This document shows positions 1-64,000 of a stretch of DNA of 64,000 nt, one piece after another. Each line of letters starts with the position of its first letter. Positions within the stretch are counted from its first letter, which is position 1. The stretch is from Lepidodermella squamata. Lineage: Eukaryota > Animalia > Gastrotricha. Below the pieces are notes generated by a model, which searched no databases, was not told where the DNA came from, and was given only the letters and a program-made list of their open reading frames with translations. The stretch is from assembly GCA_047495785.1 (NCBI GenBank), contig JBLDXI010000054.1, forward strand, positions 3,720,001 through 3,784,000. Reading direction: 5' to 3'. Made by a program: the position numbers and the translations under genes.

Positions 1-579
1 ATCTGTTGTTAGAAACATCTTGCCTGAATTAATCACCGATCCTGCTTTCAACGCTCGATTCAAAGCTGTTTCCGGCGATATTTTCCAGCCTATTAGTGTA
101 ATTTTATTATTATTTTTTTGTAAAAAATGACGAAACAAATTAAGGCGGAATTTTTTAATTTTCGGAAATTTGAAAAATTTGAATTTGAATTTTTTAAATT
201 TTCTGTTGAATTTTGTTTTTTTTAGGCGGACGGTGATTTGTACGTTGTTCTCAATACGATGCACAATTTCAGCGACGAACAAGTTGCGCAAATTCTCGCC
301 AATTTGCGAGTCGCGTTGCAGCGCAATACAAACGGCCGGCAGTGTAAATTGCTCATCGTCGAGTTCGACACTTATTGCTATGAAGCAAACGAGCCGGCGA
401 ACCTGGCTCGATGCATCGATCTGCTGATGATGTACGGCTTTGGCGGCAAACAACGCAACGAAGACGCGTGGCGCACACTCCTCGCCGCTGCTGGCTTGCA
501 GCTGGTCGACGCCACTAATGGCATAATTCGTCTGCCGCCCATGTTCACCGCCTATGAGTGCAAGCTACTCGCGAATTGA
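1..579 (+). CDS. SAM-dependent O-methyltransferase (Methyltransf_2, ASMT/plant-COMT type), 3' part; 5' end outside window
   Basis: Exon 2-97 (..RFKAVSGDIFQPIS), intron 98-225 (gtaatt..tttag), exon 226-579 (ADGDLYVVLNTMHNFSDEQVAQILANL..LLIVE..DLLMM..GGKQR..W..LL..AGL). These are the GDF/MH-D/GG-ER motifs of the family. Confidence 0.85.
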
Positions 580-757
580 GTGAATACTTAATTGAACCGC
601 TCTCCAATTATCATTTAAAGTTCACCTATCTGTCCTAGATAAGTCGAGGTTCGAAATTTTCCACGCATAATTCAACTGTTTATTCGAAATTATTAGTGAA
701 TAGTTTATAACACGCTTGACTTTGCTCAGTTGCGAAATAAAAATATTTTCTAGATAA

Positions 758-1171
758 TTATCCTAAAATATCGCTTGCGACAGTAGCAGCGAATTCGCTA
801 TATCGGCGAATTTTTTCGAGATTCAGCATATCGCAGGTGTCTTTGCCGTCGTCGCATGATGCCCAGTGAGTCCACCTGCAGCGGTTAACGCATGAAATAT
901 TGCAGTCTTCGATGCATACTGATTTGCAGATTTTCCAACACGGTGAAGTGATCAGTAGGATGACGAAGGTGAACGAGGCTATTAGGGCGACGGTCAGTGT
1001 GACCAGAAACAGGCATTTGAGAAAGGAGCAGCAGTTTTCGAGCCGGTTGTGCCGTGTTGGCGACATGAAAACGGCCGAGTAGTAGGCTGGTGGCAAGTCG
1101 TCGCCGCTCTCCACCACATCACCAACCGGTTCGAGAGTCAAATAGCTGTTACTTCCACTAGTTTTAGACAT
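758..1171 (-). CDS. Small single-pass membrane protein with cytoplasmic PPxY motif and Cys-rich C-terminal part, function unknown
   Basis: 137-aa ATG-initiated ORF with LPPAYY, one hydrophobic helix (LFLVTLTVALIASFTFVILLI) and many Cys; AATAAA on the minus strand near 679-684. Confidence 0.55.
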   Translation of the reverse strand: MSKTSGSNSYLTLEPVGDVVESGDDLPPAYYSAVFMSPTRHNRLENCCSFLKCLFLVTLTVALIASFTFVILLITSPCWKICKSVCIEDCNISCVNRCRWTHWASCDDGKDTCDMLNLEKIRRYSEFAATVASDILG

Positions 1172-2009
1172 CGTCTATTTGCTGATTGCTCGGGGTGAAA
1201 AAGGGCGTTATATCGCTGCTACTGCGGGTGCATGCCTGTTTGTTTACCCCCAACTGTCAGCGCTTAAATACGAGGTCCAGTCACCGATTAGGCATTGCTG
1301 GGAAAGGAACAAAAGCCTGTATGTGTAGTGGTTAGCCTCATGGTGACGTAGTTTTTTCTGTTCTTATTCACCACAGCCCACCTACGCATACCACGTAACG
1401 CTATAAGGTTATCATTGAATCATACCACAGCTGAGATGGAAAAAAATCCCACACTCGCTCTTTACGCTACTTCGATTCATTATAGGAAGTCTTGCTTAAA
1501 CAATTAAGCAAATAAAAAGCATTATTTCGAACTCAAAGGTCCGAGGAGAACAATCATTTTAGGGACCACAGGGCTTCTGGCTTTGATTGGCACAGGTAAC
1601 TGGAAACAATAAATTCAAGGATTTTCGGCTTAATTGTGCAAAGAAAATACTGTTGTCACACTTGTTCTCGCTTCATTGACATATTCGTAGAAAATTATCC
1701 GTAAAAATCGACACATTCTAATTCTGGGTGAATCTAATTCTAATTCTGTCTCGAGAATTGAACCTAAAATGTGACTTGAAACACAGACAGTAATTGTTAC
1801 TCGAAACCAAGTTTCACCGAATTTTAGCAAATTGAGAAACTTCATGAGGGACTCATGGTGCGGCCGTAGATATCAATTAATTCCGAATTCGATATTGATT
1901 CGGCCAAGGGTCATACGGTCTGGCATTATTTTTGAGCCGGAAAAAAACTGTTCAAAGTCAGGCTTTCGAACAGGACTCGATCCATATATACTTCAACCAC
2001 AAAAAACAC

Positions 2010-2325
2010 AAATAATAGGGGAACACTTCTTTTTTCATCCGACCAATGTCTTATTTCATGCGACAACCAAATATGTGACTAAAAACCAGCCGACTTGCTT
2101 ATTCATATATTCAAAAAATTACAGTAAAAAAGTGACTACTCGAATCGCCATGAATCTTTCACTATAAAATTCCGCCGGTTCAGGGGCCAAAATAGGGTGC
2201 ATATAAGGGGTATGCCCCTACGGAAAAATCGAACTTGGGAAATTCGAGAAAATCGATATTTTCATGTCGGATGATTTTAGTCACATTTTTGGTTGTCGGA
2301 TAAAAAAAATCACACCCAAATAATG
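2010..2325. repeat. Imperfect inverted repeat, probable degenerate MITE
   Basis: CGACAACCAAATATGTGACTAAAAACCAGCCGAC (~2061-2095) is mirrored by GTCGGATGATTTTAGTCACATTTTTGGTTGTCG (~2266-2298). Ends and TSD are unclear. Confidence 0.5.
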
Positions 2326-2724
2326 TATATAATATATAGTCACTGTGTCGCAAGCCAACCCAATTAATACTGAATTAGACAGTCCACATTTTAAAGCAGA
2401 AAATGCCTGGTTTTGGAATCAATCGCAGCTATGGATCGAATAAAATCCGCTGAATTTTCAGGTTCCTGGCCTTGATAACTGGATAAATGGACATGATTGA
2501 AGGTCAAATATTCAAAGACCTGGCTAAATATGACAGTTTATGAACACTTAAGACACGAGACGGAATAAACATGTATCTCATTACTCTAAGATCCCCCTAT
2601 TTTTGTGACTAGAGCGCGAACTGATTTTGTACCAATCACGGTTAATGCGCGATCATAGCATTATCATGATTAAATCACCATACGATTTTTCGTGCATTCA
2701 TTTTTTCAAATCAAGGCTTCGCTC

Positions 2725-5700
2725 ATGCTTCTAAGGATAATTTTATTGCAGGTGGCAGTAGTTTGGCCGCTAAGAGCCGGCGCTGAGCCTGAGCCGGTAA
2801 TTCAGCTGAACCTGACTACGGCATTCGAACAGGGCGTTGAAGTGAGCGGCTCCATGCCGGTTTTCGCGACCGCAGCCAATTTCAGCACCGACCCGAATCG
2901 CAGTAAAATCATCACGCTAATAATATCTAACGCTTTTGGCGGGGAAATGCCTGTCGGAACTATCAGTACAAAAGCCATGGAGTTGGCCTTAGACCAGCTT
3001 CGAAGTTTGCCAGATTGGCTACCAGGCTACGAGGTTGTATTAGAACTCGTCGACGATGAAGTAAAAAAAACATTCATAAATCTAAAATTACTGTAACGAA
3101 TTTTTCCAGTGCGTCGATTCTACAACGATTAACAACGTTGTGCCAATGCTGCGGCATAACGACGAAGCCTACAACAGATTCCCGCTCTGGATCAGCCCGG
3201 CTTGTGAAGCGTTCGGCTTGAAAACGGTCGCAGAACTGATAAAATACTACAACTTTGTCGGGGTAAATAGCCATTCATAGGTTTTTTTGATTAATTCAGC
3301 GGATTAATTAGATGAGTACAATTCAAACATCGCTGGAGCCTTACATCAATCGAAAGCGATACAGCTCGTTCTACAGCTTGGCCGAGCGAAGCGACATGCC
3401 TCACATAGCTCTGACTGAGTTCATCGCTCGAATGGGCTGGCGAAAGTTGGCTATTTTATCCGAAAATTTTCCTTATTACGATGACGTAAGTAGCTTCATG
3501 AGCTTCAAAGGTTCAGTCAATATTACTCTTTCAGCTGGAACGAACCTTTTTACCAATGCTCGACCGGAGTAACATATCACTTTTGTGGATGGGTAAAACA
3601 TCCCATGCTGGGGTGTTTGAAAGCGAGATGAGGGAAGCCCTTGACGATATGATCAGGTTTGACCCGAGGGTGATTGTTGTCAACGCAGATCGAGGCGCGG
3701 GGAAAGCTTGCTGGCTCCATCGTTACAATCTTTTCGGCCCAAGTTACATCCTGTTTTTCTTCTACTGGTCCGACGTTTATCCCACGCCAGCTGTTCCTGA
3801 TAACATGGTTGATTGGTGCACCCTGGACATGATCAACGAGGTCATGAAATACTCGTTCATTTTAGGCGACACCACGATTATCGACACCTTCGGCAAAGAT
3901 AATACCGATTCAACGGGAATTTCAGGCTCAGATTGGGAGGCGGCTATGGAGGTGAAAGTGCGAAACCCCAAAGACAGCCCGTTTTGGCAATATTGGAGAA
4001 TGCTGCCCTATGACGTCACGCTTTTCGCTGGTTTCGTCTTAAATACGACTGAAAGCATTCTTCGCAGCAGTAAGTTCATAACAATTCAAGCCAATTTTTT
4101 CCTTAAAATGCTATTATAGGGAACGAAACTTTGCTTGATTGGGTTACTACATCCGAAAATTTCCAAAGTGATGGAGCGCTGATATCGAATATCATCAAAG
4201 ACGCGATTTATTCGACTGAAGTTCGAGGTCTTAAAGGCGAATATAATTTCGAACGAAGGACAACAGTGAATTCGGGCGGTTTCACCCCGGTAACGTTCAC
4301 CCAGCTTCAAATTGGCAGCAATTTCTCTGAACGGCTGATAGCAATTTACAAATCGAACGATCCGAAGGAGAAGTTCTCGATTTTTAGCGAGAGGATAGAC
4401 TGGCTTACGATAGATGGGTTGCCTGTGAAGGATCAAGTTCAAATTATTCGAGTCGAAGCCCCTGTGATAGACACGCCTCAATATGCAACTTTAGCAGGTA
4501 ATAAAGAAAAAAAAATGATTTTGTTGCTAATTGATTCTTATCTGCGCAGTTTTCGCAATCATGGAGATGACACTTTGCGTAGGAATAATCGTGATTTTCG
4601 GGGCTTTGCGAAGAAGGCTAGCGTTCAGGTATAAGGCTCTACAGAAAGCTCAACTCTACTTCCAAGATTATGCCATCCTTCTGGGGAACTTGATTATGCT
4701 GCTTCAGATTTTATTGTTGCCACTAGGGGCCAAGTCTACTATAGCTAGAAACTGTATCGAGATGGCAGCTGTATTACAAATCGGGTTCACCATATCAATG
4801 TTCGGCATTTTCGCGAAATTGGAGGAAGGCCGAGATTCGATTTACATAAAATACCACTCCCACTTGGTAGCTCGAGCCAAAAGCCACCGCCGTTACCCGG
4901 CACTATTCCTACCATGGGTGGCTTTGCATTGCTGCATTTTCGGAGGATTTCTCGCGGCTTCGTCGCTGGAAAGTGTTGTAGTCACCCTACCGGTTGCGCG
5001 CTGGAAATTGGGAGCTGTAGTTTTCTATCAACCTTATCGATACGACTGCCGCTTCGGAAAACCGCTGGTTCAGAATCACACCGCAATGGCTTTACTCGGC
5101 CTCGTTGTAGCCATGCATTTGATCCTGTTGCTCCGATGCATTTACACATCTTACAAGTTGAGATCTGTGAGGAGAAATAGCTCAACCCGCCTACTTCGTT
5201 TAAATATATCTTTGTTTATTTGTAGCGACTCGGAAGAGCTCTTCCGGCGGAGCTGAAAAGTTCGATGACTGCGATTTTATGCGCTGTCTTGATTTTCATT
5301 GCTGGGGCGTTTATCAGTGTCCTCCTTATGGACTACATTTTCATGGTCATCTCAGCTATGACGCTCTGCTACGTCACCATAACAACCGCAATGTCCATCT
5401 TGACCAAGGTAAGAATTGTCCAATCGATAGATTTAGGAGCTCCACAGTAGCATGTCACCTATTTCTCAGATTATTTTGATGTACATTGGATCTCGCTTCC
5501 CGATAGGTCGAAAAGTGAGTGCACAGATTTGTAGCTCGAACAGGCTATTTAATGCCTATTTTAAAACTTATGCCATAATTTTGTTTTTAATTTTCACTCA
5601 GCTAATGAATCCTAACCTCGATGAATCTGGGGCATCTGCGCCTCCTCGACCAATGACCGTGTTTATGACTGGAGGCGTTGCTGTTAGGAACAAGCGCAGA

Positions 5701-5760
5701 TCGTTCTTCTCTCGTCGACTTACCGAAAACTCCACCGACATGACTAACCTCAACAATTAA
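2725..5760 (+). CDS. GABA-B-type class C GPCR #1 (Venus flytrap + 7TM, no Cys-rich domain)
   Basis: Signal peptide MLLRIILLQVAVVWPLRAGA; VFT motifs (ELALDQL..LPGYEV..DDEC, MGWRKLAIL, DPRVIVV). Introns 3061-3109, 3263-3311, 3486-3534, 4070-4119, 4498-4549, 5167-5225 and ~5409-5601 keep the frame; TM region includes MFGIFAK. Confidence 0.8.
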
Positions 5761-6153
5761 AGCATTCATTTTTGGCTAAATGGAAATCTTAGGAGTCTCG
5801 TAAAAGTTATTTGTTATTCGAAATGACGTATGTTAATTCAGCGTTTAAAATGACTCAGACACCTTTTTTCCTGAGCATCAAGTCCTAGATAAAATCTCAT
5901 GCGAAGCCTTCCCTCGGACTAATCTGGTGACGTCTTGTTATGTGCTTCAATTATGATATTAATAAATCTAACAAAAACATTTTATTGATAGTTCTTCGTC
6001 GTGACGGGCGGGAGTTTCCGCTGAATCGCAGCCTAACGCTTCCTTTTCTTTGAAGGTTGTACTTTGTGCTACATAGCCTCGTGGGTATTTGTTAACTATC
6101 TTATTCTCTTGCCTTTCTCTTATCCTTTATCGTGCTATGAAAATCAACGTCAA

Positions 6154-8845
6154 ATGTTGCTAGCCCTTTTGATTTTCATTAGCAACGCTGATTTTTCAAT
6201 CGCAGTCGAAGATCCTTATGCTCAAATTCCTATTAACCAAACCACTTTAAGCAGTGGGAGGAAGCTAGACAGTCCCATGCCTAGATACGCTGTCGCTAGC
6301 AATTTCTCCGATCTTCGAAGCAAAAACCGGACGGTTTTAACGCTAATTATGCCAAGCAGTTATGGAGGCGAAATGCCTGTCGGGGCAATCGGAACTGCAG
6401 CAATGCAATTAGCTCTTGATCGATTGAGAACCCTGCCACACTGGCTGCCGAACTACGAAATCGCGTTAGAGCTCGTCGATGATAAATGCGTTGACGCGGA
6501 CACGATTAATGGAGTCTTGCCGAAGCTGCGGACCAACGCCGAAGCATACAATCGGATTCCCTTGCTTTTGAGCCCTGGTTGCGAAGCTTTCGGCCTTCGA
6601 ACCATCGCTGAGATAATAAAATTCTACAATTTTGTAGGTCTTGGCGCTATTCAAACTTCACTTGAGCCGTTCGTGTACAGAGATCGGTTCAACTCATTTT
6701 TCAGTTTAGGTGAGCGCAGTGACATGCCTTGGATCGTTCTTGTTAATTTCATAAGAAAAATGGGATGGAAAAGGTTGGCGCTGTTATCGGAAAGGTTCCC
6801 GTATTACGATCAGCAAGAAGAAACTCTACTTCAGATGCTGGATGAGGCTAATGTAACGCTGTTATGGGCTGGGAAAGTGTCACACGCCGGTGTCTATGAC
6901 GAAGAGATGATTCCGGCGTTAGATGATATGATACGTTTCGATCCACGAATAATCATCGTAAACGCAGACAGAGGCGCCGGGAAAGCATGTTGGCTTCATC
7001 GCTACGGCATTTATGGTCCAAATTACGTCACGTTTTTCTTCTATTGGTCTGACGTGTACCCTAACCCTGTTGTACCTGAGAATCTGGCGCAGTGGTGTAC
7101 AGCTGACATGATCAGTGAAGTCATGGCCAGCTCTTTCATCCTAGGCGATGGAAATCGAATGTACACAGAAGGAATGGGCGTTACCGACTCAACGGGAATC
7201 AGTGGCATAGAATGGGGGCGCAAAATGGAAGAGTTAATCGAAGACCCCTCCCGTAGCCCTTTTTGGGAGTATTGGCGCCTTTTACCATATGATTTAACAA
7301 TATTCGCCGGCTATCTTCTCAACAACACAGAGCAGCTTCTCTCAGAACGAAATCAAACGCTCCTGGATTGGGTTACATCCTCTGAAAACTTCGCACAGAA
7401 CGGCAGCATTATCACTGATCTTCTCAAGGAGGCTCTTTATCTCACTAAAGTACGTGGATTGAAGGGTTTGTACGACTTTGATTCGACCACAGCAAGAAAT
7501 TCTGATGGTTTTACTCCGGTCACGATTACGCAACTCCAATCTCTGAATAAGAGCGTTTTGATTGCCGCTTACAAATCAAACAATAATGGCAGTGAGAACC
7601 TATTGATTTTCGATAACCGAATTCAATGGCGATCGCAGGACGGAAGTCCACCAAGAGATTCCGTTTTTGTCGTCTGGATCCAAGTGAACTCAGTTCCGTT
7701 TTTCGCATTCATCCTTATTATAGGTATGTTTAGAGATCATTTCTATTGACACGTGATTCATGATTTAGTTTGCGTTCAGTAATTGCGGCACTTGAACTCA
7801 TCCTCTGCTTGTCTCTTCTCGTGATTGGCGCTTTGAAGAGACGTTGGGGTAATTCGAGTACCGTACATTTCGAAGGTGTTATTTTCCGCAGAGAAGACAT
7901 GACGATTCTTGCCGGAAACTTGCTCATGTTGTTACAATCATTTTCTCTCCCACTAGCGGAGGATCGAATTGAGAATTGCTTTGCCATGACAATTTTCCTG
8001 TCGATGGGCTATTCGACTTCGATTTTCGGTATTGCCGCAAAACTTGAAAATGGCTTAGCGATTGAGAGATCTAACCACCGTGCCATGAGATACTCGAGTG
8101 GTAAAAACGGAATTTCTGAGTTTTGGATCCTAGTTGCTCTGACAATGTGGGTAGTTGTCATCGGGGCTCTGATTGTCGGCTTTATTACAAGCTCTCCGTT
8201 TTGGATAGAGAAGGAAATACTCGCCGAGACAACATCAACGCTAAACATCAAGTATCATTTATCAACAATTTAGATACAGGTGTCACATTCTCCTAGATCC
8301 AGCAACATATAATGGGCGGATGTCGATAGGACTTCTATCGATCATTAGCGCACTTCACACCATGCTATTGCTGAGGATTAGCTTCGTTTCGTACCAGCTA
8401 AAATCGGTAAGGCCCTTTTATTGACGCCCTCATCTGGCGGAATAGTTTTAATTTTTAGAGGCTGAAAACGTTAGAGTTGAAGTACACAATAACCAGCGTT
8501 TACTGCATTATTCTAACCTTCATGGCCGGCAGCTTCATAGCCGTAACAGTACATGATCAGCTGTATGCAATCGTTTCAGTGATGTCGTTAAGCTACGTTC
8601 TAATATCAACCCTGTTCACGGTTTGTTCGAAATTCGTTAAGGCGCCCGAAATTCCGGATCGCGGCAGCTCGATGGGCCAGCAAATGACAGTTATCATCAC
8701 AGCGGATGCAACTTCTCTCAACAATTACGGTCTATCATTTTCTGGTAGTCAGCAACAGTTTTACAGGACTTCAAGCTTTAGGGCTTCGAGAACTCCAAAG
8801 GCGGCGAGTTCTCGTTCGAGAACTGTAATTACTCCCATGGGGTGA
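6154..8845 (+). CDS. GABA-B-type class C GPCR #2, tandem paralogue of #1, with an apparent +1 frameshift near 8245-8260
   Basis: Long uninterrupted VFT exon closely matching #1 (GGEMPVG, ERSDMP, NADRGAGKACWLHRY, FFYWSDVYP). Introns ~7722-7779 and 8407-8458. The frame changes before YQQFRYRC. Confidence 0.75.
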
Positions 8846-8959
8846 AGGGAGTGCTTTATGGTATCCGGAAGTACTCGGAAGATGTTAAATGCCATTTATT
8901 ACAAATACGATACAATAAAATATTTAAAATTAGTTGATGGCGTATATATTGCACCTCCT

Positions 8960-9907
8960 CTACCAGGGTGGCACATATCTGAAAGGGTCCTCCAAGCGCC
9001 TGTCTGCGAAAAACTTTCCCCGATCGACGGTACCTTGTGGCAGTTGAGAGACAAAAACTGGCGTATCAGCGCCTTCTTCGGGAGTCTTAGTGCCCAACTT
9101 GTTCAAGTCAGTTCGAACATTTCCAGGGCAACAAGTCACGATTACTACGTCGTGTTTGCCATCATTCCATCTGTGAAGATTCCCGGCGTCGAATTCTTTC
9201 TGCAAAGCCCTAGTTATCATATTGACCCCGATTTTAGATACCCCGTAACCAAATAAGTCGCCAACCATGAAATTAGGCCAAAGTTCATGCGAAGCTGAAG
9301 TAGCTATCCAACCCTCACGCTGATAGTCTTCTTGATTCAATGTGCCGTAATTTTCCATAATTTTAACAGCTTTGGCTAAAGTGAAGCATTGTTCAATAGT
9401 TCCTTGCAGCGTAGGAGAAATGTTGCGGAAAATGGCTGATGCCATACCAGAAGAAATATTGACAACCCGCGCTTCCCGGCTAAGGATTGGCGCAAATTCC
9501 AAGGTCATGTTCAGTGTCCCGAAGAAATTGGTTTTCAGGGTTCGCTTCATATTATCCATGTTGAAAACAAATCTATCCGGCAAAACAGTGGATTCATGGC
9601 GCGTCGGTATGTAGATCCCAGCATTGTTGATCAAAATGTCGATTCCGTTTGGATGCAACTCTTTCAGATTGTCTCTAAGGGCGCGGATGCTCGCAATATC
9701 ATCAATATCCAGTGGTTTAAAGTGTAGCTGATCTATGCTAGGATGGTTCTTTTTAAGATCTTCCACAGCTTGCCGCCCTCGATGTTCATTTCTGGCTGTG
9801 AGGTAGACTACGGGAGGCTGTTCACCGGTACTAAGCTTTTCAACAATTGCCAAGCCGATTCCTTTGTTAGCACCTGTGACTACGGCAATTTTGCGCTGGG
9901 ATGTCAT
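8960..9907 (-). CDS. Carbonyl reductase (CBR1-like SDR), intronless
   Basis: VTGANKGIG, LINNAG, NISS, YGVSK, CCPGNVRTD and EEGADTPV motifs are all intact; 315 aa. Confidence 0.9.
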   Translation of the reverse strand: MTSQRKIAVVTGANKGIGLAIVEKLSTGEQPPVVYLTARNEHRGRQAVEDLKKNHPSIDQLHFKPLDIDDIASIRALRDNLKELHPNGIDILINNAGIYIPTRHESTVLPDRFVFNMDNMKRTLKTNFFGTLNMTLEFAPILSREARVVNISSGMASAIFRNISPTLQGTIEQCFTLAKAVKIMENYGTLNQEDYQREGWIATSASHELWPNFMVGDLFGYGVSKIGVNMITRALQKEFDAGNLHRWNDGKHDVVIVTCCPGNVRTDLNKLGTKTPEEGADTPVFVSQLPQGTVDRGKFFADRRLEDPFRYVPPW

Positions 9908-10524
9908 TTTTGAGCGGTCAAAAATAAAAGTACGAAAAGCGTGACAGGTCGTTAAATGAACATATTGTAATGTTAGGTCTCAGCTAACTGGAAAATTGAC
10001 ACTTAAATGGATGCGTTATAAGTGAGAGACGTTGTTGTAGGACATGTTTTTAACGATAGCTCACAAAATAGCCATTAGTAATACGATGTCCCACTTTATA
10101 AGGGTCCCTAATTGCTTTTGTTACATTTATTTTTTTGTGAATAATTAAACTAAATTTTAATTTTGACATAGCACGTGGTATCGTGAACCCAGCGTCATCC
10201 AGCGTTCATATCGCCCACAATACTCATTATTATGTTTCTTGTGTAATCTTTTGCGCTATTCATTCTTCATATACGAGGCCATGACGGAGTGCTATTGAAG
10301 AGACATGTCAATAAAGAATTATCTGGTAGCAAACAAGATTTAATTACGTCAGTATTTTTCAAGGGAGGTCTACCTCAATGACCAAAAAGTACAGAGTGAG
10401 TGCTTCTTTTCATGCTTGCCGCTGCAAATTATTTCTCGCCTGCTACCCATCAAGTGCTATATAAATCGAATTGACACCTCTGTTCAACCTCATTTCTCAA
10501 TTTTTCAAAGAGAAAAGCACTATT

Positions 10525-11478
10525 ATGGCTAACACCCAGAATGTCAGTTCAAAAGTTGCTGTGGTTACCGGGGCGGAATGCAATCTCGGCTATTCGATTG
10601 TCAAACTGATTTTGATGCACCACCCGGACTACATCGTCTACTTGACATCAGCTGACCAAGATGAGGGCCAACAAGCAGTTCGTCGCTTGAAGGAAGAGTC
10701 GAAGGTAACGGCGCGATTTCACCAGCTCGATATTCAGAACTCCGAAAGCATTCGAGAGTTTAAAGCCCACCTAGCCAAGTATCACCCTCGCGGGATCGAT
10801 ATCTTCGTGAGCAACGCGGCAATATTTCCGGCCGTGCTAAGCGATGATGGCACTATGTTTGACGCCACGGAAATCCGGCGAACGATAAAGTTTAACTATT
10901 TTGCGACGGTCAACGTCTGCACCGAACTATTCCCGCTTTTATCGCACGAGGCTCGAGTCGTGATGGTTTCGAGTAGAATGGCTCATGTTGCGTTCAAAAA
11001 TTCGTCTCCAGTCATCCAGGACAAAATCAGAAATTGTCTCGAGATCGACGAAATCTCACGCCTGATGAAAAGTTTCCTGGACACAGATCCGATGGATTAC
11101 GAGGCAGACGGGTGGCTCGCCCAGCCTGCAACTGAATTAGTGGCATCTAAATATCGACTCGGCGACATCTATCCATTTGCTCTGGCGAAACTTGGCTTAG
11201 GATTGCTTGCGAGAGCCTATCAAAACATATACAGGTCGAAAAACTACCGAGTGTTATCTAACGCCTGCTGCCCGGGAATTCTTCACAGAACGGATGCTGA
11301 TGATAACCCTGTGATCGAGATGCCATGTGACCAGGCGGCAGACACGCCGTTTTTCCTAACAGACCTAGAGCGTGGAAGCAAGCATGCTGGCGATTTTGTT
11401 GTGGAGAGAAAATCTCTTGGGCATTTGTTGATCAGCGATAACGAAATCTGTTTTTTTGAAGACTTGCTGAAGCTCTAA
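10525..11478 (+). CDS. Carbonyl-reductase-like SDR with degenerate catalytic and cofactor motifs (probable pseudoenzyme), intronless
   Basis: Collinear with the CBR fold, but has TGAECNLG, SNAA and FALAK in place of TGxxxGxG, NNAG and YxxxK. TATATAAA at ~10457. Confidence 0.8.
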   Translation: MANTQNVSSKVAVVTGAECNLGYSIVKLILMHHPDYIVYLTSADQDEGQQAVRRLKEESKVTARFHQLDIQNSESIREFKAHLAKYHPRGIDIFVSNAAIFPAVLSDDGTMFDATEIRRTIKFNYFATVNVCTELFPLLSHEARVVMVSSRMAHVAFKNSSPVIQDKIRNCLEIDEISRLMKSFLDTDPMDYEADGWLAQPATELVASKYRLGDIYPFALAKLGLGLLARAYQNIYRSKNYRVLSNACCPGILHRTDADDNPVIEMPCDQAADTPFFLTDLERGSKHAGDFVVERKSLGHLLISDNEICFFEDLLKL

Positions 11479-11562
11479 CATTTTAATCTTGTGATATCTA
11501 ATTCTATCTCGGATATTCATCGAACAATCACCAATAGCTCATAGACAATAAAATTGAAGAAA

Positions 11563-12274
11563 TTAGTCCAGAGACAGGTTTCTTCCTACATTATGATCGG
11601 TGTTCATCGAGTTTTTCAGATGATCAAAAAACTTGACCCAGCATGAACAGAAGAAACATTCTTCAGAATCGCTGTGAGGTGTATGTTCCGGGCAGTTTTC
11701 TACCATGAAGGCGATGAATACATCTTTTGACAGAGCTACAGCGCGGCTGAGATCAGACGGTCGTATGCCCATCGACGAGTGTTTGCTCCTGAGCCGAGAA
11801 ACCATAGCGCAGAAGTGTTTATGATTGTCAAGACGCAGTAGGGAACGTTCGATCCCGCTTAAAACGCTGGTGCCGATGCCTATAACCTGCCAGGATTCGT
11901 TTGTTCGAAGCTGATAAGCCTTTCCCCTATCAACAGCCTCGGGCATACCTTCTTCTAAACTATAAGAAACTCATTAGGCTTCTAGACAGACAAGCAATGG
12001 CAGCTCACCTTTGAAGAATCTTTGCACCTAACGCATCCTTGTGCCGCTTGGCCGTTTCAAAGGAGACGCGCAACACGGCAATCTCTTCTGACGTTAGAGA
12101 ATGAGAAAGGAAGTGAGGATCCGTTGCGTCCACAGCTTTCGAGGATTCGCAATCCGCCAACTGGCAATCTTCGCAGATAGCGACACTGTCGCAACGCCTC
12201 AATTCGGCAGAATCTTTTGAAAACGCTTTCCGGAAAAACCGAGATTTCGATAGCTTAGGTAGGCGAATATTCAT
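11563..12274 (-). CDS. Globin 1 (two exons, N-terminal extension)
   Basis: A-helix LTSEEIAVLRVSF; phase-2 intron ~12008-11960 in the B helix; E-F region VLSGIERSLLRLDN..LRSKH (proximal His); H-helix WVKFF. Confidence 0.75.
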
Positions 12275-12657
12275 TGTGTTTGAATGGCGCAATAGCGACG
12301 AGAAGTTATCTTTTACATATATTATTCTCTTATTAAATAAATTTTAGGACCAACATGCGTCTTTAAATAACTGGGATACCATTTACGCTTTTTATTCCCC
12401 GCCGCTTTATCGATCGATTTCCGACATCCGACATGGCGAGTTTCAGAACTTGGTGTAAATACTTGAGAATTGAGCGCTAAAAGCAAGGCAACGACGATCA
12501 GCGGGCAACGAAGAATAAGAGCGAGGTATTCATTCATTAGAACGTCTGGTTTTTATTAAACCCCAGGGATTTTGAATTAAAATGACATGATAAAAATATT
12601 CTCCTCAAACAATCTGCCAATTTTCTAAATGATGCCATTGTCTGCGATAGCCTGGAT

Positions 12658-13307
12658 CTACTGGCTCGCCGCTTGTCTCAGAAGGTCGAAAAATGCAGAC
12701 CAAACTGAGCAAATAAAATCCAAGTCGTACTTTGCAGTAATACTGCAATCAACGATAGCCGTTGCATCATCGCCTCTGAGAATGCCAGCTAGTCTCGTTA
12801 TAACAACTGACTCCATGACGCGTAAGCCGCCGGTCATCAGTTCGCGGGACACGCCTTTGATCAATTGGTGTTGCCTGACCATTTGGGAAAAATAAGCCTC
12901 ACAGGCGCCAGGTTTGTCCACGCGTAAAATGCATCGCTCGATGCCGCTTAAAAAATTAGTACCGAGAGCACGAATGTGCCAACGACAATCATCTCGGATT
13001 TTCGCAGCTTTAAATATATCGATCGCCTCTGGCATCTGTAAAGAAATTCTGAAAAGCAATACGCACTATATGAAATGGTGATTCGATTTGATTACGCTTA
13101 CTCATCAACGAGTTGGACAGCCAAGCTGTCACTTAGCTTTTTCAGCAGATCGAAAGACAATCTGAGGGCTTCTATCTCCCTTTGTCCTAAGTCGAGGTGC
13201 TTTTTCGATGGTGACTGAGGAGCAGGTGTAACCATTTGAATAACTTCCCCCGATGAAACGACCTGGCATGGGGTCATTTTGAAAGGTGTCATCACGCAGG
13301 AACCCAT
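12658..13307 (-). CDS. Globin 2, predicted N-acylated (MGSC)
   Basis: LGQREIEALRLSF; phase-2 B-helix intron ~13101-13049; PEAIDIF (CD1 Phe); FLSGIERCILRVD; MVRQH (proximal His); WSAFF. Confidence 0.8.
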
Positions 13308-13947
13308 AACTTTTCAAGACTGATAAAAATCCTTTAAAGGATTATAGCTTCATGTATGTTTTAGCAATGATGTAGACTAACATCAGCCCCGTCTCAACAT
13401 GAAATGCAACACTAATAGCGTCCGCTCCAGTGTTGCCAGATATTATTTCCTTCCCGTATCACCTCAAAATCGACAGGATTCCGGCTGAAGATGACTTTAA
13501 AATTAGCAGCCTCTCGCTCTTTAGATGCGTCTTCAGCTGCTTTTACTGGCAAGAGTTCCACGCATCCGCCTTGATGATGTCAGGCCTGGTATATTTACAG
13601 GGGGCGATGTTTGCCGGCATATAATTGATTATTGATGAAACTGTTCGTGACAGCCCTGGCTGCTTCTAGTACCTGTTCAGGAACAGTAAATCAGTAAATG
13701 TCTGTGAACATCTTTTAAAAAGGGTGGACATTTGCCGCGCTATATATGTTCAAGCGGCGTCATACATGTAAACCTGAGTGGACATTAAAGACAATGTTCA
13801 CAATTCACGGAAAATTAGCTCGGCTTTACTTAGTGACGTGAACCCAACCTATAAAATCGCGAAGCGTACTACGACGAACTCACTACCATCAGTTAACGGG
13901 ATAGTTGATATTAACGGAGACAATATGAACAATTCATGCAATGAATA

Positions 13948-14630
13948 TCAAGTCCGTGGAGTTTTGGCGTGGCCCAACTTGTAATTCACCAAGTTGAAGA
14001 ATTTTCGCCACGCGTTGCACAGCGTGCATTGGGGGTATGAATCCGTGTAGCGCCCACTTTCGTTAGTTTCGCAGGAGAATTCGCTATTGCAATCGTTGAT
14101 ATCGGTATGATGACGGCGTTGAATGTGAAGAAGAATTATCGGCATTGATATTGTAAGAGCAGTCTGCATCATCTCACGGGGTACATGCATCACCCTTTCG
14201 TGCTTTGTCACCAGGGTGTTGAAGAAGTTGTCCATGTACTCAGGATGTTCAAGTCGAAGTAAACACCGCTCCAGACCACTTAGCAAGATTATTCCAAGAC
14301 CCAGTTGCTCCCAGTTATCCATTTTGCTATAAAAGCCGGATTTGGCGGCTTGAATTATTGGCACGACGTCTGGTCTTGCTGTTGCAATGCTGAGAAAATC
14401 AGCAAAACTAAAAATGATCATGTCCTCGAAAATTCGACTTACCCTTGTAACGCTTCCAAGGCAACAAGGTCACGCTCCCGCTTGAGATCTTCGAAAGATG
14501 CTCTCAACAAGAAGATTTCCTCCTCGCTGAAATCCGACGATTTCGGCTCGTTTATCTCGTCCTGAAATCCCGTCGGCTTAGTACAGCTTAGCATCTTCTT
14601 CTTGATATTATGGCTCGGTATGCTGCCCAT
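13948..14630 (-). CDS. Globin 3, predicted N-myristoylated (MGSIPS)
   Basis: FSEEEIFLLRASF; phase-2 B-helix intron ~14442-14390; LLSGLERCLLRLE; LVTKH (proximal His); AWRKFF. Confidence 0.8.
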
Positions 14631-17600
14631 CTTACATTTAACTGTCACAGACCAGATTTTACAATGATCAAAGATTTACAAGAATTGGCTTACGTCTTGT
14701 GCAAAGAAAGCTCATTCCATGCAAGCTTGTTTAAAATTATTCTACATGGAAATGAAATGGAAAATCAGTAGCGAATAATATTTAAAATTGTATAAAGGGC
14801 ATAGTTTTCTGTTAACTATTTTCAACTCAGGGTGACTTATGATGCCTGCTAGAATAGAACATGTTCTGGGTTTAGGGACTCGCAAAGTCCGCTCCTGAAT
14901 CACCAGCAACTTTTTCTTGCGTGGATAAAACTGGTAAGGTTTTACATGGATAAAAATGTTCAATTTTTTTTCTTAAAATAAAGACTGCCGCAAATTTGAT
15001 AGAAATTTGTTTCGAGATGATTAGCGCACAGTCTCAAAATATTGTTTAAAATATTGACTTTGAGCGCGCTAACATAAATTCAATTATCATCATTTCGATT
15101 CCAAAATTGCGCTAGTTACCAGACGACACAATTACGGCGGCGCCTATGTGAGCTCTGAGAGCCTTTGCTCTGAGTGTCTAACCTAATAAATTAAATAATG
15201 CGTGTCATGTGAGTCTCGGTTCGTCGGTTATGTATCCTATTTAACTGTCGGAATGATAAATGAAACGAACTCAACGATAGCAGTAATAGAGCCTTTTCAT
15301 GCAGCGCGCGCCTTTTTGTTGGCCCGGCAATTTTCGCCGTTGCGGCGCGTCAAGTGCGACAACGCAGAGTCCGTGAACATTGCGCGACGAAGGAATTGTA
15401 AATGGGCGACAAATCGCGCTAGGCATAAGTCCGTAAACCCCTGTTTCACTACCAGTGTCGACTTGTTAAGTCTCTGAAATCCAACGGAAGCCTTCGTGGC
15501 CAAAAAACTTCAAGCTGATGTTTAGTAAATCTACAAGGAACGCGATTTATTTGAGGATATATAGTTCCCAAGGGAAAAGAAGGAACCAATTGTTACGGTT
15601 ATTGATTTTTACATGCACGCTTTATACAGCGGATCTTGCCAAATGAAATCAATTAATCTGAGGCAAAAAATGATCTGAAAAGACAAGGTACCAGGTACCA
15701 GTTGTGGGCATATCAAAGGCTCATACCACAGTTATGCTACCAAATCCCCTGTCTCACCGCGAGAAATCGATGCTCTTTTCCTACAGCAAAAAACTCGCAA
15801 ACAATGCTGATGACAACACGGGAGTTCATCGTAATAGAAAATCTGATTATGGATATGCGTTCCTTCCTACTTCTTATGCATTCTCTAATTGGGCTTTTGT
15901 TTGCAGGTTACGGCATCAACCCACGGTAAGGTAGTGGAGCACTAAAATGAGAACGCGGTAAATCATCGCGAAAAAGCAAACTATCAACCAAATCCTCCGA
16001 CCAAGGACTGCCATTCAAAAAAGCAAAATAGCCACGGTTTTCAATACGTCGGCGACTTTGCTTTCAGAGACCTGAGTAACTTTCTGAAATAGTGCCACTG
16101 CTCCATTATTCCTATTAATTGTTATAAGCTCTGTGATTGAAGGTATCTAAAATTTAGCTAGAATAAAGACTGAAGACAAAATGTATAGATAAGCATCACA
16201 CTTGGCGCTAGTAGCGAAAATGATTGGATAGGAAATTGTTAGAATTAATCGATCGAACAATCGGGGTATATAAAGCACCGGTAATTCTCTTGCGCGCACG
16301 TACCTACGAAATTATGGAATCTAGAAAATGCTAGAAAATGTCCTGTATATTATGTCTAGGAGGATGGAACAATGGGCACCATTGCTCAATGAAGCGCGAT
16401 GGATCTTCCGCGAAATCGGAACGCGATGGAAAACAATTTATACTTGGAATGTATCGCAATCGATGATTTTATCCGTATTAACTATGAATCGGCATATACG
16501 TAAGCCGGGAAATTATAATATCGTGTACCATGAAAAATTGCATCGTCATGAAAAAATGGGATTATGGATTATGGCGTCCATCGATTCGTGCAAGCTACAA
16601 TCGAATTGTTATCGTAATCAGTTGAAAACAACAGTTTTCTGTTTCTTTCATTGATGCGGTAGTTGTTAGCTGTAAGAAGGGATGCGTGGGATTTCAGACA
16701 GTCTTTTCTACCGTCGTATCAGGAATATAGGGACTAGGGACAGTTATAATGTTCAATGATGGAATAGACGGTCAAGTTGGTAGCGATGATAATATAAATA
16801 ATCGACAAAATGCGCAAAACAAACCGATAACTCTTGAAAGCTGCAGCCAGGCTGAAGAGAACTTTTAGCCTGAAAATGCATTCCTATAGGACGGGGGAAG
16901 GGACAAGAGAAGAAGGGCTATTATGGCCCGATTTTCGTAAATGGTGAGGGGTTAATGACGTGTAATGCGCTCGCCGTTTCCAGACGAGATTTTAATGAGG
17001 CCCGATTATCATATGATCACTGATTATGACAAAGGATCAATCGAATTTTAAACGCAATTCAAAAAGCAGAAAAGAATAAAGGAGTGTTATTTTTTGACCC
17101 AATGATTTGACCTTGGATACAGGTACATAACAACAGCCACTGTAGTGCATTTCAAGGTTAAAACCTAGGCTATATTAGTGATGAAATTTTTATTAGGTTT
17201 TGACTAGACGACGTCCTAGTACTTGGTATATTTGAATATTTAATACGCGCAACAATCACGAAGGTGACTATAGAATCGATACATTACACGGCGAATCAGC
17301 TTTGATATACCTCGTTAAAAAAGGCTCGCGCCTAAAGAAAACATTCGATCCTATACCTTGGGTTTACAGAAATATGTCGATTGCGCCGTGTGAAAGTGTG
17401 GAAAAGAACATAATTCGGAAGAAATCGTTTCATTAATGCGTTCACGCTCATTTATGAGATCAGAGTTCAGCTTTGACACTCAGGCGGACGTCGCCTTAGC
17501 GTCCCGCGGATATTATAATAAAGGTATTTCAGTGTACGCGTAGGCAGTGTGAGGAGAGCAGCTGAGTGCCTTTTTTCGTGATTTAGCCGTCATGTTTATT

Positions 17601-18674
17601 GCATCATTGTTATAACAATAAAATACAGCTGATTACTCTTCTTTTTGTCAGTTGTTACTCATCGTCTCAGCTATCAGAAATCAGGAAGCGTAGATAAATC
17701 GATCAAATATGTAGAACATTTTTCCGCTGAAAGGTGTTTTGGCGCATTCCGCGCAGTCGCGTCACTGTGGTTGCGAGGAAACGTGACCTTTTAAATCTAG
17801 GTCGACCGAACGTTGCCATCGTGTGATTTACTGCCATTTAGAGACAAATGATCAGTTTTTTGTAAACAATTAATAAATCATGCTGAAAATTATTGGCGCT
17901 TGAGACCACTATTGTTCTGGTTCATTAGTTTCAATAAGTGCTTCAGCTGATTCAGCAGACGCAGACGTTATCATTTAAAGCCTCTTGTCAGAACGCTGCA
18001 GGTATAAAAATGATAGAAATTAATTACCAAATAATGCACAGGCAATAGTCCAATATGGTCCATTCAATCTTATTAATGAACGCATGATGGATTTTTAATG
18101 CGTGTCCCAACATTGGTTGATGCCCCATGTGAAGCATACTGCAAACCTATAACGATGTGGGCTAGTTGCAGGGCAGCAGCATATGAATTTCTGTGCAACC
18201 ACTCATTCAATCTTCGGATAATTCGTCCGCCCAGTACAAATTTTATCGATTTAGCTGGGCATGTGGCCGCGAGCTAATTATGTCAGTGGCGTGCAGGCGG
18301 AAGGAAAGGCTGTATCTTGAATAAAAAGATCGCGCTAAAAGAAAATGACATATAGGGTATGGATGTTTTAAAGGCTTTGATTGAACCTGCCCTGTAGCGC
18401 ATGCTGCCCTACGCGACATGATTGAAGCGTGGAGCTTGGACCGTATAGCTGCAGTGGATATGTTTTCAACACTTGAACGGACGTTGAGCTAATAATAAAA
18501 ACGTTGAATGCCGCTTGTTTTCAACCCCTCCGTTAACACGTGAGAAATAAAAATAAGATAAAACGTGATGTTGTGCCAAATTTGAGATCGATGTTGATGC
18601 TTCCTAATTGCTGATAGACAAATCTTGAATTCTAAGTTTCAAAGCACATGCAGCTTAACAATAACTTGTCAACT

Positions 18675-21307
18675 ATGCAGATTTTCAAGTTAACAGTTTT
18701 CCTTGTGGTGTTGTTGCTGCGCATCGACAGGTTTATTCACAGCAGCAATTTGGAGAAAAAATACATCCTAAGGCTTCCGATTGTCGCACCAATCGGAGGA
18801 AGAGTCAACCCTATGGGTGATATCTGCACAGAGAGCGTCGACATGTTGCAAAGTCGGGTTAACCAGCAAAATGAACTATTGACAAATTACAACGTGATAT
18901 TCGACATAATTGACGACGAATGCGTTGACTCCGTCGGATTGCGGAGAGTTCTGCCTGAGATGGAAAACTGGAAATCAGTATCTCTAATCAACTCATCCAC
19001 TGTTGATCCGTGGATCACTAGACTACCACGCTCGTCTATGGCTGGAGCTACCAGTTATACCCCTCCCCTGCTAGTCGGGGCAATTTGTTCTGCTGTTTGC
19101 AAAGCGATCGGAAGATTGCCACAGCATTTCAACCTGATAAACGTAAGGCATATTTGACGTAACTTGAATAGTCTAACGGCTTTTGTTTCCAGATCGCTAC
19201 GGCTTGTATAGACCCTGCGTTGAACGATCGCCGCCGCTATCCTAATTTCTACCGTCTGTACAGATCGGTCAGTGAAACTTCCTTCGCCAGAGTGGATTTA
19301 ATTGCAACGATGGGTTGGACGAAATTTGCGATTCTGAGTGACACCACGCAGTACACATACCAGGTAGGCTAGCTGAATTCAGCACGTTTTGGCACGGAGA
19401 ACGGTGTTGAGTCTCATTTCATTGCCTTATACAGGACACCCTTTTCTTTATGAAAACCGTGCATCAGTACAACCTCGAGATAGCTGCTGAAGAGTTCTTC
19501 CAAGACGATCCCACCGAAGCTATCGTTCGCCTGAAATCAAGTGGGGCAAGAATAATTTTCGCCATCTGCTACGTGAATGTCTGCCCGGCTATTGCATGCG
19601 CTGTATGTTTACTTCCATCATTTCCCTGACCTTATAATGAAATCAAATTAGGCGTTCAAGCAAAACTACTACGGCCCAACAGTGGTTTGGATCTTCAACA
19701 GCGAGGTTGATCTCTTGAGTAGGAAGATAAACCGACCACCTGGCTGCGAGCCCTGGATGACCGACAAATTCATCGAGGGCAGCTTGTTCATGGGCATTGA
19801 CCTGACCGCAACATCGATAGCCAAAAACCACAGATCGGAGCTCGGATTCTCTGCTGATGAAGTTACCAATTACATTAAACAAAAATCACCGAATGCGCTG
19901 TCCACAGGCGCATCCGAGTGGCGACTACTTTGCTTCGAACTTGCTCACAACGCCGTTTACATCACGGATAAAGTCGAGAGGCAGTTGAGCAGGAGGGGCG
20001 AAACCCTCGCAACAGTTATCGGCAATCCAGAACGAGTGACCGAATTGAGGGAGATGTTCAGAGACGCTACTTTGTCGCTGGACATCAAAGCAACGTGGGG
20101 CCGCAGTACTTTTCAGGAAAACTCAACGCTACTGCCTCTGGCATACTCTAGTCCTCTGATGATGGTCCAGCAGGTGCAAGGTGGTTCCAGGAAGGGAATC
20201 CTCGTCAAAGCTCAGGCTTCGTTCGAACTAATCCAGCAGACAGATCGCTTTATTTGGACCACTTCAACTGGCCGTGCCCCGATGAGCGAACCAGTCGTAA
20301 CTGAGGAGCAACTTGGCATCTCAACAGCAGCTGTTGTTGCTACGAAGGCTGTCGTTGCACTCTTCACAGCTTACTCTTCTTGTGTCAAAATCATGTTGGT
20401 TTACTACCGTAACAGTAATGGTTACATCGACACCTTAGTCCCATTCAACGTCGCTACACTACTAGGGGGCATATTGGCATCAATAAGTGTTTTCATTTAT
20501 CCGAACATCAAAGGCGACGCCGCACAAATGGCTGCATTCTGTAGGACCTTGCCGGCCCTTTTAGCTTTTAGTTTGACGCTAACATTCGGCGGAATCGTCC
20601 TGAAAATTATGGCTACTGCGATTTTCCAAGTCGGCCAAGGCCCTGTTAGTCGTTTCCCAATAATTCAGAGGCGCCTCATACTGTTAGCCGTGTGCTGGCT
20701 TTGCATCACCTTCGGCCTCGTCATGCGATTCAGCCTCGGACAAGACGATCCTACCGTAGCCATTGGGATAAAGATGCCTGATTCTCAAGAAGCTCTGCTA
20801 GCCGAGAATGTCACGCGCAAATTGTGGCTCACGTGCTCAACAGATGATTTCACTTTAGGATGGGCTATTCTCGCTCTTCACGGCATTTCTGCGATTATAG
20901 CAGTATTTGTCTCGATTATCACCAAGTCTTTGAAAGAAAGGGCAATCATATCAGATCTGAACATCGTTAAAATATGTTTATACGCCTTGTTCCCGGCAAA
21001 TATAGCTTTGCTACTTGCTACAGTAGTTATCTCTCACGAGGATGCGCATTTCATTGTTCTATCCTGCTTTGCATGCTGTCAATGTGTAGTACCAGCCAGT
21101 GGCTTTTTATACTGGAAGGTAACGGGCAAGGAGCACATCACCATCGTGAGTTATCTCTCATCTTATAATTGAAATTAATGAACTTTGGACAAATTCTAGG
21201 TAATGAAGTCATACGCCCGGTCTCAAACGCAGCCTCGCACTCGATTCAATTCTGTCGGGCGAACTTACAACCTAGAACCAGTTCGCGCCAGAACATTTAC
21301 AAAGTGA
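18675..21307 (+). CDS. GABA-B-type class C GPCR #3 (more divergent)
   Basis: Signal peptide; VFT motifs LLTNY..DDEC, GAICSAVC, LNDRRRYPNFYR, MGWTKFAIL, LKSSGARII. Introns 19143-19192, 19364-19434, ~19603-19651 and ~21119-21199. TM region includes LTFGGIVLK. Confidence 0.85.
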
Positions 21308-21714
21308 AATTATTATGACCAGAAGAGACTCAATCAAGCTTCGAGCGGCTCAATGGTCCAATGCCGATCATTATAGCCGAGATCGTGGGCAATCGCAAGC
21401 CTCTATAATATAGCTGCTTTAATCGTTGTTTTCTCTATTCAATTAGTGCCGCTGGCGACATCAGATGGAAGATATAGAGTAGACTCAATATTAGCTTCGA
21501 AAATCCTGAGTAGTTTCGCAGTTTCGAGTCATTAAACGTGTGCACATCAAATGACTAATGACTCGAAACCGCAAGACTATGCAAAACTAACCGAGATTTT
21601 CTATGTTAATTACATTAATTGAGTCCATACTCTATACCCTCCATATGATTTCACCGGCTATCGGTTTGATTACTAATTATTGCTTTCTATCTTTTTTTAT
21701 TCTCATTTTTATGA

Positions 21715-22063
21715 GGCCCTCTGCGACATTTGCGCCAAAGGCATTTGCGCCAAGACATTTGCGCCAACGACAACTGAGCCAATTATAAATTAAATCTCAT
21801 TTAGCTATGATCATTGGCTATGCGAGCGGAGCGAGCATGCCCAGCTCGACTTCTATAGTGTTTAATGTCTCCATTATATTTAAATAATAATAATGATAAT
21901 AAATAAAATAAATTTGGCTCTGTTGTCGTTGGCGCAAACGTCGTTTCAGCACTTTATTTTGGCTCAAATGTCCTTTTAAAAATTTGGCTGAGTTGTCTTT
22001 GGCGCAAATGTCTGGCTGAGTTGTCGCTTGGCTCAGCTCAGTTGGCACAAATGTCGTAGAACC
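21715..22063. mobile_element. Foldback/MITE with arrays of a GACA(T/A)(T/C)TG(C/A)GCCAA subterminal motif
   Basis: Left GGCCCTCTGCGACATTTGCGCCAA versus reverse complement of the right end GGTTCTACGACATTTGTGCCAA. About 4 motif copies on the left and 6-7 inverted on the right. Flanks TGA/TTA. Confidence 0.7.
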
Positions 22064-22713
22064 TTATGGTGTGCGACTTGGGAGACAGTGAAAAAATAAA
22101 TATATTTTCATCCCAACGTTGTCTTATGATTTTATACCTAGGTGTACCTAGGCAACCAGTCTCTTTCTCTTTCACGTCGGGTTAATTTCTTTAATTTTGA
22201 ATTTTAATCTTTAATATCTTTGATTTTTATATGACACGAAATTAAAAATGAAACTTTAAATTAAAAATAAGTTTTATTCTGCGACAAATATTTTCCTCAA
22301 TTTTTTAGCGCGCTTTTCGCTCGGCAAATTTAGCCCTGATTTAGCAATCAAAATGAAATGCATCTCGCAATTGCCAGATTATTTTGGCACGAAGCCATGA
22401 ATCAGAAACGTGACTGATAGCGTATCTGTCATATCGATGAGCCATTTCATCTAGGACTGGTTGCCTATGACGCTGGTGAAAAAATTATTAACATTTTGAT
22501 TTTGAAACAAAATATAAGCGTCGAATAAAACCGAGAAAAGCATGCCTCCAGCTCTATTGATTTCTGCCAGAAATGTCGACATGCTCTTAATATCGATCGG
22601 AGCTTCTATTTTATTCGTTTGCTTTAAAGGGAAAATTGTCATCATTTAGCATTCAGTATTCACCATGTTTTTCCTACGGCGAACGAGACACTGAGAGCAA
22701 AAAACTGCGCAAT

Positions 22714-23384
22714 ATGATTACAAATAGCAATAACGCCAGGCTTAACCTATCGCCGTCGACTACCGAAATCAGCCATCCTATATCGCCTAATCGAACCAAA
22801 CCCGAAGGTAAACAAGTCACTTTCGCCTATGAAGCCGCTACCGAGCCGACGCGATGCGTTCACAATCGATCAGGCCTGCACCTTCACTGGCAGACGCCGA
22901 TTAAAATCTGGCTACCTGTCTTCGCCTTCTTCCTATGCATTTTCGCCATGCTGCTTTACAAGTGTATCAGCCGCCTTAGCCAGCTCGATACGTTGAATGA
23001 CAGCATAGATTTCGATGTTGTCATCAACAGGGCAAAGGCGAACAGGTCGACACCGCCTCCCTCGAATTCAACCCGCAAACCCATGGACAGCATCACTGAA
23101 ACGTACTGCAGCTGGGCGTGTCTCTACGGCGGTGTAATGTTCATTGCCGCCGTTGTTCTCGTTCAAGGCTTCATCTTCATGAGGTACCAACGACTTCACT
23201 CACAGCTGAATGAAGTCATTGTCGACGATTCGAGGTCTTCATTTGCGACAAACCACGTAAGGTACTACAGATAATTTTCGAAAAATCACCTAATTAATCT
23301 CGATTTTTCAGGCGTAGTTCGTCATTTTTTATGCCCAATACCGCCCTCAGATCGGTGGCATACCGCAAACATCGGCAAACGTAA
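22714..23384 (+). CDS. Small two-TM membrane protein with N-terminal KQVTF (RVxF-type) motif, unknown family
   Basis: ORF with two hydrophobic helices (IWLPVFAFFLCIFAMLLY; GGVMFIAAVVLVQGFIF). Intron 23262-23311 gives the tail RRSSSFF..HRQT*. Confidence 0.6.
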
Positions 23385-23633
23385 AATTATCTGCTCTCAT
23401 AAATTGCTGTCGTTATTTTAAGTTTTCACGGCTATAAAATGGGTCTTACTTGTAGCGGAACCAAATTTTAAATTTTTAAATTTTAAATTAAATTTAAAAT
23501 TTTTTTATAAAATTAATTTGCCCATATGAGCTTTATCTGACCTGGAAGTTCATGATTAATTCAGAAAAATTCAAATAAATCGCGCCTAAATTCTCCGTAA
23601 TTTTCTGTATAGGACCTAATCCCCACTTTCAGA

Positions 23634-24961
23634 GGGTGCGTTTCTTTATCTCCAACAGAGATGAAATTATTAACAAAACAAGCCATAAACAGACCATTTC
23701 TTTATTTCTGTTGAAATTATTAGTTCAACAGGAAAGCATTTCTTTATTATGATTATTGTTGGAGCTACTATAATAATCAGCCAGCGTTTCATTCATTAAA
23801 CATGTTTTTTGCCCAAAATTATCAACAACTCGCCGAGTCGTTTTTGGAGCGATTTTTTTTAAGTCGCACGCATCAAGGCCCCGGCCAACGAAGGCATAAT
23901 AAGAAAAATAACTGATTTTCTGCAAGTTTTTTCCAAGTTATGCTTGATGATTCATTATGCCAAGCAACAAACCCATTACGGGGGTGCGACATTTCAGCTG
24001 GCGACAAAACTGCAGACAATTTTTTTGATATGAATTGAAAATGTGCCAAGAATATTACGAGTGCAAAATAGTGCGAAATCGTTATTCGGCGACATTTGCG
24101 CTGGTGACAGTCCAGCAAGGGACATATAAGTCTTAATTGGCAGACAAAATGCGAGCTCAGTTTAAATACAAGTTCGGATCAAATTTATCAAATTCTGATG
24201 ACATTTCGGCCAATTTGCCTTATTGTTGTCAGCTGAAGTGTCGTCAAATAATTAACATTTATTTACTTTTTTTATTAATTGGTCAGTAACGATACGGATC
24301 ATAGTGACCACATTATAATATAAGTGAGGCTACATTGCTTATTTGTCACCTGCGAAAATGTCGCCAAAAAGAGAAATGTTTTATTGCGAGAGAGCTGTCT
24401 CCACCTTTGAGTCTGAAGGGTGGCATTTTTGTCTTGATTTGGCCAAGCGCTTCAAATCGGGCTGATTTGACCCGGCTGAAATGTCGGCACTTATTATCAT
24501 AGGCTATAAGCGCTGATATGCAATATTTCCTGATGATTTCCTATTTCAAAAATTTGACAAATTAACCAATGGAAACATTATGTTCACATTGGGAAACATT
24601 ATGACCCTTCATATCGACTGAAATTTCAGTTGGCCCAAGGCCAAATTATACAACCTGTCTTAATTGAATTTGATACCGATTCTACTGACTTCTCAGGTCG
24701 CCATAGCAGTTATACATAGCTAACCATTTCTTTATCAATTTAATCTAATAACAAAATCAGAGTGTTTCATTTGATAATCGAGATTTTGTTAATGCAAAAA
24801 ATCGAATAAAGAAATGCCTCTGATTATTGTTTTTGCTAATAACAAAATCAGAATAAAGAAATACGCACTGTTGATTGTTTTTAACATAAATGGATAAAGA
24901 AATGGTCTCTGTTTTTTGCCTTGTTTTCAACAAAATCTGTTGAGAATAAAGAAACGCACCC
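23634..24961. mobile_element. PIF/Harbinger-like MITE with 3-bp TSD (AGA)
   Basis: TIRs GGGTGCGTTTCTTTAT(CT/TC)..CAACAGA at both ends; AGA on both flanks; internal CATTTCTTTAT / ATAAAGAAAT repeats. Confidence 0.8.
23984..24490. mobile_element. Inner foldback element with CGACATTT-type repeats, nested in the 23634-24961 MITE
   Basis: GTGCGACATTTCAGCTGG at the left and CCGGCTGAAATGTCGGCAC at the right. Further GACATTT / AAATGTC copies at ~24090, 24200, 24240 and 24360. Confidence 0.6.
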
Positions 24962-25214
24962 AGAGAAGAACACAGCCGTGGGTCGTGGTCTAAAAAAAAA
25001 TCGAAAATAGCACCTCTCATAATTATGCGTTTGGTGCCAAGCTTACAAATTTGGTTCCGCCAAAAGCTATTCTGTTATAAAATTCAATCAGGATGAAATA
25101 AAAAAAAGACTGTCGGAATCATAAGTTAATTTTTATTGATCGCCGATCAAAATGTCAAATGAGATGAATAACAGCGATATCAGAAAGAAGTGTTATCAAA
25201 GAGGCCTTGATATT

Positions 25215-25542
25215 TTAATGCCATGCAGTGAGATGCCGAACTCGGAGGTCTGAAAAAAAATCAAAGAATAAAGTACAACATAAACGCATAAATATGGCTC
25301 TCACCTTTAATGCGGGAGTTTGTTCTCAAGCTTGCGATCCGACGAGATTTAGTTTTCGGCGTAGTCGGTGCCATTTTCCGCGTTTTAGCGATCGATTTGC
25401 TGGTAATGGTAGTCTTAACGATAGTCGGTGCAACCAGTCGGTTTTGGGCGGCGCTGATCGTAACGACGGTCGTTAATTTGTCAGCAAAACGAACACGTGG
25501 CCGGGTCGAATCTTGGTTTTGTTGAGCAGCAGTAGAAGCCAT
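25215..25542 (-). CDS. Small basic protein with RVRF (PP1-docking-type) motif
   Basis: ATG 25542; 45-nt intron 25294-25250 (gtgaga..tttcag); ends DLRVRHLTAWH*; K/R/T/S-rich. Confidence 0.5.
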
Positions 25543-25942
25543 TGCAGCGTTGTTTAATAAGTATTAGTAGTTACAACACCGGTAAATGAATGAGAATCGC
25601 CGTTTGTTTCTGGTGCGCGCACCGTTTTACGTGAAGTGTTGCGTAACAGGGTGCGTGATCATGCGACACGGAAGCGCCCATCGCACCTCGCCCGGATCTG
25701 CCACCTCGCACACGCTCGCGCGGTGGCAGTGCGTGACCTCATTCATGCGCGACAATAATAGCGACTCGGTAAGAAATAACGACGAAACTTCGCGAAAAAT
25801 TAATAATATACAAGTCTTATCACTTCGTGTTATCAAAAAAGGCTACTACTGAAGATAAGAAAAAGGCAACCGTTTTTGTGTATCTCACTCAATTTTTTAA
25901 CACCCTTTTTCCGCTTCCAGTGTCGTATTCAAGTATAGCGAA

Positions 25943-26848
25943 ATGCCAGCGAAAGTAGCCGTCGTAACAGGTGCGAATAAAGGCATCGGCCTTTCTATCG
26001 TCAAACTGTTGTGCCGACAACACCCCGACTGGATTATTTACTTGACGGCACGCAACGCCGAACTCGGTCAGCAGGCTGTGAAACAACTCGAGAGTGACTA
26101 CAAAATTTCGCCACGGTTCCACCAACTTGACATCGAATCAACGGAGAGTATCGCGGCGTTTCGCGACCACCTAGCCGCTAATTACCCTCAAGGTATCAGC
26201 GCGCTAATCAACAACGCCGGTATTTATTACAAGTCCGAGGCTGTGCCGAAATTTAGCCGCGAAAAATTCCAGAAAACCGTGGAAATTAATTATTTCGGAT
26301 CGTTGAATGTCTGCAACCATCTTTTCCCGCTGTTGGCTGATGGCGCTCGGGTCGTTTTTGTGTCTAGCCGCCTCGCTCAGGTCGCCTTCTCGCAGTACAC
26401 CCAAAAAATTCAAGACCGACTGCGAAATTGCTTGACGGTTGATGAAGTCTCGAAAATAATGCGTGAATTTACCGAATTACCCGAAGAGCAGTACACCTCA
26501 GGCGGCTGGTCCCCGGTCCCTTTAGCTGAGCTGGCTCCGAAATGGCAACAGGCCATGGTTGACCTGCTGCCTTATGGTACGTCTAAAATCGGCCTGAACA
26601 TGCTGACCCAAATTTTCCAGACCGAATTCGACCTGAAAGCGTCAGATGCCGGCGCCGAGCAATCATCAATTGTCATAAATGCTTGTACGCCGGGTTTGGT
26701 TAAGACGGAAATGAATGTTCGCGGCGTGAAAACGCCCGATCAAGGCGCTGATGTTCCGGTTTTTCTCGCGACATTGCCACCTGGAACACATATTCGAGGA
26801 ATGTTTCTGGGCGATGATCGCTCGATCGTAGACATGTTTCATGTTTGA
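25943..26848 (+). CDS. Carbonyl reductase (CBR1-like SDR), intronless
   Basis: VTGANKGIG, LINNAG, YGTSK, CTPGLVKTEM and QGADVPV motifs; 301 aa. Confidence 0.9.
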   Translation: MPAKVAVVTGANKGIGLSIVKLLCRQHPDWIIYLTARNAELGQQAVKQLESDYKISPRFHQLDIESTESIAAFRDHLAANYPQGISALINNAGIYYKSEAVPKFSREKFQKTVEINYFGSLNVCNHLFPLLADGARVVFVSSRLAQVAFSQYTQKIQDRLRNCLTVDEVSKIMREFTELPEEQYTSGGWSPVPLAELAPKWQQAMVDLLPYGTSKIGLNMLTQIFQTEFDLKASDAGAEQSSIVINACTPGLVKTEMNVRGVKTPDQGADVPVFLATLPPGTHIRGMFLGDDRSIVDMFHV

Positions 26849-27031
26849 ACTAATCGTGTCATTTTTTCGATTTGTCACAATCATTCGGAATTGCAAGAAA
26901 CCTCTGTCTTGCCGATTTATTTCAATAAATTTCGAGCGAAATCACAGCTATACTATCGCCCCGAGAAATAATTTCAGTAAATATAGTACTATAAAATAAT
27001 TTTGATGTTAAAAAGCCATGTCACTCGATTT

Positions 27032-28820
27032 TTACAGCGATGCGTAGCTAAGGACGCTTTCGTTGGTTTCCACCTTGACAGTCGGTGTTTGCGCGAAGGC
27101 GGAATGCGGCGCCTCCTGAAGCAGCGTTGGCGCAAACGGCGCGGTATAATCGTCGATGGGCGGCGGCTGCAGGGGCGCGTAGGTCGCCGCAACCGGGTGA
27201 GCATCAATCGCCGGCCATTCGCACGGCGGGGCAGGTGCGTAGAAGCCGATCGGCATCGGTTGGTAGAAGGCCTGCTGCGGCTGGTCCGGGTACATGCCCG
27301 GGATGAAAGGCATCGTTGCGTGAGGAGGGCCGTACTGGTATGGGTAGTAATAACCCATCGGCTGATAAGGAATAAACGGAACCATGTTAACTGGCTCGGT
27401 TGACGTCGATGGCCACGAATCGGGCGGGGTGACAGTGTGCTGCGACCCGGGCAGGTCGTCGCTAACTGCCGGGCGTTTCATTTTCTTACGATGCGTGGCT
27501 TCCATTAAATCGCTCGGTCTTTTCAGAGCTGTTGGCAGGGAAATCGATTCTAGTTTAACCTCATCACCACTAGCCTTCAAATCACCGATATTGGTTAGAG
27601 CTCGGCTGAAAAGCTCACTGCAAAAAATAATCATGAATTTATGATTTATTATGATAAAATGGGACAAACCTTTCCAAGTGGCAGAAAATCGTGACAGATT
27701 CGATTTCTTCGCCGCCCTTCAATTCGATTTGGCATGAAATCGGAGCGTTATTTCGTGCCAACCTTGTCATGAACTGAATTTGGGATGAATCATCTGATGA
27801 GTCGCGGCTTTTCATTATCCGATCTAAGACTTGGTCAACTTTGTCTGGGTCGATGAGTTCTAGCCAATTTTTTCCGTCCACACTTTCGCCAAAGTAAATC
27901 TCGGCGGAGGTAGATGCTTCTTCTATCGTAAAATCACTGGAGCAAGAAAATTCCAGGATACTTCCAATGGTTCTCGATAAATTTCCATAAGCCTCGCTGC
28001 ACCTCATGGCAATTAGAGGTTTCCCAGTTTCAGGCTTTAACAATCGCAATATTGCTACCTGAAAAATTCGGATTTTTTACAATAAAATTGAGGATTAAAA
28101 AAAACTACCATTTTGATTTTCGATAGCCTATCACAGGCAACGTCGTCTCGGAATGGAACGTACGCAATTTTGTCGGCGAATAGTTCCGGATTAGCCAGCA
28201 TTTCATCAACTTGTTCCGCGAGTTTTTGCGCCGAGCAAGTGTCCGAAATTAGGTCGTAAACCGATTCGAACCGCGACAAAATGCGTGGCGCTGAATCTTT
28301 GAAAAATCGCTCGCAATTCTCCGAAACGTAAACAATTTTGCCCGACTCGTAAATGTCTTCCTCGAGCCCGGCAGCATCGAAACTTCGCGTCAACCGGCGT
28401 GGTTTTGCAGTCTCGAATTTTTGCTCGCGGAAAAAATTAACAGGATCGAAAATGATAAGCAGTTCATCGATTCGCGTTCGGAGGAACTTGAACTCCGACT
28501 CCTGATTAGTGGGACAATCAAATTCCAAGCCAAGGGCTGAAAATAGGGCAAAAAATTGAACGTTTTTTCTTGGAAATGTATTGATTTTTACCATTTTTCA
28601 GGCTCAGGTATTTGAGGGTATACGAAACGGCGTATCTCAGCGTCGGGAGTTTCGCACTGCCGCTGAGGCCGCAAAATTCGCTGCCGAAGCCGGAATCGTC
28701 GGGTGAGTCTTTGAATTTGTAGAAAACGGGCAAACAACCGGCGAGTTTGTTGATGACCGAATTCTCGGCGTTTCTGCTGTTGCGGCTCGTGACCACTGCC
28801 GTCAAGTCGGAGTGCTTCAT
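27032..28820 (-). CDS. Divergent class I bHLH-PAS transcription factor (HIF/SIM/AhR-type layout)
   Basis: bHLH-like SRNSRNAENSVINKLAGCLPV..K..TLRYAVSY; PAS-A GKIVYVSEN; PAS-B GKNWLELIDPD; P/Q/Y-rich C-terminus. Three ~50-nt introns near 28590-28537, 28108-28059 and 27669-27618. Confidence 0.75.
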
Positions 28821-29719
28821 GCGTCTCGCTTGGGCTTAACAAACCGCGCGTGGCACACGTAACTTCCGTTCGCTTTGGTTTATGAGAACACGATTTTGCT
28901 ATAACGTGTGCACCTGTTGCTAAAGCTGCTCACTGCTCTCACTGCAGGTTCAATATGTTTTAGCTATACACTGGCTATGCTGTATGGATGCTGCTACAGG
29001 CTCTAATATGTGCTACCCTATATGAGCTGCCGCTGCTTCGTGTGCCTGCAGCTGTCTCCTGTAGTGTACAACGTCAAAGACGAGCCGAGAGTTATAATGA
29101 TAAACGTTTAACATTGCTACGACAAGGGCAATATAGATAGACTTGCTTTATACGCCGTTTTTTTCTATATTTTTTTTCTATTTTGGGAGAATACGCGGGC
29201 TCATTTTTTCGCTCATAAATAATTTCAATTCGCTAATAGTTTCAGCAAAACAAAATTTGGATCCAAGAGGCAAAAAAAATTATGATCAAAATTGATCAAA
29301 AAATTAATTCAGTAAATGAGGAATTTTTACCTTAATATTTACATGGCCAGTTCCCTTAAAAATTCTTAAAAAGCATTGGTCTACAAAATAAAAAAGTATA
29401 TATCATCTCGTGTTCGAAAATCATTATTCACTGAGTTTGATGATAAAATGATGTATAAAAAAAGGATTTGCTGAGATTGATTTTATTAAAATAATCCGGA
29501 CAATATTTGGCATGGCAATTGTCGACAAGAGCGAGGCCAATATATAATGAACGTTTAAGATTAAACATATATTATGTTGCGCGAAACCTTTTGTTAAGTT
29601 ACACGTGCTTATTCAAGCACGAGCTACTCCTACGAGAAGGCGCTGGGAGGTATATAAACAATACTATATAGTTATATCACCCGTGTATACAGCCTTCACT
29701 TTTTGCCAGCAACAGTGAG

Positions 29720-32690
29720 ATGTTTACTCGGTGCACAGCATTTTTAGGGCTAATTGCTGTTGCCATCTGGGGCCAAGGTGAGGATAATTATTATTATTTT
29801 TTATTAAAAATGATGGCACGGTAATTAAACTGATTTTCAAAAGGAACTTCGGCCCAAGATGGAACCTACGCTTGCCCTTCACTATTCATCACCAACGGCG
29901 CAGACAAATCTCGAAATGGTTACAGTTTTTATACTTTTTTGCGTCCATCTTAATTTAACCTTGCTCCAATTCAGCATTCAGCTCTACCCGATACAATTGT
30001 CGATATGTTTACGGAAACGTAGTCATTCAAAACGTCGAGTTGAACGACCCGAATCAGGTGAGATCAATTCCACTAAAGCTAATTTCTCGAAACTTGACCT
30101 TATTTTTCTGAAGCTTCGCCCATTTCTCGACGAACTTACTGTGATTGAGGGCTACCTTAAAATAGAAAATGTTACACTTCCTGGTGGCATAGAGCCAGGC
30201 CTTACGTCGACCAACATCGGGCTGAGGTTTCCGAAGTTGACCCAAATACGAGGCCGCTATCTACTGCAGGTTCAACAGGGTGACACAAACTACCGCCCAG
30301 CTCTGATGATGCGACTTCTTCGCGGGATCAACTTCATGTCATTTCCAAGCTTGGCCGCGATTACTAACGGCGATGTTTTCATAGTTTCATCTCCAAGAGT
30401 AAGTCTGGAAATTAAAAAAAATATGCGAAATAATCCTTGTGTTACAGTATGGATTCAGTAAGACGGTCGAATGGTCGCGGTTTTTCATGCCATCTTCCCA
30501 ACAGAAGTAATTGAGCTAGAGCATTACATTCTTAATAATAAAATTCCAATTTTTCAGGGTGTACATTGGCTCGTTAACAGTTCCAACAGCCCTATGCCAT
30601 GCGCAGTGTCAAGATTTTCCGCCTCAGGCCGATTTCACCTCGACAAAGCGTTGCTTCGGCCCCGATATCGGCGACTGCCAGTCCCCGATCAATACCCCTA
30701 ACACCCCGTGCGGGAACAGCCAATGTTTAGGCGGATGCACCGCAGCCACCGGCAAATGCAACGCTTGCCGTTACAATTTGAATATCACCAGTGGAGATTG
30801 CGTTTGTAACGCTGTTAACCAGCCGACTCTACAAGGGCCAGTTAGCATGGGACTTTCCTTCCAAATTCCCGGCCTTCCAAGCTCTCAATCCGCCCCTCGA
30901 GCACCTGGAAATCAGAATAATGGCAACAACAATTTTCGCTTGGTCGACTCTAATTCAATAGTAATTTTCAAAAAAATCCCAATTTTTTTTAATTAATTGA
31001 TTTTTTGTAGATGTGTGCTAGCAGTTGCCCATACCCCACCGTTACATTTTACAACCAGACGCAAGCTACTGGAAACATGTGCGTTTTCAAGTGTCCAAAC
31101 CTCGATACAACTCAGGAGTCGAACGGCCGATGCGTTGATAAGGACTTCCTAAGCGACACCTTACCCCCGAAAGAGTGTTACCCGGAAGCTGAGGGTATTC
31201 TAGACGGTGTCCTAACCGATGCCAACATCGCTTTTATGGGCGAACAATGCGAAAAAGTTGTCGGAAATTTGGCCATCTACGGCAATCTTTTGAGTTACGA
31301 GCAAGCGTCGAAATTCCTGTCTGCAGTTAGAGTTATAACAGGATCGCTAACAATTCAATGGACGTCCTATCCGAATCTGGACTTTTTATCGAGTTTGAAC
31401 GTTATTCAGTCTCAAAACCGAAACTTGCTCGGCACTGCAACTTCCGCGGCCGATGCCAATAGTGCTGGTTCGTTGGTCATTCGAAACAACGCCCAGTTGA
31501 CAACGATTTGGCCGATGCTTAAATCACTGCGCCAACTTCATCAAGGCATCGTGATAATAGCGCTGAACCCGCGGTTGTCGCCGTGCGGTTTATCAACTTC
31601 AAGCGCAATGCAGGCTAGGTTCAACGCATCTGGGGTCATTTTGCTGGACAACAGTGCTCTCGCGACAGCGATCAATTGTTCCTGCAGCAATTTGTGTGCT
31701 CTTCAATCGCCGAACTACAACGCTCAGTCTTGTTTAGCTCCTAATGACAACACGCAGTGTTACGGCTGTCCTGGATATCAAGACATTGACACGAAAGCTT
31801 GTCTGCCCCTTAGTAGGTCAACATATTTAATAAGGAAAAATCTCAATTTAATGTTTTTTCACAGCTGAAAATTGCCAAAGACCAAGCTCGACCGAGTATT
31901 ACCTCGCTGATCCAGCTCGTAGGATGTGCAGGCGTTGCGATGTCCAGTGTTCAGGTGGTTGCACTGGCCCGTTGCCGACTGACTGTGTCGCATGTCGCAG
32001 TGTTCGCCGCTTCGCCTCGAAACAGTGTGCGGATTGGTGTGATTTGCTAGAATTCGAAAACGCCGGCAGTTGCGTTCCTTGTAACCCGGCCTGCTCTCGA
32101 GGTTGCACCGGGCCTGGCACTACGCTGTGCTCCAGCTACGACCCACCTATCCCGAAAGCGCCCGCCGGAAGTTGCAACCCTGGTTGCGGTCTGATCTACT
32201 ACGACCAGCCCTCGCAACAGATGCGTTGTGTCACTAAATGGTATTTTTCATAATTTTAAGGAGGATTTTTGATAATTAATGAATTTTCAGTCCTAACAAC
32301 ACATTCCCGAGTTTCGTGGTGAAAAGCACTGATCGCGGGGTTTTCCAAAGCCAACTGTCAACTCGTTGCCCAGCCCAAGCTCCGCGGCTTATCAGGACCA
32401 GTGGCTATCAATATTGCGAAACTTGTCAAACATTGTTCCCGAATTGCGCCACCTGCAAGGACCCTGGCGTTCGCGGTCTCGATGGTTCGATCAACTTGTT
32501 GAACATGCCTAACAAATATCCGGTAATTTGTCTGAAATGCGCCGACAACTTCTACCTATTGGAGCCAGAGTTGGATTATATTTCTCAACGCCCTGTTACG
32601 CCTCAGGAATGCGTTCAGAGGTGCCCGATAGAAAAGGGATACAAAGACTCAGTTGACGAGAGTGGCATTAAACGTTGCGTCAAGATTTAA
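29720..32690 (+). CDS. Secreted EGFR-ectodomain-like protein (L domain - furin-like - L domain - furin-like), no TM or kinase
   Basis: TATATAAA at 29651; signal peptide MFTRCTAFLGLIAVAIWG. L1: TVIEGYLKI, FPKLTQIRG, FPSLAAITNGDVFI. L2: CEKVVGNLAI, VRVITGSLTI, NLDFLSSLNVI. Furin repeats CSGGCTGPLPTDCVAC. Stop at 32690 then AATAAA. Confidence 0.85.
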
Positions 32691-32728
32691 TTTCGTTTAT
32701 TTTTTTTAAATAAAATAATTTCAAGTGA

Positions 32729-34490
32729 TTAAGCAAAAATATAAGCATGATAGAAGGCACCGAAAAAGAAAACGAGAAAAGTTGCCACGATAACAAGGAA
32801 AATGTAACTGATCCATGAAATTCTATCAAAAACCAAAGCGATGAACATCCATTCCTCGCGGTTGTATCTTAGCATTGCCTTCTTTATCAAGTAACTTGCG
32901 CGAGCGTGCTGCCGAATCGAGTTTCGAAGGTTCGCCTTAGCTGCGAGTTGCTCTGGAGACTCGGGATTCTCGTCATCATCTTGCGGCGGAAGTTGATAGG
33001 GAGCATTTTCGGCTGTTTCAATGATGGTTGTACTTTCGAACTTGCAAACTGGCTCTGAGTTTCCCAGTCCAACAACTTTTCCCAGGCAGTGGAAATATCC
33101 TTGAAGGGTTCCAGGAACCTTTTTGTAAGATTTAGACTTCGCGATTATCAGGAAACCAATCGATTGACAAAGAATAGCGAATGCAATACAGACAGCCATA
33201 GAGCTCAAATAAAGCGAGAGAATCGACCGACTCGGGGGTAATTCACCCTGAATTATAAGCTGGGTTAAATACAAGGCAAGAAGCGAAATGAAGGAGAGTT
33301 CGACTCGCACGTATTTGTCAACTTTGATCGTGAAGGTCAGGCTTTCAATTAGCAAAATAAGGAGACTGGGGCCGGCGATAATTATCAAGGTCAAATAAGA
33401 CATCTTTCGCTTGAGCACAACTTCGAACGCCATCTGAAAAAATGAAAATCAAATGACCTATTTCTTAGTAATAAAACACGATCGAACCGCGTCGTATTGA
33501 CGTTCTTCTGTGGGATCGGAAATCATTTCTTCTGAAACAGCTGAATAGGACTTGATTTCCAATAGATCGTGCGGGATGTTTTCGATAAATACCGCAGCCG
33601 GGTCTGATAAGTTGAAGAGAAGATGCTGCTTGGTGTATTTCCAAGCTTCGAAATGCATCATACACTTCTGGAACTTATTTTGTAAGAATAAATTCATAAA
33701 ATAAAGAAAAAATTGCCTGTTCATCGAAAGGAAATGTGAGGAAGTCCATGGCACAACGGAACGAGAAAATTCCACCCGGACTGAAGTTGGTAAGACCGTC
33801 GCTATGAATTCGCACCATCTCTCTGCTATTCCTAGTTAGCATGTACTTGCCATCTATGCTGTTTGAAGATGGGCCATCGATTTTTGAATCGAATTTAAAA
33901 AATAATTTAAATAAACTTTAATTTAAAAAATAAACCTGTTCATGAAAGCGATATCGGGAACCCAGACCCCGGTTTTCTCACCGTGAGGCATGACCACGTA
34001 TTCGATGCACGAAAGTGGGTAAGTTGCGCTCCAGGAATGAAATTCATCAATCCATTTCTGGACAAATAATTATTGTGTTAAACTTTGGAGCTTCAAAGTG
34101 GTTCAAGGACTCACGATCGCTAGGTAGCCGTACAGATTGACTATTTGAGACTTCTCATCCTGAAAGCACCTTAAAACTTAAGAAATTGATTCTTCTTATA
34201 ACCAACGTACGACTTCGTCTATTCCTTGTATAACAAGTCGAGCGGTGACTACGATCGGGTTTGCTGCATTTCGAATGGGTCGATCCCAACTATTTCTGAC
34301 GGGAATTTTCGCCTCATTTACAAAAAACGCGTTGGAAATCGCATCTTCCGGAACTGCTCAAAGTATCTCTTTATTAGCCTTTTCAAGAGTAATCTCAATT
34401 GTTACCAGTTTGTTTGTCGCATCTCGTTGTTAGCGGAACACCTAAAACAGCTAAAACAGAGAAAATTGCTATAAGGACAATTTCAAGCAT
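32729..34490 (-). CDS. Cys-loop ligand-gated ion channel subunit, nAChR/5-HT3-like, non-alpha
   Basis: Signal peptide; RP..N; WIDE; VWVPDI; Cys-loop CAMDFLTFPFDEQKC across a GC-AG intron; four TM helices with EEWMFIALVFDR before TM4; no vicinal Cys in loop C. Confidence 0.9.
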
Positions 34491-34715
34491 TTTATTAAGG
34501 CTCGAATGTAAAATTTCAAAGTATAAGGGAGAGATATCGAAGCAAGAATCGAATATGAGGGCAAATCGATGCTACAGCTCTCGTCACGCGATTAGCCAAT
34601 AAAAAAATCCGTTTTCCCCCGAAAACACGCACCTGGGCGCAAAATGGGTTCGTTACCTTTTGAGAAAACGCGAAAAAAGAGGGCGACGCATTCAAGACAA
34701 ATGGCTCGATGATGA

Positions 34716-36420
34716 ATGAAACCAATTTTGAATGAAGAGTATACTCGCAGAAACTCCAGACCTAAAAAAGAAACCTCACTGGATAAAATGATTCGCGGTT
34801 ATGAAATCATGAGAGAATTAACGGAAAAAGATAAGCTTTTCACCCATATTTACGAAGCGAAAAATGACAAAGGAGATCGGTTCCTGGCCAAATCAATGTG
34901 CTTCACATCGGCTGGCAAAAAAGCGATAACTCAGGCAGCGAATGAGATTGAAATTCTGCGCAAAATCAAACATCCAAATATCGTCAATTTCGTCGAGTCT
35001 TTCACGGAAAACTCCGACTTTTACGTCGTAATTTCTTACTATGACCGAAGCAAGACTCTTCATAACCGGATAAACCTGCAAAAGATGGCCAATATCTATT
35101 TCAGCGAATACGAAGTGGTTGTTTGGTTCGCTCAGATAGCTAGCGGCATCGAACATTTGCATGCTAAGAATATCATGCACAGGTAAAACTAAATCAGAGC
35201 TAAACTTGTTCTGCTCTGGTAATGAATTTCTTATAAAAGGAACTTGAAAACTCAGAGCATTTATCTGACCGATGGCGATGTCGTTAAAATCGGTAACTTC
35301 GGACTCGCCAGGTACGGATTGATCTCTTATATTTTGGATATCTAATAGGATTTTCTAGAATTTTCGAAGACCATGAAGAATTCGCAACAACCATTGTTGG
35401 GACACCGTATTACATGGCTCCGGAATTTTTCCAACATGTTCCAGTATGAAAATTCATGTCTAATGTCTATTTCCATGCTAAATTGTTGTTAACTTAGTAT
35501 ACGAACAAAACAGATATTTGGGCAATGGGCTGCACGCTATTGGAATTGATGACACTACGTCACGCCTTTTCAGCTCGAGACATGAAATCACTGGCCTCTG
35601 AGATTCTTAAAGGAGAAATGCCGCAAGTTCCTTCTGGCCATTTCAGCCAAGATCTCGTCGATTTAGCGATGATAATGTTGTCGCTGAAGCCTGATAGTCG
35701 GCCTTCAGCACGCATAATCCTTAGACTGCCTTTCATCAAAGAGCATATTCAAAAATTCATCGATTCCCAAAAGCAAGAAAATAGCGATCTTAAATTATTC
35801 ACTTTGGTAAGGCAATTTTGGTTCGACTGCAGCCATTTCATTTAGTATTTTATAGATGCCCGTAAATGAGATAGCAAGGGCTAACCGGCGCAACAGAATT
35901 GCTGATCAGAAACGGGCTAGTTCAGCAAGTAATTTTTTTGTTATTTTCTTCGTAAAATGAGGTCATTTTCGAAAACTCGTCAGGTGGAATAAATCGCGTC
36001 TCCAAATCATCAGAAGAAGTGACGGAGCCACTTAACTGCCGGATGAGCCAAGTTCTGCGAGACGATAATCAAAGATCAGCTTCGACTGACCAGCTTGCTA
36101 CTAATAATAACATGCTGACAATTCCTTCTGGCATCACCGCCCTGGTCGACCGAAATCGGTTGAACAAACGAATCGAGGCTCTGCATCAGGAGTGTCTCAA
36201 CGGCCTCGGCTTGCAGCGGTTTCACGAAGCTTGGCAAATTTTCAACGCTTCAATTGAAAAAGAACGCGACTGCGAAGAGGAAGAGACTTCTCTAGAGAAA
36301 AATCTGCGCGAATTTCTGGGTGACAACGATTTTTCACAATACGCTTCGAAAATCATCGATTTGAAATTTTGTGAAGACTTGAAAGAACGCCAATTGTTTA
36401 GCGGCCATAAGCAGCTTTGA
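34716..36420 (+). CDS. NEK4/NEK1-like protein with pseudokinase-type domain (start could be 34788)
   Basis: HPNIVNFVESF, WFAQI, HR|NLKTQSI, KIGNFGLAR, VGTPYYMAPE, DIWAMGC..ELMTLRHAF. C-terminal RIEALHQECLNGLG motif resembles the NEK1/4 tail. Confidence 0.85.
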
Positions 36421-36601
36421 ATACAACTCGTGTTTTTCCTCTACGTTTTATCAATGGCCGGCTCGGGTACGTTGTAAAAAAACATGCGATAAAAATACGC
36501 CAGTCGTAATAATTAACAACGTGTTGTGTTGCATGTGTGGCATGAGGTATTTTTATGACCCGATTTTGTGAGTGGGTTGCTCACACACAACAAACATCAT
36601 A

Positions 36602-37814
36602 ATGAAGCGGCAGTTATCTGATGTTGACTTGAGCGACCAAGATCGCCAGCAGAAATGCATAGCTGTTAGCCGTACAATCACCGACCTGCCAAATGAACTT
36701 TTGTCGCAGATTTTCATCTGCTCATCCCAGTTGAGCATTCGAGATTTATTTTCAAGCTGTACTCTAGTTTGTCAGAGGTTTGTTTTCAACGGTTTTCCAG
36801 TTTTGCCTTTATTCTAATAATTTTCAGATGGCATTCAATTATTCAATCAGACATCTTCTTGAAAAATGTGATAACAGTAGAATTTGACGGTAATCTCGCC
36901 GCGGCTTTTGCTGCGATTCCTCACGCTATCGAACGATTTAAAACGCTGCTCAGTGTTAGTCCACTTTTTGGACTGGTTCCTTACAAATTACAACTCGACA
37001 GTGAGCTGCATTTGCCTGCTCTACGCGTCACCTCAATTGCTCATTTTATTGACACGCTGCAAAATTGCGATGATCGTAAATGGCAATCAGCGTCTCATTG
37101 CTACGTCAACGGCGGCTTTTGCAATCACTACTGGTATTGGCTAATCAATTTTAAAACACTTCTCTTGGATTTTCCTGAGGTAATTTTGTTAGTTTTTCAG
37201 GTTTCGCGTTTTTTTCATTAATTTAAGGAGGATTTTTTATTTCACTCGCGTTTTAAATTTTTCACGCCGAATTGTTTAAGATTTATTTTTAATTTAATTT
37301 TGTAATTTTGTAGGTTATCAGCGTATTGTGCATGCCCTTCACAATAGGCGGACCCTACGTCAAGGTGACATCATGCAGTCCGTTATATCTGCTCGACGAG
37401 CAATTAAACCTGATCGAAGACCCGATCGAACCCGAACCGAATGACGATGAAACAACGCCGATATGCTGGACGGTTAAATGCTACCCGCAAGGCGTGAATT
37501 ACGTCGCGTTTGAAATTTACGACGACTTCTGCGGCAACGAAGAAATGCCGCTCCGCCTGTTGTGGCCATCTCAAATTGCTAGATTTGAGCAAAAAATGTT
37601 TCTAGCAGCTATGAATAGGCGATACGGCGCGATAGTTAGCGGATATGGTGACACTAATTCTGAATGCAGTCGCAATGTAAGTGACAGTGATGACGACGAC
37701 TTCGGCAACCCGGATCGAGACGCTAGGGCCCGTGACGAATTTCGGCGATGTTTCCAGCGCATGAGCAGTTCTGAAAGCAGCACATCAGAGAGTGAAAACG
37801 CTTTTGTTAGCTAG
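36602..37814 (+). CDS. F-box protein with possible FBA-like (FBXO2/6/44-type) domain
   Basis: ITDLPNELLSQIF..CTLVCQR|WHSII F-box; introns ~36778-36828 and 37180-37313; YPQGVNYVAFE resembles the FBA motif; acidic tail. Confidence 0.75.
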
Positions 37815-38176
37815 CGATAAAAAGCTGGAAATATTTGAATTTGAGAGAAATAATAAAATATGCCTTTTTTGTACGTAATTGTCTTTTTAAAGGGAATTTC
37901 CTTCACGCCCCGGGTGTGCATTTGATCTTTGAAATTCCGACGGAAGTCAGCAACAATAGACAGCGAAATGCCGAAAGAATATATTGGGAAAACATCGAAA
38001 ATTCCTAAATTGAAACGCACTCTGCCAATAAGTAAAACGTGCAAAACACAGAAAACGCCAAATAATTAACTGTTTCATTGATTTTTCAAACTGTTTTTGA
38101 AATTGCAAGCACCAATATAATTGAAGATGAAACGTGATTATTGGCTATTAGGGAGCGCTATTTTGACCTCTCTGAG

Positions 38177-41100
38177 CTATGCATTAGCGTTGGCATTGTT
38201 GATACTGGAAAGTTCTGGTAGCGTGATAAGGTCTTGCGCGTTTATTCTCAGCCTGAAATCAGCAATGACAGAGAATATATAGGCAATGAAAAGTGTCTCC
38301 TTACTTGGGATCTTTCAGTAGCAGACATGAAAGTATCCTGGTGAGGCTCTGCGTGTATTTTGCCGGAGGTAAAGGCGAGTAATCAATGCTTACAAATTCA
38401 CTGATATATTCCTGTTAATTGAACACTGAAGGACTTACTCTTTGATTTTCCCCACCATGATCAAAGTCAAGCCGCTTTTATCGTCAAACTAAAAAATCAG
38501 GCCGAATTAATAATAAGCGATGTTAAACGAAGCCTTCATTTACTGTTCTTCGCAGGGTGGCCATTTCATGAATGCAACAACCGAGCGCCCACATATCGCT
38601 TTTCGCCGTCCATAGGTTTGCGGACTCGTTTGATACCAGCTCGGGGGCAAGGTATGGTACTTTTCGGGGAAACGATTTTATCAGACCCTTGACTCCACTG
38701 AAATTTAATACTAACAAAAATGTCAAGTAAAAAGAAGAAAACAAACATCAATGTCATTCCTACGCCAGCATCTCCCAATTTAATCAATCCTTTCGAGTCT
38801 TTCAGAAAAATATTCTGCCCGAAAATAAAACGATAAGTTTATTCTAGCGGCAATTAGCGAGCTCTTACGTGAGAGCCAACGTCGCGATGAACGATCTGGC
38901 GGCTGTGAAGGAATGTTAGGGCATTAGCGATTTGGTAGGCCATGGAGAGGATATCGAATTCCGGGTAACTTGCGCCCTTTCGAAGCGATATTGCCTTAGC
39001 CAAGCTGCCCCTGGTGAAACATTCCAACACTACGCCGAGGCCATGCGCTGGCGCTTTGATTATTTTCTAAATTATTGAAGTTCGGGATAAAGTGAAAATT
39101 AAGTCTTACAGGTGAAGAGGCGCTTGTATATGATGAAGTTTTTATGGCTACATGCAGCGACTTTCGATATCTGGAAGTAAAAATTCATTAAGGTCCAGAT
39201 CTCTTGAATGATATTTCACCTCTGCTTTGATCGCGTCGATAGCAGTCTTGTCACTTGTAGCCAATGACAATTGCTTTATCACAACGACAGTCCCTTTCAC
39301 TTTGTCGTTGGCGGTGTAAGATCGGCCGAAAGTTCCTTTCGCGCTCAATTCCTGGCGTTCTTCGTACAGTTCCTCCGGCTGAATTTCTTCTAGGGCCAGG
39401 TTTATAGAACTTAGCCTGTTCAATGACGAAGCAGACGCGCTTCTCTCTGCCGTCAACAAGGACCCAACAGCTGCGAGCTTCAGGGCTTGCTCAAAAGGCT
39501 TTATCAAATCCTTAGCTTTGTAACGATTGCTGCGATAGAGTAGTATCGAATAAATAGGTAAATATTATTTGGCCTAGAGTTTCAATGAGGCTCACCTCGG
39601 ATTAAAAACCAACAGTTTTTCGACGAAATCTCGAATTACAGTCGACTGTATTACAGAAGTAGGAACATCGAAAGTTTCTTTCTGGAGCTTCCTGTATTTC
39701 AAAGTTCAAGAAACAGTCTCAACTAATCGCGCCAAATGTTACCCGAAGGCATCACCAAGGTGCCGAGCACTAATCTGGAATTCCAAGCTATTTAATTTGT
39801 GAGTGAACACAAGTATGTCTTTTACCGGTAACCGAAGAGTCGCAAGTTCGAAAAGCACAACTCCTGCTGACCATTCATCGATGATAGGGCCGTAAGGTAC
39901 ACGAGTGAAACAGGCCGCTACAACATCTGGGGCCAAATAGCTTGGAGTGCCCATAACGGTTTCAGGACCCGTGCTTGACCTTTAAGAAAATGTTGCTTTA
40001 CATCTTGCATGGTTTGATTTTGGTTTGTTTACGAGCATATTTTGGCCTATGTGAAACATGAACATCTCAAGTTGAAGACAAGGAGCATTGCTTACCCCTC
40101 CAAAATCTCCGAGTTTTACATCCTTCTTGATGCTGAGAAGTATGTTCTACATATCAGAGGTAAGGTCTTCATTATTATCGTTGGAGTTAATTGAAAAGAT
40201 TACATCAGGCTTGATGTCACGATGAATGACTCCTTGTTCGTGAATATATGCGACGGCTGACATCAGCTGAAACCCCCATTTCAAAATCTTAGAAGCAAAT
40301 ACTTGACATATAAGCAGATAGTATAACTAGCATGAAATACCTGATCTTCAGGGAAGGGACCAAGCCCACCACTTTTCCTAGTTTTAATCTCTCTTCCAAT
40401 CGTTCCGCCTCCACACAACTCCATTATGATGCAGTAGCCATCAGAATCCTCGAAAGACTCAATATGGCCGACTATATACGGATGGCTAAGTTTGCAAAGA
40501 GCAAGAATCTAACAAGATGATTGGAAATTAACACTAGATCCAGGCGGTTGAAGTGTTGACATACCTCTTGCTTTGCCTTTTCAAAATCTGAGGGGTCGAC
40601 CTTTTTAACGGCAAAGACAGTGAAATGTATTTGGCAATTCAATCAATCTTACGGATAGCTTGTTTATCCTCTTCATCACAAGAAATTCATTTGTTACGTT
40701 CGAAGAAACGCGATAGACGACTCCGAATGAGCCACTGCCCAGTTCTTCGTTTTTTGTATACCTGGACAATGGCAAGTATCGCTTCCAGCTCGGATTGGAT
40801 TGCAAAATTGCCGTGGCAGCTGCTCTTTGACTAAAAGGGAAATCGTAAGCAATAGGAACCTAAAACAGAATTTCGACTACTTCAGATCGACAGTCATGAG
40901 CTGAGCTATGGCGCTTTGAAGTTCATCAGGCGTTATCGAAGAAATCGGAACAGTCAGTGAAACACGCGCAACTTTGCTATAAGATCAAAATTATAGATTT
41001 AAGTCATTAATTGACAACTGCCCCGAAGAAGGAGAGCTCTTTACCTAGATACAACCAATAAATCCTTACTGCTCCCAAACTGCATGGCAATTTATAGAGA

Positions 41101-41926
41101 CTGAATTCATGAGGAATAAACTTCTTTACCGGTTGTTCCAACGTAGCAACGTGAAACATTGTAGCTCCGATCGACCATTCGTCACTAAGCGTAGAGATTC
41201 GTCCTTCGAATCGTTCAGGGGCCATGTATCCAGGATTAGCACCTAAGGGTGACGTTCCATCAAAACTCGCGGCGGATCTTATCGTTGCCAAGCCTCCAAG
41301 CTTCATATCTTCGTTTTTGGCCAAAAGAATGTTCTTTAGATGTCGCCATGAATTATATGAGAAACATGGAATCAGGATGGAACTTTACCTCAGGGTTAAT
41401 ATCGCCATGGATCATATTCGACCGGTGAAGGTAAGCTGCAACGGATAGCAATTGGGCCATCCATTTCAGGGTCGATTCAGCCGTAAAAGGTCCTAATTTG
41501 CCCAACGCACGCTGAGCGATTGCCGAAGCCAGAGATCCCCTCTCGCAGTATTCACTCACAAGGTGAAACTTTTCAGGAGGATCAGCTGTGTCATCCATGA
41601 AACTGTCGTGATATCGCAAAAGGAAAGGATGCACAAGGTTTTTTAGAGTGTCCGGCTATCGGGAAACAAATTATGATAGATTATTAAAACAAATTATCAT
41701 GGTATACTTCTTTTAGAGCCATTTCCAGAACTTTCAGGTCAGGCTGCAATGGACATTACAATTTGTTTTTGTTTTCATTCGGCGAAAAATAGAGTACCAA
41801 TAATTTTAAGGAAATTTCCTGCATAGCCAAAATCTCCCTCGTTTTCTTCGAAGTTACCAGCGTGACATCTCCAAATTCGCCACGACTAACAACTTTGTTC
41901 AGGCATTCGAAATCACTAAGCACCAT
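38177..41926 (-). CDS. Tandem kinase protein E: three NEK-like domains (pseudo - intact - ambiguous)
   Basis: Continuous spliced frame from MVLSDFEC. D1: LAMQ/HGDINPEN/GLA. D2: GSGSFG/VMK/HRDIKPDN/DFG. D3: AKGTFG/VIK/HRDVGSHN/DAG. Ends ..NNANANA* at 38177. Confidence 0.85.
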
Positions 41927-42015
41927 GTTTTCAATAAAAGCCGAACCTATCCGTCTTAAAAATACTGCGCAATTTAATTCACTTTCTGGAGTAGATGTAC
42001 AGGCATCATGACGAA

Positions 42016-44496
42016 TCAAACAAATGTTGCAAAAGCTTCAGCTACTTTCGCGGCATTTGGTCGAAATTTCTCTTCGACCAACATCAGCATTACGAAAGCT
42101 GTAATTTTTTCCGAAAAGTTTTCACTTTTAATTGGGCTCAACGACAACCTAAAATTTGGGGGTGATGAAAGTTGCAAGTAAAAAGTGAAGGCGTTCATAC
42201 GATTTTATAGCTGAATTGAGTGATGAAGGACTCCCAGAAAACTGAAAAGAGTATCACAAGTGAAAAATGATTCCTAAAAAGTTTCGAGCTAACCGCTGGT
42301 TTCAGCATGATCATTTCATACAAGACCAAACCTAGAGACCAAACATCGTTGGATGAGGTGAACATTTGGGAATTCAGAAGTTCCGGGGCGCAATAAGCCA
42401 TGTCAGCAACTCGCTTTTCAAGTTCGGATCTGAAGCTATTTCAATATTGTCTGATTGATCACTTAGGATCTCTCTTTGAATTAAATCCTACCTGAGCTGT
42501 TTGGCAAATCCAGGTTCACCGAGCTTCACAGTTTTCAACTCAGAATCATGAAGAAAAATATTCTAAGAGCAATTAAAATCAGAAATGAATGATTTCGAAT
42601 CAAGTTTTACCGAGGGTGACACATCGCCATGCACGATTCCAAGGTCATGTAAATATCTGAGAGCCTCTGCTACTTGTCGGCCGACATTGACCAGCTGTGT
42701 AGTACTGAACTGTAATGAGTTGGCAAGTTTCCCCTTTATCGCAGCAGCCAAGTTTCCCTTTCTAACGAAATCCATTGTAAGCCAATAAGTTCCATCATTG
42801 TCTGTATCAAATTTAGAGATAACCTTGATCCGGAGTTCCTTGAATTTAATAGCTTACTGATGAAATGAGACCGAATCGAAATTAAATGCTTATGTTGTTG
42901 CACTTGCTTGATGTAATTATCATTCTGAAGAAAGTCCACAATATTATGCGAAAAAGTGTAAACCCTTTCTAACCAATAGCGTGAGTTTGTTCAATTTAAA
43001 CTTGGAAGAGGTAATCTGAAAAAGCAGGCAACGACAGTTTTAAGAAATTTCTCAAGCCTGGGCATTACTGAGCTATGAGTGTAGGATTTGACCAGAGCCA
43101 ACATATTCGTCTTTTTGTCTCGCACCGAGCTACACTCGCCGTAATAGCCTCGAGGCAAACCTCCAAGAATTTCGAAGTCATCCTCGATCGAGCATATGGG
43201 CAAGTCCAAAATCACGATATCTTCTCGGTAGTCGTCAAATGCATCCATTTTGAGGAGCTCCGCTGCTTCAGCGCGTTTGAGTGGATCAACGACGATAAGT
43301 CTCTCTATCAGTGTTCGAATGTCTTTCGAGATCGGCCAGGCAGGGAATTGGTTCGTTATTCTCTTGTAATCACCAGCCAATATTTTACTGATTTTTTAAT
43401 TAAATTGTCATCAGCTGAAAGCTGAAAATTAAGATTACTTACTCATACAGGTTTCTCATCTTTTCAGTAGGAAACTGAGAAATATTGATTTAATTTAAGA
43501 TGATGCTTAATTCTGCCCAAATTGCTGCTTACCGCGTAATCCAACGTTGCTAACTCGTACAGAACGGTGCCTACTTGCCACTCGTCTACTACTTTGGTGT
43601 ACGGGAGATCTTTTTTCACAGCCATGACCATTTCCGGAGCCAGATACATCGGCGTTCCTATAGCGGTATTAGCGACGTCACCTATTTTTACGATCCCCAA
43701 GTCACCGAGTTTCACAGATTTTTCGGCGGAAAGAAATATGTTCTTAGAAAAATTAGGGATAACATTACTAAGAATTAAAATCAGTATGTTCTTACTTCGG
43801 GTTTTATATCGCGGTGAATGATAGATGCAGCATGAATTACATCAAGAGCGGATAGCAGCTCATAGGCCCATTTCAAGATCTATATTCATTCCTATTAAAA
43901 GATGAAGTTAAGGGAAGAATTATCAAACCTGTTCACTAGGGATAAAGGTTCTTCGTTTTCTTGCATCATTGATCTCATCGAGTAAACTGCCTCCGGCGCA
44001 GAATTCCATAAAAATGTAAAACACCCCTTTGGCTTTATCTGTGACAAATTTTAACATGTGAGAATTGAGAATGAATCAAACGTCTGTAACTAATTTGCCT
44101 TCAAGGTGGCTGATGAATCGAACAATATTTTTGTGATTCAACGACTTCAGAGCATTTATCTAGAAGTTACAGATGCGTATGATAACCAGTTAATAAGATA
44201 GATAAGATAGATAAGATATGATAGATGGGACTTACCTCTCTGTTCGTGTAGTCTTCTATCACCATGGGATCCTATTCGTAAAAGAAGCCATGATCACAAT
44301 AATACAAGAACTCGTTCAGACAAACTTTACTACCCGAAGGATCATGCTTGGCGATAACTTTCAAAACGACTTGCTCCTTTGTTTCTCGATCTTGCATGAG
44401 CATTGCAAGGCCGAAAGCGCCTTCACCAAGGTTGCCATTAATTGTCTCGTATGTTTTCCTTATCTCAACGGGAAGGGCGTGGTTCAAGAAGGCCAT
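42016..44496 (-). CDS. Tandem kinase protein D: two NEK-like domains (intact - pseudo)
   Basis: D1: GEGAFG/VLK/HRDIKPEN/DLG/APE. The linker is read in one exon (DPLKRAEA..FEILGGLPRGYYG). D2: LVK/HGDVSPSN/EPG. Includes GC-AG intron 44098-44039. Confidence 0.85.
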
Positions 44497-44763
44497 AATG
44501 GATTACTAGATTTGATGATCTGCGGTCAAAACACCTGAATGCATATTCATTTACTATTCATGCGCATCAATGTAGCTTACAAAATGTTGTAACAAGCGTT
44601 GTTGAATGAGCAATGCTTTTTTCTGCAGTTGAAAGAATTTTAGAAAAATTCCTAAGAATGAGGTTAACCCATTTAAAAGAAATCATCCGCACTTGATTCA
44701 GAATGGAGAAATAATTAAGAGGGCAGGTTATTAAGAGGTCGTTATATTAGGTTTTTCGATTGT

Positions 44764-47700
44764 TCACAACAGAGTGCCAAGTATTGTTGAAACACCGGAC
44801 ATTTCCAACAACATAGCTGCATTGGGTCGATTTCTGCGATAGAAATAAACAATGCTTTAATTTTCCAGTTATTAAGACGACAATACTTGGGATCAATTTG
44901 CAGCAATTTGTCAACCAATTCGATGTATTCAGCTGAAAACTTTGCCGGAGATATCGCATCGACTTTTCGGCCACTTGAACAGCGTCAAGATTCAGTGAAC
45001 ATCGTAAACCCAAGACAAATTTGAATCCTACCTATTTATATTGGCTATTGTCTCGTCAACGGACCTCCCGAGGAACTAGCGACAAAGATTCGTAAATCAA
45101 TCACCATGATGAGATTAAGATAATAACTAACAGGTTTCTTGAAAGTTGCCACCTCAAACAGCAAACAGCCTAGAGCCCACATGTCAACAGGGGTATCCCA
45201 GCTTTTCGCAGTTGGATTGTTCAGAAGCTCAGGGGCCAGATTTGAGATAACGTCAGGATGTCTGTCTTTCAATCGGACTACTCCTCTAAATATGAAAAAA
45301 TACAATATCAACTTAGTGCTATCCAAGATTGGTGAATTTACAGCTGTTGAAGAGTTATTCCGATGGATCCCAGTTTGAAAGCAGTTCCTTTCAGATGAAC
45401 ATTCTGGAAAATCCCGTATTCTAGAAATACAGATGAAAACTGTCATTTGTCTTACGTCGACTTGAACATCTCGGTGAGTTATTTTGTTTTTGTGCAGATA
45501 ATCGAGACCGCTAGACAGATTTGCAGCTATCTGCCATGCTTTCGCCGGGTTCAATGTATCCGAGCCTTCTCGCACCAGTTCGCCAAGCATTCTACCCCTT
45601 AGTGCCTCAAAAACAATGACGTAGTCATTTTTCGGGGCTAAATAGACCATTTATTGCAATCAATGACTCAATATTGACTTCAAGCTTACTTTTGAAGTGC
45701 TCGATATAACGGACTAAGCTAGCATTCGGCGGTAGCTTGACGATGAAATCAACCTTGAATACCGACGTAATTGCAATAAATAAAGCCCGTTGCCTTTCAC
45801 CTACCTCTCTGATGAGGTGCTCAGCTTTAACTTTGTCAGCGTCCATCTTTTTCGCCTCTCGCAATCTCAAAAACTTGAGAAAGCCGTCGTTATCCCGAAC
45901 CATCTTTGACTGCCCAAATGTTCCACGGTTGCTGTAAGAACTCGATTCTGAAAAGCTTGCTGTCCAATCTTTTTCAGCCAATTTGACATCGGGGAATGGG
46001 CACTCAATTAGCTCTTGAGCTGCCACAGGTGAGCGATATTGGCTGGTAGAGGGTTCGAAAAACTTCAGGGCTTCATTAGCTGTCCCTCGTTTCCTATAGA
46101 ACAGAACAAGATTAAAGATCACTAACTGATCACAGTGAAACTAACTTTGGGTCAGTCACCAGCAGTACCTCGACCGCACTGCGAACAGCTTCAAGCTTAA
46201 TTATTTGTGGCGAGTGTAGGAATTTCCCATTTTTAGCATTTCTTGAAAGAAGGACAGCCGATTCTCAATTCAACCGTAAAACTAATCGATGCTTACTCAA
46301 ATAGGTCCATGAAGTTGATCACTTTGAACTTGAATGAATAAAGAAAAGAAATATCGACGACTGAGCTAAGAGGACACGTTAGTAACTTACAGGTAGAACC
46401 AGGGTAGCCATCTCAAAAATTACCACACCTTCAACATATAATATAAAAAAGTTGTATCTTCGCTCAAACAATAGGCAACTGACCTGCAGACCATTCATCA
46501 ACAAGGTAGGTGTATCCTTTATCATCCAACAGATCTGGGCACATATAGTTCCACGTCCCAAGAAAAGTGTCAGCGTATGCGGCTGTTTGGCTGGAACAAG
46601 TATAGGTTAGTTACTAGCTGTGATATAATCGAGGTCGAACTCACGGTGAGATCCTTTGAAAAATAATGGGTGAACGACACATTTTTAAAATACGATTGCA
46701 AAAGCTCACTTGACCGATCCAAAGTCACCAAGCCGGACCACGTTGGTTTCGGTCAAAAAGACATTCTGATTTGTTAACAATGATTAGGCTTTAGTTTTCC
46801 CTCATTGAGAATTTCCAAGTATTACCGCTGGTTTGATATCGCGGTGGAAAACCTTCTTCATATGAATGTAGGCAATAGCGGACAGCAAGCACTTCGACCA
46901 CTCGAGAACCTTGACAACAGTAGAAATTAATATAGAAATAAAGAATGATTAGCTTTTCCCCTTTCATTACATCCTCATCGGGTAGCATCCTTTGATCTTT
47001 CTTGGCCGCGCTAATTCGATCGAACAGCGTCTTTCCGCCACAATATTCCAGCACGATGCAGAGCTCGGTTTGCAGTTCGAAGTAGTCGCGGAACTTGACT
47101 ATGTTTGGATGTTCGAATTTTTTCAACGCCTCGACCTACGAGAAAGGGAGTACAAGAATTACTCTAGAGGTGTAGCTGTGTGCTAAATACTTACCTCATC
47201 CTTAGTCCTGTCTAGATCTTCTTTCGGAACCTGTAAGTTGAAGAGCATTAGTCTCAAACCGATTAGTTCGTTAAATCACCTTCTCGATGTTGATTCTCTT
47301 AATAGCCACTACTTCCCCTGAAAACTTGTTTTTAGCTATAAGGACCTTCCCGAAGGTCCCCTTGCCGATTTCCTTGCCAAGTTCGTATTTGTAAAGCATC
47401 ACGGTGTCAAGAATTTGCGAAGCCGATGAACGTTTCCTTAGATAAGGTAAACATGAAATGGTTTACAATTAAAATATAACGATATTCACTTGGGGTCTGG
47501 TTGAAGCATCTTTATTAAGACCTCTTGAATATCAGCCGACTTGATTCGAGACAGGGGGTAATTGTAGTTACCCTCATTGATGTTTCTGAAACCGCAAAAC
47601 AAATGAAAGGCGAACAGTAATGGGGTGAAACTAACTTTTTGATATCTTTAAAAGTTTTACCAACGAACTGAAACAAGGAGTAATATAAGTAAATAAGGAA

Positions 47701-48500
47701 TGGCCATCTTTCAGGTGAGCACTAACTGGTAAAGACAAGGTAGCGAGTTCGAAAATGCAAACTCCCGCCGCCCAGATGTCTACTTTATTCGTGTAGCCTT
47801 CATCGCCCCGGCTTAATATCTCCGGAGCCATGCTATATATAAAATATTAGCTGATTAGGACAATATGATTGAAACAAAGCGTACTGCGTAGGGGTTCCAG
47901 TGAAAGTTTTAGTCACTTCAACTCCGAGTTTGGTTACTCCAAAATCGCCCAGCTTTACGTCATCGTCTTTATTCAGGAAAACGTTCTGTATTGAGAGAGG
48001 CTTTAATATAGCTGTATTAAGACATTTGAAATAAACAAACGTCAGGCTTGATGTCTCGATGCATGACCTTCTTGCTGTGGGCGTGAGCAATCGCCGAGAG
48101 GAGTTGGCCGCTCCATTTCAGGACATCGTTATCAGGGAAAGGAGTTCCGACCTCAGCACGGCGCTTCGTGATGCGTTCGCCAAGCGACCCATTCTGGCAG
48201 TACTCCAAGACGAGGCAAAAATAAAGCGGTGTTTGAAAGCTGTCGTAGAGGCGCACGATGTAAGGATGCAGCAATGTGCGCATCGATTCCTCCTCCCCTT
48301 CGACGTATCTCTTCAATTCTCCCGGTAGCTATGTACAGCAGAACAAGATTGGAGGCAATGGAAACATCGGTAGATCTTACTTTATCAACGCTTATCTGCT
48401 TCAAGACTAAAATGTCCTGCGTATCCTTAGCCTTCACAAGCTCGGCAGTTCCGAATTCGCCCTTGCCAATCACCTTCTTCAACCGTTCGTACTTATCCAT
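44764..48500 (-). CDS. Tandem kinase protein C: three NEK-like domains (intact - intact - pseudo)
   Basis: D1: GKGEFG/VLK/HRDIKPDN/DFG. Linker KRSSASQILDTVMLYKYELGKEIGKGTFG leads to D2: AIK/HRDIKPAN/DFG. D3: FLR/HRDVQVDN/SIG. Ends ..ILGTLL*. Confidence 0.88.
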
Positions 48501-48745
48501 ATTAACTTAATTTCTATACTAAATATCGGAGACATGGCATATGGCTTGGAGAAAGAAAGATTTGATGGCATTGGATTTTAATCAATAAAGTCTTCAATTC
48601 TGTGACGAATTATCTGGTGGAGTCGATCAAACTTCACAAAGCCACACGCCTCCATGATTATCGGCCATGATGACGTAGTAAAAACGTCGAAACCAGTCGG
48701 CACCAAGCGACGTGTGGCTTTGAGGAGTTCAACAAAATTAAGTCT

Positions 48746-51700
48746 TCAAAGAGATGCTGCATCTGAAATAGTTTTTCTTTCCCTGTTGGGAAAATGTCAA
48801 AAATTAAAGAGAAGCGCAATTTATTTCACGTTTACCTAGTGTTTAACCGCAGCAAACCTTCAATTAGGCCTTTCGTAGCGGTGGAACAGCTGGTACTCGG
48901 AATCGCCGTAAACTGCCCTCTGGAAAAACGGAGGAAGTTACAGGATTTTCAAAAATTACCCATACAAACCTATTGATTCGGTCAGCAATAATGGTTCCAT
49001 TAGCTCCCTTGAACTAATTAAGATATAAGAAGATATTCATCGGTAATGAGAGACATCATGCAATTTTACCGCTTTTTCTAGAGTAGCCATCTCGTACAAA
49101 GTACAGCCCAGTGACCATGCGTCTGACTGAAAAGACCAATTGGCCCGGGCTATTACTTCCGGCGCCAAATATGAAACTTTCATAGGGTGGTCTCTAAGTA
49201 ATACTGAAATCGGACTAGAAAGAATTGTTGCAGTGTGAAGTCCGAATTCGATTGTTATCAACTCACATTGTCGAATACATTATTCCGCTCTCGCCTAGCT
49301 TGACAATTCCGGAATCTCTTAGGAATACATTCTGTTCATAATAACCCAAAATCTGTTTCAAGATTCATTCCAATGATAAATTGGCTACCGTGGGTTGAAT
49401 GTCCCGGTGAACGATTCGGCGCTCGTGCAAGTAGGATAGAGCCTCCGCCACACCTTTCCTAATGCGATCGATGTCAGCATCAGGAAAACGGGTATTCGAA
49501 TCAATTTGGCCACTAATGGCTTGAGCCAAACTTTCTGAATTCGAAAACATGATGAGAAATACAGTTCGGAGTAAATTTTGATCTATCTCACTTCCACCTC
49601 GCTCCATGAAAATGCCGTAGTCACCTTCTTTGTCTAGAGCGATATAAAATATGAAGAAAACTTGAAAACCAAGCTGTACAGGAAAGTTAGTTTACTTGTA
49701 AATTGAAGCCTTAGCGTAACTAATTTCGGATGCTTTGAGATTGGGATCATTGCGTCTACCTTGAAGCGCCGGTCTTTAGAACAAAAATGAATCAAGTGAA
49801 CAGCAAACCTCAGATATCATTTGTTCGAATTGTTTCCGATCTTTCATCTATAAAAGAGGAATTTATCATTCGTGGAGAAGAATATCAAAAATAGCATACC
49901 GCATTTGCCCGCCGTATTTTCAGAATACCGGCCAGTTGATTTCCTCTATTGCGAGCCATAAACATCTCGCCGAATAATCCGCTTGTTACCCCATCATTTA
50001 ACAGTTCGAAAGTTTCCGAAATCGAAATGGTATTAAGGCTGATAGCGTTGGTCTTGGAATCCGAAGTAAGATCACTTAGGGCCTTATCTATCTCGGGAAT
50101 GATTTGTTTAGCTTTCCACCGTAGCCTATGAATACGTCGGAATAGTCAATCCGGTCTGCTTTGCGTAAATTTTACCTCAGCTCTCGAACAATTAGCTTCT
50201 CGACAATGCCACGAATTATGGGCGATTTTACAGATGAAATTGGTACCACAAAGTTACCTTCTGTGATATTTCTGAAAATACAACCAAGTTAACAAAATCT
50301 ATCAATTAGCAATTATAACTAGACTTACTTCAAGGTAAGATAAATTTTGTTGTCAGTGAACTTCATTGAAAAGATCGAGCATGAAATTTATGAATTGAAG
50401 ATTATTTGGGGATCAAACCGGTAATTTCTTGGTTGCCAACTCGAAAATCACAACACCTTTAATAATTATTTAAAATCATACTTTATGGCTTTTATTGCAG
50501 AACCTCTCACCTGCCGACCATTCATCAACTTCGGGTGGGTAAGGCTTGTTAGTCCTTTCCACTTCTAAAATGTCTGGGGCAATATAAGAATTGGTGCCTG
50601 CCTTGGTTGCAGCAACAGAATTTCTGCGAAATGGTTAGCTATAGTAACATTCGATCCTCTTCTTTTATGAACTCACGCCAAAATCTTTAAAGGGAACCCT
50701 TTATCTTGGAAATAAGCTTTGGAAATGTTTCTTACTTTCGCAAAACCGAAGTCTCCTAACTTGACGTCATTGTTGTGATTGAGGAAAATATTCTGGAAAA
50801 GGTAACAAATACTGTGAAATATTCGGTCGAGTTATCCTAATGGCCTACCTCGGGCTTAATATCGCGGTGAACCAAGTGTTTAGAATGCACGTGTTCGATG
50901 GCGAGCATTAGCTGCTTGCTCCACTTCAAAATCTTCGCGACAAATCTCAATGAGACACGTCAGACTGTAAAATTGCGGCTTCTTACTTGGTGATCTGATA
51001 TTTGTTCTTTAGCTGCAATGTAACGGCGCAAATCTCCGCCCTGGCAGTATTCCATAACAATGCAAAAATCGGTAGGGTCGTCGTAACTGTCCAGGCAACG
51101 GACGATGTGCTCGTGATCGAGACATCGATAAGCTCGAAGCTAGAGAAATTAAGCTAATGGCTGCATATTTTTTATCTCAAAGATCAAACCTCATTCCGAG
51201 CAAGGTTCAGTTCCTTGTCGCTCAATTCTCCCTTAATTTCCCAAGAAATTGTATATTTTTTACCGATTTTGAACAATTACCGATGCTTTCACTCGAGTGA
51301 ACTTCTTGAGGGCGCAGAATTCGCCGGTTACTTTCGATTTAGCTTTATACACTGCTCCATATTCGCCGCGTCCTATCTCCTCAAGTTCAGTGAATTTCGA
51401 GAAGAAAGACCCATTCGAGTACTTATGCAGCATCTTTGTATCTCGTAAAATGTCAGATACTGCTGCCCGATCACTGAAAATCGCATATTATTGATACTAT
51501 TTTCCTATAAATCACTCTCAATATTACGTCCGATCCTTAACTAGAAGCCGCCTAACCACAGTCTGCACAATATCCGAGCTGATAGCAGTCATAGGGGTGC
51601 TGAACTTCATCGTGCTCACATTGCTTAAAATAAACAGATACATCACGTTCGTAAAACATGCGAGAGAGCAGTTATTACCTTATGACCTCTCCTATATTGC

Positions 51701-52609
51701 CGCTAAACTATAGTTAATGGTAGAATTTTAAGAAATCAAATATAGAAGTAACATACTGGAAGACGAAGCGTAGCTATCTCGAAAATCACAACTCCCGCGG
51801 ACCATTCATCCACTTTCATGTGATAACGTTCGCCGTCATCGTTGTCGTGGTGCTCCATCATTTCTGGGGCCATGTAGGCAAAACTGCCGACCGCATCCTC
51901 GGCAAGGCCAGAATTTCTTTGATATTGGAGCTATAAGACTCAATTCGTCGTTTCAAGATGATTTTCCTTACCCAGTCTGTTTCATAGCTGAAAATTCGGC
52001 TAATTTTAAATCTTTTTTATCCGAAACGAAAATGCCGCCAGATTTGATATCGCGGTGCATTATGCTTAGCGAATGGATGTATTCGATTGCTGATAACAAT
52101 TGACCGGTCCATTTTACCACCTACGAAATAACTTGTACAAAAGTTTTGAATAAAGGGAATAAATTAGGCACCGTTTCGAACGGAAAATGTTCACCGAGCA
52201 TTTTTTGCCGCTTTATTTCGGTAGCTAACGTTGTAAATCCATCAGCCGAGAAAACTATGAAAGGCTCAACCCCTGTGGTACAGGATTCGCGCAGCCTTAC
52301 AACATTGGGATGGTCCAGCATGCGCAGGGCTGACGCCTATTCGACGAGGAAATGATAGAAAACCTGATCAGAAACAACAACAAACCTCATTTTCCAACTC
52401 CTCGTAATCCTCAGCTGTCATGGTCTGGAAAATATGGGATACATCAGGATTCTCTAGCGGAAATAGCAGGTACTTACAGTAGTGGATCCTGCAAGCCGCT
52501 TCATCAAAAACTTCTCACCGGTTGACTTGAGCTTGACGACGTTCGTGACCGCTACGTCATCCCAAACTATTCGCTCTTGAATCTCGTATCGATCAATCGC
52601 TGCTCTCAT
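48746..52609 (-). CDS. Tandem kinase protein B: three NEK-like domains (pseudo - intact - pseudo)
   Basis: D1: no Gly loop, HRDIKSGG, EFS. D2: GRGEYG/ALK/HRDIKPEN/DFG. D3: ILK/HRDIQPTN/ESG. Ends RERKTISDAASL*. Confidence 0.85.
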
Positions 52610-52915
52610 TTTTTTAAAGCTAAAATGTAAAATTACCCGGGGAAGTTATACACGTAGGCTAGGAGGAAAATTTCCGGCAGTAACATTAGCCGCAATAGAT
52701 AAAAGTCGTTATCAAAAGTTGTTAATTCGCTGAAGGCGTATAAATTTCCATGGAAGCTCAGATAGCGCTGAGCTGATTATGTATTACCTAGGTTATTTTA
52801 GGATATCTTCATCGGATAGAGCTCACAGTGTCTGATCAAACTCAACAGTAATTATTTCGAGCGATATAAGAGAGTCATAGCTTTGCAAGCGGGAAATTTC
52901 ATTAAGCCGGAATAA

Positions 52916-55615
52916 TTAACTGCTGCCGTAAGTTTGGACGTAGCTTCGCATCTCGGGCAAAGACGTGACGTCGTTTGGGCTTTTGCGCAGCCTAAAATAT
53001 TCGGAAAAAATGAAAATAATAGCCGTGTTTACGATGACATTACGCACGTTGGATCCCGATTAAGGAGGTTCGCAACCAAGTCGTAAAAAGCGGAACTATA
53101 ACTTCGGCTTCGCATATCAGAGACTATCGAGCTACGTTCAGAAAAAGAACCAAAAATTGCGCCAGATATAAAAATAAAATCGCTTACTGCCGATCTTTCG
53201 GTGTTAACTGAGCACGCCCGTCGTTTGCAAACTTGGCACAAGGAAATTAAACGTGAAATTAACAGAGAAACTAAGGCTGACTTACAGCTTTTTTCAAGGC
53301 GCCCAATTCGTAGAGAACACACCCAAGGCTGAACATGTCTGTTTTTGAGTCCCACCGCCCCGTGAAACTTGGGGACAATATTTCAGGCGCTAAATAACCC
53401 AAGCAATCCGAGTTCGATCTCAAGCCAGTGGGTCCACTGAAATGATTAATTTAAAATAAATTCAGCTGGTTAAAGTCATTTTCTCACAGCAGCTCCTTTG
53501 CAATGCCCAGATCGCCCAACTTGAGGCCGTTGCCGTCTCCTTTCAAGAAAATGTTCTATAAAGGCGAGTTTAAAAGCTGTCTCATTAGATGTCTTCGGCA
53601 GTTTCATACCGAAGATTTAACGTCCCGGTGAGTAATGCCTTTGCCGTGTAGAAATTTCAGCCCAAGGCATATTTGGTAGCAGTACTCTAAAATAGTTGAT
53701 TCGAGCATGAAGCCTTGATACCGGACTAGCTTTTCCACCTGGCCTGCCAAGCTCTCTATTTTAATGTAAAATTAAGGAAAATTTCACGAAATCAAATCAG
53801 CCAACTGTTGCGAAAAAATTCAAGGCGTAGATAGTAATCCGATCCACCTGGAAAATAAGAGCATGCGGCAAGATTCAGAGAAATCGTAGCTCTTACTTTC
53901 AAATTGTTCCCTGTAAGATATCAAATGAGGATGCCCCTTCATTTTCAGAATTTGATCGATTTCATGCTTCAGCTGGTTTAGCTTAACCCCAGACTGGAAA
54001 TTTGAAGTTGATATGACGATAATTTTTAGAAGTTGCCTTTCCTCACCAAATTCCCGGTGAATCGCTTGACAACCGACGTTTTTCCCGTCTTGTTGTCTCG
54101 AATGACGATGGCTTTACCAAAGGAACCAGCTGCTTTCCCAAGATCTTGAAGCTCTTGGTACACGGTTCCATAAGCAACCTTGGCAAGCGTAACCTGAGGA
54201 GCAGGCGGCTGACCACCTGGTTGTGGCGAAGGAGCTTGGCGGCTTGGAATCTTCGGCGGTGCCGCAATCGGAGGAACTGCTGGTCCTGCTGCAGGACTGG
54301 CAAGTGGGTCATAACGCTTCATGGACGGGCTAGATTCTAAGGCATCCTTTGCTGACAAGCGTTGACTAATAAAGGGCTCATTAAAGATATAAGCTTAAAA
54401 TGTTGAAAAATCAGCTAACTCGGGTTTCTGTTGCAGAAGCCCTTCGACGATTCTTCTGACTTCATCGTTCTTCACAGCGGTCAATGGAACTGCAAACTTT
54501 CTAGCATTCAGATTTCTTAAAAGAAATAAGTCTGGCTACACTGAATCTGAAAAAGGAACCAAAAGACCTGATGAGCTCGTTGATATCTTTCGCTGTAAAC
54601 TTAGAGAAAAATAAAATGTACTTATCGGAGCAAATTTCAAGGTAGATAGCTTACTGGTCGTTCGAGAGTTGCAAGCTCGAAAACTACGATTCCTATGGAC
54701 CATTCGTCCACTTTAGCTGAGTACATAGCATTCTTTTCATGGGCCTGGAAAATTTCCTATAAAAACAAAACGATTTGGTAACAGCGAATGAATCTGTGGT
54801 CACTTCAACTAACAAGGGCCATGTAAGCCGGAGTTCCCATAAGAGTACCACCTTTCAGAGAATCACTGAAACAAATTGATAATTGAGAAAACTTCGAAAT
54901 CGACTTTTCTCGCCTACTCTGTCATTTTTACAACCTGGAAATTTGTAAATTTTTGAGTGCTCAAATTTGGAAAATCGATGAATCTTACACCAAAGTCTCC
55001 GAGCTTCACGTCTTTTTCACCGCTGAGAAAAATGTTCTGTAAACAAAACGGACGATAAGCTCATTCATGTTGCCATTCAAGTGTCGAACGAACGTCTGGT
55101 TTAATGTCTCGGTGCATGACTTTCTGCTCATGGATGAAATTGATCGCCGACAACAGCTGACCGCCCCATTTGAAGACCTGCTCATCAGAGAACGGTATCG
55201 GCGGTTTGAACTTCTTTTTCGCCGCGATTTCACCGCCCAATGTGCCTCCACTCGCAAACTCCATGACAATGATGAAGTGCTCCGGATTTTCGAAGCTGTC
55301 TTCGTACCTGACTACATTCGGATGGTTCAATTTTTGTAGCGCTGTGATCTATTAAAATCGGATTTTCGTTGCTGTAAGATCAAAGCGGTCAGATTTACCT
55401 CTCCCTTCGCATATTTTAATTCGGTTGCGTCAACCTATAAGAATTGTGTCCTTATTCTTCTTTGCAATAAGAGTGTGACGAAATACCAGTTTCACGTTGA
55501 ACTTCTTTGCTACAAAAGACTTGCCAGTCGCTTTCGAGGTAACCAACCAAGCTGTCCCGTATTGTCCTTTCCCCAGCTGTCTTCCGGTATTGCTATATTT
55601 AGAGTCGAACGACAT
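52916..55615 (-). CDS. Tandem kinase protein A: two NEK-like domains joined by a Pro-rich linker (both look intact)
   Basis: D1: GKGQYG/VAK/HRDIKPDN/DFG. Linker PAAGPAVPPIAAPPKIPSRQAPSPQPGGQPPAP. D2: AGSFG/VVK/HRDVKSSN/DLG/APE. Ends ..QTYGSS*. Confidence 0.88.
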
Positions 55616-56025
55616 GTTTTCGATGATACACTAAGCCTAAATTTGCTAATATAAGGAATACTGGTTTCCTAAATAACAAACGCCTCGGTCCTAATGCTTA
55701 AAAGATAAGGATTTTGTGGGCTGGAAATGAGTTTTTATCGCTGCTAATTCATACTCGTATCTGCCAGGAGCTGATTACATTCAGCGAGCTGCCACTCCTA
55801 GGATATCTTTGCTGGAAATCTGCGTTCGCAGACATGTAAAATGAGTCAACGGATAAAATTCCCTTGAAATATTAATACAATCAAAAATCAAAAAGATAAT
55901 CAAAACATCGCAAATCATTTCGGCAATGATAATTTATATCAAAAAAACCTCACGCCCATATAGCCCCTAAATTCTATGCATACTGCATCACTTTCAAGCA
56001 GCCGCAACCACTCAGAGAAAAGGTA

Positions 56026-56782
56026 CCGTAACGTGTGGTGATTGTGGACACGGTAACTTTGGACACTTTCGGCTTTGCAGGTGTTTAGCTTTTCAGGGTT
56101 GAACGTTCTAATCATGGGGGTTTTTGCTTAAAATTCTCCGTGTCTTCAGCTTTCGTTTGAAATAAAAAGCAAGACGATTGGAGCTGAAATCGGATTCCAG
56201 AAAAAGTTACAAGCAGTTAGACTTTGGGTGCCGTTTTGGGACCCCCTTCTATCTTTCTAATAATCGATCAGTTTTCAATGATAGTTGGCATGAGTATTCT
56301 CCTATCTTTACTCTCCCTATAATCGAAGAAAAAATGACAATCCGTCGACGCGTTTTAGCAGGGCATTAACCTGAAAAACAGGTGAAAATTGGGGTAATTT
56401 TGGACACTTTTGGACGGGTTAAGTATGCTGCTATTTTTATTGAACTTCCGAGAAACAGATGATGCGCCATCTGTTCATAATTTTTTTCCAAATCTGACCC
56501 AAGATTAAATGAAAAACAATGAAAAACAGATAATTCACAATGAAATTGTAATGAAATTGCATATGCAAATGAGTGTCCAAAGCTACCCTCTAATTGTCCA
56601 AAGTTACCGGAACACATATTAATTAGCCAAAGGTCAGGTAAAATTCTCAAAATTTTCAAAATTTGCAGCAAATTCAAGAACCACCGTCCCCACCTTTGGT
56701 AAAAATGTCAGATATTTAGGAGCAAAGGCTGATTTTTAATCTTCGAAAAACACGTTTTGTCCAAAGTTACCACACGTTACGG
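56026..56782. mobile_element. Non-autonomous Tc1/mariner-pogo-type MITE with TA TSD
   Basis: TA|CCGTAACGTGTGGT ... ACCACACGTTACGG|TA; internal GGTAA(C/T)TTTGGACA repeats in both orientations. Confidence 0.85.
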
Positions 56783-57056
56783 TATTCGGAGACAAAAATT
56801 GCAGAAATCATAAAAAATCCAATTTTAAAATTTAGTCCCTACATTTTTTAATTTTTAAAACAAACAAAATTTAATAATCGGGAGAAATAGTTTGATACAT
56901 TTTTTGTTTATTTTTTCAAAAAAATCCTGGGAAAATTCTAAATTTGGCGCTAAATTATAGTTAGTAATCTTGGTTTTTCAAAAATAGCTCCCTTTTCAAT
57001 TATATAATTTTTTCCACCTTCGAATACTTCAGAGAAATTGTTCAAATTATTCAAGT

Positions 57057-57558
57057 CAGCGTTGGAAACAGGTCCGGTCGACCGACGCCGTTCCCGGTCC
57101 GTTCCCGTTCCAGGTCCGGTATGGGTCTCAAAAAACGCCACCGGTAGACCGGGAAAAGTTTAATTTTCAACTTAGCAGGCTGGGCGTGGGAAAAAATCCA
57201 CAGAAAACTATATTTTCCAGTTTTGCCCATTATTCTGATTGTGAGCATTAGTGCGGCAGTGCAATGTTCTGCAAACTTATTGGATGATTGGGCTGGTACG
57301 GGGTTTCCGAACTATTATACTGACCCCGATTGAAAGGCCCCGTGAGTCTTAGAAGGCTCCTAGCATAGACTGATCTGATTTTTTAGGTGAGTTGAGAAAT
57401 TTTCTGCGTTTGGTATCATGTTTTCGCTATTTTCATGCGATTTGAAAAATGCAGTTCTAAAACCGGTAGAACGGGCCGTTCCCGGCCCGGTCCAGTTTGA
57501 CTTCCACCGTTCGCAGGTCCGGTACCGGTCTGCAAAACCTTACCTGTTTCCAACACTG
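57057..57558. mobile_element. Non-autonomous hAT-type MITE with perfect 8-bp TSD
   Basis: TIRs CAG(C/T)GTTGGAAACAGG; TSD ATTCAAGT at 57049-57056 and 57559-57566; CCGGT/CCGTT subterminal repeats. Confidence 0.9.
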
Positions 57559-57901
57559 ATTCAAGTCCCTATGATATAGATACACTGAAAATTTCAACAA
57601 AGACGCAATATCCCACTTTTCGTACGGTTTTCCTCTGTTCGCTGACATTGTCTACACAATGAGGTTGCAATGCCAAAGATAGGCACTTGTAAACAAAACT
57701 GTGTTCATTTTTTATTGTTGTCCATAGATAAATATTTATCTATGTTGTTGTCTTGAAACTTTTCCCGCCAATCATCTTTTCAGTGCGCGTGCCACGTGCG
57801 TGTTTTTATGATCGCGTGCGCGTTTGTGCACATTTATTGCCTTTTCATTTTATTGCTTGCTTTACACGCAAAGCTGCTATTTTTGTCATAGACTTTGTAT
57901 C

Positions 57902-60419
57902 ATGGCTTCCAACAGAGGAGGAAATCAAAAGAATCGTGGCAAAAATCGCGGCGGTAAAAACAGCAACTACAACAATAAGGTATCGAAGGAAGACCGCCAA
58001 TGGGCCGAAGCCGCCAAAGGCTGTGCTGCTCTATCGCTCCAGCTCAATTTTGTCAATGACGATGAAAACCAGGCATCACCTGGCTGTGTCAAGGCCAAGG
58101 TTTATTTTCAACGCGGCGATCGAAAGCAAATGCTTGAGATTTTGAAGCACCTTCACCTGGGCAGAAGCGAAAAGGAAGAGGGCGAAAATATTTTGTCACA
58201 ACATCAAATCGACCCGGAGACATGCGACTCGGATTGCCTGCTGAACCTGGACCGAATTTTCGCGGAAAACGAGGCAACCGGCCGGCGCCACTCGAGTTAC
58301 GTTGATATCAACCTGCGCACGCCACTTCCGATTGTAGCGATTGATGTCAAAGATCGGCTGAAATACGGCCGTGTTTCTTTAGTTTCGGGCGGAAAGAAGA
58401 CTTCTGACAACGATGCTAAAACTCACGCTGTCAAATACAAGTGGGTACCGAAATGGACGCGCCGTATCCAGCCAGGCTGTGGGGCTAAAGGCCGTCGCGG
58501 TGGCTACGATACTCGAGTTTTCATTTCAGATAAGGACGCTAATCCTGAACTCGCATCTGATGCACTTCGCTTCGAGTTCGAATTCAACAGTGAAATTGAG
58601 CGATACAACTTCGTCAGCATCGAACGTATCGAGATGGAGGCCTTTAATTCTCAGACACACATTACCCGTCCTCAGGCTCCGAAAAAGCCTGCAACCTCCA
58701 CTATCTCGAGCAAAACTACTGTGGATCCATCCAGTTTGCCCGTTGAAATTTGGGATCGCGTGCTTGCTTCCACTCCAGAGCAACGAATTCAGGTATAATT
58801 TTGTGTAATTATTCAATTATTTTTATTCGATGTGTTTTCAGACTTTGACTGCTTTAGCTGGAGTTTCGAAAAAATGGCGTGAATTTTTTACGCAATCTCA
58901 TTTCTATCGAACAGTTGACTTGAAACCTTTATCGACCTTGCTGCCTCGAGCTTCGATCGAATTCTTGGAATTTTTATCGTCAAACTGCAAAAATGCGCAT
59001 CATTTACGCATTTCCTGGCTTCCCAGCTTCAACGAATGTTTCGATCTCACCGATTTTTTCGCTCGACTTCAGCCCTCGACATTGAAATCGCTGGTCGCCG
59101 TAAATTGCGGTGCAATGAATGATGCTGCTTTGACCAAGCTAGTTCAGTCACAGCAAAATCTGGAGACAGTCAATTTACGCGGTTGCTTCGGAATTTCCGG
59201 AAAAGGTTATAAATCTCTCGCTGAGTTGAGGCAACTTCGGAATCTTGTGCTTGGCAATGTAGTCGTTATTGATTGGGAGGCTCTGCGTGAAATCGCTAAA
59301 AACTGTTGTAAACTTGAAGTTTTCGGATGCTGCGACATTATTCGAGTTTACCCTTATCGTGAAGATTACGTTCCTCTCGTTATGCCTGAAATTCTCAAAG
59401 CCATTTCCTCACCGCATCTTCGCGCTGTAAAAGTTCAGGTTTCGTTGGAAAAATCTGCCGAAGAAAAATCGCAAAATTGCGAAGCTGATTTTTACCGAAC
59501 CTTTTTGTCGAGTAATCCTAACTTGGAAGAATTTTACTACAACAAATTTATTGATGTTGCTGACCTTGGCAAGGCGATTTCAGACGAATCTACAAGCATT
59601 TCACATGAAATTCGCCGCTTCTCTCAATTGCTAATTGAATCTGAGGATAAAGCTGATTCTTCTGAAAGCGAAGATGAAGAGAAAAACGAGAACGAAGATG
59701 ATCTGCTGCGAGAGTTCAAGGCTCGGTTGAAGAAGAACAAAATTACGTTCAAGTCTAAGCCGAAAATCAAGAAACTGCCGGATATCATTGGCCGTTTCAG
59801 TAAACTGTTTCCTAAGCTGGAACGCCTCGGAATTAACGATAACTTGGACTTCGAATCGCCCGACTGGGTAAATAGTTTTACGCTAATTTTTACCATTTAA
59901 TTCTGTGTTTTTCAACAGGACCCAGCCGATTTTCTGAAGGTCTTACCTCACCTGCGCCAACTTTTCTTATGGGAGAAGGATGAGGGAGCTCTAAATGATA
60001 AGCGGCTGCGTGAGGAATTGCGGAAGAAGAAAGCGAAAGATGAGGAAGAATTGCATCGCAAATTCCCTAGCTGCCTGGTCGTTAAACGCCCGACTATAAT
60101 TTCCGTGGACGTTGACTTCTACGACGAACAAGATAAGTACAGCCATGAGCCAGATTACGAGAGCAACGAGGAGGACGAGCTTCATCACCTTGACTATTAC
60201 CTCGACGTTTGCGAGGACGATGAAGATGGCATGTCTTCCTATCACATGCGAGGTATGATGCTTGGCGCCATGCGAGCGGCTCTCAATGGCTCCGATGATT
60301 CTGACGATGAGTTCGGCTACAAAAGTCTGCGCTACGGCGACTACGAGTTGGGTTTCAAATATGCGGCTTTGGCTGGAGACTTGTGCTATGATTCGGATAC
60401 TGACACATATTATTACTAA
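57902..60419 (+). CDS. F-box/LRR protein with long N-terminal extension and acidic C-terminus
   Basis: PSSLPVEIWDRVL..LAGVSKKWR F-box; LRRs (LKSLVAVNCGAMND, LETVNLRGCFGIS); introns 58793-58841 and ~59868-59918. Confidence 0.85.
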
Positions 60420-60922
60420 AACCGTGAAGTATTGAAACAGTTTCATCCTGTTTGACATTTTTCCGCTGATCAGGTCTCGTGATAAATAAATTACATTCTC
60501 AAGTATGATTATAGCCCAGAATTTCCCGACATCGCACTACACCAGTTTGAGCAATAAAAATGAAATTTGAAATTTGAAGTTCAAAAGCAAGAAAATTTGA
60601 TGCTTCCAAGTAAGAAGAAAAATTTCGCAGGAGTTTTCTGGGGCTTTTAGCTTATCGATCTTTTCAACTTGCCGCTGATATTCTGGTTTCTTTCAAAACA
60701 AGAGTTTTTATGAACTGTTTATTCTACCGGTGATTCTAGGAAACTGCAGGTCCTAGAGAATTCGCTTACAAGGATGAGGCAAAAAGACAAGGTCTCCATT
60801 AAGACCCCAAGCGTCGAGTTCAATAGATTTCAACTTTGAACTTTGAATCTTTTATTCCAAAAATTTATAATCCTAATTTACCTATTGGGTCATGACCGGT
60901 GAGATCAATTTGAAAATGAGCA

Positions 60923-63900
60923 CTAATTAAGTCTAAAATCACAAGCCAAACAAACTGCGATTGAAATTGAAAAAACTAGTGAAATATAATCTAAACTTGA
61001 ATAGAAGCGAGTCGAAGTGGCCTTCGAAGCTGTAGAAAAGGCGAATTCAACGAATATAGTGTTGAAAAATATTTGCAGAACTTACGTATACATGAAGCTA
61101 TGCTTGTCCATCTCATTCTGTCGCATCTCGCCGTATCATAAGGTCCACTGAATTGGTAACCAGGAACGCAGTAGTAGACCACATAATCGCCTTGCAACGG
61201 GTAAGGCTGGGAAACTTGTCCTCTGAGTGGAACGGCGTTCGGAAACTGAGGAACGTTAGGACATGAAGCTGATATTTGAAACTCCATCACAGCAGAATTT
61301 AGACTTTGATTACCAAATCCATCTCCGACCTTTTTTATGATGATCGTCGGCTTCAAGACTATAAGTGATATCAGAGATGAAAATTGGCAGAGAAAAGTTT
61401 TAAGCCCACTTACTGCATTTAGGAACTGGAGTGGACCATTGTCCGTTGATAAGGCACGTTATCCACGAACCATTCTCGAAAACGTAGCCGGGATCACATT
61501 CGTAATCCAACACCTGGCCCGGCTTGTTCAACTGAATGTTACTTTTATTACCCGCTGTAAAATCAGTGAAAAATTCTGAAAATGTTCGCTCAATCACGGC
61601 CGTTTATTACCTTGACCAGGGAGAGAATTGCGTAGAGCTAATGTCACTAATTTCCCATGTTGGATAGCTGGCGCATTCGGGCACAGAATAGGGCCACTCG
61701 CTGTCGTAGCTGCCGCGATAGTCGTTGTAACAGCCGTTGTAACAGGGGCAGCCGTTTTGACAGGTACAATCGCTGAAAAGTGCCATTTAAACTCAAATTC
61801 GCAATATTAAAATGAAAATCACCTTCATTGGTTATGTCGACGCAAAATGCGGGCAGGCGTGGCGGAGCCTTATTCAACTCACGGTTGATTCGAAGCTCGA
61901 AAACTTGTCTCTTCTCTAACAATGACATCAAGCCGACGTAAGTGTGAGCGAAATAGGTGAATGTCTCGCTCAAAGGTTCGTACGGGACGACCGTTTTACG
62001 CGGGACAGAATTCCAGTTATCATATGATATTCCGAATACATCTCCCTTCTGCAACTCGAGTCTATCAGAAACAAATAGGAAATTTAGAAAAATTCCGATG
62101 ACTCTTAAAAAGAAATTACGGCGGAATGATGGCCGCCATTTGCCAAGTTTCGCTGTTGCCATCAGGTACAACGACCTTTGACGGAGTTCCACGCAACTCG
62201 AACGAGTCATTTTGAGATCGAATAGGCATGAGAGCCGCTATGTAGAAACTTTTCTCCGTGATGCCTATCATCTTATTCCAAAATTTAACCGCCTTAACGC
62301 GACCATTCCACGGCATTTTCATCCATGAAAAAACTTGCAGTAAGCTTGAAGTTTCGTTGAAAGTCCACTTTGCATCTTCCAAAAAGGGCGATAGCAAGCC
62401 GGCGGGGCATACCCACGGAATCCATTGACAGGCGTCCGGCAAGTCGCTAGGAACCCATCGGCTACGTTCAGCCGTAACGTTCTGACATTTTGCTTCGAGA
62501 GGTCCAGACATTGTTTTCACGAAGCCTCTATCACACGTGTAACGAACTGTATCGCCATCTCTGCTTAACCTTCCAGGGAAGGATTGATAGATAAGGTTAA
62601 GATTCTGAGGCCGTGGTGGAGCACCGCAAGAAGCTGAATAAAATGACTTTTCTGGTCAAAGTAGCCAAGTCTATGGTTAGAAAACTTACGGATACATTTG
62701 CTGATTTTGCTCCATTTCAAATCCGACTGACAGATAGATTTGTCTTCAGTTATCGTCACCAAATCAGGACGCGCAAAAATAAAGTTCGTTTGGCAGCTGT
62801 ACGTCACAGAATCGCCGACAAATCCTATTCCGAGATCGTTTGGTTCGCGGATGATATCTGCGTTGGCGAACTCTTCTATCTCGCCACAAGACGCTATAAT
62901 AATGGAAGGCGTGGAAAATTGCGAATTCGAAATCGAAAGCAAAGTTACGAAGGCATGGCGAAATTCTACTCCAGCTACCACCCGTGCAGGTCGATCGTAT
63001 GGTTGGACCGTTGAAGCGATATGTCTTATCGATACATTTGAATGGGATGCTTTCGCCCTCGAAGTACAAAAGCCTCTTCGTCGCGTTGGGATTCAGCAGT
63101 ACTGCATTCAGGAAGCTAGTTGGAACTGACTGGCAGGTCGCTGAGAAACCAAAGCATAGGAATTTAATTTTAATTGATTGAAATACACCTACCGACACAT
63201 TTAACCGGAGTCCAAGCCGAGCTCAAGCATTGGGAGACGGGCAATCCGGGTGGCTTCACGCCGTAACCTTCTGCACACTCATACGTCACATTGTCGCCTT
63301 CGACGGACATGTTTCTTGCAGGCATAGTGTTCGATACCTCGGTTGCGTACTCAAATACCAATTTTTCACCGCATGTGGCTGAGGTAGACGCAATAATAAT
63401 TTAGCGCGATTTCAAGGAAATTCTTACGTATGCATTCGGGAAGCCTAGACCATTGCCCATCCGTGCACGTTATGCTGGTCGTTGAATTGTCGGTGAACAT
63501 CGAGCCAGCTTGGCACCTGTAGTTGACCTTTGTACCTTGTGGATTGCCAATGGGCAACAAGCCGAAGCTAGCATCTGCTCTGGGAACGTTTGGTTTCGGG
63601 CAGCTTTCTTTAAATTTTGATAAAATGTAGGCTTTTTACTTTAAAAATGTCATCTTACTCCTGCAGACAGGTGCCGCCGTCCACTCAGGTCCCTTGTCAC
63701 CCAGCGAACAAATGACGTTGAGGTCATTCTCGATTAAAGTATGCTCAGGTAAACAATCGTATTCTGGTTAAGTTATAAGGCTTTTTAGCCTTTGAAAACG
63801 CAATACTGCATCCTTACTTACCTATGACATCGCCAACAAGGAAGGTCTGTTTTTTACCAACATAACGCTTTACGTTTACAGGAGATGGACGTCCTTGACA

Positions 63901-64000
63901 GGTTTGGGCGGCGTCTTTTATTGAATTAGCAGTAGAAACTGGTATCATAAATTGAAATGTTCTACTTACCTTCTAGTCCGATTGTTGCGTAAAGAGCAGG
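60923..64000 (-). CDS. Multi-sushi (CCP) domain protein with Thr-rich stretch and hydrophobic C-terminus; 5' end outside window
   Basis: At least 8 C..G..V.Y.C..G(Y/F)..C...W...C modules separated by phase-1 introns; a non-CCP insert at ~61820-62400; final exon ends LVFSISIAVCLACDFRLN*. Confidence 0.85.

Follow-up and report, generated by a model that had tools for sequence, protein, structure and literature searches.

JAK, GCN2, RSK/MSK and obscurin/SPEG are animal proteins with two kinase folds each. In JAK a pseudokinase regulates the active domain, and the dead domain precedes the active one in JAK as well as in GCN2. These proteins belong to kinase families other than the one considered here, most of them carry additional domains, and we know of none with three kinase domains. 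Few animal proteins have two kinase folds; human has 13 of them (PMC8449880).

Cereal tandem kinases (WTK3/Pm24/Rwt4, Sr62TK and WTK1/Yr15) consist of kinase domains only and join active to dead domains. Their domains come from plant receptor-like kinase families. Effector binding and pairing with NLRs have been shown for these proteins. In WTK3 and Sr62TK kinase 1 serves sensing and kinase 2 engages the NLR, and the two domains of Sr62TK are mutually inhibitory in cis (PMC12365797).

NIMA-related kinases (NEKs) carry a single kinase domain, in most cases together with a non-catalytic tail, and induced dimerisation activates NEK7 (PMC4632185). The Giardia Neks are described as lineage-specific, divergent and largely dead, the dead ones being regarded as probable scaffolds that remain folded (PMC3218828); each has one kinase domain at its amino terminus, mostly with ankyrin repeats behind it. 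Unnamed database entries from the dinoflagellates Durusdinium, Biecheleria and Cladocopium contain two NEK-type domains per chain, mostly with a short linker, and a literature search found no description of these double-NEK proteins.

Gene models and domain order

The window is a 64,000-nt stretch of the Lepidodermella squamata genome. Splice-aware models revealed five minus-strand genes at 38177-55615, all stop-free open reading frames, encoding proteins of 567-855 aa with 2+3+3+2+3 = 13 kinase domains in genes A to E. This agrees with the sequence-only reading, which had proposed five co-oriented genes with 2, 3, 3, 2 and 3 kinase domains and no further recognisable domain; neither another domain nor a membrane segment was found. 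The models contain 102 introns, each 48-76 nt long, of which 101 are GT-AG and the remaining one GC-AG, and GC content is 46% in exons vs 33% in introns.

52916..55615, minus strand: gene A, 18 exons, 597 aa, A1 + proline-rich linker + A2; splice-aware model
about 55615-54308, minus strand: A1, front type, intact
about 54187-52919, minus strand: A2, terminal type; K/E/HRD/DLG kept, GT missing
48746..52609, minus strand: gene B, 27 exons, 823 aa, B1 + B2 + B3; model, with RNA for the B2 end and B3
52609-51419, minus strand: B1, front type, dead (no Gly loop, N to G, DFG to EFS)
51418-50068, minus strand: B2, front type, intact; its end spliced in RNA run X1
50034-48749, minus strand: B3, terminal type, dead (DFG to ESG); spliced in RNA run X1
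44764..48500, minus strand: gene C, 24 exons, 824 aa, C1 + C2 + C3; model and RNA
48500-47400, minus strand: C1, front type, intact
47399-46042, minus strand: C2, front type, intact; 9-nt micro-exon at 46653-46645
45975-44767, minus strand: C3, terminal type, dead (no beta3 Lys, DFG to SIG)
42016..44496, minus strand: gene D, 15 exons, 567 aa, D1 + D2; the RNA-tested stretch reaches its first codons only
front domain of gene D, minus strand: D1, intact, basal within the front group; requires GC-AG intron 44098-44039
43206-42019, minus strand: D2, terminal type, dead (HGD, DFG to EPG, no alphaC Glu)
38177..41926, minus strand: gene E, 23 exons, 855 aa, E1 + E2 + E3; splice-aware model
41926-40782, minus strand: E1, front type, dead (K to Q, HGD, DFG to GLA)
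40781-39475, minus strand: E2, front type, intact
39387-38180, minus strand: E3, terminal type, ambiguous (K/E/HRD/DAG kept, catalytic-loop Lys and GT lost)

The order in all five genes is (A)n-B, that is, one or two NEK-like front domains followed by one catalytically eroded terminal domain, which thus stands last, in contrast to the dead domain of JAK and GCN2. The domains fall into two separate groups of eight front and five terminal domains; the tree splits them with support 100/99, and the groups taken alone received 100/99 (terminal) and 97/83 and 91/84 (front). Class-diagnostic residues likewise separate them. Six introns are common to both classes, and class-specific ones lie at alignment column 250.2 vs 254.2. 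Where two front domains adjoin, 27-37 residues separate the subdomain-XI Arg from the following Gly loop, vs 45-81 between front and terminal domains (exact p 0.018). The 13 domains may share one origin, which was not rejected (p-AU 0.36). Which domains are alive varies among the five paralogs while the order stays constant.

Fusion of the domains

The domains had been read as true fusions, and this held: at all eight domain junctions the subdomain-XI Arg and the Gly loop of the next domain share one exon. Three of these exons are:

47280..47436, minus strand: C1-C2 junction exon, linker almost absent
45805..46093, minus strand: C2-C3 junction exon, C2 end and C3 start in one exon
49900..50125, minus strand: B2-B3 junction exon, in-frame 6-nt insertion at 50062 in one allele

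RNA contigs of run X1 were compared with 44410-50400, which holds gene C, B3, the B2 end and the first codons of D. This revealed 34 splice joints (15 listed and 19 unlisted), equal to the 34 introns modelled there; 14 of these introns were taken from the RNA and used to train the model, and the 19 unlisted joints are a count only. Splice joints were looked for in DNA run X2 and none were found. One spliced contig of 1591 nt covers 48187-45803, from the latter half of C1 through the whole of C2 to the start of C3, and its span of 1553 nt compares with 1551 nt in the model plus an overhang of 2. Multi-domain transcripts, proposed earlier as a check, are supported for gene C by this contig, which is not a single molecule. 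The five multi-domain kinase genes are a confirmed observation.

Affinity to NEK kinases and relatives

Searched against solved structures, the A1 exon gave NEK7 and NEK1 as top matches, and the C1 exon NEK1 in third place behind two CDPKs. The best BLAST matches are Nek-type proteins, and identities to the best database kinases are only 26-39%. Front domains share NEK-like alphaE and alphaF motifs with the NIMA-related kinases NEK1/4/5 and NEK6/7. Short profiles of the terminal domains scored similarly with PAK, MNK, GRK and NEK1/7. The description of the domains as NEK-like therefore stands for the front domains, whereas the terminal ones are only loosely so. In the tree, which included few named references, both groups have long branches and come off a polytomy next to the NEK-like sequences. 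A conventional NEK gene neighbouring the array (34716-36420, plus strand) is unsupported as its parent, as it lies apart from the array domains in the tree.

The array differs from ordinary NEKs in having two or three kinase domains and no tail. It resembles the Giardia expansion in being lineage-specific and divergent with many dead domains; tandem kinase domains are not reported for the Giardia Neks in the part of the source available (PMC3218828). The dinoflagellate proteins share the multiple NEK-type domains, but their two domains resemble one another and both have intact catalytic loops, a long tail is present in most of the proteins, and their domains and those of the array form separate clades. 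The kinase-only joining of active to dead domains recalls the cereal tandem kinases, which come from different kinase families; the array is NEK-like and lies in an animal genome.

A profile search returned many multi-kinase proteins, none above 39% over the full domain. Searches with exons, whose length limits sensitivity, found no relatives, and the metagenome matches were other kinases. These blank searches are weakly informative because the database lacks the proteins of this organism itself and the exon queries are short; the flanking carbonyl reductase reaches at most 43% with its best database match. Literature and database searches found no described conserved family that matches the architecture, and no animal multi-NEK or three-kinase protein was found described in the literature. 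The suggestion of a lineage-specific, possibly undescribed family is upheld in that neither a close relative nor a description was found, and qualified by the tandem NEK-type domains of dinoflagellates. The three-domain form has RNA support in gene C.

Catalytic residues, age and selection

K/E/D/D are intact in seven of the 13 domains (A1, A2, B2, C1, C2, D1 and E2) and degenerate in five (B1, B3, C3, D2 and E1), and E3 is ambiguous. Re-examination of the motifs thus reproduced the earlier calls, and each gene retains, as had been claimed, at least one intact-looking domain. The activation-segment GT motif is confined to front domains and missing from all terminal ones including A2, which leaves just six domains canonical in every motif. 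Residues with a structural role (APE Glu/Asp, alphaF Asp and XI Arg) are conserved in 13/13. As A2 and E3 retain the main catalytic residues, weak activity of the terminal domain is possible in place of a regulatory role.

Domains of the paralogs are 19-41% identical and DNA similarity is almost nil. A recent duplication or amplification artefact was rejected, as DNA matches within the array number only two, of 29-47 nt; the cluster is, judging from its sequence, old and stable. Allele differences were analysed for the 40 listed of 58. Among those in terminal domains 11 are replacement vs 14 silent, with about 77% replacement expected (p 0.0004), and the replacement-to-silent ratio per site is about 0.2-0.3. 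The listed differences include no stop codons or frameshifts. They show purifying selection, dead domains included, and the retention of dead domains by selection fits a regulatory role. Fast turnover or diversifying selection, expected by analogy with plant tandem kinases, was not found: the paralogs are old and the allele changes, in these limited data, mostly silent.

Possible functions

In the best explanation, to which we give a probability of roughly 0.55, the genes encode old, lineage-specific soluble signalling kinases of fixed order, regulated in cis by their own eroded or dead kinase domains. Fusion and splicing, the two classes and their introns, linker lengths, purifying selection, NEK7 and the Giardia Neks are points in its favour. 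An ancestral front-terminal pair would have arisen once, with a second front domain added later in the three-domain genes. The resulting plan would be (front)1-2, then (terminal)1, all NEK-type and soluble or cytosolic. One or two working front domains, as their motifs suggest, would provide the output, presumably activated by activation-loop phosphorylation. The terminal domain, on its longer tether, would be catalytically eroded with its fold intact, to judge from the kept structural residues, and could fold back on the working domain or dock partners, setting the timing and place of firing and acting as JH2 does in JAK. In B1-B2 and E1-E2 the first front domain is dead, the second is a working one, and the tether joining them is very short. 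Since this would place the dead C-lobe beside the working N-lobe, B1 and E1 would most likely be built-in allosteric partners that substitute for the dimerisation needed by ordinary NEKs. The five old paralogs, with constant order and varying live domains, would form a natural series for studying tethered-pseudokinase function and the origin of kinase-pseudokinase pairs.

It is possible, though we think it unlikely, that the array is an animal counterpart of the cereal immune receptors, in which a bait domain binds a parasite or microbial protein and another signals, perhaps to NLR-like receptors. The kinase plus pseudokinase design matches WTK3 and Sr62TK (PMC12365797), and NEK7, whose kinase activity may be dispensable, binds NLRP3 (PMC7750478). 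Terminal domains hold 25 of the 31 listed intra-kinase allele differences, but this excess disappears if the other 18 of 58 sit in front domains (p 0.34), and their low replacement-to-silent ratio and the age of the duplicates, with no recent turnover seen, speak against it. The proteins have no integrated decoy domain, and a crude six-frame motif scan, in which short introns could hide a motif, found no Walker A, GLPL (NB-ARC) or ankyrin motif in the window. A more specific form by analogy, an independently evolved module whose one NEK-derived domain senses while the terminal domain engages TIR-NB-ARC-ankyrin receptors or NEK-ankyrin sensors, is more doubtful still. If the array does act with NLR-like receptors, animals would have arrived independently at the cereal design.

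A role as regulators and scaffolds of the cilium or cytoskeleton, on the pattern of the expanded and largely dead Neks of Giardia and ciliates, is likewise only tentatively entertained; the tandem layout would bring an active kinase and its docking module jointly to basal bodies or axonemes. Gastrotrichs move by cilia, and double-NEK proteins are present in flagellated dinoflagellates. Neks regulate flagellum length as well as mitosis, ciliates and excavates have expanded sets of them, and most Giardia Neks are, like the array, old, divergent (nearest paralog 34%) and stable (PMC3218828). The array proteins, however, have no coiled-coil or other targeting tail, and they group neither with the neighbouring conventional NEK nor with the dinoflagellate proteins. 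This role is compatible with cis-regulated kinases and would supply them with a pathway.

That single-kinase genes were merged by the reader or the assembly, or fused neutrally with decaying domains, is very improbable. Tandem genes can end up merged in the multi-kinase predictions of animal databases, as near-identical repeats suggest for P0001, P0013 and P0035, the probable assembly was made from amplified DNA (PMC11660948), and the RNA comparison covers gene C, part of B and the first codons of D, but the intra-exonic junctions, the contig crossing C1-C2-C3, the low identity among domains, their identical order and the purifying selection on dead ones stand against it, and for gene C it is largely refuted.

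Arrangement of the genes

A single giant 13-domain gene was rejected because a stop codon closes each gene and RNA depth falls between genes, to 0 at 48410-48609 and 0.55 at 44610-44809, contig depth being a weak measure. The genes are separated by 89-306 nt, and these gaps contain possible acceptors and ATTAAA sites, which would permit an operon arrangement, above all for D-E.

Gene models and domain architecture

On the minus strand, kinase motifs interrupted by very short introns extend over positions 38177-55615. A splice-aware model with a training set of 19 introns, manually corrected at seven places, yielded five genes without internal stops (domains are numbered from the N-terminus, e.g. 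A1, A2):

55615-52916, minus strand: gene A, 597 aa, two kinase domains
52609-48746, minus strand: gene B, 823 aa, three kinase domains
48500-44764, minus strand: gene C, 824 aa, three kinase domains
44496-42016, minus strand: gene D, 567 aa, two kinase domains
41926-38177, minus strand: gene E, 855 aa, three kinase domains

These models agree with the sequence-only reading, which had described five co-oriented genes with 13 domains and true fusions at every junction; in 8/8 junctions a single exon encodes both the subdomain-XI arginine and the following domain's Gly loop. The 102 introns (48-76 nt, median 53) are AT-richer than the exons and GT-AG throughout except for one GC-AG. The five junction exons scanned revealed no other Pfam domain, and neither signal peptides nor membrane segments were clearly recognisable in the five proteins. 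The array is real: the genes are fusions, are spliced and encode soluble proteins made of kinase domains alone, in one fixed order and with dead domains that are maintained.

Micro-exons of 8-17 nt follow the DFG motif immediately in C2 (46645-46653, also present in RNA), B2 (50677-50684), E2 (40033-40046) and A1 (54918-54934). Genes D and E are 89 nt apart, stop to start (41927-42015), an operon-like spacing containing ATTAAA and possible splice acceptors.

RNA evidence

Two public runs, one of RNA (X1) and one of DNA (X2), contain the stretch, and both were compared over 44410-50400, an interval that covers gene C, the second half of B and the first codons of D. Spliced joints were present in X1 (34, of which 15 are listed individually) and numbered zero in X2; the models have likewise 34 introns in this interval. 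Because 14 of the listed joints belonged to the training set, the independent checks are limited to the total count, a 62-nt and a 9-nt exon and the length match. One spliced X1 contig of 1591 nt begins midway in C1, includes all of C2 and ends in C3, its span being equal to that of the model; like the other RNA contigs, it is assembled and does not represent a single molecule. In both gaps, B-C and C-D, X1 depth falls to roughly zero, as expected of separate genes. Another RNA contig (44488-about 44610) covers the gap between C and D together with D's first codons, followed by 29 letters without match in the window. Read on the plus strand, this extension might represent a foreign leader attached at an AG in an antisense, trans-spliced RNA; a paralog or an allele is another possible source.

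Catalytic residues and selection on alleles

All canonical residues, including the activation-segment threonine and the GT motif, are present in A1, B2, C1, C2, D1 and E2. A2 has no GT motif but retains K, E, HRD-K-N and DLG. The DFG aspartate is missing from B1, B3, C3, D2 and E1, with further losses in the Gly loop, beta3 lysine, alphaC glutamate or catalytic-loop residues. In E3, where K, E, HRD and DAG persist, the catalytic-loop lysine is lost. This residue-by-residue count is identical to the seven intact, five pseudokinase and one ambiguous domains proposed from sequence. Residues stabilising the C-lobe are conserved in all 13 domains.

Among the 40 allele differences listed (of 58), 35 are coding. 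In B3 and C3 together, 11 differences are replacements and 14 are silent, against about 77% replacements expected by chance (p 0.0004), front domains (those before the last of their gene) in the compared interval carry 1 replacement and 5 silent differences, and the three indels are each intronic or in frame, all among the differences listed. The low share of replacements in B3 and C3 and the position of the indels argue that the dead domains are maintained. The excess of differences in terminal (last) over front domains, 25 vs 6 over similar lengths, is unsafe because only 40 of the 58 are listed. In one RNA allele, C3 has three replacements within six codons (786-791; 44919-44936).

Two domain classes in a fixed order

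In trees, the terminal domains A2, B3, C3, D2 and E3 form one group and all eight preceding domains a second. Support was 100/99 for the split, 100/99 for the terminal group and 97/83 or 91/84 for the front group, depending on the sample used. Intron positions agree with this division: six are common to most domains, and alignment column 250 marks front and column 254 terminal domains. From the XI arginine to the next Gly loop, front-front junctions span 27-37 residues and front-terminal junctions 45-81 (p 0.018). B and E share a dead-live-terminal layout, with B2 and E2 as sisters (99/92). A single origin of the 13 domains is compatible with the trees (p-AU 0.36). Since the domains are only 19-41% identical in pairwise comparison and DNA similarity is gone, the array is, judged by sequence divergence, old.

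Relatives

Among solved structures, NEK7 and NEK1 were top or near-top matches for the front-domain exons, whereas terminal-domain profiles gave no decisive family match. Profile searching across 1.84 billion proteins yielded many with multiple kinase domains. The nearest of these are double-NEK proteins, several from dinoflagellates; in trees they fall outside the groups formed by the window's domains. Six matched proteins (P0007, P0012, P0016, P0023, P0030, P0158) represent a conserved double-NEK family of about 950-1200 aa, whose named members are dinoflagellate and of which no description was found in the literature. In the nameable animal matches (manakin, Danionella, lamprey) nearly identical domains are repeated, so these may be gene predictions that were merged. 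Full-domain identity did not exceed 39% for any match in the protein database; as it has no proteins of this organism, close kin are invisible to this search. A metagenome search matched only unrelated kinases. In the literature searched, mostly without subscription papers, neither a three-kinase-domain protein nor one with tandem NEK domains was found for any animal. The L. squamata assembly comprises 122 Mb in 157 contigs with 43% GC (window about 42%), and the main text of its paper does not mention kinases (PMC11660948).

Proposed mechanism and pathway

We suggest that working front domains would provide the output, that the terminal domain, on its longer tether, would fold back as regulator or dock partners, and that dead front domains on very short tethers would be built-in allosteric partners; jointly we consider this somewhat favoured (probability roughly 0.55). 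NEK7 is activated through induced dimerisation (PMC4632185), for which the built-in dead partner may stand in. The array would act like known kinase-pseudokinase tandems but is a member of none, because it departs from the single-domain layout of NEKs and differs in ancestry from plant tandem kinases.

Two pathways could each be compatible with this molecular reading. A ciliary or cytoskeletal role is a tentative, rather unlikely assignment suggested by NEK biology and by the Giardia precedent (PMC3218828). A role in defence, which we hold equally doubtful, would accord with the analogy to cereal tandem kinases (PMC12365797) and the NEK7-NLRP3 link (PMC7750478), but the array is old and stable, a crude six-frame motif scan of the window, in which short introns could conceal a motif, gave no linked NLR, and no decoy domain was found.

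Neighbouring genes in the window

Outside the array, the window has just one more kinase, encoded by a NEK gene with a tail that we take to be NEK1/4-like. The neighbouring features are:

2674-8845 and 18636-21172, plus strand: three long-exon genes encoding a Venus-flytrap (ANF receptor) domain, with membrane segments after it in at least two
8960-11478 and 25943-26848: three genes for carbonyl-reductase-like short-chain dehydrogenases, a single long coding exon each
11566-14469, minus strand: three or four short related ORFs with a common motif like LSGIERxLLR
29829-32690, plus strand: Receptor-L-domain and cysteine-rich (furin-like) gene
34716-36420, plus strand: conventional-looking NEK gene, kinase domain degenerate, with the Gly loop absent, HRN in place of HRD and GNFG in place of DFG
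36572-37814, plus strand: F-box-like gene, immediately downstream of the array
58809-60419, plus strand: leucine-rich-repeat gene with acidic tail, upstream of the array

The Venus-flytrap genes resemble GABA-B-like receptors or the flytrap receptor family.
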